Shown here one piece after another: positions 1 to 44,323 of a stretch of 44,323 bases of DNA. Numbering within the stretch: the first letter of the stretch is position 1; every line of letters starts with the position of its first letter. The stretch comes from Planctomycetota bacterium (GTDB lineage: Bacteria; Planctomycetota; UBA8108; UBA1146): NCBI GenBank assembly GCA_036338595.1, contig JAYZBV010000114.1, positions 1-44,323 of the forward strand, given 5' to 3'. The position numbers were made by a program, and so were the translations under genes. Below the pieces are notes generated by a model. It saw nothing but the letters and a program-made list of their open reading frames with translations, was not told where the DNA came from and searched no databases.

Positions 1-8
1 TTTCATGT

Positions 9-85
9 TGGTGGGCGATACAGGACTTGAACCTGTGACCTCTACGGTGTGAACGTAGCGCTCTAGCCAGCTGAGCTAATCGCCC
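9..85 (-). tRNA. tRNA-Val(CAC)
   Basis: Reverse complement GGGCGATTAGCTCAGCTGGCTAGAGCG...CTACG-TTCACAC-CGTAG...GGTTCAAGTCC...TCGCCCACCA; cloverleaf, anticodon CAC, encoded CCA. Confidence 0.95.
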
Positions 86-99
86 CTGAAATTCTAAAT

Positions 100-188
100 T
101 GGTGCCGAAGAGAGGACTCGAACCTCCACCCGGTGTGAACCGGACCAGGACCTGAACCTGGCGCGTCTGCCAGTTCCGCCACTTCGGC
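100..188 (-). tRNA. tRNA-Leu(CAG)
   Basis: Reverse complement GCCGAAGTGGCGGAACTGGCAGACGCG-CCAGG-TTCAGGT-CCTGG, long variable arm, GGTTCGAGTCC, ends CGGCACCA. Confidence 0.95.
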
Positions 189-199
189 ACTCTCCCGAT

Positions 200-228
200 G
201 GAATAGCCCTGTTGGCTTCAGATGTCAA
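200..228 (-). promoter_or_regulatory. Putative sigma70 promoter for the tRNA-Leu/tRNA-Val pair
   Basis: TTGACA (223-228, minus strand), 17-bp spacer, TATTCC (200-205), just upstream of tRNA-Leu. Confidence 0.5.
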
Positions 229-317
229 GTCTACCGTGATGAACTGGTAGCAACCGTGGTACAAAATCGGCTCTGGCACCGCCGTGTGCCGCCCCTGAAC
301 CGAAAGACCAGAGGTCG

Positions 318-767
318 ATGAAGATCATCGCTCAGAACCGCCGAGCCCGGCATCAATTTGAAATTATCGAGACTCTGGAGGCGGGCATCGTCTTGCAGGG
401 ATCGGAGGTGAAGAGTCTCCGCGCCGGCAATTGCGAGATCGTCGACGGCTTCGTTCGCGTCGATGCCGGGGAAGCCTGGATGCTGAAGGTCCATATCGGC
501 GAATACAGTCACGGCGGATATTCAAACCACGAGCCGACCCGGAAACGAAAACTGTTACTTCACGCCAGGGAGGTGAACCAGCTGCGCGTCAAGATGGAGG
601 AGAAGGGGCTGACGGTGGTGCCGTTGAAGATCTACTTCAATCCCAAGGGACGCATCAAGGTCGAGATCGCTGTGGGTCGCGGCAAGAAGACTCACGACAA
701 GCGTCGCGCCAAGAAGGACCAGGAGATGAAACGAGATATCCAGCGCGCGCTTCGCAGAGGCAAATGA
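318..767 (+). CDS. smpB: SsrA-binding protein SmpB
   Basis: NRRARHQFEIIETLEAGIVLQGSEVKSLR, RKRKLLLH and GRGKKTHDKR motifs; 149 aa; tmRNA nearby. Confidence 0.97.
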   Translation: MKIIAQNRRARHQFEIIETLEAGIVLQGSEVKSLRAGNCEIVDGFVRVDAGEAWMLKVHIGEYSHGGYSNHEPTRKRKLLLHAREVNQLRVKMEEKGLTVVPLKIYFNPKGRIKVEIAVGRGKKTHDKRRAKKDQEMKRDIQRALRRGK

Positions 768-785
768 TCGAGACCGCTGGCGCCC

Positions 786-1094
786 TTACTGCGGTAAGGA
801 GGTCGCCCGCTTGCAAAGACTCGCCAGGAAATCCGCCTTCTCGGTGATATCGGAGGAGCCATCCCGTGCCAACTTTTCGACCTCGGAAGCAGCCTGGAAG
901 ATCGGATTGAATCCGTAGATTCCTGCCGCTCCCTTCAACTGGTGAAGCAGATCCGCTGCCGCATCCAGGTCACCCTTTCCGATGCTGGTCATGATTCTTC
1001 CGGTGCGAGAGGGCAACTCGGCGACAAATGCAACCACCAGGTCCTGAAACTCTGGGTCGTTGGCCATGGTGCTGTGGATCGGTGTGTCTGTCAT
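786..1094 (-). CDS. Stand-alone histidine phosphotransfer (Hpt) domain protein
   Basis: 102-aa helical protein with LHQLKGAAGIYGF, the Hpt H-x-LKGxA signature. Confidence 0.85.
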   Translation of the reverse strand: MTDTPIHSTMANDPEFQDLVVAFVAELPSRTGRIMTSIGKGDLDAAADLLHQLKGAAGIYGFNPIFQAASEVEKLARDGSSDITEKADFLASLCKRATSLPQ

Positions 1095-1284
1095 TTATCT
1101 CCAATTTTCGGGGTACCGTCTGTGAGAATGGTAGAGATGATGGACAACCTTGGGAACCGATATCCTTGCTGAAGCGTCATTTTCTACAGTAGGCTGGATC
1201 ATCGGTGGATCTCATCAGGCGCTGGCCTGGGCCAGAATTGCCGAGATCCAGCGATCAATTTCGCTGCAATGGCATGAATGTGAA

Positions 1285-1647
1285 GGGGGCGAAACGGTTT
1301 CGACCGGACGTCGGAACGGAGAGTGGCAGGTGGAGGTTATCCGGAGGCCTCCTAAAACACCGGATAAAAACTTTTTAACTGCGAACAACAACTTCGCATT
1401 GGCTGCCTAGTTTAACTAAGCGCCCCTTCCACTGCGGTCTGTCCGGGATCGTAACTGGAGGGCAAACTTTCCGGACTTGGCCGAAGAAGACCCTGCCGGT
1501 GATCTTCCAGGCGAGATTGAACCGGCGCTCACGGCTCGGATCCTGTCCGTTGGAGCCGTTCGTGAGGCAATAAATAACGGACTATGCCTGTAGAGACTCT
1601 TCTGGAAGCGTTTCGGGACCCGGGTTCGACTCCCGGCGCCTCCACTT
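1285..1647 (+). ncRNA. ssrA: tmRNA (SsrA), tag peptide (A)ANNNFALAA
   Basis: 5' GGGGGCGAAACGGTTTCGAC; tag reading frame 1381-1410 GCGAACAACAACTTCGCATTGGCTGCCTAG; 3' T-arm CCGGGTTCGACTCCCGG and acceptor strand CGCCTCCA with G3:U pair. Confidence 0.96.
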
Positions 1648-1720
1648 TCATGCCATCGACGATCGCTCCATCGCTCACCGCCGGGGTGCTGCCTCGCAGC
1701 GGCAGCCCTCACTGGATCCG

Positions 1721-2710
1721 TTGCAGTGCTGCAAGAGGAGTTCTGCCTTGGCTCGACGTGCCAACGCCCCGGACGGGGGAATCATCGTGTGGAAGCCGCG
1801 CGGGCCCTCCTCGCGGGCGCTTCTCGATCAGGTGCAGCAGCGGCTCCAGTGGCGCGGGCTCGGCCACTGCGGCACCCTCGACCCGCTCGCCAGCGGAGTG
1901 ATGGTGCTGATCGGGGGTGCCGCTCGGCGATTCCAGCAGTTACTGACCGGTCACGACAAGCGCTATCTGGCCACCGTCTGGCTCGGCGTCGCCAGTGGTA
2001 GCGACGATGCCGAGGGACCGCTCTCTTGTCCCGTTCCGGCACCTCGATGGCCGACCACCGATCAAATTGTTCATCAACTCGAGAAGATGACAGGTCAGAT
2101 CGAACAGGTGCCGCCGGCCCATAGCGCCGTTCGAATCGCCGGTCGCCGCTCCTACCAGCGAGCTCGAGCCGGCGACACCACGGCGCCGCCAGCGCGAACG
2201 GTGACGGTGCACTCGATGCAACTCATCGAGCACGATCAGCAGCGGCTCCGTCTCGAAATCGCCTGTGGCTCCGGGACCTATATCCGCAGCATCGCCAGAG
2301 ATTTGGGGCAGAAACTGGGTTGCCAGGCCTCCCTGATGGCGCTACGCCGCAGCGCCAGTGGCGCACACGACGCATCGATGGCGGTGCTTCCCGATCGCGT
2401 CGTCGCCTCCGACTGGCTCTCTCTCGAGCAGTTGCTGATCGCCCAGCCTCGTATCGAGGTGAGCCGCGAACAGGCGCTTCGGCTCGCTCAGGGGCAGAGG
2501 TTGCCCGTCGATGAGGTCACAGGATGCGACATCCTGGCAGATGATCTGGTAGCGGAAGGTGGTGCCGAAGGGCCTCTGGTGGTGTGGAGTGAGGATCGGG
2601 TCCGTGGCCTGGTTCGCATCAGTGATGGAGTGCTGCGGCCCCGTCGGTGGCTCGCATCCAGCGACAACGACACTTCCGATCAGAGGCGCATCGACGCCAC
2701 TTCTGCCTGA
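1721..2710 (+). CDS. truB: tRNA pseudouridine(55) synthase TruB (start uncertain)
   Basis: GHCGTLDPLASGV catalytic motif, KRYLA, QVPPAHSAVRIAGRRSY, CGSGTYIRSIARDLG. Confidence 0.93.
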   Translation: MQCCKRSSALARRANAPDGGIIVWKPRGPSSRALLDQVQQRLQWRGLGHCGTLDPLASGVMVLIGGAARRFQQLLTGHDKRYLATVWLGVASGSDDAEGPLSCPVPAPRWPTTDQIVHQLEKMTGQIEQVPPAHSAVRIAGRRSYQRARAGDTTAPPARTVTVHSMQLIEHDQQRLRLEIACGSGTYIRSIARDLGQKLGCQASLMALRRSASGAHDASMAVLPDRVVASDWLSLEQLLIAQPRIEVSREQALRLAQGQRLPVDEVTGCDILADDLVAEGGAEGPLVVWSEDRVRGLVRISDGVLRPRRWLASSDNDTSDQRRIDATSA

Positions 2711-2721
2711 CGAACTGCCGG

Positions 2722-3729
2722 TCAGGGGCGCTCCAACTTGACGGCGTCGATGGTGATCTTCTTCGGATGCGAGGGGGGTACCGTCATCAGGTAGAGCGAC
2801 AGCAGGTCAGACCAGGCCACCGACGCATTCATCGACAGTTCTCTCTTCAGGTCGATACGGAAGTGATTCCAGCCCGGTTTTTTGAGCGTGAAATGGTGGT
2901 AGTAGCAGTCTCTTTGCAGAAGACCCGCTATTCCACCCGCCCCTGCCCACGCCCGATTGGGGCCGATCTCGTCCATGCCGAAGAACAGTGTGAACTTGCC
3001 GAAGTTGTCATCCTCATTGAAGATGGAGAATCGGATCCAGCGATAATCGTCCATCACCAGTTCACCGATGGAAGCCAGCGGAAGGCGACCAAAACTGAGT
3101 CCGGCAAAACCCTGTCCTCCGCCTGAGCGCCATTCGAGCGCGCCCTTGCCCTCGGTGATGCGGTCGGGATCCTTGGTCAGCCGGCTACGATCCGCCGGCA
3201 GAGCCTTGCGTGCGGCAGCCTCGACCTCGACCGGCTCCGCCTCGAAGCAGGCCAGGTCGAGGAACAGATGCGGATAGACTTCTTCCTTTAACTGCTCGAT
3301 CGGGCTCACCAGCGGGGTCGCGGCGTACTTGCCATGGAGACTCAGGGCTGCGATCCACGCCTTGCGGTATTTCTTGCGCGCGAGATCTTCGACTGCGCGG
3401 TCGAGTGCCTTGCCGCCCTTACACGCTTTCTCCCAGGAGGACACCATCGATCGAGAGTCCTTGTCGGCAGTGCCCTTTCGTGCGGTTGCAAAGGATCGAG
3501 TCGCTTCTCGCCATTGGCGCTTTTCAAACAGTTCGAGCCCCTTCTCGAACTGCTGCTTCGCCTCGTCAGTCTCGAAACTGGGTTGTGGCGATTCCTCCTC
3601 GGCGGGACTCTGTGCGGGATCTGCATCCTGAAAGGAAGGCCCCGAGGTGGCAGGCTGGACCAGGACCATCGACAGCATCAGGGCGAGGAGGCACCGAAAC
3701 GTCGGTGAGAGTGAAGATAGTGGCACCAT
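2722..3729 (-). CDS. Secreted hypothetical protein: TPR-like helical N-terminal part, possible beta-sandwich (CBM-like) C-terminal domain
   Basis: ATG at 3729 with AGGAG RBS; signal peptide (LLALMLSMVLVQPATS); helical AKQQFEKGLELFEKRQWREA; C-terminal ITEGKGALEW...GWNHFRIDL...ITIDAVKL pattern. Confidence 0.6.
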   Translation of the reverse strand: MVPLSSLSPTFRCLLALMLSMVLVQPATSGPSFQDADPAQSPAEEESPQPSFETDEAKQQFEKGLELFEKRQWREATRSFATARKGTADKDSRSMVSSWEKACKGGKALDRAVEDLARKKYRKAWIAALSLHGKYAATPLVSPIEQLKEEVYPHLFLDLACFEAEPVEVEAAARKALPADRSRLTKDPDRITEGKGALEWRSGGGQGFAGLSFGRLPLASIGELVMDDYRWIRFSIFNEDDNFGKFTLFFGMDEIGPNRAWAGAGGIAGLLQRDCYYHHFTLKKPGWNHFRIDLKRELSMNASVAWSDLLSLYLMTVPPSHPKKITIDAVKLERP

Positions 3730-3888
3730 GGCAACTCCTGTCGACATCCGCAGTGGCGGATCACTGCGGATGAGATGTTCAGTGTCGTTGGCCAGTTCGC
3801 ACCGTGATGGAGTCCATCGCGGCGTTGCGCAGAGGTTCGACCTGCCTCGATTCTTTCGGTATTCTAGTCGCACAGAAGGGAGCGTCCA

Positions 3889-5502
3889 GTGACACCCGAT
3901 TCGGTTCGCCCTGATCCCTGCATCATCCTTCTCATCCTGTCCGTGTCGGGTCTGCTGGCCGGGTGCGTGGATCAGCAGCCACCTTCTGGGGATACTCAGC
4001 CGGTCGCATCCCGATCTGCGAATCCCATCGAGGCTGAAGACATCGAGGGGCTCAAACGCGAGGATCTCCCCGCAGTCACCGCCCAGATGCGGGAAGACGC
4101 GACTTCACGGGTGATGGGGGCGTGCAGCCGTTGCCACGCACCCTTGCCTGCAGACACCTTGCCGCGTGCTGCCTGGGAGAAGGTGGTGCTCTCGATGGCA
4201 GATATGGTGGGCGATTGGGGACAACCGGCGGCCACCGAAGAGGAACTCGCCATCGCCTTGTACTGGTACGAGCAGCAAGCACCGCTGAAACTGGATTACA
4301 GCCGCCACCTGCCGGAGCAACAACTTCAGTTCGAGACCATCTCCCTGACTCCGAGAGGACTCGAATCGGAGCGCATTCCTGCGGTCTCCGATCTGATCCG
4401 ATGGGAAAGAGCCGATGGCCAGGGACGAGCGATTCTCGTCTCCGAGTTGAGAAGTCGTCGCTTGATGGTGCTTCCTCATGGCGATCTGAAGTCGACCCGG
4501 CTGATGCCATTTCTTCCAGGTGTCGATTTTCGATATCCGGCAGCGCTGAGTTCATGCGAGATCGATGGAAGCGGAGATCCTGAAGTCCTGGTCGCCTCGA
4601 TCGGAGGAATGAACCCGGGGAACGAGGTCAGAGGTGGTGCCTGGCTGGCGACATCCGACAAGGGGCGCTGGAGTGCCCGTCCTGTCGGAGAGAAGCTGGC
4701 GCGAGTCTGCGATCTGAAAGGGAGTGACCTGGACGGCGATGGAGATGTCGATCTGGTCGCCTGCGCCTTCGGATTTCGCGGTCCCGGTCGGCTGGTGCTG
4801 CTGCGAGCTGAAGGGGAGACCTTCGAAACCACCGAACTCGACGCGCGGGACGGATTCGTCGCCGTCGTCATCGAGGATGTGGATGGCGATGGAGACGATG
4901 ACCTGATTGCACTGCTCTCGCAGCAACATGAGGTCTTGATGCAGTTCACCAACGATGGATCCGGAAATTTCTCGCCCGAGGTATTGATGAACTGGCCCCA
5001 TGCGGCGTGGGGTTCTTCCGGGCTGGAGGCGGTGGACCTCGATGGAGATGGCGACCGGGATCTGGTCGTGGTCAATGGCGATACCCTCGATGACAACACC
5101 CCGAAACCGATTCACGGTGTTCGTTGGCTCGAACGGGTCGGAGATTCGTTTCCCACTCTTCATGAGATCCTGCTCCTTCCCGGCTGCGAACGGGCTGCGG
5201 TGGGCGACCTGGATGGCGATGGCGATCTGGATGTGGTCGGCGCGGCCTTCATGCCACAGGTGGATCCTGCGACGTGGAAGCAGTGGGATTCGCTGGTGTG
5301 GGCGCAAAATCTCGGGGGCGCGAAGGAGTGGCAGGTGCGTACACTCGAGGTGGGAAATCCAGTCCACTCTGCGGTGCTGCTCGATGATGTCGATGAAGAT
5401 GGCGTCGTGGATATCATCCTGGGTAACTACGTGTGGCTGCGATCAGACGGAACTCCGACACGAAGGAGCGATTACCTGACGGTGCTGCGGGGGATTCGCT
5501 GA
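3889..5502 (+). CDS. Lipoprotein with mono-heme cytochrome c domain and FG-GAP/VCBS repeat beta-propeller
   Basis: Lipobox LLAGC, CSRCH heme motif, repeated DLDGDGDxD Ca-binding motifs. Confidence 0.85.
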   Translation: MTPDSVRPDPCIILLILSVSGLLAGCVDQQPPSGDTQPVASRSANPIEAEDIEGLKREDLPAVTAQMREDATSRVMGACSRCHAPLPADTLPRAAWEKVVLSMADMVGDWGQPAATEEELAIALYWYEQQAPLKLDYSRHLPEQQLQFETISLTPRGLESERIPAVSDLIRWERADGQGRAILVSELRSRRLMVLPHGDLKSTRLMPFLPGVDFRYPAALSSCEIDGSGDPEVLVASIGGMNPGNEVRGGAWLATSDKGRWSARPVGEKLARVCDLKGSDLDGDGDVDLVACAFGFRGPGRLVLLRAEGETFETTELDARDGFVAVVIEDVDGDGDDDLIALLSQQHEVLMQFTNDGSGNFSPEVLMNWPHAAWGSSGLEAVDLDGDGDRDLVVVNGDTLDDNTPKPIHGVRWLERVGDSFPTLHEILLLPGCERAAVGDLDGDGDLDVVGAAFMPQVDPATWKQWDSLVWAQNLGGAKEWQVRTLEVGNPVHSAVLLDDVDEDGVVDIILGNYVWLRSDGTPTRRSDYLTVLRGIR

Positions 5503-5521
5503 TGGCAACTCACCGCAGGGA

Positions 5522-7537
5522 TCAACCGACGACACCCTGCTCTTCCGGGCGATCCGGGTCCGGATCATCCAGCGGCTCCGGTTGCTGTGGCATCGTATCC
5601 GGTGGCGCTGGCACATCTTCGAGTTGCTTTCGCACCTCTTCGGTCAACTGCTCGTAGAGTTCCCGGGTGCCGGCTTCGAGCATTTGAGGATTCACCATTC
5701 GCAGCAACCGTTGCGCGTTTTTCGGCGACCTCAGCTTGTTCTGAATCCTGGCCTCCAGGAATGGAGGCATGGCACGCGCAGGTTCGAGTCTGCGGGCGCG
5801 TTGATAGGCATCTTGTGCCGGGTGCAGTTCGCCACCGCTTTCGAGAATCTGTCCCAGGTTGATCCATGCCCCGACATATTCCGGATCGCGCTCGACCGCT
5901 TCACGGAAACAGCGCAGCGCCTCTGGAGGATCGAGGGAGACCAGCAGTGCGCCGAGGCTATTCCAGGATGGGGAGTGATCGGGGGCGGTGGTGGTGGCGC
6001 TGCGGAATCGCTCCAGAGCCAGCGGTATGTTTCCCGCCTCCTGGGCCAGATGAGCGAGGTTGTGAAGTGCTCTCACATCGCCTGGATCCTGATCGAGACT
6101 GCGCTGGTACCACTGCGCCGCCAGATCGGGCTCACCACGCTGCTCGTGGACATAGCCGATGGCCACGGGGTCGATGCAGTAGCCATCCATCAGACTGCGA
6201 GCGGGCACCGGAATCGCATGGACCCCGATCAGCAGTGGCACGATCACCAGCAGCGTCCGCCAGCGCAGCCCCAGTGTCACCAATCCTCGCCCTGCGACGA
6301 CGCAGCCGAGTGCGAGAATCGCAACCCGGAAGCGGCCCGCGACGAAAAAGGACCAGGTGGTCAGTGCCAGTAGCAGCAGTGACACCCGCAACGGTAGGTC
6401 ATCATCGCGAAGACCTCGCGTGCCGATCAGCAGTCCTGCCAGCATCAGGGCCATCAGCGGTCCACTCGCACCCGGCAACCAGGAGAGCAGCCAGTGGACG
6501 CGGTTGCGTTGCGTCTCCTCGATCAGGTTCTTGTTGTTGGGAACATCACGCGCCGAGACCAGTGCCGCGGCCTTTCTTCCCATCTTTTGCAGCCATCTAC
6601 CGGGTTCCGCGAGGATCTCCTGTAGCGCCAGACTGTAATAGCGACGGCTGCGTTCAGAAGGCAGCCGCAGATCGTCTGACTTTTCCAGCAATTGATCCCA
6701 GCGAGGCCCTGTCGCCACCGATGTCAATCCATCCGAACCGATCCCATCACCGGTCCGGTTGCCGATGTAGAAGTTGATGCCGCCATTGGAACTGATCAGC
6801 ACTGCATCGTGACCCAGCTTCAGGTTGACCGCGAAGATCGGCAACATCGCCATGGCGCAGGTTGCCGCAACGACCCCCGCCCGCATCCACCGAAGATTCC
6901 AGGTGCCCTGCTGGAAGCCGGCGACCAGTACCAGCCCCGCGGCCACCGGCAGACCCGTCGCGCGTGTGATGGAGGCGAGCCCGATCGCCATGCCGACCGG
7001 TATCCAGGGCGTCACCCGGCGGTCGGCGAAGGCGCTGCAGGCGAGGAATACAGAGAGCAGCATCAAGAAGGTGAACAGGGTCGTATCGAGGAACTGGCTG
7101 CAAAAATAGACCGGCATCGCAGCGATCGAATAGAGCAAGCCAGATAGCAGTGCCGCCACTCTGCCCGCAGTCGCAGCGGCGATCTTGACGATCATCCAGG
7201 CCGAGCAGGCATCGAGGATGCACTGCAGGATCTTCACCGCCCAGGCGTAGGATGTGGGGACGCCGTGGCCAGTGGTTCCGATGTCTCCCCAGGGTGAGGC
7301 GATCAGTGCCAGCAGAGCCGGATATCCAGGGGGCTTCCAGTACGGCGCTCCATGCCCCGGTCCATCCGAAAGAAATCCTCGCGCCTGATCCACATTGGTC
7401 TGTTCATCGACGATGGGGAAAGCGAAGGCGGGATCGACGTGGCTCGATTCGGCCACTGACCACAGGCGGATCCCCAGTGCCAGCAAGAACACCATCCAGT
7501 GGCTTCGCTTCGCTGTGATCCAGGGTGTGGACTTCAT
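5522..7537 (-). CDS. GT-C (PMT/ArnT, GT39-like) membrane glycosyltransferase with C-terminal TPR repeats
   Basis: Likely start MKSTPW (7537); DE motif (IVDEQTN), PPGYP, many TM helices, NGGINFYIGN, TPR repeats (ALHNLAHL, SWNSLGAL, AWINLGQI). Confidence 0.8.
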   Translation of the reverse strand: MKSTPWITAKRSHWMVFLLALGIRLWSVAESSHVDPAFAFPIVDEQTNVDQARGFLSDGPGHGAPYWKPPGYPALLALIASPWGDIGTTGHGVPTSYAWAVKILQCILDACSAWMIVKIAAATAGRVAALLSGLLYSIAAMPVYFCSQFLDTTLFTFLMLLSVFLACSAFADRRVTPWIPVGMAIGLASITRATGLPVAAGLVLVAGFQQGTWNLRWMRAGVVAATCAMAMLPIFAVNLKLGHDAVLISSNGGINFYIGNRTGDGIGSDGLTSVATGPRWDQLLEKSDDLRLPSERSRRYYSLALQEILAEPGRWLQKMGRKAAALVSARDVPNNKNLIEETQRNRVHWLLSWLPGASGPLMALMLAGLLIGTRGLRDDDLPLRVSLLLLALTTWSFFVAGRFRVAILALGCVVAGRGLVTLGLRWRTLLVIVPLLIGVHAIPVPARSLMDGYCIDPVAIGYVHEQRGEPDLAAQWYQRSLDQDPGDVRALHNLAHLAQEAGNIPLALERFRSATTTAPDHSPSWNSLGALLVSLDPPEALRCFREAVERDPEYVGAWINLGQILESGGELHPAQDAYQRARRLEPARAMPPFLEARIQNKLRSPKNAQRLLRMVNPQMLEAGTRELYEQLTEEVRKQLEDVPAPPDTMPQQPEPLDDPDPDRPEEQGVVG

Positions 7538-7556
7538 CGGGTCCAGTTCCTCCGAC

Positions 7557-7988
7557 TTACTGCAGGCCCTCCAGGAATTCGAGCCGGCCCTCGATACCTG
7601 TGACGATCTGGAATGATCTGGCGGGGCTGAAATGGCCCAGCTTCTCCGGTCCGTTGCGGGTAAATCGGTAGGTGGCCCCTGCCGCATCATAACTGCCGAC
7701 GATTTGAAAACTGGAATCGTAGATGTTGAAGAGGGAGGTGGTCACCGATGAGCCGCCCCTCACCAGGGTGGCTTCGCGTTGGCCGACGAACCCGACCAGT
7801 TCGCCGCCAACCAGCACTCTCGTGTACATTTCGCGACTGACGTCGGTGTCACCTTGTTGGGAGTTAGCCCGGGTATCGGTACTGGCGGTGGGAGTCCCAC
7901 AGCCACAGATGATCAGCAAAATCATCAGCAAGCAAATTCGAGGAAAGGCGGTATCAAGGTACTTGCTGGAGAAGCTCATTCTTCTCAT
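7557..7988 (-). CDS. Small hypothetical lipoprotein
   Basis: Hydrophobic leader ending IICGC; codirectional with and 20 bp upstream of the glycosyltransferase. Confidence 0.65.
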   Translation of the reverse strand: MRRMSFSSKYLDTAFPRICLLMILLIICGCGTPTASTDTRANSQQGDTDVSREMYTRVLVGGELVGFVGQREATLVRGGSSVTTSLFNIYDSSFQIVGSYDAAGATYRFTRNGPEKLGHFSPARSFQIVTGIEGRLEFLEGLQ

Positions 7989-8056
7989 CCTTTCGCAGGG
8001 GGAGGGATCCCGATGGGGGGTCCCGGATCCGAGCCTATCCGAAGAAAGGCAATTCG

Positions 8057-8641
8057 ATGCTGGAAAGCCTATCGGAGCACTCCGGTCTCTTCTACTACCT
8101 CTTGCAATGCATCATGGCCATCATCGGTCTGGTCGTCGTCTCCATCGGGTTGCCAGGCCAGTTTCTCCCGGGGGTGGTGGCGCTGGCGATCTGGTTGCTC
8201 GGCTGGAGAGGTGAGTCGGAAGAGATGCAAGATCTCGGCCTCGAGGTCGGAATCTTGCTCGGTGCCGCAGTCACAGCGGAAGTGATCGAGTTCCTGTCGG
8301 GGTGGATCGGCGGCAAAACGGTCGGTGCCAGTCGCCAGGGATCGATCGGTGCCGTCATCGGAGGCCTGGTCGGCGGCATCTCAGGAAACCTGATCGTGCC
8401 TCTGCTGGGGGGGCTGATCGGAGTCCTCGTCGGCACCTTCGTAGGTGCTTATCTGGGTGAAAAGCGATGGTTGGAGCAGCAGGTACGGGCGCAAAACAGC
8501 GTCGATGCCAGCGGTGAGCAACCTGTGGTCGTCGGGCTGGCATCGCTGGTGGGGCGTGCGCTGGGTCTGATAGCCAAGATCTCGGTGATCCTGATGATCG
8601 GGCTCTATTTCTTCGTTCAGTGCGTCTTGTTGCTGTGGTGA
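8057..8641 (+). CDS. DUF456-like membrane protein
   Basis: GLPG motif, GAS..G..GA..GG..G.....PLLG.LIG...G.F.GAYLGE glycine-zipper pattern. Confidence 0.8.
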   Translation: MLESLSEHSGLFYYLLQCIMAIIGLVVVSIGLPGQFLPGVVALAIWLLGWRGESEEMQDLGLEVGILLGAAVTAEVIEFLSGWIGGKTVGASRQGSIGAVIGGLVGGISGNLIVPLLGGLIGVLVGTFVGAYLGEKRWLEQQVRAQNSVDASGEQPVVVGLASLVGRALGLIAKISVILMIGLYFFVQCVLLLW

Positions 8642-8687
8642 CTCGCTGCTGCTGCCGATCTCTGCCAGCGGGCTGCTCCCGCCTCGC

Positions 8688-8715
8688 TTGACAGATCTGG
8701 CGGGGGGGATATATT
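8688..8715 (+). promoter_or_regulatory. Sigma70-type promoter upstream of tRNA-Asp
   Basis: TTGACA (8688-8693), 16-bp spacer, TATATT (8710-8715). Confidence 0.7.
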
Positions 8716-8831
8716 TCATCCTCTGGCCACTTCAGGAAGCGGCGGTGAACGGCATTGCCGTGCCGGGCTTCACCGAAGGTGGCCAGCGGGGGTGATCCCT
8801 GCGGGGATCACTGTTCTGGTTCGCGACTGCT

Positions 8832-8908
8832 GGGGAAGTAGCTCAATTGGTTAGAGTCCCGGCCTGTCGAGCCGGTGGTTGCGGGTTCGAGTCCCGTCTT
8901 CCTCGCCA
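8832..8908 (+). tRNA. tRNA-Asp(GTC)
   Basis: GGGGAAGTAGCTCAATTGGTTAGAG...CCGGC-CTGTCGA-GCCGG...GGTTCGAGTCCC...CTTCCTC-G-CCA; discriminator G. Confidence 0.93.
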
Positions 8909-9020
8909 GTCGCGAACCGTCCCCCCGACCCTCTCACCTCTCTCGCTGCTCACTTGCACCATGCGGGCCTGCCGACGATGCTCGTGGCAGCGCTGCACCA
9001 TGTAAGAAGGGGAGATCCAG

Positions 9021-9845
9021 ATGAAGTTGGGAGTCTGTTCCTGGTCACTGTCTCCATCCGGCCCCGAGGATCTGGTCGAGAAGGTGCAGGCGACGGGACT
9101 CGATGCGATTCAACTGGCGCTCGATCCGTTGCGCCTCGACTGGAGTGGTTCCCACGCCTTCGATGTACTCGAAGCCGCGGGCATCGAGGTACTCAGCGGC
9201 ATGATGATGATGGAAGGTGAGGACTATTCCACCTTCGAGACGATCCGCATCACCGGCGGGTTACGGCCAGACCAGAACTGGCAAGGCAACATCCGTGCTG
9301 CCGAGGAGAATGCTCGCATCGCTGCCGAAGCCGGCATCGAGTTGATCACCTTTCACGCCGGGTTCATTCCCCATGACGCTTCAGACCCTGAGCGAGCCAA
9401 GATGCTGGGGCGCTTGCGGCAGCTGTCTGCGGTGTTTCAGGAGGCGGGATGCCGTGTGGCTCTCGAAACGGGGCAGGAGTCGGCAGAGACCCTCGTCGAG
9501 GTTCTGATGGAACTGGATCAACCGTCGATCGGGGTCAATTTCGACCCGGCAAACATGATCCTCTACGGTATGGGAGATCCGATCGTCTCGCTCGATCTGC
9601 TGGCGCCCTACATCTCCCAGTTGCACATCAAGGATGCGCTTCCCTCCGATCAGCCAGGTCAGTGGGGCAGCGAGGAGCCAGCGGGTGAAGGAGCAGTCGA
9701 CTGGCACGCCTTCTTCGAGGTGCTCGATCGTCACCAGCTCGATCGCGATCTCATCATCGAACGCGAGGCGGGCGATCAACGGATCGACGATGTGATCCGT
9801 GCCCGGGAGTTGCTGGCGGTGCATCTGGGGGGAGCGAAGAGATGA
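9021..9845 (+). CDS. Sugar phosphate isomerase/epimerase (xylose-isomerase-like TIM barrel), cytoplasmic
   Basis: Metal ligands LETGQE, NFDPAN, LHIKDA, IIERE; no signal peptide. Confidence 0.88.
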   Translation: MKLGVCSWSLSPSGPEDLVEKVQATGLDAIQLALDPLRLDWSGSHAFDVLEAAGIEVLSGMMMMEGEDYSTFETIRITGGLRPDQNWQGNIRAAEENARIAAEAGIELITFHAGFIPHDASDPERAKMLGRLRQLSAVFQEAGCRVALETGQESAETLVEVLMELDQPSIGVNFDPANMILYGMGDPIVSLDLLAPYISQLHIKDALPSDQPGQWGSEEPAGEGAVDWHAFFEVLDRHQLDRDLIIEREAGDQRIDDVIRARELLAVHLGGAKR

Positions 9846-10855
9846 ACTCGATCGGTGTCGGAATCATCGGTTTTGGTTTCATGGGTCGGACCCATCTGGA
9901 GGCATACCGACGCGCAGCATCGGATGGCATCGATGCTCAGGTGCGGGAAATCTACAGCCTCGATCCACCAGACGCACCGGGAGCCGGAAATGTAGATACG
10001 GGCGCCGATTCCGCCATCGATCTGGAATCGCTGGGTATTCGATGGTCAGAAGAGATCGAGCACCTGCTGGCGGCTGACGACATCGACCTCGTCAGCATCT
10101 GTACCCCGACCGACACGCACATCGACCTGGCCATCCAGGCTCTCGAAGCGGGGAAGCATGTGCTCCTCGAGAAGCCAGTGGCCCTCAGCAGCGTCGAGGT
10201 GGAGCGATTGCAAGCCGTAGACGATGCGACCGATCGGTTGTGTATGCCGGCGATGTGCATGCGCTTCTGGCCCGGCTGGAGCTGGCTTCACGAGACGATG
10301 CGCTCGGGAAAACTGGGTGCGGTGACGAGTGCCCACTTTCAACGCATCGGCGCATCCCCGGGGTGGAGCCAGGACTTTTATCTCGACGAGACACGCTCCG
10401 GTGGCGCCTTGACCGATCTTCATGTTCATGATGCTGACTTCATCTTCGCCAGTTTCGGGATGCCGACCGAGGTCTGTACCAGCGGTACTCGCTTCCAGCT
10501 GGTCACTCAATATCGCTATCCGGATGGCCCCGCATCCGTCGTGGCTGAAGCGGCATGGTACCCCGACCCATCGTATCCCTTTCAGATGAGGTATCGTGTC
10601 GGGTTCGAGGCTGCCGTCGCTGATTTCGACATGTCGAGAACCGATTCACCGTTGATGTTGCATCGCGATGGATCGACCCAGGTGATCGATCTTCCGCAGG
10701 GAAACGGATACGAAGGTGAGGTCCGACATTTCCTGGAGGCGGTGACCGCCGGTGCCGATCGAATCGATCCGTCGCTGGCGGAAGCGAGTCAGGTCCTCAG
10801 AATCCTCGAGGCGGAGGGTGCCAGCATCGACGAGCGGAAGCCGATCACGCTCTGA
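9842..10855 (+). CDS. Gfo/Idh/MocA family NAD(P)-dependent oxidoreductase, cytoplasmic
   Basis: GIIGFGFMG Rossmann motif, ICTPTDTH, GKHVLLEKP, GGALTDLHVHD; ATGA overlap with the upstream gene. Confidence 0.9.
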   Translation: MNSIGVGIIGFGFMGRTHLEAYRRAASDGIDAQVREIYSLDPPDAPGAGNVDTGADSAIDLESLGIRWSEEIEHLLAADDIDLVSICTPTDTHIDLAIQALEAGKHVLLEKPVALSSVEVERLQAVDDATDRLCMPAMCMRFWPGWSWLHETMRSGKLGAVTSAHFQRIGASPGWSQDFYLDETRSGGALTDLHVHDADFIFASFGMPTEVCTSGTRFQLVTQYRYPDGPASVVAEAAWYPDPSYPFQMRYRVGFEAAVADFDMSRTDSPLMLHRDGSTQVIDLPQGNGYEGEVRHFLEAVTAGADRIDPSLAEASQVLRILEAEGASIDERKPITL

Positions 10856-10862
10856 AGAGATG

Positions 10863-10897
10863 AAAAAAGGGGACCAGCGCCAGGCCGGTCCCCTCTT
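10863..10897. terminator. Rho-independent terminator between convergent genes, strongest for the minus strand
   Basis: AAAAAAGGGGACC...GGTCCCCTCTT stem-loop with an A-run on the left. Confidence 0.75.
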
Positions 10898-10923
10898 CTA
10901 GTTTCCAGTGGTCAGGTTCTGGA

Positions 10924-12237
10924 TTATCCGCAGGGCGGGTAACTGTTGCAGTCTTCCGCCAGCTGTCCAGGAGTGGTCCCGCAGTCGGGGTAGGGAGCTG
11001 GTGGTGCTGATCCCTCGAGGAACTGGTACTGGATCACGAAGGTCGGATCCGCCACATCATAGCCACCGTCTCCGTTGGCATCGTTGGCCCCATCGCAGTC
11101 GTTGTGGGTTCCGCCGAGGAACAGGTCACTGAGCATCCAGATCGCATCGGCGACATCAGTGCGTTCATCATGGTTGGCGTCACTTCGAAGGTAGGCTGTG
11201 ACGCTGGCGGCATTCAGGGTCACGGTCCCGTCATCGGTGTCTGCTGCGATCGATCCTCCACCGACCACGACGACGTTGGTGACATTGGGGGATCCCAGTC
11301 CACCTGTCCAGGTCAACGAGGTCGACGCTCCATCGGTATCCCCGATGAGTGCCGAGGGGATCGTCGAGTAACTGGCCACGGCAACGGTTTCTGCACTGGT
11401 ATAGCTGATCGTCTCCGCTCCGACGAAGGAGTAGACGCAGCCTATGGTGAAGCCTTCGGGGTAGATGCTCGATTCAGCAAAACTGGGACCGTTGCCTCCA
11501 TCGAGTGCTGCCACCGGTCCTGTCAGTGTCACGGCTGTGGCTTCGAGCATCGCCTGGTCGTGACCGAGACCCATCGAGAACCCTTGAGTCTGGTTGGGGA
11601 AGGGAGCTCCAAGAGCGCTGTTGTCGATCTCGGAGATCTGGATGTCAGTGCTGAAGGATGCGTTTCCGTCATCCGGATTGTAGGTGCCGATGGTATCCTG
11701 TGCCGAGTAGGTGTATGCCGGCCCCGGGATGTCGATGACTTCCATCGTTCCTGAGTTCTGCGTCGGTGTCAGGGATGAACCTCCGACAACGGCCACCGTC
11801 GAGACATTGGGAGATCCCTGGTTTCCGCAGAAATCGGCAGAGTAGAGTCCAGGCTGTGCAGAAGTCGAGATGTCATAGTCTGCACTCGACATGATGTATC
11901 CAACGGTTCCCTCGGCGATGGCGTTACAGCCCGTGAAGCAGATCACGACGCCCTGGGTCCAACCATCTGTATAGATCGACGTCTCATTGAAATCGACATC
12001 ACTACTGTCCTCCTGGTTGATCCCGGAGATGGAAGCGATGCTGGAATCATGACACATGCCGAAGGACCAGCCCTGAACGGCTCCTCCGCTGCCGATATTA
12101 TCCAGGGTTGCGGTGATGTTCATCGAGCCGCCGGCGGCTGCGGAATCGCTGCCGGCACTGAAGGTCTGCGCGTGTGTCTGAGTGGCCACGGCAAGGCTCA
12201 TCAGCAGGGCAGTGGTGACAAGGATCATTCGTATCAT
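10924..12237 (-). CDS. Secreted protein with two cohesin-like beta-sandwich repeats and a C-terminal dockerin-like domain
   Basis: Signal peptide (THA-Q); internal duplication (QGWSFGMCHD/QGFSMGLGHD; GSPNVSTVAVVGG/GSPNVTNVVVVGG); C-terminal RSDANHDERTDVAD...DANGDGGYDVADP; strong RBS GGGGAGGT. Confidence 0.75.
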   Translation of the reverse strand: MIRMILVTTALLMSLAVATQTHAQTFSAGSDSAAAGGSMNITATLDNIGSGGAVQGWSFGMCHDSSIASISGINQEDSSDVDFNETSIYTDGWTQGVVICFTGCNAIAEGTVGYIMSSADYDISTSAQPGLYSADFCGNQGSPNVSTVAVVGGSSLTPTQNSGTMEVIDIPGPAYTYSAQDTIGTYNPDDGNASFSTDIQISEIDNSALGAPFPNQTQGFSMGLGHDQAMLEATAVTLTGPVAALDGGNGPSFAESSIYPEGFTIGCVYSFVGAETISYTSAETVAVASYSTIPSALIGDTDGASTSLTWTGGLGSPNVTNVVVVGGGSIAADTDDGTVTLNAASVTAYLRSDANHDERTDVADAIWMLSDLFLGGTHNDCDGANDANGDGGYDVADPTFVIQYQFLEGSAPPAPYPDCGTTPGQLAEDCNSYPPCG

Positions 12238-12422
12238 GGGTTAAATACCTCCCCGGATAGCGTAATAGTCAGCCCGAGGATCAACACTCCCCAAGGGTTA
12301 ACAATGGAATACAAACGGTTTACTAACAGTTATGGTGGCAATCCTCTTGTGTGGCGGGCTTGTCCGCAAGTAGTTCTTCGATTCGGCCGCTTCAGAAGCC
12401 GGATATGGCTCGAAATCGAGTA

Positions 12423-13124
12423 TTAAGGCTGGATTGTCAGGTTCCGAAACTGGAGTCGGCTGCCGTGGGATTGCAGTTCGATGGGACCTCGATCGGGCAG
12501 TGGCAACTCCCTGTTCCAGTAATTCTCGAGCGGTACCGCTTCGACGACGCGCTGGCCATTGAGATCGACCGTCACCTGCTCCCCGCGCATCTCGATTCGA
12601 AAGTGATTCCACTGACCCGGTGGATGATCGGCAGCCACGAGGGGCAGCGAGGCGCCCTGCTGGTTGTTGTAGAGCCCTCCGGAACCCTCTGGATGTTGCT
12701 CAATATCCCAGATTTGCACCTGAGGAGAGCCACGCAGATAGATGCCGCTATCGCCGCCCGGTTCGATCATCCACTCCAGCTCCAGCACGAAATCGCCAAA
12801 ATCCTCGATGGTGCAGAGGTGGGATCCATGGCCATCAAAGATCAAGGTCGCATCTTCGATGCTCCAGTGTTTCCTCATGTGCAGGTCGGCCTGAGCCTGC
12901 GCTTCCAGGAGTGGCTCTGAACTCATCTCGGCGCGCGAATAGGGGTTTCCCACCAGCCCTTGCCAACCGCTCAAGGTGTTGCCGTCAAAGAGGGGGCGAG
13001 GTTCGTTGACGGAGGCGGTGCGGGGGGATGTTTCGCTGCAGCCCTGCAGCAGAGAGATCCACAACAAGGCGAGGGCTGCGGCGATGACGAGGGCTGCGGC
13101 GATGAATCGGGGCTGGATCGACAT
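12423..13124 (-). CDS. DUF1080 (3-keto-disaccharide hydrolase family) lipoprotein
   Basis: LFDGNTLSGW, FGDFVLELEW, GDSGIYLRG, GQWNHFRI, GPIELQSHG, FRNL motifs; lipobox LLQGC; probable start MSIQP at 13124. Confidence 0.9.
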   Translation of the reverse strand: MSIQPRFIAAALVIAAALALLWISLLQGCSETSPRTASVNEPRPLFDGNTLSGWQGLVGNPYSRAEMSSEPLLEAQAQADLHMRKHWSIEDATLIFDGHGSHLCTIEDFGDFVLELEWMIEPGGDSGIYLRGSPQVQIWDIEQHPEGSGGLYNNQQGASLPLVAADHPPGQWNHFRIEMRGEQVTVDLNGQRVVEAVPLENYWNRELPLPDRGPIELQSHGSRLQFRNLTIQP

Positions 13125-13266
13125 CGGTTCTTCTCCTCGGGGAGAATATGCCACGAGCACGGCAACGGAGCCACCCTGTTCGGTCGTGGCCCCTCCCTTG
13201 CCGATGGCGTACGATCTGGACGCCGGAATCGAAGTCCATTGACGACTGAAACCCCGCGGGAGGAGC

Positions 13267-14625
13267 GTGTCCTTGTCAGAGAATGGATCGAATGGGGCCG
13301 AGGCGCCTGCACTCGATGGTGGATTGAAGGTTCGCCTATCGCTGATGATGTTTCTTCAGTACGCCATCTGGGGTGCCTGGTTACCGCTGCTGTGGGATCT
13401 GTTGATGAACGCCAAGGGATTCACTGGCTCCGAGGTGGGGAATATCTTTGCCGTCGGGGCGGTGGGAGCGATCTTCGGCCCCTTCATCGCTGGCCAGGTC
13501 GCCGATCGCTGGTTCAATACGGAAAAGTTTCTCGCCTTCAGTCATCTGCTCGGAGGAGTATTGGCGTGGCAGATGGCCTCGCTCGACGATTACAACACCT
13601 TCTTCTGGTACGCACTGATCTACGGTCTCATCTATTCGCCGACGCTGGCGTTGACCAATAGCCTCTCCTTTCATCACCTTCCCGATCGGGATCGAGATTT
13701 CGGCAAGATCCGGCTGTGGGGAACCATCGGCTGGATCGTCGCAGGAATCGGTATCGGCCAGTGGCTGCTTCACAACTACGCCGGCGGATCGTCAGATCAT
13801 GCCAAGGATCCGGAGGTCTACGCCGGCATGGCGGATGCCTTCAAACTCAGCGGGATCTGCGGCATCACCATGGGTATCTTCTGCCTGTTCGGATTGCCCA
13901 GCACTCCTCCGACCAAGTCCAAGGATGCAGACAATGCCACGGTGAAGGCTCTGGGAGAGGTCTCTCATCAGCCGCTGTTGACGCTGTTTCTCATCGCAGT
14001 GCCGGTCTCGTGTATCCACCAGTTTTACTTCGTTCACACCGCGCCTTTTCTCAACACCTTTCAGAGTGAACTGGGTGGATCCGACCTGGCCACTAGCCTC
14101 AACTCCGTATTCGGAATTGGCGGTGGCGGATTGATGACCCTCGGCCAGATGTCGGAGATCTTCGTGCTGGCGATGATTCCTGTTCTGGCGATGACGCTGA
14201 GCCGCAAGAAGTTACTGATGATCGGGTTGCTCGCCTATGCCGCACGGATGGCGATCTTCAGCTACGCGCCGATGCTGGGAGACCTGGGCATGCCCCTGGT
14301 GATCCTGGGTGTCGCACTGCACGGGTTTTGTTTCGGTTGCTTCATCTTTGTCGCCTTCATGGTCGTCGATGAAGAGTGCTCGGCGGATGTTCGCGCCACC
14401 GCCCAGAATCTGTTCAACCTGGTGATCGTTGGTCTCGGCATCATCGTCGGTAGCAAGGTGGCCAGTTCGGTGGCTGAGTGGGCGGCGGCACGTGTCTCCG
14501 AGGGAGATCCCTGGTACGCAAAGACCACGGAGATGTTCCAGGTGCCGATGGCCGCCAGCCTGGCGTGTCTGGTGCTGATGATGTTGATGTATCCCTCCCG
14601 GGGGAAGAATGAGGAGGCTCTGTGA
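13267..14625 (+). CDS. MFS nucleoside:H+ symporter-like permease (NupG/YegT family)
   Basis: [51 protein letters not shown]; about 12 TM helices. Confidence 0.9.
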
Positions 14626-15584
14626 TCGTTCCTTCCAGTCATCCGTTGCGTCGCCGCGAGTTCCTCGGCGTGCTGGCCGCTTCCACTGCCGGGGCCTTCG
14701 TCGGCCTGACCGGTTGCAATTCAGCTCCGGGTCTGTGGGCCAGTGGCCTGGTGGGGAGTGATCCTGTGAAACTGTTTGATATCTCCCTGGCGGAATGGTC
14801 GCTGCATCGATCTCTCCAGAGTGGACAGATGACCAATCTCGATTTTCCCCGCGTCACGCGCGAGGTGTATGGCATCGGGGCCGTCGAGTACGTCAACTCC
14901 TTCTTCAAGGACAAGGCCAACGACGAGAAATACCTATCGACCCTCAACCAGCGCTGTGCAGATCACGACATCAAGAATCTTCTCATCATGTGTGACGGCG
15001 AGGGACGACTGGGTGATCCTGACGAGAAAGCGCGCACCCAGGCGGTGCAGAACCATCACCGCTGGGTCGATGCGGCGAAGTTCCTCGGTTGCCATTCGAT
15101 TCGCGTCAATGCGGCCAGTGCCGGCAGTTACGACGAGCAGATGAAGTTGGCTGCGGACGGTCTGGCATCATTGACCGATTATGGTGCTTCCAGCGGGCTC
15201 AATGTGATCGTCGAGAACCATGGAGGGCTTTCATCCAACGGCGCGTGGCTTGCCGGAGTGATGAAACTCGTCGATAATCCACGCTGTGGAACGCTGCCGG
15301 ATTTCGGCAACTTCAACCTTGGAGGCGGAAAGAGTTACGACCGCTATCAGGGGGTTCAGGAGTTGATGCCGTTCGCCAAGGCGGTCAGTGCCAAGAGCCA
15401 TGTCTTTGATGAAGATGGCAACGAGACCAAGACGGACTACAGAAAGATGATGAAGATCGTGCTCGATGCAAATTACCACGGATACGTCGGTATCGAGTTC
15501 GAAGGTGGAGGATCGGAGCAGGACGGTATCCTCGCGACCAAGGCGTTGCTCGAAAAGGTCCGCGAGGAGTTCTCGGCGACCTGA
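14622..15584 (+). CDS. Tat-exported lipoprotein, sugar phosphate isomerase/epimerase TIM barrel
   Basis: RRREFL Tat motif plus LTGC lipobox; [28 protein letters not shown]. Confidence 0.88.
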
Positions 15585-15618
15585 AGCGTAAATAAACCCC
15601 TCGAAGGAGGAATCAGAG

Positions 15619-16959
15619 ATGACTGACAAGAACAAACCGAATCCGGCGAGCACGGATCGCCGAGATTTCCTCAAGGGCGCTGCAGTGGCCGCAGGTGCCA
15701 TCGCGCTCAGCGGCAACAGCCTGCTTGGATCCGAGCGAATCGGGGCTGCTCCCGGTGCCATCGCCCGTGCAGCGAGCCGTGTTCCTCTCGGCGATGACGG
15801 TCTGGTGCGTATCGGCATCATCGGAACCGGTGGTATGGGAGGGGGCCACATCGGCTCGTTCCTCCAGTTCGCCACTCGAGGCGAGGAAAAGGTCAAGATC
15901 GTGGCCGTCTGTGATGTCAATCACAAGCGCCGCGCCGTGGCCGAGAGCAGGATCAACAAGGCCCAGGGTGACGAGTGTGCGATCTACAACGATTACCACA
16001 ACCTGCTCGCACGCGATGACATTCACGGTGTTCTGATCGCCTCGCCAGAACACTGGCACGCACAGATGGCCGAAGATGCCCTGCTGGCGGGAAAAGATGT
16101 CTACCTCGAAAAACCGATGACATTGCGTTTGCCCGAGGCGCTGCGTTTGCGCCAGGTGGTACTGAGCAATCCGGACGTGTTGCTTCAGGTCGGCACCCAG
16201 AAGATCATGCTGCCGAAGTACAAGGCGGCTCAGGCGATGGTCGCAGATGGCGCCATCGGTAAACCGACCTTCAGTCAGACCTCCTACTGTCGCAACTCCC
16301 GCGACGGCGAGTGGAAGTACTACGGTATCGACCCCGACTGGAAGCCCGGTGTCAATGTCGACTGGGATCGCTGGTGTGGGCCGGCCGGGGTCCGTGACTG
16401 GAACCCGGCACTGTGCGCTCGCTGGCGCCGCTACAAGGATTTCTCGACCGGAATCGTCGGGGACTTGCTGGTGCACGAGATCACGCCTCTGATGATGGCG
16501 CTCGATCAGGGCTGGCCGACTCGTGTCGTTGCCACCGGCGGACACTACGTCGACAAGGCGATGGAAAATCACGACCAGGTCAATCTGCAGATCCAGTTCG
16601 AGAAGGGACACACCCTCATCGTGGCGGGCTCGACCTGCAACGAGATGGGACTCGAGACGATGATCCGGGGCCATCAGGGCACGATTTACCTCAACGGGGG
16701 CAACTGCAAGATGGTTCCGCAGCGCCTGTTCGCAGACGATGTCGAACCACAGGAGGTGATCTGCGAGAGTATCGGCAACGATCAGGATGCACTGAGGCGA
16801 AACTGGCTCGATTGCATCCGGACGCGTCGCCAACCCGATTCCAATGTCGACCTGGGCACCAAGGTGATCGTTGCGGTCGATCTGGCCACGCGGTCGATGT
16901 GGGAGGGGAAGGCGTTCGAGTTCGATCCCGCCTCGATGACCGCGATGAGTATCGGCTAG
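15619..16959 (+). CDS. Tat-exported Gfo/Idh/MocA oxidoreductase
   Basis: DRRDFLK Tat motif; GIIGTGGMG; ASPEHWH; YLEKPM; WRRYKDFSTGIVGDLLVH. Confidence 0.9.
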   Translation: MTDKNKPNPASTDRRDFLKGAAVAAGAIALSGNSLLGSERIGAAPGAIARAASRVPLGDDGLVRIGIIGTGGMGGGHIGSFLQFATRGEEKVKIVAVCDVNHKRRAVAESRINKAQGDECAIYNDYHNLLARDDIHGVLIASPEHWHAQMAEDALLAGKDVYLEKPMTLRLPEALRLRQVVLSNPDVLLQVGTQKIMLPKYKAAQAMVADGAIGKPTFSQTSYCRNSRDGEWKYYGIDPDWKPGVNVDWDRWCGPAGVRDWNPALCARWRRYKDFSTGIVGDLLVHEITPLMMALDQGWPTRVVATGGHYVDKAMENHDQVNLQIQFEKGHTLIVAGSTCNEMGLETMIRGHQGTIYLNGGNCKMVPQRLFADDVEPQEVICESIGNDQDALRRNWLDCIRTRRQPDSNVDLGTKVIVAVDLATRSMWEGKAFEFDPASMTAMSIG

Positions 16960-16978
16960 TCGGCTCGGGAGAATCTGA

Positions 16979-17824
16979 ATGTTGTACAGGGGCGCCCTGC
17001 CAGCGATGGGAACTCGTTTCGAGATCGTCGCTGGCGGGGATGACCCGATCCTGATCCAGGCTGCAGTGGAGGAGGCGCTCGAAGAGGTCTCCATCGGTCA
17101 TCACCTCTGGAATGCTTTTTCCCGCCAGAGCCTGCTGGCTCGCATCCACGAATCCGGTGCGACCCGGGCAATCCCCGTCGATGCCATCACGCTCGACCTT
17201 TTGTGCCACTGTGTTCGCCTTCATCAACAGACCGGTGGCCACTTCGACCCTGCCATCGGAACCGATCTCGATCGAGGCGCCTCTCGTCGTGGTCTCGACG
17301 CCGTCGAGATCGATAGTGCGGCGGCCACCGTGCGCCTGCTGGATCCTCGTTGTCGGCTCGATCTGGGCGGCATCGCCAAGGGATACGCCTGTGATCTGGC
17401 CGCAGAGGTGCTGCGGGAAGCTGGCATCGAATGCGCCTTGATCCACGGCGGCACCAGCAGCGTGGTCGCCATCGGAGCCCCTCCAGGCCGCGAGGACTGG
17501 GCGATCGAGATCGTCAGCGGCTCTGGACGGCACGTTTTTCTGCGTGACGAATCGCTGGCAGTGAGTGCCCCGTCCGGAGGCAAGGGGGATGGCCACATCG
17601 TCGATCCTGCCGATGGCCATCGTGTGCCCGCGGAGGGGCCGGGCGTGATGGTGAGGGGACCGCATGCCACCGACTGCGATGCCTGGGCCACTGCATTGAC
17701 CGTTGCTGGCTTTCAGAGCGGTATCGAGCAGAATCTATCCGATCGATACGAGGCCAGTCCTGTCGAGGCGACAGGGGACGCACGCCTCTTGTCACTCGTC
17801 AGCAAGCAGCATGGTTCTCGGTAG
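16979..17824 (+). CDS. apbE: FAD:protein FMN transferase (ApbE family), no signal peptide
   Basis: AMGT, TGGHFDPAIG, LDLGGIAKGYACD, GHIVDPADG, DAWATAL motifs; in-frame TGA immediately before the ATG. Confidence 0.9.
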   Translation: MLYRGALPAMGTRFEIVAGGDDPILIQAAVEEALEEVSIGHHLWNAFSRQSLLARIHESGATRAIPVDAITLDLLCHCVRLHQQTGGHFDPAIGTDLDRGASRRGLDAVEIDSAAATVRLLDPRCRLDLGGIAKGYACDLAAEVLREAGIECALIHGGTSSVVAIGAPPGREDWAIEIVSGSGRHVFLRDESLAVSAPSGGKGDGHIVDPADGHRVPAEGPGVMVRGPHATDCDAWATALTVAGFQSGIEQNLSDRYEASPVEATGDARLLSLVSKQHGSR

Positions 17825-17852
17825 CGCAAAACTCGGCTGCCTTGGAAGAGGG

Positions 17853-19085
17853 ATGATGGAAACGGACCGTAGAGAATTTTTGAAACAGGGAGCGGGAACT
17901 CTGGCTGGAATCTCGCTGCTCCCGGGGCTGGACGCACTGGGCTCGGTGATTCCGGAGGGGTTGCCGGTCGCCATCATCGGCATGGGGCGTCAGGGACGAG
18001 CGATCGCTGCCGAGTTGCAAAAACTGGGCGCAACCATCGCTGCGATCTGCGATCTGGATGAGCCGCGCCTGAGGAGTGGCCAGCGCCGAGTCCCGGATGC
18101 GACCAGTTACTCCGATGCATCGCAACTGCTGGCGAAGGAAGCCTCCGTGGTGGCGGTCTTCATCGCAACTCCTACCCATCTGCACCGAGAAATTGTCGAG
18201 GCTACTCTGGCCGCCGGAAAGCATGTCTACTGCGAAGCACCGCTGGCTCACACCCTGGAAGATGCCCGTGCCATCGCGGCAGCGGCACGATCCAGTAGCC
18301 AGTTATTTCAGGCAGGATTGCTCGGCCGCTCCAATCCGGTCTATTCACTGGCACGTTCTTTCTACCGTACCGAGGCGTTTTTGAAACTGGTCTCGATGCG
18401 AGCGCAGTGTGCACGCAAGACATCGTGGCGACAGGCCGCTTCCACAGCCGAGCGACAGGCAAGACTCGACTGGCGCCTCGACCCGTCGATCTCACTGGGT
18501 CTGCCTGGCGAGTGGGGCACGCATCAGTTCGATGTCATCCACTGGTTCACCGGCCAGTATCCGGTGCGAATCTCCGGCAAGGGGGGCGTGTTCGTCTGGG
18601 AAGATGGACGAAAGGTGGCGGATACCGTCAATCTGGTACTGGAGTTTCCGAGGGGACAGTGCCTCGAATACCAGGCGACGCTGGGCAATTCCTACGGCGG
18701 ACGCTACGAGGTGCTGCACGGTGTCAATTCAGCCTTCAAACTGGCATGGAGTCACGGCTGGATGTTCAAGGAAGCGGATGCCGCCACCCAGGGCTGGGAA
18801 GTGTACGCCAACAGGCAGCGTTTCTTCAATGATGAGGGGATCACTCTCATCGCGGACGCGACCAAACTCGCCAGCCAGAACAAACTGAAGGACGGCGTCG
18901 GCCTGCCCAATGATTCGCTCCACTATGGCATCGCCGACTTCCTGCGTAGTTGTGGTCAAGGGGATCGCATCCAGTGTGGTGCCAGCGAGGGTTTGAGGGC
19001 CACTGCGGTGGGCATCGCAGCTCAGCGCGCCATCGTCGAGGGAGGGGTCGTCGAGATCTCCCCTGATGATCTGAAAGAGGCCTGA
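17853..19085 (+). CDS. Tat-exported Gfo/Idh/MocA family protein with EKP->EAP substitution
   Basis: DRREFLK Tat motif after ATG 17853/17856; IIGMGRQG; ATPTHLH; GKHVYCEAPL. Confidence 0.85.
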   Translation: MMETDRREFLKQGAGTLAGISLLPGLDALGSVIPEGLPVAIIGMGRQGRAIAAELQKLGATIAAICDLDEPRLRSGQRRVPDATSYSDASQLLAKEASVVAVFIATPTHLHREIVEATLAAGKHVYCEAPLAHTLEDARAIAAAARSSSQLFQAGLLGRSNPVYSLARSFYRTEAFLKLVSMRAQCARKTSWRQAASTAERQARLDWRLDPSISLGLPGEWGTHQFDVIHWFTGQYPVRISGKGGVFVWEDGRKVADTVNLVLEFPRGQCLEYQATLGNSYGGRYEVLHGVNSAFKLAWSHGWMFKEADAATQGWEVYANRQRFFNDEGITLIADATKLASQNKLKDGVGLPNDSLHYGIADFLRSCGQGDRIQCGASEGLRATAVGIAAQRAIVEGGVVEISPDDLKEA

Positions 19086-19086
19086 T

Positions 19087-19899
19087 TTGATGGTCGGTAG
19101 CAACATTGTGGGCCACGGGCTTCGCACCCAACCGATCGGGATTCGCATCGGATTGACCGCACTGGTGCTGGTGTTGCTGGGCGGATTGGCGGCGAGCGCT
19201 GCTCACCTCGTGAATCACTACGCGAATCGCGACGAGCGACCGGAGTTGACTCTCGATGACATCAAGGGTGCGTACCACGGCATCAACACTCCTTCGCTGC
19301 TCAACTCGGCACTCGAGCGAGGGCATCCGGAGCAACTTCCTGCTGCCGAGAAACAGATCCTGCTCGTCTGGCTCGCCGGCACCCGGATCGTCGAGGATTA
19401 CGACAGCCTCGATCTGGAGATCCCGCCTGCCGAGATCATCGAAAGCCGCTGCCTGGAGTGTCATACACGTCAGGCGGGAGCAGAGGCGGGCACTCCCAGG
19501 CCACCCCTCGAGTACTTTGACGACATCAAATCGATCGCCTTTTCGCGCGAGATTCGCGCCACTCCCGACAGCGTTCTGGCGATGTCGACCCACGCTCACG
19601 CCCTCAGTATGTCGATTCAGGGCATCTTGGTGGCGGCTCTGGCGTTGTTGACGCGCTGGCCTGTTCGCTCCATCTCGCTGCTGGTGGCGGTGATGGGACT
19701 CGGATTGCTGGGCGATATAGGGGGTTGGTGGATGGCCCGTTTCAGTCCATCCTGGGCTCTGTGCATCGTGATCTCGGGGGCCGGGTACAGCGTCAGCCAG
19801 GCGATCTTGCTGCTAATGGTCGTGACGGATCTCTGGTGGCCCAGCAGAGCCGAAGCGAGACCGATCTCTAAAGAACAGCCTGACAAGGAGGAACGATGA
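19087..19899 (+). CDS. Membrane protein with periplasmic c-type heme domain and about 4 TM helices
   Basis: N-terminal TM, CLECH heme motif, STHAHALSM at the start of three further TM helices. Confidence 0.75.
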   Translation: MMVGSNIVGHGLRTQPIGIRIGLTALVLVLLGGLAASAAHLVNHYANRDERPELTLDDIKGAYHGINTPSLLNSALERGHPEQLPAAEKQILLVWLAGTRIVEDYDSLDLEIPPAEIIESRCLECHTRQAGAEAGTPRPPLEYFDDIKSIAFSREIRATPDSVLAMSTHAHALSMSIQGILVAALALLTRWPVRSISLLVAVMGLGLLGDIGGWWMARFSPSWALCIVISGAGYSVSQAILLLMVVTDLWWPSRAEARPISKEQPDKEER

Positions 19900-21161
19900 G
19901 CGAGCAGGATCCTGGTGCGACCCGCAGAGACTTCTTGAAGGGAGCTGCCGCTGCTTCTGCAGCGACCCTGCTGACAACCATGCCCGGTTCGGTTCATGCC
20001 GATGGTTCGGATATCATCCGCGTCGGGCTGATCGGCTGTGGTGGCCGTGGTTCAGGTGCTGCCAACAATTGCGTGAGTTCCTCCCCCGGTGTCAAGATCA
20101 CCGCCATGGCAGATCTGTTCCGGGACCGTCTCGACTCGAGTCGCAATAACCTCAAGAAACTCGGCGACGGCTTCGATGTTCCCGAGGAGCGCTGCTTCGT
20201 CGGCTTCGATGCCTACCAGCAACTGCTCGCCTCCGATGTCGATATGGTGATCCTCGCCACACCCCCTGGCTTCCGTCCGATCCACTTCGAGGCCGCTGTC
20301 GCTGCTGGCAAGAATGTCTTCATGGAGAAACCGGTCGCTACCGATGGACCCGGGATTCGCAAGGTGCTGGAAGCCGCCAAGGTTGCCAAGCACAAGGGGC
20401 TCGCCGTCGTTGCGGGTACCCAGCGCCGCCATCAGAAGGGCTACATCGAGACGATGCAGCAGATTCACGATGGGGCCATCGGAGATCTGGTCGGAGCGCA
20501 GGTGTACTGGAATCAGGGTGGACTGTGGGTGGCTCGCAAGACGCCCCAGATGTCGGACATGGAGTGGCAGGTCAGGAACTGGCTCTACTTCGCCTGGGCC
20601 AGTGGAGACCACATCGTCGAACAACACATCCACAACATCGATGTCATGAACTGGGCCTTCGGAGGCCCGCCGGAAAAGGCCAATGCGATGGGGGGGCGTC
20701 AGGTTCGCACCGGAGCTGAATACGGGCACATCTTCGACCACTTTGCGGTCGAGTATGTTTATCCCGGTGGCGTCCGGACCCTCAGTGAATGCCGACAGAT
20801 CGACGGCTGCTGGAACCGGGTCTCCGAGAAGATCATCGGGACCAAGGGAGTGGCGAACCCATCGGGCCGGATCACCGGTGAGACCAACTGGAGTGCCCCC
20901 GGTGGTGGAAAAAATCCATATGTTCAGGAACACGCGGATCTGATCGCAAGCATCCGCGCCAACGATCCCCTCAACGAGGCGGAGCGTGTCGCGATGAGCA
21001 CGCTGACCGCCATCATGGGGCGCATGAGTGCCTACACCGGCAAGGAGGTCACTCTCGACTTCGCCCTCAACTCGCAGTTGAATCTTCTGCCGGAGAGGTG
21101 GGAGTTTGGAGATCTTGCCATGCCCGAAGTGGCGGTTCCCGGACGTACGGCACTGGTCTAG
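19896..21161 (+). CDS. Tat-exported Gfo/Idh/MocA oxidoreductase
   Basis: TRRDFLK Tat motif, VHA cleavage site; GLIGCGGRG; ATPPGFRP; FMEKPV; RNWLYF..SGDHIVEQHIHNID. Confidence 0.92.
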   Translation: MSEQDPGATRRDFLKGAAAASAATLLTTMPGSVHADGSDIIRVGLIGCGGRGSGAANNCVSSSPGVKITAMADLFRDRLDSSRNNLKKLGDGFDVPEERCFVGFDAYQQLLASDVDMVILATPPGFRPIHFEAAVAAGKNVFMEKPVATDGPGIRKVLEAAKVAKHKGLAVVAGTQRRHQKGYIETMQQIHDGAIGDLVGAQVYWNQGGLWVARKTPQMSDMEWQVRNWLYFAWASGDHIVEQHIHNIDVMNWAFGGPPEKANAMGGRQVRTGAEYGHIFDHFAVEYVYPGGVRTLSECRQIDGCWNRVSEKIIGTKGVANPSGRITGETNWSAPGGGKNPYVQEHADLIASIRANDPLNEAERVAMSTLTAIMGRMSAYTGKEVTLDFALNSQLNLLPERWEFGDLAMPEVAVPGRTALV

Positions 21162-21175
21162 GCAGGAGTGCCGAG

Positions 21176-22087
21176 ATGGACCGCAGGACATTTATCACGG
21201 CCACTTCGCTGGCGGTGATCGGGAGTTCGCTGGGAAAGGCGATGGAGATGTCGATTCCAGGGTTTCATGGTCGATCACCCAGGCTCAAGAAATCTCTCAA
21301 GATCGGCATGGCCAACGTGGGAGACACGTTGCTGGAGAAGTTCCAGATTCTCAAGGATCTGGGTTTCGATGGCATCGAACTCGATTCTCCGTCAAATCTC
21401 GATTGGCGAGAGGTGCTGCGAGCGAAGGCGGAGACTGGTCTGGAGATCCCGGGAGTGGTCTGTTCCACACACTGGGGAAAGCCACTATCAGCGGCTGACG
21501 AGGCGACCCGGCGTGCCGGGATCGAGGGAGTCGAGACCGCCTTGCGAGACTGTCGTCTCTTCGGTGGTACCACCGTCCTGCTGGTCCCGGGAACCTGTAC
21601 CAATGGAGCGGCGACCTACGAAGATGCATGGAAACGTTCGACCGAGGCGATCAAAGAACTGATTCCCCTCGCCGCAGAGTTGAAGGTTCGCATCGCCTTC
21701 GAGAATGTCTGGAACGATTTCATCACCGACGCGGATGAAGCGGTCAAGTATGTCGATCAGTTCGAGAGTCCGTGGGTCGGGTGGTATTTCGATACCGGCA
21801 ACATCGTGCGCTATGGCAGTCCTCCGGAATGGGTTCGCAAACTCGGCAGTCGAACCATCAAACTCGATATCAAGGATTACTCTCGCACATTGATGGAGAA
21901 GGACGGTCCCTGGGCAGGGTTCAAGTGCAAGATCGGCGATCCGGAATCCTCGGTCGAGTGGGCCGAGACGATGAAGGCTCTCGACGAGGTCGGTTACCGA
22001 GGATGGGGCTCTGCAGAGGTCTCTGGAGGCGGCAAGGAGCGTCTTGCAGAGATTTCTCGACGCATGGATGAGGTTTCTTCTCGCTAG
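21176..22087 (+). CDS. Tat-exported sugar phosphate isomerase/epimerase TIM barrel
   Basis: MDRRTFI Tat motif after AGGAG RBS; GFDGIEL, FENVWN, YFDTGN, IKDY, SAEV. Confidence 0.88.
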   Translation: MDRRTFITATSLAVIGSSLGKAMEMSIPGFHGRSPRLKKSLKIGMANVGDTLLEKFQILKDLGFDGIELDSPSNLDWREVLRAKAETGLEIPGVVCSTHWGKPLSAADEATRRAGIEGVETALRDCRLFGGTTVLLVPGTCTNGAATYEDAWKRSTEAIKELIPLAAELKVRIAFENVWNDFITDADEAVKYVDQFESPWVGWYFDTGNIVRYGSPPEWVRKLGSRTIKLDIKDYSRTLMEKDGPWAGFKCKIGDPESSVEWAETMKALDEVGYRGWGSAEVSGGGKERLAEISRRMDEVSSR

Positions 22088-22164
22088 TCGCTCGGGGCCT
22101 CATGCCCTATCATCGAAGGTGTTCTACAGATAACAACTTTCCCCACAGAACCGGAGGGTTCTCG

Positions 22165-25100
22165 ATGCGTATGACTTCCATGGTGACAAGGTTGGCTTGC
22201 CTGCTGACCTGCTGTTCAGCACTATCAGCGCAGGTCACCAGTGAATCCTGGATCAACTGGGAAAGCCCACCGGTACATCCGCTGGAACTGGTTTCGGGCA
22301 GTGACCTGTTGCTGGCGACCAACACGGCAGATTCCCACCTGGAAATCTACAACATCAGCTCCGGTGTTCCGGAGCCGTTGCTGTCGGTGCCGGTGGGGCT
22401 GGATCCTGTATCGGTGCGAGCTCGTAATGCGACCGAGGCGTGGGTGGTGAATCGGATCTCCGACACGATCAGCATCGTCGATCTGCAAAATGGCTATGTT
22501 CGATGGACATTGATGACAGCAGATGAACCCGCGGATGTGATCTTTGCAGGTACTCCGGAACGGGCTTATGTTTCCTGCTCGGGGACCGATGAGATCATGG
22601 TTTACGATCCAGCCGATCTGGCAGCATCGCCCGAGATCATCCAGTTGATCGGTGAAGAACCTCGGGCACTTGCAAAAAGCCCCGACGGATCGACCGTCTA
22701 CTGCGCCATCTTTGAATCCGGCAATGGCACCACCGTGCTCGGCGGAGGATTTGACGGTGGAATCAATGTCATCGCATTCCCTCCCAACGTTGTCAGCGAT
22801 CCTGCGGGTCCTTATGGCGGCGTCAATCCACCGCCCAATGCCAATGGCGACTTTGAGCCACCACTGAACCCCAGCATAGGTACACCTCCACCCGTGGCAC
22901 TGATCGTGAAGAAGATCGACCAGGATGTGTGGGTCGATGACAATGGAAGCGACTGGGGAGATCTAGTCAGTGGGCCACAGGCAGACCTTTCCGGTCGCCA
23001 GGTCGGCTGGGATCTGGCAGATCATGATGTCGCGGTCATCGATACCACCGACAACTCGGTCTCATACATCCAGTCCCTGATGAACATCTGCATGGCGATC
23101 GGTGTTCGTCCGACCGATGGAGCCATCTCGGTGGTCGGAACCGAGGCCCACAATCACATCCGCTACGAACACAATCTCAACGGGCACTTCATCGATGTGC
23201 TGCATGCGATGATCACCCCGGGAGGCGCGGCCAGCGCACAGATCGAGGATCTCAATCCTCATCTACCCGCCGGTGGTGTCAGTGTTCCCCCCGATCAGCA
23301 GGTTCTGAGCATCGGAGATCCGCGAGCCATCGTCTGGAATGCCGCGGGTACCGAGGCTTTTGTCGCCGGTAAGGGATCCGGAAATGTCGTCAGGCTGCAG
23401 GCCGACGGAACCCGGGATCTTGTTGCGGACCCCATCGATGTGGGCGCGGGAGCGACCGGTCTCGCCCTCGATGAATCGAGGGGGAAACTCTATGTGCTGG
23501 AGCACTTCGATGCGTCGGTGGCTTCCATCGATATACAGACCGGCACCATCAGTGGTCGAGACACATTTCACGATCCGACCGGTGAAGTGGTACGCGCGGG
23601 CCGAAAGTTCCTCTACGACACACACCTCACCTCCGGAATGGGCCAGGTCTCCTGTGCTTCTTGCCACGTCGATGCCAGGACCGACCGCCTGGCATGGGAT
23701 CTGGGAGATCCTGGCGGGGAGGAAGAGCCCTTTGTCGATGTTTGCAACATGGGTCTACCGCTTCCGGGAGTACCTCCGTGTGATGATTTCCATCCGATGA
23801 AGGGACCGATGTTGACGCAGACATTGCAGGACATCATCGGCAAGGAACCTCATCACTGGCGTGGAGATAAATTTGGTATCGAGGCCTTTGGTGGTGCATT
23901 CATGTCCATCAATGGAGATGATCTTCCTCTCGGCGGCAGTTCGATGCAGGAGTTCGAGGCGTACCTCGCCAGCATCTACTTTCCTCCCAATCCATTCCGC
24001 AGCATCCGAAATGAACTGCCCACGGCATTGCCACTCGATGGGCATTACACGACCGGTCGCTTCGGGTCTGAAGGTGAATCACTGGGAACAGGAAACGCAG
24101 TGACCGGGCTGGATCTGTACCGCAATGATGGCCTCGATGGAGGCCTGCAGTGTGTGACCTGCCATGCGTTGCCGATCGGAATCGGGCCCAACTCGGAGTT
24201 CAGTACCGGGTTTGTCATGGAAACGATTCCGGACGGTCCGATGGGGGAAAAACACCACGGCATGGTCAGTGTCGATGGCTCTGCCCAGCGGAACATCAAG
24301 ATTCCCCATTTGCGAAACGTCTACAAGAGGACCGGCTTCAACACGACTCAACTGCTCAACACTTCCGGATTTGGATTCCTTCACGACGGGTCGGTGGATT
24401 CCGTCGAGCGTTTCATCAGTGAACCTGCTTTCTCGGTACTCAATGATCAGCAGATTGCAGATCTGACCGCCTTCATGCTCGCGTTCTCTGGATCCGACCT
24501 ACCGGAGGGAAGCAATCAGACACCGTTCGAACCTCTCGGGACGCCCAGTCAGGATTCGCACGCTGCGGTGGGGATGCAGATCACCCTCGACGAGACCAAC
24601 AGGGATGACCCCGATGTGCTCGCCGATGCGCAGATCATCCTCGAGGAAGCGAGCCTCGGCAGGATCGGCGTGATCGCCAAGGCATGGCAAGGCGGCTTCC
24701 TTCGTGGATGGGTACTGGTGGGTGCCGGCACCGGAGTATTCCAGTCCGACATCCTGACCGAAGGCACCACCTTCACCGAACTTCGCAACTCCGCAGTAGC
24801 GGGTGCGGAAGTGACCTTCACCGTGGTACCAACGGGATCGGCACTCCGGATGGGCATCGATCGTGATCTCGACGGCCACTTTGATGGGGACGAACGCCTG
24901 GCATGTTCCGATCCTGCGGACCCACTGTCTCAACCTGGATCCTGCTCTGGCGTCTTCTTCGTCCGTGGCGATGGAAATGGAGACGGTGCCCTCGATATCT
25001 CGGATGCGATCTCGACGCTGCAACTTCTCTTCGGAGGAGGCACTTCCCTCACCAGCTGTGAGGATGGTCACGACAGTAACGACGATGGCAGCATCGATGT

Positions 25101-25227
25101 TGCGGATCCCATCACAGTACTGTCATATCTCTTCTCGGGTGGCGCAGAATTGCCGGCCCCGGGAGCGACGTGTGGTGAGGATCTGACCGGAGACACCTTG
25201 CAGTGCACCGAGACGGTATGCCCCTGA
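22165..25227 (+). CDS. Secreted YVTN/YncE-like beta-propeller + di-heme cytochrome c peroxidase-like domain + dockerin-like tail
   Basis: Signal peptide (LSA-Q); VPVGLDPVSV and WVVNRISDTISIVD propeller blades; CASCH (23653) and CVTCH (24151); PHLRN and GFLHDGS; C-terminal RGDGNGDGALDISD. Confidence 0.85.
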   Translation: MRMTSMVTRLACLLTCCSALSAQVTSESWINWESPPVHPLELVSGSDLLLATNTADSHLEIYNISSGVPEPLLSVPVGLDPVSVRARNATEAWVVNRISDTISIVDLQNGYVRWTLMTADEPADVIFAGTPERAYVSCSGTDEIMVYDPADLAASPEIIQLIGEEPRALAKSPDGSTVYCAIFESGNGTTVLGGGFDGGINVIAFPPNVVSDPAGPYGGVNPPPNANGDFEPPLNPSIGTPPPVALIVKKIDQDVWVDDNGSDWGDLVSGPQADLSGRQVGWDLADHDVAVIDTTDNSVSYIQSLMNICMAIGVRPTDGAISVVGTEAHNHIRYEHNLNGHFIDVLHAMITPGGAASAQIEDLNPHLPAGGVSVPPDQQVLSIGDPRAIVWNAAGTEAFVAGKGSGNVVRLQADGTRDLVADPIDVGAGATGLALDESRGKLYVLEHFDASVASIDIQTGTISGRDTFHDPTGEVVRAGRKFLYDTHLTSGMGQVSCASCHVDARTDRLAWDLGDPGGEEEPFVDVCNMGLPLPGVPPCDDFHPMKGPMLTQTLQDIIGKEPHHWRGDKFGIEAFGGAFMSINGDDLPLGGSSMQEFEAYLASIYFPPNPFRSIRNELPTALPLDGHYTTGRFGSEGESLGTGNAVTGLDLYRNDGLDGGLQCVTCHALPIGIGPNSEFSTGFVMETIPDGPMGEKHHGMVSVDGSAQRNIKIPHLRNVYKRTGFNTTQLLNTSGFGFLHDGSVDSVERFISEPAFSVLNDQQIADLTAFMLAFSGSDLPEGSNQTPFEPLGTPSQDSHAAVGMQITLDETNRDDPDVLADAQIILEEASLGRIGVIAKAWQGGFLRGWVLVGAGTGVFQSDILTEGTTFTELRNSAVAGAEVTFTVVPTGSALRMGIDRDLDGHFDGDERLACSDPADPLSQPGSCSGVFFVRGDGNGDGALDISDAISTLQLLFGGGTSLTSCEDGHDSNDDGSIDVADPITVLSYLFSGGAELPAPGATCGEDLTGDTLQCTETVCP

Positions 25228-25240
25228 GGTCGGAGCCGAT

Positions 25241-27058
25241 TCAGCCAGTCAGCGGCCAGAAGTAGGGGATCAATAGCCCTGCCACGGCCCAGATGATCAC
25301 CACCAGCGGGGCTCCGACCCTGGCAAAGTCGCCAAATCGATAGCCTCCGGCGCCATAGACGAGGGTGTTGGTCTGATATCCTATCGGCGTCAAGAACGAT
25401 AGAGACGCACCAAAGGCCACCGCCATGACAAATGGGTAGGGAGAGACCTGCACCTCGGTAGCGATCTTCAGAGCCACCGGCACCAGCACTGCAGCGACCG
25501 CTGCGTTGGAAACCATCTCGGTCAACAGGGCGGCGACGATCAGGGTCACCACGACCAGGCCGTGTGCGCCGAGGTACGGCTCCAGATTGGCGACGATCTG
25601 CGCAAGCCAGTCGGCGGTTTTACTGACGACCATGGCCTGTCCGAGCGCCAGCGTGCCTGCGATCAACACCAGGACCTTCCACTGCACCGCCTCGTAGATT
25701 TTCATACCACTGATACAGCCGGTCACGACCATGGCGACCGCTCCCGCAAGCGCCACCGTGGCCATCGGGAGTATCTGGGTTGCCAGCAACCCGATCACGG
25801 CGATCAGCACGATGATCGCCAGCGGTGCCTTTTCTTTTCGTACCACGACATCGTCGACACCCGACATCAGCACCACTCCCTCTTCGCCGCGGATGCGGTC
25901 GAGGCCTTCCGGAGTGCCCTGGATCAGCAACACGTCACCGGTCCTCAGCGGGTGTTCGCTGATCTTGCTGCGCATATGCATGCCGTGGCGCTGGAGTCCG
26001 ATGACATTGAGCCCGAAGCGTCTGCGCAACTCGACCGACCCGAGCAGTTGGCCGACATAATGACTACTCGGCAGAACCAGTAGCTCTGCGAGTTGAGACT
26101 CTCGCTGAGTTGCGCTTCCCTGGGTCTCGGAGACGATCTCGGAGAGACTCGCAACCCCCTGTTCTTCCTGAACTGCCATCAGGTCCTCGATGGCTCCTGA
26201 GATCACCAGAGCGTCTCCGAGCTGAAGCGTCTCATCTTCCAGTGGTGGCCAGATGATCTCCTCGCCACGGATGATCTGGAGTATTCGAACCTTGCCTGCT
26301 GTTGCGAGCATCGAATCACCAAATCGCTTGCCGATCAGATCGCCACCGCGAACCTCGATCTCGGTGATGTACTCCCTGTGCCTGCGGTCGCCTCCGAGGC
26401 TGGCGAGGGAGGTGATCGTCTGCCTTTCCGGCAACAGCCTGGGTGCCACCGTCAGTAGATAGACGAATCCGATCGCTGCCAGGATGAAGCCCAGTTTCGC
26501 GAACTCGAACATGCCCAGTTCAATGCCGGCGCTCTCTCTTGCGATGGATGCGACCAGGATGTTGGTCGAGGTTCCGATGAGGGTACAGGTCCCGCCCAGA
26601 ATCGCTGCATACGACAGAGGGATCAGAATCGAGGATGGATTCATTCCGCTGCGAAGGCACGCTCCCAGGGCCACCGGGATGAACATCGCAACGACAGGAG
26701 TATTGTTGAGGAAGGCACTGGCGACCAGCACGATCAGGAGCATCCAGGCGGTCAGCAGCCGATTGCTGCCGCGGCTCCATTCATGCAGGTGGTTCGAGAG
26801 AAATCCCAGTGCTCCGGTTCTCAGTAGTCCCTCACTGACGATGAACAGAGCGCCCACTCCGATCACCGCAGGGTGCCCGAATCCCTCCAGAGCTTCCCCG
26901 ATCCCGAGCAAGGAGTCCCCTTCGAAGGACCAGGGCCAGGGAATGACCAGGTAAAGAAGAACGAGCACGGCGATGACATCGACCGCCAGGAATTCCGAGG
27001 CGAATAAGATCAATGTAATTGCGAGTACGATCAGGACCTCGATGATTTCCGGTGTCAC
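25241..27058 (-). CDS. SLC13/DASS family permease with two TrkA-C (RCK_C) domains
   Basis: SAFLNNTPVV, LGGTCTLIGTSTN, VSNAAVA, SFLTPIGYQTN..VYGAGGYRFGDF; probable GTG start at 27058. Confidence 0.92.
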   Translation of the reverse strand: MTPEIIEVLIVLAITLILFASEFLAVDVIAVLVLLYLVIPWPWSFEGDSLLGIGEALEGFGHPAVIGVGALFIVSEGLLRTGALGFLSNHLHEWSRGSNRLLTAWMLLIVLVASAFLNNTPVVAMFIPVALGACLRSGMNPSSILIPLSYAAILGGTCTLIGTSTNILVASIARESAGIELGMFEFAKLGFILAAIGFVYLLTVAPRLLPERQTITSLASLGGDRRHREYITEIEVRGGDLIGKRFGDSMLATAGKVRILQIIRGEEIIWPPLEDETLQLGDALVISGAIEDLMAVQEEQGVASLSEIVSETQGSATQRESQLAELLVLPSSHYVGQLLGSVELRRRFGLNVIGLQRHGMHMRSKISEHPLRTGDVLLIQGTPEGLDRIRGEEGVVLMSGVDDVVVRKEKAPLAIIVLIAVIGLLATQILPMATVALAGAVAMVVTGCISGMKIYEAVQWKVLVLIAGTLALGQAMVVSKTADWLAQIVANLEPYLGAHGLVVVTLIVAALLTEMVSNAAVAAVLVPVALKIATEVQVSPYPFVMAVAFGASLSFLTPIGYQTNTLVYGAGGYRFGDFARVGAPLVVIIWAVAGLLIPYFWPLTG

Positions 27059-27382
27059 TCTGCCATCCCTTCGCTCTCGTCGAACGCCTCGCCATGGAAC
27101 CCGATCCGATTTCATCGGCACTCTTGATTGCGAGCACTCGGTCCTTGCGTGTAGGGTGAGAGGATAACGGGGGAGACATCGAACACTCCAGTTGATTTAT
27201 CGATTCGCGTGCCGTGGGCGGGCTTCGAAGCCCTTCCGTGGAGGTGGCCAGCGATCTCCAGCAGGGGCACTTCTCGCCGAGAAGTGGCAACTGGTGCCTT
27301 GAGAAGTGGGTTGAAGCGCCGATGATCTGCAGATCATGCGCACAGGGTGTAGCGGGGAGACCAGAGCAGAATAGGGGGGCCA

Positions 27383-28213
27383 TTGGTGGCCGGGGCGAAG
27401 AAGAACAAGAAGAAGAAACCGGATCGGCAGGCATTTCTGGCCAACAAGCATGACCTTTATCAGAAGGCAGTGCAGGAGCCAGTGGCGGATATCGAGTTCA
27501 TGGAAGACACCTTTCGTAGCAAGTTCAAGCGGGACCCGATCTTGATGCGCGAAGATTTTTGCGGCACTGGCTTTCTCTCTGCAACATGGGTCGAGCACAA
27601 TCCTTCCTACAGGGCCATCGGCTATGACCTTGATTCCGATACAGTCAACTGGGGTGTCGAACACAATCTTTCCAAACTCGATGACGATCAACGGTCTCGC
27701 GTAGAGCTTCGTATCGCCAATGTTCTGGACGCACCCAACGACCCGGTAGATATCGTATGCGCCATGAACTTCTCCTGGTGGATCTTCAAGCAACGTCAGC
27801 AACTCATCGAGTACTTCAGTTCGGTTCGTGAAAGTCTCGCCGGAAGTGGCCTCTTCGTCCTCGATATTTACGGGGGCAAGGAAGCTTACGAGGAGATGGA
27901 AGAGGAACACGAAAAGGATGGCTTCGATTATATCTGGGACCAGGACAAGATCTGTGGGATCAGTGATGAGGTTCTCTGCCACATCTCTTTCCATTTTCCG
28001 GACGGTTCCAAGATGAAACGTGCCTTCACCTACGACTGGCGTCGCTACGGCATGAAGGAGAGTCAGGACATCTTGATCGATGCTGGCTTCTCATCGGTCG
28101 AGGTCTACTGGGAGGGCACCGATGAGGATGGGGAAGGCGATGGTGAGTTCACTCTCGAGAAGCATGCCGAAAACACCGACGCCTGGATCGCCTATCTGGT
28201 CGCCATCCCGTAA
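27383..28213 (+). CDS. Class I SAM-dependent methyltransferase
   Basis: LYQKAVQ, MREDFCGTG, GYDLD, AMNFSWW, GLFVLDIYGG, FTYDWR. Confidence 0.85.
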   Translation: MVAGAKKNKKKKPDRQAFLANKHDLYQKAVQEPVADIEFMEDTFRSKFKRDPILMREDFCGTGFLSATWVEHNPSYRAIGYDLDSDTVNWGVEHNLSKLDDDQRSRVELRIANVLDAPNDPVDIVCAMNFSWWIFKQRQQLIEYFSSVRESLAGSGLFVLDIYGGKEAYEEMEEEHEKDGFDYIWDQDKICGISDEVLCHISFHFPDGSKMKRAFTYDWRRYGMKESQDILIDAGFSSVEVYWEGTDEDGEGDGEFTLEKHAENTDAWIAYLVAIP

Positions 28214-29016
28214 CCCGGACCCGCTTCCGAATTCGTGCTGACACTGGCGACGATCCACAACTGGACCTCCAGACCGGACGCCTCCAGCGCAGCGGTCGCC
28301 GCTCGGAGAGTGGCACCGGTAGTGTAGACATCGTCGATGAGGACTACCTGGTTCTGGCGAGCTGAGGCAGCACGCCGAGCGATCCTCGGTTGAAACACGC
28401 CTGCAGGGAGATGTTTTCTGCGGCCTGCGCTCAAACTCACCTGGGTGGGCCCGCGGCGTCTTCGTAGCAGATGACGACATCTGAGTCCCAGTTTTCTGGC
28501 CAGCGGAATCGCCATTCTCTCGGCAAAGGAGACTCCCCGACGGCAACGTCGGAGCCAGTGCCTGGGCACGGGCACCACCCAGGGTGTTTCCTGGATGTCT
28601 GGCCATCGCAACGGGATGATCGCTGCCAGGGCCGCCGAGAGCAGTTCTGCCACATCATCCCGGTGCTGCCGCTTTCCGAGCAAGATCAACTGCCGCAGTG
28701 CTCCCTCGTGTGTCGAGAGGTGAACCATCGGTCGAAGCGGATCGCCCGCTCGGCAGCCGCGACAGTTGCCGGCTCTGTCGGAGCCGCTGTGCAGGCAGCG
28801 GCAGCACACCGGCGAGATGGGTGGGAGTTGGGTCTGGCATCGGTCACAGAGCGCTCTCCCGGGGTTCGGCGGGCAGGCACAGAGTCTACAGGTCTCTGGC
28901 CATAGCAGCGTCACCAGTGAGGCGAGGACCGATGCCGGTCGATGGCCGTCCTCGGGAGCGGAACTGGACCGTCGATCTGGACAGCCAGAGGCAATGCCGC
29001 TATCGTCGGTGCCCAT
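28192..29016 (-). CDS. ComF family phosphoribosyltransferase with double zinc ribbon (start uncertain)
   Basis: CxxC pairs (CRLC, CDRC, CCRC, CRGC), VVPVPRH, RRG, VLIDDVYTTGATL PRPP-binding motif. The ORF extension to 29100 overlaps tRNA-Met and is not real. Confidence 0.85.
   Translation of the reverse strand: MGTDDSGIASGCPDRRSSSAPEDGHRPASVLASLVTLLWPETCRLCACPPNPGRALCDRCQTQLPPISPVCCRCLHSGSDRAGNCRGCRAGDPLRPMVHLSTHEGALRQLILLGKRQHRDDVAELLSAALAAIIPLRWPDIQETPWVVPVPRHWLRRCRRGVSFAERMAIPLARKLGLRCRHLLRRRRGPTQVSLSAGRRKHLPAGVFQPRIARRAASARQNQVVLIDDVYTTGATLRAATAALEASGLEVQLWIVASVSTNSEAGPGYGMATR
28978..29006 (+). promoter_or_regulatory. Putative promoter for tRNA-Met
   Basis: TGGACA (28978-28983), 17-bp spacer, TATCGT (29001-29006), 10 bp before the tRNA. 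Confidence 0.5.
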
Positions 29017-29092
29017 GCCGGTGTAGCTCAGTTGGTAGAGCAAAGGAATCATAATCCTTGGGTCCGGGGTTCGAGTCCCTGCGCCGGTACCA
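29017..29092 (+). tRNA. tRNA-Met(CAT), probably elongator
   Basis: GCCGGTGTAGCTCAGTTGGTAGAGC-AAAGGA-ATCATAA-TCCTT...GGTTCGAGTCC...CGCCGGTACCA; lacks the initiator C1:A72 mismatch and the GGG/CCC anticodon stem. Confidence 0.9.
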
Positions 29093-29104
29093 TTTTTCAA
29101 AAGG

Positions 29105-29139
29105 AACTCCCGGTCGACCAGGTCGATCGGGAGTTTTTC
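29105..29139 (+). terminator. Rho-independent terminator after tRNA-Met
   Basis: AACTCCCGGTCGACC-A-GGTCGATCGGGAGTT followed by TTT. Confidence 0.8.
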
Positions 29140-29192
29140 ATCGATCTACGACCGCATCCGATGCACGATCTCTTCCGGCACCTCGGAGATGA

Positions 29193-29585
29193 GTGCAATT
29201 GACAGGCCAACTTCGAGGGCGGGAAGGGGACCGTATCAATTCTGAAGAGCCCACTCCCACCGATCCGGATCGCCCGGTCATCGACGAGGCTCTGGTTCGA
29301 TCCACCGCACTCCTGGCAAGACTTGAAGTTTCTGATGATGAGGTTGCCGGGCTGGTAGATCACATGGAGAAGATCCTCGATCTGGTCGACGTGTTGAGAT
29401 CAGTAGAGATCCCGGAAGATCACCAGACCGATGCCGCGGTGCCTTCGATTTGTGTTTCAGACGCTCGCCTCGATCAACCGGCGATGGAGCACGACCCGGG
29501 AGGCCCGAGAGACCAGGCGGCGATCGGCGAAAATGCTCCTGACTGGCGCGATGGCACCTTTGTGACACCGCGAGTCGTCGGGTAG
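29193..29585 (+). CDS. gatC: Asp/Glu-tRNA amidotransferase subunit C (start uncertain)
   Basis: VRSTALLARLEV, ILDLVDVL, NAPDWRDGTFVTPRVV; directly upstream of gatA. Confidence 0.85.
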   Translation: MQLTGQLRGREGDRINSEEPTPTDPDRPVIDEALVRSTALLARLEVSDDEVAGLVDHMEKILDLVDVLRSVEIPEDHQTDAAVPSICVSDARLDQPAMEHDPGGPRDQAAIGENAPDWRDGTFVTPRVVG

Positions 29586-29595
29586 GAGGTCACCG

Positions 29596-31059
29596 ATGTC
29601 GAGCTCTCCTTCCCTCCCTCCTCGCCATGCCACGGTCGGTGAGGTGACCCGGTGGCTCGGCGAGCGCCATTGTACTGCGCGGCAACTGATCGATGGATAT
29701 CTCGACTTCCTCGCTGACCGGGGGCGAGAAATCGGTGCAGTGGTGGAGACCTTTCCCGAGCAGGCGCGTGCGGCTGCCGATCTGAGTGATCAGAGAAGAG
29801 CGGCAGGAGAGGTTCTGGGACCGCTCGATGGCATCCCATTCACCGTCAAGATGAACATCACTACCGAACTGGGAACCAGCGATGCATCCAGCTCGATCTT
29901 GAAAGGCTTTCGAGCACACGAGGACGCCACAGCAGTTCGCAGGCTACTGGCCGCTGGCGCCGTACTCACCGGCAAGAGCAGTTGCGATGAGTTTGCGATG
30001 GGCGCTTCCAACGAGACATCGTCGCATGGAGTGGTGTCGAACCCGTGGGATCGAGGACGGGTCCCCGGTGGTTCGAGTGGTGGGGCGGCGGCGCTGGCGG
30101 GGAGCCATGGCTGGGCCTTCCACCTCGGAAGCGATACCGGTGGATCGATCCGCCAGCCGGCAGCATTCTGCAGTGCGACCGGCATCAAGCCGACCTGGGG
30201 CCGGGTTTCCAGGCGAGGATTGATCGCCTTCGGGTCGAGCCTCGACCAGATCTGTCCGGTGGCCCGCGACTCTGAAGACTGTCGACAGGTGCTGCAGGTG
30301 ATGGAAGGACACGACCCCCTCGATGCCACCAGTTTGACCCTGGATGAAGAAGATGTGCAGCCGATCTCCAGGGTGGCGCTGGTCTCCGAGGGATTTGGTG
30401 CCGGGATCGATGAGCAGATCGCGACGGCCGTGCGCACTGCGGCAGCGCAGATGGCAGACCAGGGCATCGAGATCATCGAGCGATCGCTGCCTCATCTCGA
30501 GGCGGCCAATGCGTGCTACCAGGTGATCTCCACTGCTGAGGCGTCTTCGAATCTGGCCCGTTACGACGGGGTACATGTCGGAGCCAGGGAAGCTGCCGGG
30601 GATCTACAATCGTTGTACGAGACCAGCCGTCATCGGGGATTTGGCAGTGAGGTGAGGCGACGCATCTTGCTGGGAACCTTCGTTCTGTCGGCAGGATACC
30701 GGGACGCCTATTACACCAGAGCCCAATCTGTGCGCGATCTGATCAGGGAAGGGATCGACCATGTGCTCGAGGAGTGTGATGCACTGCTGTTACCTGTATC
30801 TCCCTTCGCACCCTTCCCCATCGGCGAAAAGATAGATGACCCGATCGCATTGTACGCTTGCGACATCCTGACGGTGACCGCCAATCTTGCGGGTGTTCCT
30901 GCGCTGGCACTCCCCTGCGGATTCGATTCCTCCGGGTTGCCCATCGGAATGCAGTTGATGGGTGCCAGAGGCAGCGATCATCGGCTCCTTGAAATGGGAT
31001 CCCGCTGGCAGCAGTGGACCAACCATCATCGAGCTCTCCCGGAAGGGGGGGCGGCATGA
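29596..31059 (+). CDS. gatA: Asp/Glu-tRNA amidotransferase subunit A
   Basis: Amidase signature GGSSGG...GSDTGGSIRQPAAFC; EASSNLARYDG; GFGSEVRRRILLGTFVLSAGY. Confidence 0.96.
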   Translation: MSSSPSLPPRHATVGEVTRWLGERHCTARQLIDGYLDFLADRGREIGAVVETFPEQARAAADLSDQRRAAGEVLGPLDGIPFTVKMNITTELGTSDASSSILKGFRAHEDATAVRRLLAAGAVLTGKSSCDEFAMGASNETSSHGVVSNPWDRGRVPGGSSGGAAALAGSHGWAFHLGSDTGGSIRQPAAFCSATGIKPTWGRVSRRGLIAFGSSLDQICPVARDSEDCRQVLQVMEGHDPLDATSLTLDEEDVQPISRVALVSEGFGAGIDEQIATAVRTAAAQMADQGIEIIERSLPHLEAANACYQVISTAEASSNLARYDGVHVGAREAAGDLQSLYETSRHRGFGSEVRRRILLGTFVLSAGYRDAYYTRAQSVRDLIREGIDHVLEECDALLLPVSPFAPFPIGEKIDDPIALYACDILTVTANLAGVPALALPCGFDSSGLPIGMQLMGARGSDHRLLEMGSRWQQWTNHHRALPEGGAA

Positions 31060-32486
31060 CATGGCAAACCGTAGTCGGGCTGGAGATTCATGCCCAGATG
31101 TCGACCGAGACCAAGATGTTCTGCGCCTGCGTCCGTGAAACGGGTTCCGAGGCCAATCGCAATATCTGCCCCGTTTGCACCGGCTGGCCCGGTGCCCTGC
31201 CGGTGCTCAACGAGGCAGCGGTCCGGCGCGCGATTCGTGCCGCCATCAGTCTCGGCTGTCAGATCCAGCCAGAAAGCCGCTTCGACCGCAAGAATTACTT
31301 CTATCCCGATCTGCCCAAGGGATACCAGATCAGCCAGTTTTACCGCCCTTATGCGCTCGGGGGCGAGATACCCTTCCCCCGTGAAGACGGTACCGATGGC
31401 ATCTTGCCGCTGGTGCGCATCCACATGGAGGAGGACGCAGGGAAATCCATCCATGCCGATGATCAGACGAGCAGGATTGATCTGAATCGGTGTAGCAGCC
31501 CGCTACTGGAGATTGTCACCGAGCCGTTGCCGATGAGCGGGGTCGAGGCAGCGAACTGTGTCAGATCGACGCGCGAGATCTTGCGATGGATCGGGGTCAG
31601 TGATGCAGACATGGAAAAAGGCAACCTGAGAGCCGATGTCAACGTATCTGTTCGCCCGACAGGGTCGGATCCACTCGGCACCAGAACCGAACTGAAAAAT
31701 CTGAACTCCTTCGTGTCCATCCAGAGATCGGTAGAGGTGGAATCTGCACGACAGGTCCAGGTGCTGGAAGCGGGGGGTGTCATCCGACAGGAGACGCGCC
31801 TGTGGCATCAAGAGGATGAAGTGACGGAAGAGATGAGGGGCAAGGAAGATTCTCCAGATTACCGATACTTCCCCGATCCCGACCTTCCCGTGCTGATCAT
31901 CGAATCTTCAGATATCGAGCGTGAACGACTGTCATTACCCGAGACTCCAGCGAGCAGAAGGGTGCGACTCGTCGAGCAGTTACAGATTGCTCCGCTCGAG
32001 GCCGAGTCAATCCTTGCCAGGAGAGAGTTCGGCGACTTCTTCGATGCATTGATGGCGGCAGGGTTATCCGTGGCTTCCGCATCCAACTGGTTTCGTGGGG
32101 AGGTGCTGAGACACCTCAATGAGCTGGAGATAGCGATGGAAGACTACCCACTGACCGCTGAATCGATTGCGGAGGTGGTGAAATCGGTGGAAGGGGATCG
32201 AATCAGTGTCGCCAAGGGACGCGAGATTCTTCAGCAGTCGATCGAAGAGGGAAGATCTCCGACCGAGATCCTGGCCGGGACCAGTGAGCAGGTCAGCGAC
32301 GAATCGACACTGGTGGCATGGGTCCAGGGTGTCCTCGAGTCACAACCGGAAGCTGTGGAAAAAATCCGTGGGGGAGATGCGAGATTGCTGGGATTTCTTA
32401 CCGGGCAGGTGATGCAGGCAAGTAAAGGAGCGGCGAATCCGCGCAAGGTGCAGCAGATTCTCGAGCGCTTGATTCAGCAGTCCTGA
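31056..32486 (+). CDS. gatB: Asp/Glu-tRNA amidotransferase subunit B
   Basis: VGLEIHAQ, FDRKNYFYPDLPKGYQISQ, IHMEEDAGK, DYRYFPDPDL; ATGA overlap with gatA. Confidence 0.97.
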   Translation: MTWQTVVGLEIHAQMSTETKMFCACVRETGSEANRNICPVCTGWPGALPVLNEAAVRRAIRAAISLGCQIQPESRFDRKNYFYPDLPKGYQISQFYRPYALGGEIPFPREDGTDGILPLVRIHMEEDAGKSIHADDQTSRIDLNRCSSPLLEIVTEPLPMSGVEAANCVRSTREILRWIGVSDADMEKGNLRADVNVSVRPTGSDPLGTRTELKNLNSFVSIQRSVEVESARQVQVLEAGGVIRQETRLWHQEDEVTEEMRGKEDSPDYRYFPDPDLPVLIIESSDIERERLSLPETPASRRVRLVEQLQIAPLEAESILARREFGDFFDALMAAGLSVASASNWFRGEVLRHLNELEIAMEDYPLTAESIAEVVKSVEGDRISVAKGREILQQSIEEGRSPTEILAGTSEQVSDESTLVAWVQGVLESQPEAVEKIRGGDARLLGFLTGQVMQASKGAANPRKVQQILERLIQQS

Positions 32487-32491
32487 TGATT

Positions 32492-34615
32492 TCAAGGCCT
32501 CGGCAGCACGATCGATTCTGGCCCCTGGGCGGTGATCACATATTCACTGAGCCTCCCACCCAGATCGAGCGTCACCATTCTGGATCCGAAAGGTGGGATC
32601 TCGATCCATGTCGGGAGGTCGATCAGTTCACCGGATTCCGTGACCATCCTGGTCTGCGCACCTGATTCGATGCGAACTGGAATGGTCAATCCCATCGTCG
32701 CGTCATTGGAAGGGAATTGTTCCAGCAGCAGTAAACTCCAGCGACGAACTGCAGGAAGATCTGTCATGTCTCGCGCCTTTTCAACCAGAATCCGTAGTTC
32801 TGCTGCATCGCGATCTTGCTGGCGCCAGTTGGCGAGCAGTTGCTTGGCCTGAGCGGCTGCTCCGAACTGGATGGCGGTCTCCAGCTTCTGTCTCGCCTGA
32901 AGGTGGTTGCCGAGGAGCCGTGCTCCGCGTGCGTCCTGGAGTGCATCCTGTGCTGCGCTGGCGTAATTGCGTTGACTGTCCTTGCTTCGTTCATCGACGA
33001 GTACCGCTGCGCTTTCGATGCCTTCCTTCCAGGGCCCTGGAGGAAGCCATTGCAACCAGGGCCGTGCTTGCTGACGCCACTGTTCGGGAGGAAGGGTTTC
33101 TGCGCTGGCGATCACTCCCTGAAGCGAGAATTCTGCGACCGAAAGGATGATGGCGATGGCGATGAAGGGTGCGAGCATGCAGAACTGACGTATCCGACCG
33201 AGTGCGACCCTACCTTTTATTGACTGTTGATCCTCCACGCCGCGCTTTCTGCGTAGTTTCCTGACGCTATCAGCGATCTGTCTTGCCCGCAGGATATTTC
33301 CCTCGGCAGCTTGGCGAGCTGCGAGTCGCTCAAGAGCGGCTTCCGATGCTTGTTCCTCGCCGTGGTCGAGCAGGAAGTCGATCCGGGCCTGTTGCATCTC
33401 TTCACTTTCAGGGTGAAGCGCCTCGAGGCTGTCCACCAGTCTCAGAGACCGGTTTCGATGCGAGTTCCTGTGCAACAGCGATGCGATGCGTAACCCTTCA
33501 CGGATCTGCATCGTGGGATTGTCGTGCGAAGCGATCAGCCGCAATCTCAACTGGTCATCATCAGAGACCTCGATCGCTCTTCGAAGATAACGACGACCCT
33601 CTTCAGGCTGGCTTCCAGCGAGCAGTTGGTCTGCTCGTTCCACGAGGATTTCGATCCGGATTTCGGACGCCTCTTCATCTTCTGGTTTCTCCGCGAGAAG
33701 GTGGTCGAGAATGGCAATGGCAGATTCTGGTTCTCTGGCAGCTCGGTGCGCATCGACGAGGCGTATCTCGACGGAGCGTATGGCATCCTGATCACCGGAG
33801 ACGCGATGAAGTCGACGCAGCCGGTCGAGGATCTTCACGGGCTCAACCGCCATCGGTGTTGCCTGCTCCAGTTGTTCGAGCAGCTCAGATCGGGCACTGG
33901 CATCGAGTTGATCGAGTTGAACACGAGACAACTCGGGGAACTTCTTCTTGAGGACCCAACCGGATCTGGCGGCTTCGGCGAGGTGATGACGTGTCCAGGT
34001 CCAGGAGAAGGGGGAGTCCGCTTCGATCTCGCGGATGGTTCTGAATCCATCGATCAGCATCCCAATTCGAGAAAAGATCCAGCAATGGTGCTCGTCTCTG
34101 GCCTTCACTCCCAGCGGGGAGAGCAGCAACAATTCCTGCTCTGAAGGCAAGATGCTGAGTGCAGTCTCCACCAGTTCAAGTTGCTGAGTGAGTTCAGACA
34201 GCATCGGCTTCGAGTGGATTCCCTTGCTGAACTCGATCGATTCTCTGGCCGCTTCTTCAAACAGGAATACTTCTCCGCACGACAGAAAAGTATCTACCAG
34301 CACCCAGCACGCTTGGTTCAGGCAAATTTCTGTACGGATCGCTGGATCCAGTTCCTCGACAGGTGACAACAGCAACTCGATGTCACGTGTCTCTGAATAC
34401 CACCGAGCGAGCAGAGAATCGAGTCGGTCCACTGCGAGGTGCTCTTGCCAGAGGTCGGATGCTGGATAGTGGAGAGGGGACTGCCCATCCGCGAACTGGA
34501 AGAACTCACCATCGAAAAGCACTTTCCGTGCCGCTCGGCCACTTCCCAGATGGAAGGTGCCTGGGGTTTTCTGGCGTATCTTCTGGTCGAGGATTTTCTT
34601 CAGTTCGATGTTCAT
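32492..34615 (-). CDS. Membrane-anchored TPR-like helical protein with DUF4388-like N-terminus
   Basis: Probable start MNIELKK (34615); GTFHL..G..RKVLF; IDGFRTIREI winged-helix-like segment; TPR-like helices; one TM helix (FCMLAPFIAIAIILSVA). Confidence 0.6.
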   Translation of the reverse strand: MNIELKKILDQKIRQKTPGTFHLGSGRAARKVLFDGEFFQFADGQSPLHYPASDLWQEHLAVDRLDSLLARWYSETRDIELLLSPVEELDPAIRTEICLNQACWVLVDTFLSCGEVFLFEEAARESIEFSKGIHSKPMLSELTQQLELVETALSILPSEQELLLLSPLGVKARDEHHCWIFSRIGMLIDGFRTIREIEADSPFSWTWTRHHLAEAARSGWVLKKKFPELSRVQLDQLDASARSELLEQLEQATPMAVEPVKILDRLRRLHRVSGDQDAIRSVEIRLVDAHRAAREPESAIAILDHLLAEKPEDEEASEIRIEILVERADQLLAGSQPEEGRRYLRRAIEVSDDDQLRLRLIASHDNPTMQIREGLRIASLLHRNSHRNRSLRLVDSLEALHPESEEMQQARIDFLLDHGEEQASEAALERLAARQAAEGNILRARQIADSVRKLRRKRGVEDQQSIKGRVALGRIRQFCMLAPFIAIAIILSVAEFSLQGVIASAETLPPEQWRQQARPWLQWLPPGPWKEGIESAAVLVDERSKDSQRNYASAAQDALQDARGARLLGNHLQARQKLETAIQFGAAAQAKQLLANWRQQDRDAAELRILVEKARDMTDLPAVRRWSLLLLEQFPSNDATMGLTIPVRIESGAQTRMVTESGELIDLPTWIEIPPFGSRMVTLDLGGRLSEYVITAQGPESIVLPRP

Positions 34616-34617
34616 GG

Positions 34618-35724
34618 TCAGTGCGTTCCCCTCGTCTTGAGGACCTTCCATGGATGTTTTCGAAGGGCGGTGGCGAGTGGGAGCAACGGATCTGATTTGG
34701 CCAGGTTCGAAATGGTGGTGTCGAGCAGTTGCCATGCTCCGGGGTGTCTGCTGCGCGCAAGTCCGCAAAGTGCTGCTGCTCGAATTTCATCGGAGGTGGA
34801 GTGCAACAGGGAGTAGATGGCACTGCGGCAGGGTGCGGCTTCCGAGAGGCCCAGCGATTCTATGCAATGGAGACGCAAAGAGGGGTCATTCGAGGCGATC
34901 CCCTGCAGTAGCCAGGGGCTCGCTTCTTCGATGCCCAGGTTTCGATAGGCGACTGCAAGGCGCTTTTTTGCCGCGGCATTTGCAGCGGGCCATGCACTGA
35001 CCAACCTTGCGAAGTGTCTCGGCGTGCCGTGTGTCTTGAGATACTGCAGCGTCAACATCGAGACCGCAGGGTCCTTCGAATGGGGAACCAGATCAGCAAG
35101 GCCTGTCGGCTCGAATCTCCAGCCGCGCTGCAAGAATAGTTCCAGCCAGGATCTTTGTGTTGCCGTGTCGACCTCCTGGCCGAAGGCATTGGAGATGACC
35201 TTGAACTGCCTCGCATCCGGCTCGGGGCCGCGAACTCTCCACCAGCCGATGGCGATCCTCCGAACCGTGGCATCGATGGCTCCCAGCAGTGTGAGGGGGA
35301 TTGCTGGATCCACATCGGGTTCCATGAGTTGCTCGAGTGCGGGAAGCACGGACGGATCCTGGATGGAAAAAAGACCGCCGGGCAGGACCGTGGCGTCTGC
35401 AGCAGGAAATTCACCTCCTGCATGATACGCCACGAGCCATGCCCCGCGGTGCCCAGGGAGTGCTCCGATTCCCTCGGTGCCCTCACCTTCCGGCTCTCTC
35501 AGCCACCAACTTTCCTGTCCGACGGTACCGGTACCTGGATCGATGGTGATCCTGTAGAGGCGGTCCCTCTCTCCTTCGATGATCTCGACCACGGTTCCGT
35601 GAAGGATGTGATCGGAGTGGCTAAACAGTGGCCATGGGTCTTCAGCACCCGGTGCGGGAAGCCCGTACAGGCAACAGCAGGCGATGATCAGAAGGATCTT
35701 TGTCAGTTTCTTGTTGTCGTTCAT
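34618..35724 (-). CDS. Secreted HEAT-repeat protein
   Basis: Signal peptide; HEAT-like DATVRRIAI, DPSLRLHCIESLG, DEIRAAALCGLA. Confidence 0.7.
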   Translation of the reverse strand: MNDNKKLTKILLIIACCCLYGLPAPGAEDPWPLFSHSDHILHGTVVEIIEGERDRLYRITIDPGTGTVGQESWWLREPEGEGTEGIGALPGHRGAWLVAYHAGGEFPAADATVLPGGLFSIQDPSVLPALEQLMEPDVDPAIPLTLLGAIDATVRRIAIGWWRVRGPEPDARQFKVISNAFGQEVDTATQRSWLELFLQRGWRFEPTGLADLVPHSKDPAVSMLTLQYLKTHGTPRHFARLVSAWPAANAAAKKRLAVAYRNLGIEEASPWLLQGIASNDPSLRLHCIESLGLSEAAPCRSAIYSLLHSTSDEIRAAALCGLARSRHPGAWQLLDTTISNLAKSDPLLPLATALRKHPWKVLKTRGTH

Positions 35725-37824
35725 CTAGGGCTCCAGCGTGGTCCACTCGGCGATGTACGCCTCGTTCAATGGGTTGAAGCGATACCCGACATCTCCCTCG
35801 ACGAGAGCGGAGGTCAGGCCCAGTGCCGATGACATCACATTCAAGCCTGGTGTATCGATGTGAAATGAAGTCGTGTAAGGACCGGTGAAATCAGCACTGG
35901 AGACACCGCCGAACAGTCCCGTAGGAGGCGAGCCATTGGCACACAGGCCGACGGAATGTCCCACTTCATGGGCCGCCACCACTGCATTGATCCGACTCCA
36001 CGCATCAATTGCGTCCCAGACGCCGTCGTAGCGCTGGTTCTGTGCAGTGGAGTTGGTCGGGTTGAGCCGCTCGAAACCGGAACCGAGGACGAGCGGATCG
36101 AGTGGATGCTCGCCCACCGGTACACCCAGCTGCGGGAGAACCTCCTGGAATCGATTCCTGAAGGTCCATGAGTTCCAGTAGAACTGCACCATGTTACTGG
36201 AGAAGACGCCGCGATTGGCGGCGCGTTCATCATTGGCTGTTCCGTTACGGTAGTCGAAGGTCGCGCGTCCGAGTGCGTAGCTGTACGGGTCCACATCATC
36301 GCCACCGATGCCGATGGCGCTGGTCGCATCGACGGCACTGGTCTGGAATCGCAACTGAGGTTGAAGACTCTCTTCATCGGGTGAAGTGGATTCTCCGAAA
36401 TATTGCTTCATCAGGTCGACGATGGCCTGCTCGACCCACATGCGAACCCGCATGTTGGTGCCTGCAGCAGCTGCTGCCGAACTCGGCTGATCAGACTGCA
36501 GTCCCAGCGTCAGCAGATCTTGCCTGTGGTCAGGCTCACCATCGGCACCGGGAGTCGCGAAGGGGTTGAGATTGCCGAACTGGTCCGTTTGCAAACCGAT
36601 GATGTAATTGTCGCGCTGGAAATCGACGTGCCACCGATCCTGCCAGTCGAAGGGCCGAGCCGAGGCAGCACCGGGGGTGACCAGTACCTGGAACAGCCGA
36701 TCCTCGGAAGGATTGCCGCGGATATCGTCGATGCTGGCGGACAATGTCAGCAGGCCCAGAGGTAGGGGGTGCAGTTCTGACACTCTCCAGGAAGCCGTTG
36801 ATCCTTCGATGACGAAGAGGTCCTCAATTGGCTCACCAACCTCACGTCCTGCGATCGATTGATCTGCCGAGATGGCAAGAGTCGCAACATCGGGGGCCGC
36901 TCCACCGGCACCGGCGCTCCATCCGATGTGGATCTGAGTGCCCAGAGTCGGAATTGACAGAAGGAAAGGCACATCCGCGCCCGTCCCATCGTCGTATGGC
37001 TCGCTTCCATTGAGGTAATCAGGAACCTCACCGATGGTGACAGATTCAATTTCTGGTGCGATGGTATTGAGTGCGATGTAGTTGCTGGTGGCCTGGGATG
37101 ATCCGACTGCGTCCGTGGCGACAATTCGTACCCTGGCAAATGGACTGACCACTCCCGGAGTATCGATGTGGGAGAGCCATATCAGTTCGACGGAATTGAT
37201 TCCCTTGTCGCCCGGGATGATGACATCTCCTGGAGTGTCAAGGGTCGACAGATTCCAGGGTTCAGTTCCATCGAGGGACCACTCCATGTGAACCGTAACA
37301 AAATCACCATCCGCATCCCAGATGAGACAGTTGATCGGGATGGGGCCACCCACGGGTCCGGATGGAATCGTCACGGAGTCGACCGAGGGAGCGGAGGGGT
37401 CACCGATGGAGAGCGGATCACTTCTTCTGGAGGCGTGCATCATTCCTTCGAGATCGTACAGGCGCACCTCCACGAGGATGTCAGCTTGAGGTAGCGTGAT
37501 CAGATCGCCTCGGAAGGACCATTCGGTGACGACCGGTTCGAAGGGCGGGATCAACTCGATATATCCCTGACTACCAGCAACCGGCGTGACCGGTAGCCAG
37601 TGTTGACCGAGATCATCGCTGAAGAAGATCTCCGCATCCCAGGTGCGGTCGTGCGGATCGACTACATCGAAGTGCACGAACGCCGAGATCGAATCGATCA
37701 CGACGGACAGGTTCTCGATGAGTGGAATGGTGGCTTCTGCAGAGACGCCCTTGCGGTGGCAACCAGACCAGGTGACCACGATGAGCAGCAGCACGATCGA
37801 TTGTAAGAAGAGGGAGCGAAGCAC
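35725..37824 (-). CDS. Lipoprotein with Ig-like domains and C-terminal metzincin-like metallopeptidase motif
   Basis: GTG start with GAGGA RBS; lipobox WSGC; beta-rich repeats; AAHEVGHSVGL and downstream NVMS Met-turn. Confidence 0.7.
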   Translation of the reverse strand: MLRSLFLQSIVLLLIVVTWSGCHRKGVSAEATIPLIENLSVVIDSISAFVHFDVVDPHDRTWDAEIFFSDDLGQHWLPVTPVAGSQGYIELIPPFEPVVTEWSFRGDLITLPQADILVEVRLYDLEGMMHASRRSDPLSIGDPSAPSVDSVTIPSGPVGGPIPINCLIWDADGDFVTVHMEWSLDGTEPWNLSTLDTPGDVIIPGDKGINSVELIWLSHIDTPGVVSPFARVRIVATDAVGSSQATSNYIALNTIAPEIESVTIGEVPDYLNGSEPYDDGTGADVPFLLSIPTLGTQIHIGWSAGAGGAAPDVATLAISADQSIAGREVGEPIEDLFVIEGSTASWRVSELHPLPLGLLTLSASIDDIRGNPSEDRLFQVLVTPGAASARPFDWQDRWHVDFQRDNYIIGLQTDQFGNLNPFATPGADGEPDHRQDLLTLGLQSDQPSSAAAAAGTNMRVRMWVEQAIVDLMKQYFGESTSPDEESLQPQLRFQTSAVDATSAIGIGGDDVDPYSYALGRATFDYRNGTANDERAANRGVFSSNMVQFYWNSWTFRNRFQEVLPQLGVPVGEHPLDPLVLGSGFERLNPTNSTAQNQRYDGVWDAIDAWSRINAVVAAHEVGHSVGLCANGSPPTGLFGGVSSADFTGPYTTSFHIDTPGLNVMSSALGLTSALVEGDVGYRFNPLNEAYIAEWTTLEP

Positions 37825-38104
37825 TGTATCCTCATCCTCACGCTCCAGTTCCCCCCCTCTCAAAACGGGAATGGCGCGTCATGTTCAGCTCGGCAACGCC
37901 GAAAGCAGGTTCGGGACACGAGGTCGCCCGAGAGACCATCAACACGGGTCATTGCCACTGGGGCGCTCCGACAGGAAAGAATACGACAATCCGCAAGAAG
38001 TGCCCAATCGGCCAGCATGGTGGGTGCTATCCTTCGATGAGGCAGGCGTTTACAATGCCAACTGGTCGGTATCGTATCGATCCGACTCCGGAAGGAAGCT
38101 GGCG

Positions 38105-39529
38105 ATGTCCCACGCCAATCGCTCTCTACCGGCCTCCACCCTGTGCACACTCCTCGGCTGGGGAAGCGGTGCTCTGGGTGCGGCCATCGTGATCACTTCA
38201 CGTCTGAAACAGGCTTCTTTCCCGTGCCTGTTGCTCTTTCCGCTTCTGTGTGGAGTCGTCGATGATGTGGCCGCGTCGATGGTCAGCGATATCTCCAAGG
38301 CCAGGGTTCAACTCGCCTCGGCCATCCAGCAGGATCGTTTTGACGAGGCCTCCCGGGCGGTAGATGTACTGATCATCGATGGTAGCAAGAAGGCCATCGA
38401 GGCGGTTGTACAGGTGGGTCTCGGAGGCAACTCGTATGCCATCGAACGCTACATCGGATCCAAACTGGTCGGATTGAAGCCGGGTCCGGGATTCGACCGC
38501 GTGTGTCAACTGGCGACAAAGGACAAGCGTGTCTCGGCACGAATCATCCTGACGCTGGTGCTTTCGGTTCGGCCAGAACGAGACGCCTATACCGCAGTCC
38601 TGACCAACCTCTACGATTCCGAGGACTCGGTGGCGTTGACCGCCATCGAGGCACTCGCCAAGAAGGATGACCTCGGGGCAGTCGATCACCTGATCGAGGC
38701 GCTGGCAAGACAGGAAAAGGTGGGTCGCAGGGGAACCCTGGTCGCTTACGAGATTCGTAAGTGTCTGTTGAAACTGGTCGGCGAGGATTTCAGGGTTGCT
38801 GCTGACTGGGAAAATTTCTGGGCTCCCCGGAAGAAGGACTATGTCAGGCCAGATCCGAGTGAGCGAAAGCAAGGGCTGACCTCGGTTCGGCGCGATCCGC
38901 CGGCGTTCTTCGGCATGGAAGTGGCTGCAAAAAATGTCCTGTTCCTGCTCGATGTCTCCGGAAGCATGGAAGTGATCGATGATCTGCCCGAGAATCCAGG
39001 TGATGCCGCAGGAGGTGGCGGGGGTACGGGCGTCAACAATCCCGATGGGTCTCCAAAACCAACGCCAGCACAGCAGGAGTCGAGGCAACGAATCCGGCGC
39101 GTTCAGAACGAGTTGATCCGGACCATCGAGAAGTTGCCAGATGATGTTCGTTTCAACATCATCACCTTCAATCACGAGATTCATGCCATGTCAAAAAATC
39201 TTGTTGTGGCCTCGTCCAGGCGCAAGAAGGAGGCGATCCAGTACGTGCGCAAGTTCGATGCCCAGGGAGAAACCTGGACCGATCACGCGCTCCGGAAAGC
39301 GTTCGGTTCTGCCAATCTGAAGGCGATCTTTCTGCTCTCGGATGGAGCGCCGCGTCGCGACAACAAGCTGCTCGATACCGTCCCGATCCTCAGGTGGGTT
39401 CGTGAGGCGAATCGGTTTCGGCGAATTCGTGTCAACACGATTGGATTCGAGCAGGCTGGCAGAAAATTGAGGACATTCATGAGATCGCTGGCCATCCAGA
39501 ACAACGGCCAGTACATCGAACTGCGCTGA
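38105..39529 (+). CDS. HEAT-repeat + von Willebrand factor A domain protein (start uncertain)
   Basis: HEAT-like repeats (VALTAIEALA..AVDHLIEAL); FFG....NVLFLLDVSGSM, FNIITF, GETWT, IFLLSDGAP give an intact MIDAS. Confidence 0.85.
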   Translation: MSHANRSLPASTLCTLLGWGSGALGAAIVITSRLKQASFPCLLLFPLLCGVVDDVAASMVSDISKARVQLASAIQQDRFDEASRAVDVLIIDGSKKAIEAVVQVGLGGNSYAIERYIGSKLVGLKPGPGFDRVCQLATKDKRVSARIILTLVLSVRPERDAYTAVLTNLYDSEDSVALTAIEALAKKDDLGAVDHLIEALARQEKVGRRGTLVAYEIRKCLLKLVGEDFRVAADWENFWAPRKKDYVRPDPSERKQGLTSVRRDPPAFFGMEVAAKNVLFLLDVSGSMEVIDDLPENPGDAAGGGGGTGVNNPDGSPKPTPAQQESRQRIRRVQNELIRTIEKLPDDVRFNIITFNHEIHAMSKNLVVASSRRKKEAIQYVRKFDAQGETWTDHALRKAFGSANLKAIFLLSDGAPRRDNKLLDTVPILRWVREANRFRRIRVNTIGFEQAGRKLRTFMRSLAIQNNGQYIELR

Positions 39530-39626
39530 AAACAGCGCATTTCCACACAAGTCCATATCAACAAACGGTTTGCCTCCATCGTGGTGACTCGGTTCTGGTT
39601 GCTGCCCATCCCTGTTTCTGGTAGAA

Positions 39627-39700
39627 GCACCCTTTCCAGATGAGTGGCGTGGCCACCGGTCAAGCGCAGTCCATCTGGTGCCCGCCAACGGGCATGAATT
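39627..39700 (+). promoter_or_regulatory. Candidate cis-regulatory RNA (Na+-riboswitch-like) in the hppA leader
   Basis: Stem CCAGATG/CATCTGG encloses hairpin GTGGC-GTG-GCCAC and CGGTCAAGCG; followed by hairpin TGCCCG-CCAA-CGGGCA; upstream of a Na+-type PPase. Confidence 0.5.
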
Positions 39701-39728
39701 TCGACCTTTGATATGGAGGAGAACCAAG

Positions 39729-41834
39729 ATGGATTCGTGGGTGGACTACCTGACCAGCGATAAGGGTGCGATGCTCGGCATCGGCATCTCCGTGATCTCC
39801 CTGATCTATGCATTCTACCTCAACAGCTGGATCAAGAAGCAATCTGCCGGGACAGAGCGAATGCAAGAACTGGCTGGATTCGTCCAGCAGGGAGCGATGG
39901 CATTCCTCAAGACGGAATACAAGATGCTGGGAATGTTCGCCATCTGCGTGGCGATCGCTCTCAACTTCGGGGTCGACTCTCAAACCGCCATCTCTTACGT
40001 GGTGGGAGCTCTCGCCAGTGGGGTGGCCGGCTGGATCGGCATGAAAACTGCCACCGTCAGTGCAGTGCGTACCACCGAAGCGGCGAAGACAGGACTCACC
40101 GGAGCCTTGACCGTGGCGTTTCGATCGGGAGCGGTGATGGGATTGACCGTGGTCGGCCTGGGCTTGCTCGGCGTCTCGACCCTGTTCATCTACTGGCTCA
40201 ACAACACACCCGATGGAGGGAACTTCATCAAGCCGCTGTTTGGATTCTCCTTCGGTGCTTCCAGCATCGCCCTCTTTGCCCGGGTGGGCGGAGGCATCTT
40301 CACCAAGGCTGCCGATGTAGGCGCCGACCTGGTCGGCAAGGTGGAGGCAGGAATCCCCGAGGATGACCCGCGCAATCCGGCCACCATCGCCGACAATGTC
40401 GGTGATAATGTCGGGGACGTGGCGGGAATGGGTGCGGACCTGTTCGAATCGTACGTCGGATCGGTGATCGCCTGCATGGCGCTGGGACTGACCGCATTCG
40501 GCGTCGCCAATGCGGATGCTGCGATGCCATGGGTGGCGTTACCGCTGGTCCTCTGTGCCCTGGGAACCTTCTCCTCGATCATCGGAACCGCTGTGGTCAA
40601 GACCAATGACGAGAGCAAGGTTCACTCGGCGCTGTTCAATGGCCTGCTGACAGCAAGTTTCATCTTCGCCGGTTTGGCCGCATTCGTCTTCACCAAGTTG
40701 CCAGGAGACAACCTGCCCTTCGCCGAGGGCGCCACCAAGTGGGGCGTCTACGGAACGCTGATCGGTGGCCTGCTGCTCGGGATCATCCTCGGTAAGATCA
40801 CCGAGCACTACACCTCGGAGCAGGCGCCGCATGCTCGCAAGATTGCCGGCGATTCGGAACAGGGTACGGCGACCAACATCATCAGTGGACTGGCCATCGG
40901 AATGCAATCGACGGTGTGGCCGGTGATCTGGATCTGCGTCGCGATCTACTCCGCACATCACTTTGGAGGCCTCTACGGAATCGCCCTCAGTGCCGTCGGC
41001 ATGCTCTCGACGCTGGGCATCTCGCTCGGCATCGACGCCTACGGACCGGTCGCCGACAATGCCGGAGGCATCGCCGAGATGGCGGGCTGCGATCCGGAAG
41101 TGCGTCAACGCACCGATGCTCTCGATGCGGTCGGAAACACCACCGCCGCGATCGGCAAGGGATTCGCCATCGGTTCCGCAGCGCTCACCGCACTGGCACT
41201 GTTCAACACCTATTCCAATGAGGTGAAGGCAGGGATCAAGGACCTTGGACTCGATGCTTCGATCTTCGAGAATCTCGACATCCTCAACGTCAACGTGACG
41301 ATTGGACTGTTCCTCGGGGCAGCGATGACCTTCCTCTTCTCCGCCTTGACGATGAAGGCGGTGGGTAAGGCGGCGGGCTCGATGATCGAAGAGGTGCGGC
41401 GTCAGTTCCGTGAAATTCCGGGAATCCTCGAGGGCACCGGAAAACCTGACTATGCCGCCTGCGTCGAGATCTCGACCAAGGGATCGCTGCGAGAGATGGT
41501 GTTGCCTGGATTCCTCGCCATTGCGGTGCCGGTCGCAGTCGGCTGCTGGTCGATGCAGGTGCTCGGCGGACTGCTGGCGGGCTCACTGGCAACCGGGGTG
41601 CTCTTTGCCATCTTCATGTCGAATGCCGGGGGTGCCTGGGACAACGCCAAGAAATACATCGAAACGGGCGAGCATGGCGGCAAGGGATCGGACGCTCACA
41701 AGGCCTCCGTTGTCGGCGATACCGTTGGCGATCCCTTCAAGGACACCAGCGGCCCATCGCTCAACATCCTGATCAAGTTGATGACGATTGTCAGCCTGGT
41801 GTTCGTACCACTGTTCCTGAAGATGGCCGGCTAA
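39729..41834 (+). CDS. hppA: Membrane-bound K+-dependent, probably Na+-translocating pyrophosphatase
   Basis: [57 protein letters not shown] 39729 with GGAGGA RBS. Confidence 0.96.
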
Positions 41835-41858
41835 GCTGATTACTCTGGATCCATCCTC

Positions 41859-41898
41859 GAGGGGCCGCCCGCCGGTTTCCGGTGGGCGGCCTCTCTTC
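41859..41898 (+). terminator. Strong hairpin/terminator after hppA
   Basis: GAGGGGCCGCCCGCCGG-TTT-CCGGTGGGCGGCCTCTC followed by TTC. Confidence 0.7.
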
Positions 41899-41956
41899 AT
41901 CTTGTCTTGTGGCTCGCCAGAAGACTGCTACTCTCGATCGGATCGAAAGGGATCGA

Positions 41957-42379
41957 ATGGACTCAACTTCTGATCAGTTCCCTAATCGGGGCATTGAAGA
42001 ACTGGAACAACTCGCCATCGATGTTGCGCGTCATCTCGACGAACTGAAGGCGGATCGGATTGTGGTTCTTCGAGTCAGGGAGATGATTCACATCTCCTCC
42101 TACTTCATCCTCGCATCGGGTCGGTCATCTCGACAGGTGCGAATGATGGGGGACTCTGCCGAGCGATTCCTGAAACCGATGCATCTGCCCAGACTCGGCT
42201 TTCACGGCCGCGATGATGCGCGCTGGTTCTGTCTCGATCACGGCGAAATCGTGTTGCATCTCTTCGAGCAGGAGGCGCGCGAGTACTATGATCTTGAAAA
42301 TCTGTGGGCGCGCGCACCTCGCGTCGAGATCGAGTTTCACAGTCCTACCATCTCCTCCGAGCCAGAAGGCGCGGCCTAG
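41957..42379 (+). CDS. rsfS: Ribosome silencing factor RsfS (Iojap)
   Basis: KADRIVVL, YFILASGRSSRQV, WFCLDHGEIVLHLF...REYYDLENLW. Confidence 0.93.
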   Translation: MDSTSDQFPNRGIEELEQLAIDVARHLDELKADRIVVLRVREMIHISSYFILASGRSSRQVRMMGDSAERFLKPMHLPRLGFHGRDDARWFCLDHGEIVLHLFEQEAREYYDLENLWARAPRVEIEFHSPTISSEPEGAA

Positions 42380-44323
42380 TCTTGTTGCGATTCAGGTTGT
42401 TGCGGTTCAGGTTGTTGCGGTTCAGATTGTTGCGGTTCAGGTTTTTTGACCTCATCGGGGTCGGCGGGCCGGATCACCTCGATCACGCTGCTGGAGGGTA
42501 ATGCGCTGTCTGCGCGTCGAGCCAGCAACAGTTCGCCCCCTGGAAGCGGTAGCGGTGTGCCGCCTCTGGAGCCTTCAGGCCAGGGAAGTAAGCCGATCTT
42601 GGTGCCGTCCTCGAGCGATACGACCTCGATTCCCCTGGCAGCCGGAAACCAGATGCGACCCGGAAAAATCCTTGGTTGCCCCCTGAGTAACGGTGCGTGA
42701 CGCTGGAATTCTGCGGTCCCCTTGGTATTGACCTCCGTCTCCAGTGGAATGGTCCAGGGTCCCGCCACGACGCTGCCATCGCGCGGCCTCAGACCGACCA
42801 GCTGAACATCCCGAGTTCCCGGCGGTGTCGCCAGATCTGCCAGCCAGGCGACACCATCGACGATGCCCAGCAGCGACATCTGGCGGCTGGCCGGATAGCT
42901 CCAGCGGATCTGCCACGACTCCTTGTCGAGTGCGATCAGCAGGCGGCCGTCGGGAGGCAGCAACAGCCAGGGGGTCTCGGCATCGGCGGGCCGCTGGATC
43001 GGTGCCATCGAGCGAGGTCTCAGCCCTGGATAAGCGAGAAACCGGAAGTGACCCCAGCGGATGTCACTGAGGCTCGGTAACTCCTCGAATCGCCATCGCG
43101 GTTGATACAGAGCTGCCCGATGCTCCCCTGTGCTCGCTGACAGGCAATCGATGGCGCCGCCAGAGCGGCACACGATGAGATCGTCCCCATCCCTCACCAG
43201 GGACGAGTGCAAGATCTTGTCGCGCAGGTCATCCAGAGCGTGAGCTTCCAGATCTCGCACCTCGACCTGGCGACGCCACAACTCCGTGCCATCTTCCAGG
43301 TCAAATGCGAACACCCAGGTCTCCAGTTGAGCCCACCCACGAGTTGCCAGCAGCCACAATCGGTCGCCCTCGATCAGCGGTGTCGGGCAGGCGGTGAAGC
43401 CCTCCACCGCGATGGGTGCCACCCAGGATGAAACCGGGGGTCTGGTCGGATCGGGGATCTCGAGAACCACCGCTTCCAGCCATCCCTTGTCCTTCCAGGG
43501 TCCGCTTTCCATGATGAGATTGGTCGATGGGCGGTGGTATTTGCGCGGTGTTCGCAGCAAGAATACGCACCGGTCGCCGCTACTGACGGGGATCTCGGGC
43601 ACACTGATCAGGGGTAATGGCCTCTCGGGGGCCTTGCTGGCGTGATCGATCTCGGGTCGATGGATCGACCATTGCCACGCTTCCAGCGTCGGATCATCGA
43701 TGTCGATGGCGATGACCCTGTCGCCGTTACCGAGCAACGCCATCCGATCGCCGATCAGCGGAAACAGATCAGACAGCGGATGGCGCCGCGTCAACCGGAC
43801 CCTGGAATTGATTCTTCTCTTTCGTTCGGGTCCGGTCCGGGGCATCGGGATCGTCAACGCTCCCTCGACCGAGCCTCCCGCTGTTTGTTCTGGCTCCTCG
43901 GTGAGGGGGCCATCGCTTCGGTGCCACGGCCCACGAGGCAATTCCTGGCCATCGAGCCATCGGAGTAATTCGGGATCGATCCCGACCGTGATTCCCGGTC
44001 GCTCCAGCAGTGCCCAGGCCGCTGCTCGATCGGCGCGCTCCAGTGCCTCGTGCAAGGCGTGATTGGCCTGCGGAAGTTGTTCCGGATGCCATACCCATGG
44101 GTGGACTCCATCGATGGGGATCGGGGCCAACCGTTCCAGGGCGAGGTCGAGGAATTCAACGGGCAGCGACCTGGCGAAGCGCGCCAACTGTCGATGAGCG
44201 GGCTCGATGCGGACGGTGCCGCGGCTGCCCACCGACACTCCTGTGGGGGGCAGCACCAGCAGCCCATCGCGTGTTTCGAGCCAATTCCGCAACAACATGG
44301 CTGCCGATGAACGGTTCTCTCGG
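42376..44323 (-). CDS. PQQ-like beta-propeller repeat protein, 5'-partial (frame open to the window edge)
   Basis: AFDLEDGTELWRR, CLSASTGE, ALDKESWQIRWSY and VVSLEDGT blade motifs; no stop codon between 44298 and the window end. Confidence 0.7.
   Translation of the reverse strand, partial: RENRSSAAMLLRNWLETRDGLLVLPPTGVSVGSRGTVRIEPAHRQLARFARSLPVEFLDLALERLAPIPIDGVHPWVWHPEQLPQANHALHEALERADRAAAWALLERPGITVGIDPELLRWLDGQELPRGPWHRSDGPLTEEPEQTAGGSVEGALTIPMPRTGPERKRRINSRVRLTRRHPLSDLFPLIGDRMALLGNGDRVIAIDIDDPTLEAWQWSIHRPEIDHASKAPERPLPLISVPEIPVSSGDRCVFLLRTPRKYHRPSTNLIMESGPWKDKGWLEAVVLEIPDPTRPPVSSWVAPIAVEGFTACPTPLIEGDRLWLLATRGWAQLETWVFAFDLEDGTELWRRQVEVRDLEAHALDDLRDKILHSSLVRDGDDLIVCRSGGAIDCLSASTGEHRAALYQPRWRFEELPSLSDIRWGHFRFLAYPGLRPRSMAPIQRPADAETPWLLLPPDGRLLIALDKESWQIRWSYPASRQMSLLGIVDGVAWLADLATPPGTRDVQLVGLRPRDGSVVAGPWTIPLETEVNTKGTAEFQRHAPLLRGQPRIFPGRIWFPAARGIEVVSLEDGTKIGLLPWPEGSRGGTPLPLPGGELLLARRADSALPSSSVIEVIRPADPDEVKKPEPQQSEPQQPEPQQPESQQD
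42381..42440. repeat. 15-bp tandem repeat x4 encoding (P/S)EPQQ-type units
   Basis: Units cttgttgcgattcag, gttgttgcggttcag, gttgttgcggttcag, attgttgcggttcag. Confidence 0.95.

Follow-up and report, generated by a model that had tools for sequence, protein, structure and literature searches.

The window, by which we mean the whole analysed stretch of 44,323 nucleotides from a planctomycete genome, carries between positions 12423 and 22087 a group of nine genes, whose place, order and orientation all agree with the original prediction. A DUF1080 gene on the minus strand is followed on the plus strand by genes for an MFS permease, a TIM barrel (TIM1), a Gfo/Idh/MocA protein (Gfo1), ApbE, a second Gfo protein (Gfo2), a membrane cytochrome, Gfo3 and TIM2, the plus-strand genes being tightly spaced, from a 4-bp overlap up to 34 bp apart. 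A further pair, TIM0 and Gfo0 (9021-10855), both signal-less, accompanies the locus and had been overlooked. Two starts were corrected: the TTG at 17703 previously taken for the start of Gfo2 gives way to the ATG at 17853, and TIM2 begins at the ATG at 21176, with AGGAG ahead of it. The features, divided into a core and its satellites, are as follows:

9021..9845, +, TIM0, xylose-isomerase-like TIM barrel, satellite (PF01261; no RR motif; in 23/39 long collinear loci)
9842..10855, +, Gfo0, Gfo/Idh/MocA protein, satellite (PF01408; no RR motif; in 20/39 long collinear loci)
12423..13160, -, DUF1080 protein of the 3-keto-glycoside lyase-hydratase family, satellite (PF06439; lipobox-like LQGC; in 20/39 long loci)
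13267..14625, +, permease of the MFS (nucleoside:H+ symporter family), satellite (PF03825, 276.7 bits; in 27/39 long loci)
14622..15584, +, TIM1, TIM barrel with Tat motif, satellite (PF01261; RR in 32/35)
15619..16959, +, Gfo1, core (predicted Tat-exported dehydrogenase; catalytic set intact)
16979..17824, +, ApbE flavin transferase, core (PF02424, 120.5 bits; no signal peptide)
17853..19085, +, Gfo2, core (Gfo fold with Tat motif; no EKP lysine)
18753..18905, +, Gfo2 insertion, a loop of residues 301-351 in which Thr337 (codon 18861-18863) is proposed to take up FMN
19087..19899, +, membrane cytochrome c, PF27139, core (one CxxCH; four helices in the model)
19896..21161, +, Gfo3, Gfo/Idh/MocA protein of another subfamily, satellite (PF01408; TAT signal; in 15/39 long loci)
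21176..22087, +, TIM2, TIM barrel of sugar epimerase type with Tat motif, satellite (PF01261; in 12/39 long loci)

All five twin-arginine motifs occur exactly as quoted in the original prediction, and since they are kept in relatives (Gfo1 58/62, Gfo2 70/70, Gfo3 21/22, TIM1 32/35, TIM2 17/17), they are not a matter of chance.

Conservation of the core and its satellites

The conserved unit consists of Gfo1, ApbE, Gfo2 and the cytochrome, which are contiguous in 62 of the 69 informative loci, so that the synteny check bears out the expected conservation of ApbE and the cytochrome with the Gfo genes. Among 301 sampled Planctomycetota genomes, each of the 24 close orthologues of the cytochrome adjoins Gfo2, and in the main clade the cytochrome gene lies directly 3' of Gfo2 in 24 of 27 genomes. 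Where the locus misses Gfo1 or all three partners, Gfo1 is encoded elsewhere in the genome (5/5), as is Gfo2 in the three genomes with the cytochrome alone at the locus (3/3). The Gfo2 loop is found in 35 of the 301 genomes, every one of which has a Gfo1 orthologue, and an ApbE gene lies within about 10 kb in 32 of them, the remaining three loci breaking at contig ends. In three genomes from three families (L149-L151) ApbE and Gfo2 are joined in a single reading frame, with Gfo2 behind ApbE, and the same fusion is present in four 50%-cluster representatives, which partly overlap these three genomes.

The association has its limits. Three of the 27 close Gfo2 genomes, one of them at a contig end, have no cytochrome; none of the eight distant Gfo1-Gfo2-ApbE trios has the cytochrome beside it, and seven of them gave no PF27139 match; and close Gfo1 occurs without Gfo2 in two genomes. 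In one distant clade Gfo2 retains the loop, T/S included, and is flanked by ThuA-like and YceI-like genes, with neither ApbE (0/80) nor cytochrome (0/80) in its neighbourhoods, many of these contigs being short. No description of the four-gene cassette was found in the literature searched. Overall we are highly confident that the four core proteins function together, and, as judged from sequence, many planctomycetes appear to keep a core of an exported sugar-oxidising enzyme, a catalytically crippled partner with a probable covalent flavin, a flavin-attaching enzyme and a membrane cytochrome.

The DUF1080, TIM barrel and MFS genes do not belong to this core, as 10 of the 39 long loci have none of them (BLAST). 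The reading of the region as one 3-keto-glycoside locus holds less well: DUF1080 and TIM folds are present, but these lie outside the core and no Gfo protein of the locus reaches the NCBIfam cut-off for BT2158 or BT2159; for NF058561 (BT2158; cut-off 750 bits) the scores are 101.7 (Gfo1), 74.2 (Gfo2) and 38.9 (Gfo3). The DUF1080 protein scores 145.5 bits against PF06439 (cut-off 26.8) and weakly matches structures of the BT2157 type, 8TDA among them. TIM1, a possible Tat lipoprotein and a candidate lyase/hydratase, matches PDB 4OVX at E 4.7e-114, an entry titled only 'xylose isomerase domain TIM barrel', while TIM2 matches UlaE (E 9.6e-15) and a 3-keto-D-glucoside 4-epimerase (E 3.4e-5); neither matches AL1/BT1-titled structures at E <= 0.001. 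Gfo0 is probably cytoplasmic.

Properties of the core proteins

The best PDB match of Gfo1 is 8TDF/8TDH (E 1.6e-19). Its EKP motif is kept in 63 of 63 sequences, as is each of Q194, R225, W232, D282 and H286, five residues that align with Q161, R192, W195, D248 and H252 of AL3, AL3 Y349 falling outside the aligned stretch. By sequence, Gfo1 has an intact AL3-like active site and is likely to be a Tat-exported glycoside 3-dehydrogenase.

Gfo2 keeps the nucleotide-binding loop and the Gfo fold. In Gfo/Idh/MocA dehydrogenases the EKP lysine and the D-x-x-x-H motif are catalytic; in Gfo2 the lysine is absent from all sequences compared (0/72, 0/34 distant representatives and 0/80) and D-x-x-x-H is degenerate, with Glu for Asp in 72/72 and His in 58/72. 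At four of the places matching AL3 it has K, W, E and H/Q, with no fixed Gln. The D and H of this motif are also named as active-site residues for AL3 (bioRxiv 2024.03.25.586180). Of the three Gfo proteins, Gfo2 is therefore probably no dehydrogenase. Its loop, residues 301-351, has 88% mean identity to 71 relatives as against 59% elsewhere in the protein, and is unstructured in the monomer model between residues 312 and 349 (pLDDT < 50). Within the flexible loop position 337 is the sole one restricted to T/S (T 80 and S 28, together 108 of 116 distant representatives; 32/34 full-length), although two positions of the folded sheet, 276 and 280, are equally restricted, such that T/S conservation alone is not specific.

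The canonical ApbE target motif, D-x-x-[ST]-G-A-[ST], was absent from the 15 proteins scanned, namely the nine of the predicted locus, TIM0, Gfo0 and four of a second locus (C73). At the site Gfo2 reads T-L-I-A-D-A-T, and across relatives A-[DNG]-A-[TS]-K; in one enzyme where the Asp of the motif was replaced, the consequences were minor (PMC12052999). Five sister Gfo proteins adjoining other ApbE genes, two of them nearly identical, have an [SA]-G-x-T motif in this loop, and hhalign sets Thr337 on the Thr of this motif with low local confidence (2-3 and 4-5 of 9), whereas MAFFT puts the sister Thr on Gfo2 Thr331. Gfo2 probably carries a covalently attached flavin, for which Thr337 is the candidate FMN attachment site.

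The ApbE protein scores 120.5 bits against PF02424 (curated cut-off 25.6), and 12 solved ApbE sequences match it. When aligned on the T. pallidum enzyme, the Ser-His-Asp triad, which is catalytic in ApbE flavin transferases (PMC12052999), is kept as S196 (64/65), H206 (65/65) and position 234 (D in 51 and E in 14 of 65). Its lack of a signal peptide was a point absent from the original prediction: no N-terminal hydrophobic leader was found in any of 64 loci, and in 55 of these 64 the Gfo1 stop lies at most 20 codons from the first conserved ApbE motif. An N-terminal lipoprotein signal is usual for ApbE, not universal; Klebsiella has a signal-less ApbE that acts on a target in the cytoplasm, and in the trypanosomatid fumarate reductase ApbE is fused to its target (PMC12052999). 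In a quick tree the cassette ApbE proteins form their own clade (22/22 rows, SH-aLRT 99). The client domain FMN_bind (PF04205) had no match in this genome, which is 88.3% complete.

The cytochrome, of 270 amino acids, comprises an N-terminal helix, a soluble domain with one CxxCH and three C-terminal helices, with His169-x-His171 in the C-terminal helix region. It has no match in our local Pfam copy; newer annotation assigns PF27139 (Aq_1264_TM), precomputed on 117 of the 120 homologues listed (Atlas score 0.98). CxxCH is kept in 80/80 and [ST]HxH in 79/80 sequences, and HxH in 23/23 distant homologues, which supports predicted binding of heme c by CxxCH and of heme b by the membrane histidines. 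The model has a pLDDT of 91.8 and four long helices, and structure comparison gave no clear relative. Distant homologues lie mostly among unrelated genes. Short PF27139 homologues directly adjoin FMN_bind-ApbE fusion genes (L175, L177, L313, L356, L357, L364), and this is a second tie of the family to flavinylation. The genome also encodes TatC, a cytochrome c assembly protein and a heme-copper oxidase.

A possible electron route to the membrane

Because ApbE and the cytochrome are conserved with the Gfo genes, the predicted transfer of electrons to the membrane is reasonable to infer, and Gfo2, with Thr337, now stands as a candidate flavin carrier. We envisage the core as a membrane-linked periplasmic sugar dehydrogenase, in which cytoplasmic ApbE would flavinylate Gfo2 and the flavin would re-oxidise the NADH of Gfo1 and reduce the cytochrome, a scheme that we regard as evenly poised. 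Of its steps, the export of Gfo1 and Gfo2 through Tat, folded and with bound NAD, and their association in a complex are quite probable, while the transfer of FMN by ApbE onto Thr337 ahead of export is slightly favoured. Gfo1 would then oxidise a glycoside or sugar, likeliest at C3, its NADH being re-oxidised by the Gfo2-loop flavin inside the active site of the partner, a step with an even chance of being right; the same balance applies to single-electron transfer from the flavin to heme c and on to the respiratory chain, perhaps via a b heme bound by His169/His171. Among the satellites, DUF1080 and the TIM barrels would effect cleavage and hydration of the keto-glycoside, and the MFS permease would import the product for the signal-less Gfo0/TIM0 pair. 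In its broader form, to which we lend a little less than even weight, a dead Gfo paralogue would serve as a covalent flavin carrier, tagged by ApbE in the cytoplasm at a non-canonical threonine, exported by Tat together with its active, NAD-bound partner and bridging bound NADH to cytochrome, and the module would belong to a larger group of ApbE-Gfo modules whose membrane partner can vary (PF27139, DoxX, or multiheme cytochrome with cytochrome b); other ApbE-Gfo neighbourhoods do contain DoxX, or a multiheme cytochrome and cytochrome b561.

Four other explanations bear on parts of this scheme. The absence of a canonical ApbE motif from Gfo2 and the retention of the loop without neighbouring ApbE in 80/80 distant-clade loci would suit a self-recycling transhydrogenase of the AL3 or Zymomonas GFOR type, with Gfo2 structural or regulatory, its loop a protein interface, and ApbE directed at another target or none. 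This is unlikely, as it leaves unexplained the ApbE-Gfo2 fusions, the dedicated ApbE clade and the 24/24 adjacency of cytochrome and Gfo2, and the genome, 88% complete, yielded no FMN_bind protein. Slightly less probable again is a flavinylated Gfo2 that gives its electrons to a diffusible carrier, to oxygen or to some quinone-linked protein with its gene elsewhere, the cytochrome being optional, lineage-specific or otherwise employed: the eight distant and three close trios without adjacent cytochrome point this way, as do the DoxX and multiheme-b561 neighbourhoods, but swappable membrane partners are what is expected of an electron exit, and the cytochrome directly follows Gfo2 in 24/27 main-clade genomes.

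The least probable is a reversed flow, in which cytochrome and flavin would supply reductant for Gfo1 to reduce keto-sugars or other carbonyls in the periplasm, since it is uphill for quinol to reduce NAD by way of one c-type heme, the DUF1080, TIM barrel and importer genes are catabolic neighbours and the genome has a heme-copper oxidase. AL3/BT3 is nevertheless reversible in vitro, with a 54:46 equilibrium (bioRxiv 2024.03.25.586180), and many ApbE systems export electrons (PMC8238504). Finally, ApbE could act as an FAD pyrophosphatase or as a flavin chaperone giving non-covalent FMN with no covalent tag, which we consider decidedly improbable. Besides the missing canonical motif, what favours it is that one ApbE/Ftp class hydrolyses FAD, yet the passages of PMC4767422 on the two classes have both transferring FMN once a protein substrate is present; moreover, the class-separating residue (Phe47, 65/65, aligned on T. 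pallidum residue 55) is aromatic as in the FAD-binding class, for which the relevant part of that source names Tyr, not Phe.

By analogy, the module that we favour most likely works like the glucoside 3-dehydrogenases LacABC of Caulobacter and ThuAB of rhizobia. LacA, however, is a GMC flavoprotein, whereas the catalytic subunits of the window are NAD-type Gfo proteins, and no GMC C-terminal domain (PF05199) was found at the locus or in the 88% complete genome. Periplasmic 3-keto oxidation, exit through cytochrome c and DUF1080/TIM neighbours are common to both (PMC8121099). With the BT2156-BT2159 and AL1-AL4 clusters (PMC8121099; bioRxiv 10.1101/2024.03.25.586180) the locus shares a Tat-exported Gfo with AL3-type residues, a DUF1080 lipoprotein, TIM barrels and a second, signal-less Gfo; unlike it, those clusters as described contain no ApbE, lysine-less Gfo or cytochrome, and in them 3-ketoglucose is presumed to serve for recycling the bound NAD. 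Similarity to AL3-type structures is distant (E about 1e-19), and scores lie far under the NCBIfam cut-offs. How bound NAD is re-oxidised in Tat-exported Gfo proteins, in a compartment devoid of free NAD, is stated to be open (PMC8121099; bioRxiv 2024.03.25.586180); AL3/BT3 stalls in the reduced state without a re-oxidant, cytochromes being named as possible partners (bioRxiv 2024.03.25.586180).

A dedicated ApbE that neighbours an exported redox protein and a small membrane cytochrome whose histidines are conserved recurs in the flavinylated NqrC/RnfG, MsrQ-, PepSY- and DUF4405-linked systems (PMC8238504, PMC11334425, PMC12052999), from which the present one differs in its cytoplasmic ApbE, its PF27139 cytochrome and a proposed client with Gfo fold and non-canonical site. 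The 2021 ApbE survey left out clusters in which ApbE or its target domains lacked a signal peptide (PMC8238504), and the terms 'Gfo' and 'MocA' are absent from its main text and from that of a second paper of this set. The Klebsiella and trypanosomatid ApbE proteins are likewise signal-less, serve one enzyme and in some cases are N-terminal fusions, but their targets are cytoplasmic or glycosomal fumarate reductases, whereas the target proposed here has a twin-arginine export motif (PMC12052999). If the scheme is true, ApbE would gain a new class of client with a non-canonical site, flavinylation would precede Tat export, PF27139 would acquire a function as a cytochrome, and planctomycetes would draw respiratory electrons from sugars ahead of their import by means of a periplasmic, respiratory, NAD-based sugar dehydrogenase.

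The genome carries a second ApbE gene, at the C73 locus, and the Gfo protein adjoining it (G000:C73:60481-61797) is a paralogue of Gfo3.

A conserved four-gene unit in the window

The original prediction described a nine-gene glycoside degradation locus, and all nine genes were found as it described them:

12423-13160, minus strand, DUF1080 protein, divergent from the other eight genes
13267-14625, plus strand, MFS permease
14622-15584, plus strand, TIM1 (TIM barrel)
15619-16959, plus strand, Gfo1
16979-17824, plus strand, ApbE
17853-19085, plus strand, Gfo2
19087-19899, plus strand, cytochrome, a 270-aa membrane protein with a single CxxCH
19896-21161, plus strand, Gfo3
21176-22087, plus strand, TIM2 (TIM barrel)

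Likewise, the five twin-arginine motifs that it listed are real and are kept in relatives (58/62, 70/70, 21/22, 32/35 and 17/17). The unit that is conserved is one of four genes, Gfo1-ApbE-Gfo2-cytochrome. The synteny set comprised the best 80 of 151 cytochrome-homologue loci from species-representative genomes, 11 of which were too short upstream, and in 62 of the 69 judged loci the four genes are contiguous and in the same order. The other seven include two with all four genes and an insertion, two without an adjacent Gfo1 and three with the cytochrome alone; Gfo1 lies elsewhere in the genome for 5/5 of the loci in the last two groups, as does Gfo2 for 3/3 of the cytochrome-alone loci. For a second check, anchors were taken from other genes and a single sample of 301 Planctomycetota genomes was examined; these genomes are related, so that the counts are not independent events. 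Here the inserted loop of Gfo2 is present in 35 genomes (27 close, 8 distant), all 35 of which carry a Gfo1 orthologue; ApbE is at most about 10 kb away in 32, the remaining three breaking at contig ends, and the close cytochrome orthologues directly adjoin Gfo2 in 24/24 cases. No adjacent cytochrome was found in the eight distant Gfo1-Gfo2-ApbE trios, and it is missing in 3/27 close ones too. Distant families have a rearranged order, Gfo2-Gfo1-ApbE in L144-L147, with the genes still together. The satellite genes are more variable: among 39 collinear loci of at least 19 kb, MFS is present in 27, TIM1 in 23, DUF1080 in 20, Gfo3 in 15 and TIM2 in 12, and BLAST found none of the sugar genes in 10.

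The close relatives of the locus carry Planctomycetota labels. One further locus, L034, belongs by title to a Bacillota MAG; identity to the window is 86-98% for the cytochrome, Gfo3 and TIM2 of this record, all other close loci have planctomycete or unnamed labels, and the title is probably a mislabel. The host genome (88.3% complete) encodes TatC, a cytochrome c assembly protein and a heme-copper oxidase, and at this completeness neither an FMN_bind protein nor a GMC C-terminal domain was found in it. Promoter and terminator scans gave a chance-level result, and a plasmid collection returned only distant Gfo proteins (at most 27% identity among the 15 matches listed of 514). Relatives' contigs in two metatranscriptomes (word shares 0.07-0.08) span much of the locus, none of them over 17160-18247, from which neither transcription nor its absence follows. 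Two secreted proteins flank the nine genes. One of 1041 aa (22102-25227, plus strand) starts 14 bp past TIM2 and combines a YncE-like propeller, two CxxCH motifs that weakly match CCP/MauG, and a tail of dockerin type; the other, of 437 aa (10924-12237, minus strand), lies between the satellite pair TIM0/Gfo0 and DUF1080, has by eye a dockerin-like tail and gave no match in a Pfam search.

Two unequal Gfo proteins and a dedicated ApbE

Judged by its residues, Gfo1 looks active and Gfo2 inactive. The best solved relatives of Gfo1 are 8TDF/8TDH (E 1.6e-19). The binding pocket of the 3-keto-glycoside pathway dehydrogenase AL3 consists of Q161, R192, W195, D248, H252 and Y349, according to the available text of the Nasseri preprint (bioRxiv 10.1101/2024.03.25.586180), and the first five align with Gfo1 Q194, R225, W232, D282 and H286 (offset 29 in the aligned chain), each of which is kept in 63/63 relatives, as is the EKP motif with its catalytic lysine. 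Gfo2 retains the glycine-rich loop and the next Asp in 72/72 relatives, with the EKP lysine replaced by Ala, Thr, Gly, Ser or Met in 72/72; this lysine is also absent in 34/34 distant representatives and in 80/80 of another clade, and E-x-x-x-H/Q stands where D-x-x-x-H is expected. The Gfo2 model matched only Gfo-family structures in the fold search, and the protein is most conserved in an inserted loop spanning residues 301-351, where mean identity is 88% vs 59% elsewhere. The pLDDT of this loop in the AlphaFold2 monomer is below 50, as would be expected if it takes its fold on a partner or a cofactor. Complex prediction for Gfo1 and Gfo2 with cytochrome residues 40-190 scored 0.00 in two runs, which weighs neither way. 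A close Gfo1 orthologue (52%) occurs in two same-genus genomes (L314:11632-13185 and L315:1776-3464) in which no Gfo2 was found, and which are natural controls for Gfo1 acting alone.

The ApbE of the unit is, on its sequence features, cytoplasmic and dedicated. A hydrophobic leader is present in 0/64 cassette ApbE proteins, one further locus being without a recognisable motif. The protein keeps the Ser-His-Asp triad described for ApbE (PMC12052999, available text) and has Phe at the flavin-stacking position in 65/65, a position that is aromatic also in the FAD-binding ApbE class (PMC4767422, available text). A quick tree was built from 75 planctomycete ApbE domains, including 22 of the 65 cassette sequences. 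These 22 form a single branch (SH-aLRT 99) neighboured by the ApbE from rearranged loci (87), and a branch of its own is seen for most of the other ApbE neighbourhood types. Moreover, ApbE and the twin-arginine Gfo2 share one reading frame in L149-L151, representing three genomes and three families, and likewise in four representatives of 50% clusters (652-717 aa), whose lineages are partly the same. These fusions were also checked for an internal start: immediately ahead of the RR motif two have GTC and one has GTG, and no stop interrupts any of them. Fusion of ApbE in front of its target has a precedent in the trypanosomatid fumarate reductase (PMC12052999, available text).

The canonical flavinylation motif D-x-x-[ST]-G-A-[ST] is absent from the window proteins scanned, and we put flavinylation of Gfo2 at Thr337, within the inserted loop, at a little better than even. 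Of the 116 aligned rows from 144 loop-bearing representatives, 80 have Thr and 28 have Ser at this position, and one or the other stands there in 32/34 full-length sequences. Such restriction alone proves nothing, because positions 276 and 280, in a folded sheet, are equally T/S-restricted. An [SA]-G-x-T motif with an invariant Thr occurs in the same loop of five more distant Gfo proteins beside other ApbE genes; two profile alignments place this Thr on Thr337, with low local confidence, and a MAFFT alignment places it on Thr331. Thr331 and Thr312 were rejected as attachment sites because distant homologues, including the ApbE fusions, do not keep them: among about 120-130 rows, Thr stands at these positions in 22 and 23.

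The membrane cytochrome and a putative electron path

The cytochrome belongs to PF27139. Its model (pLDDT 91.8) has four long helices around a soluble CxxCH domain; fold searches returned nothing beyond helical bundles of a generic kind (Z at most 8.8), with no Foldseek match at E <= 0.001. CxxCH is kept in 80/80 and [ST]HxH in 79/80 sequences, and His169 and His171 persist in 23/23 distant homologues, four of them without CxxCH. Most of the distant homologues with the heme c motif, however, are surrounded by unrelated genes (19 loci). Short homologues with H-x-H and without CxxCH follow FMN_bind-ApbE fusion genes (L175:8852-11159, L177:8837-11660, L313:3911-6200), which provides a second link between PF27139 and flavinylation, and short homologues adjoin ApbE also in L356, L357 and L364. 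The short forms may be b-type cytochromes that partner a flavinylation system. Similar short matches stand beside ApbE in eight sampled genomes (G088, G138, G157, G174, G189, G204, G261 and G108).

In the simplest reading of the four genes, every chemical step of which we infer, ApbE would tag Gfo2 inside the cytoplasm, Gfo1 and Gfo2 would leave folded via Tat, and Gfo1 would oxidise the glycoside. Since NADH requires a two-electron acceptor ahead of a heme, the hydride would be taken by a flavin on the Gfo2 loop, from which electrons would reach the membrane through heme c, as originally predicted. The satellite genes would fit downstream elimination, hydration and uptake.

According to the Nasseri preprint, AL3/BT3 carries bound NAD when exported and stays reduced without a keto-sugar re-oxidant, and the authors suggest that cytochromes might re-oxidise it in vivo; a C-terminal-domain loop of AL3 blocks the partner monomer's active site, offering a precedent by analogy for the reach that the Gfo2 loop may have. 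PMC8121099 sets BT2158 apart from LacABC and ThuAB, which depend on cytochrome c. No Gfo of the locus reaches the BT2158 or BT2159 cut-offs, so the module is not filed in the BT2158 family but only likened to it in working. The known kinds, ApbE electron relays and 3-keto-glycoside dehydrogenases, are joined here in an undescribed way: the literature searched, which took in few subscription papers and no supplements, contains no description of an ApbE-Gfo linkage or of PF27139. 'Gfo' and 'MocA' are absent from the available main text of PMC8238504 and PMC11334425, whose supplementary tables may list such neighbourhoods; PMC8238504 required a signal peptide on ApbE or on listed targets for a cluster to be retained.

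Gfo2-like proteins and ApbE in other neighbourhoods

Besides the missing cytochromes and the two genomes with Gfo1 but no Gfo2 found, evidence against the scheme comes from a large, distant clade (80 loci, L184-L263, e.g. L185:6825-10097), in which a lysine-less Gfo2 lies between ThuA-like and YceI-like genes and position 337 is T/S in 74/74 matched sequences, with a neighbouring ApbE in 0/80 and a cytochrome in 0/80 loci, many on short contigs. Among 120 rows, the source labels Verrucomicrobiota, Ca. Binatia and Ca. Acidoferrum each occur once. In one protein, P0249, Gfo2 carries extra C-terminal sequence with a by-eye likeness to the neighbouring ThuA-like protein.

At 40 other planctomycete ApbE loci, raw counts without a background control gave a Gfo within about 5 kb in 17, DoxX in 4, and a multiheme cytochrome or cytochrome b561 in 4. 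ApbE-DoxX-Gfo neighbourhoods (L321:9530-13999, L351:1815-6049) and Gfo-multiheme cytochrome-cytochrome b561-ApbE neighbourhoods (L319:2500-9919, L345:2608-7354) contain Gfo proteins of Gfo2's broad subfamily, in which the same loop bears inserts of their own. The host genome itself has a second ApbE, with a lipoprotein-like leader, that precedes a Tat Gfo paralogue of Gfo3 (L001:6370-11798 = G000:C73:56369-61797); genes for an FGE-sulfatase-fold protein and for a multiheme cytochrome c run divergently from this pair. Such an FGE-ApbE-Gfo unit occurs at 7/40 of the other ApbE loci and adjoins the four-gene core in L057, L061, L081, L090 and L166.
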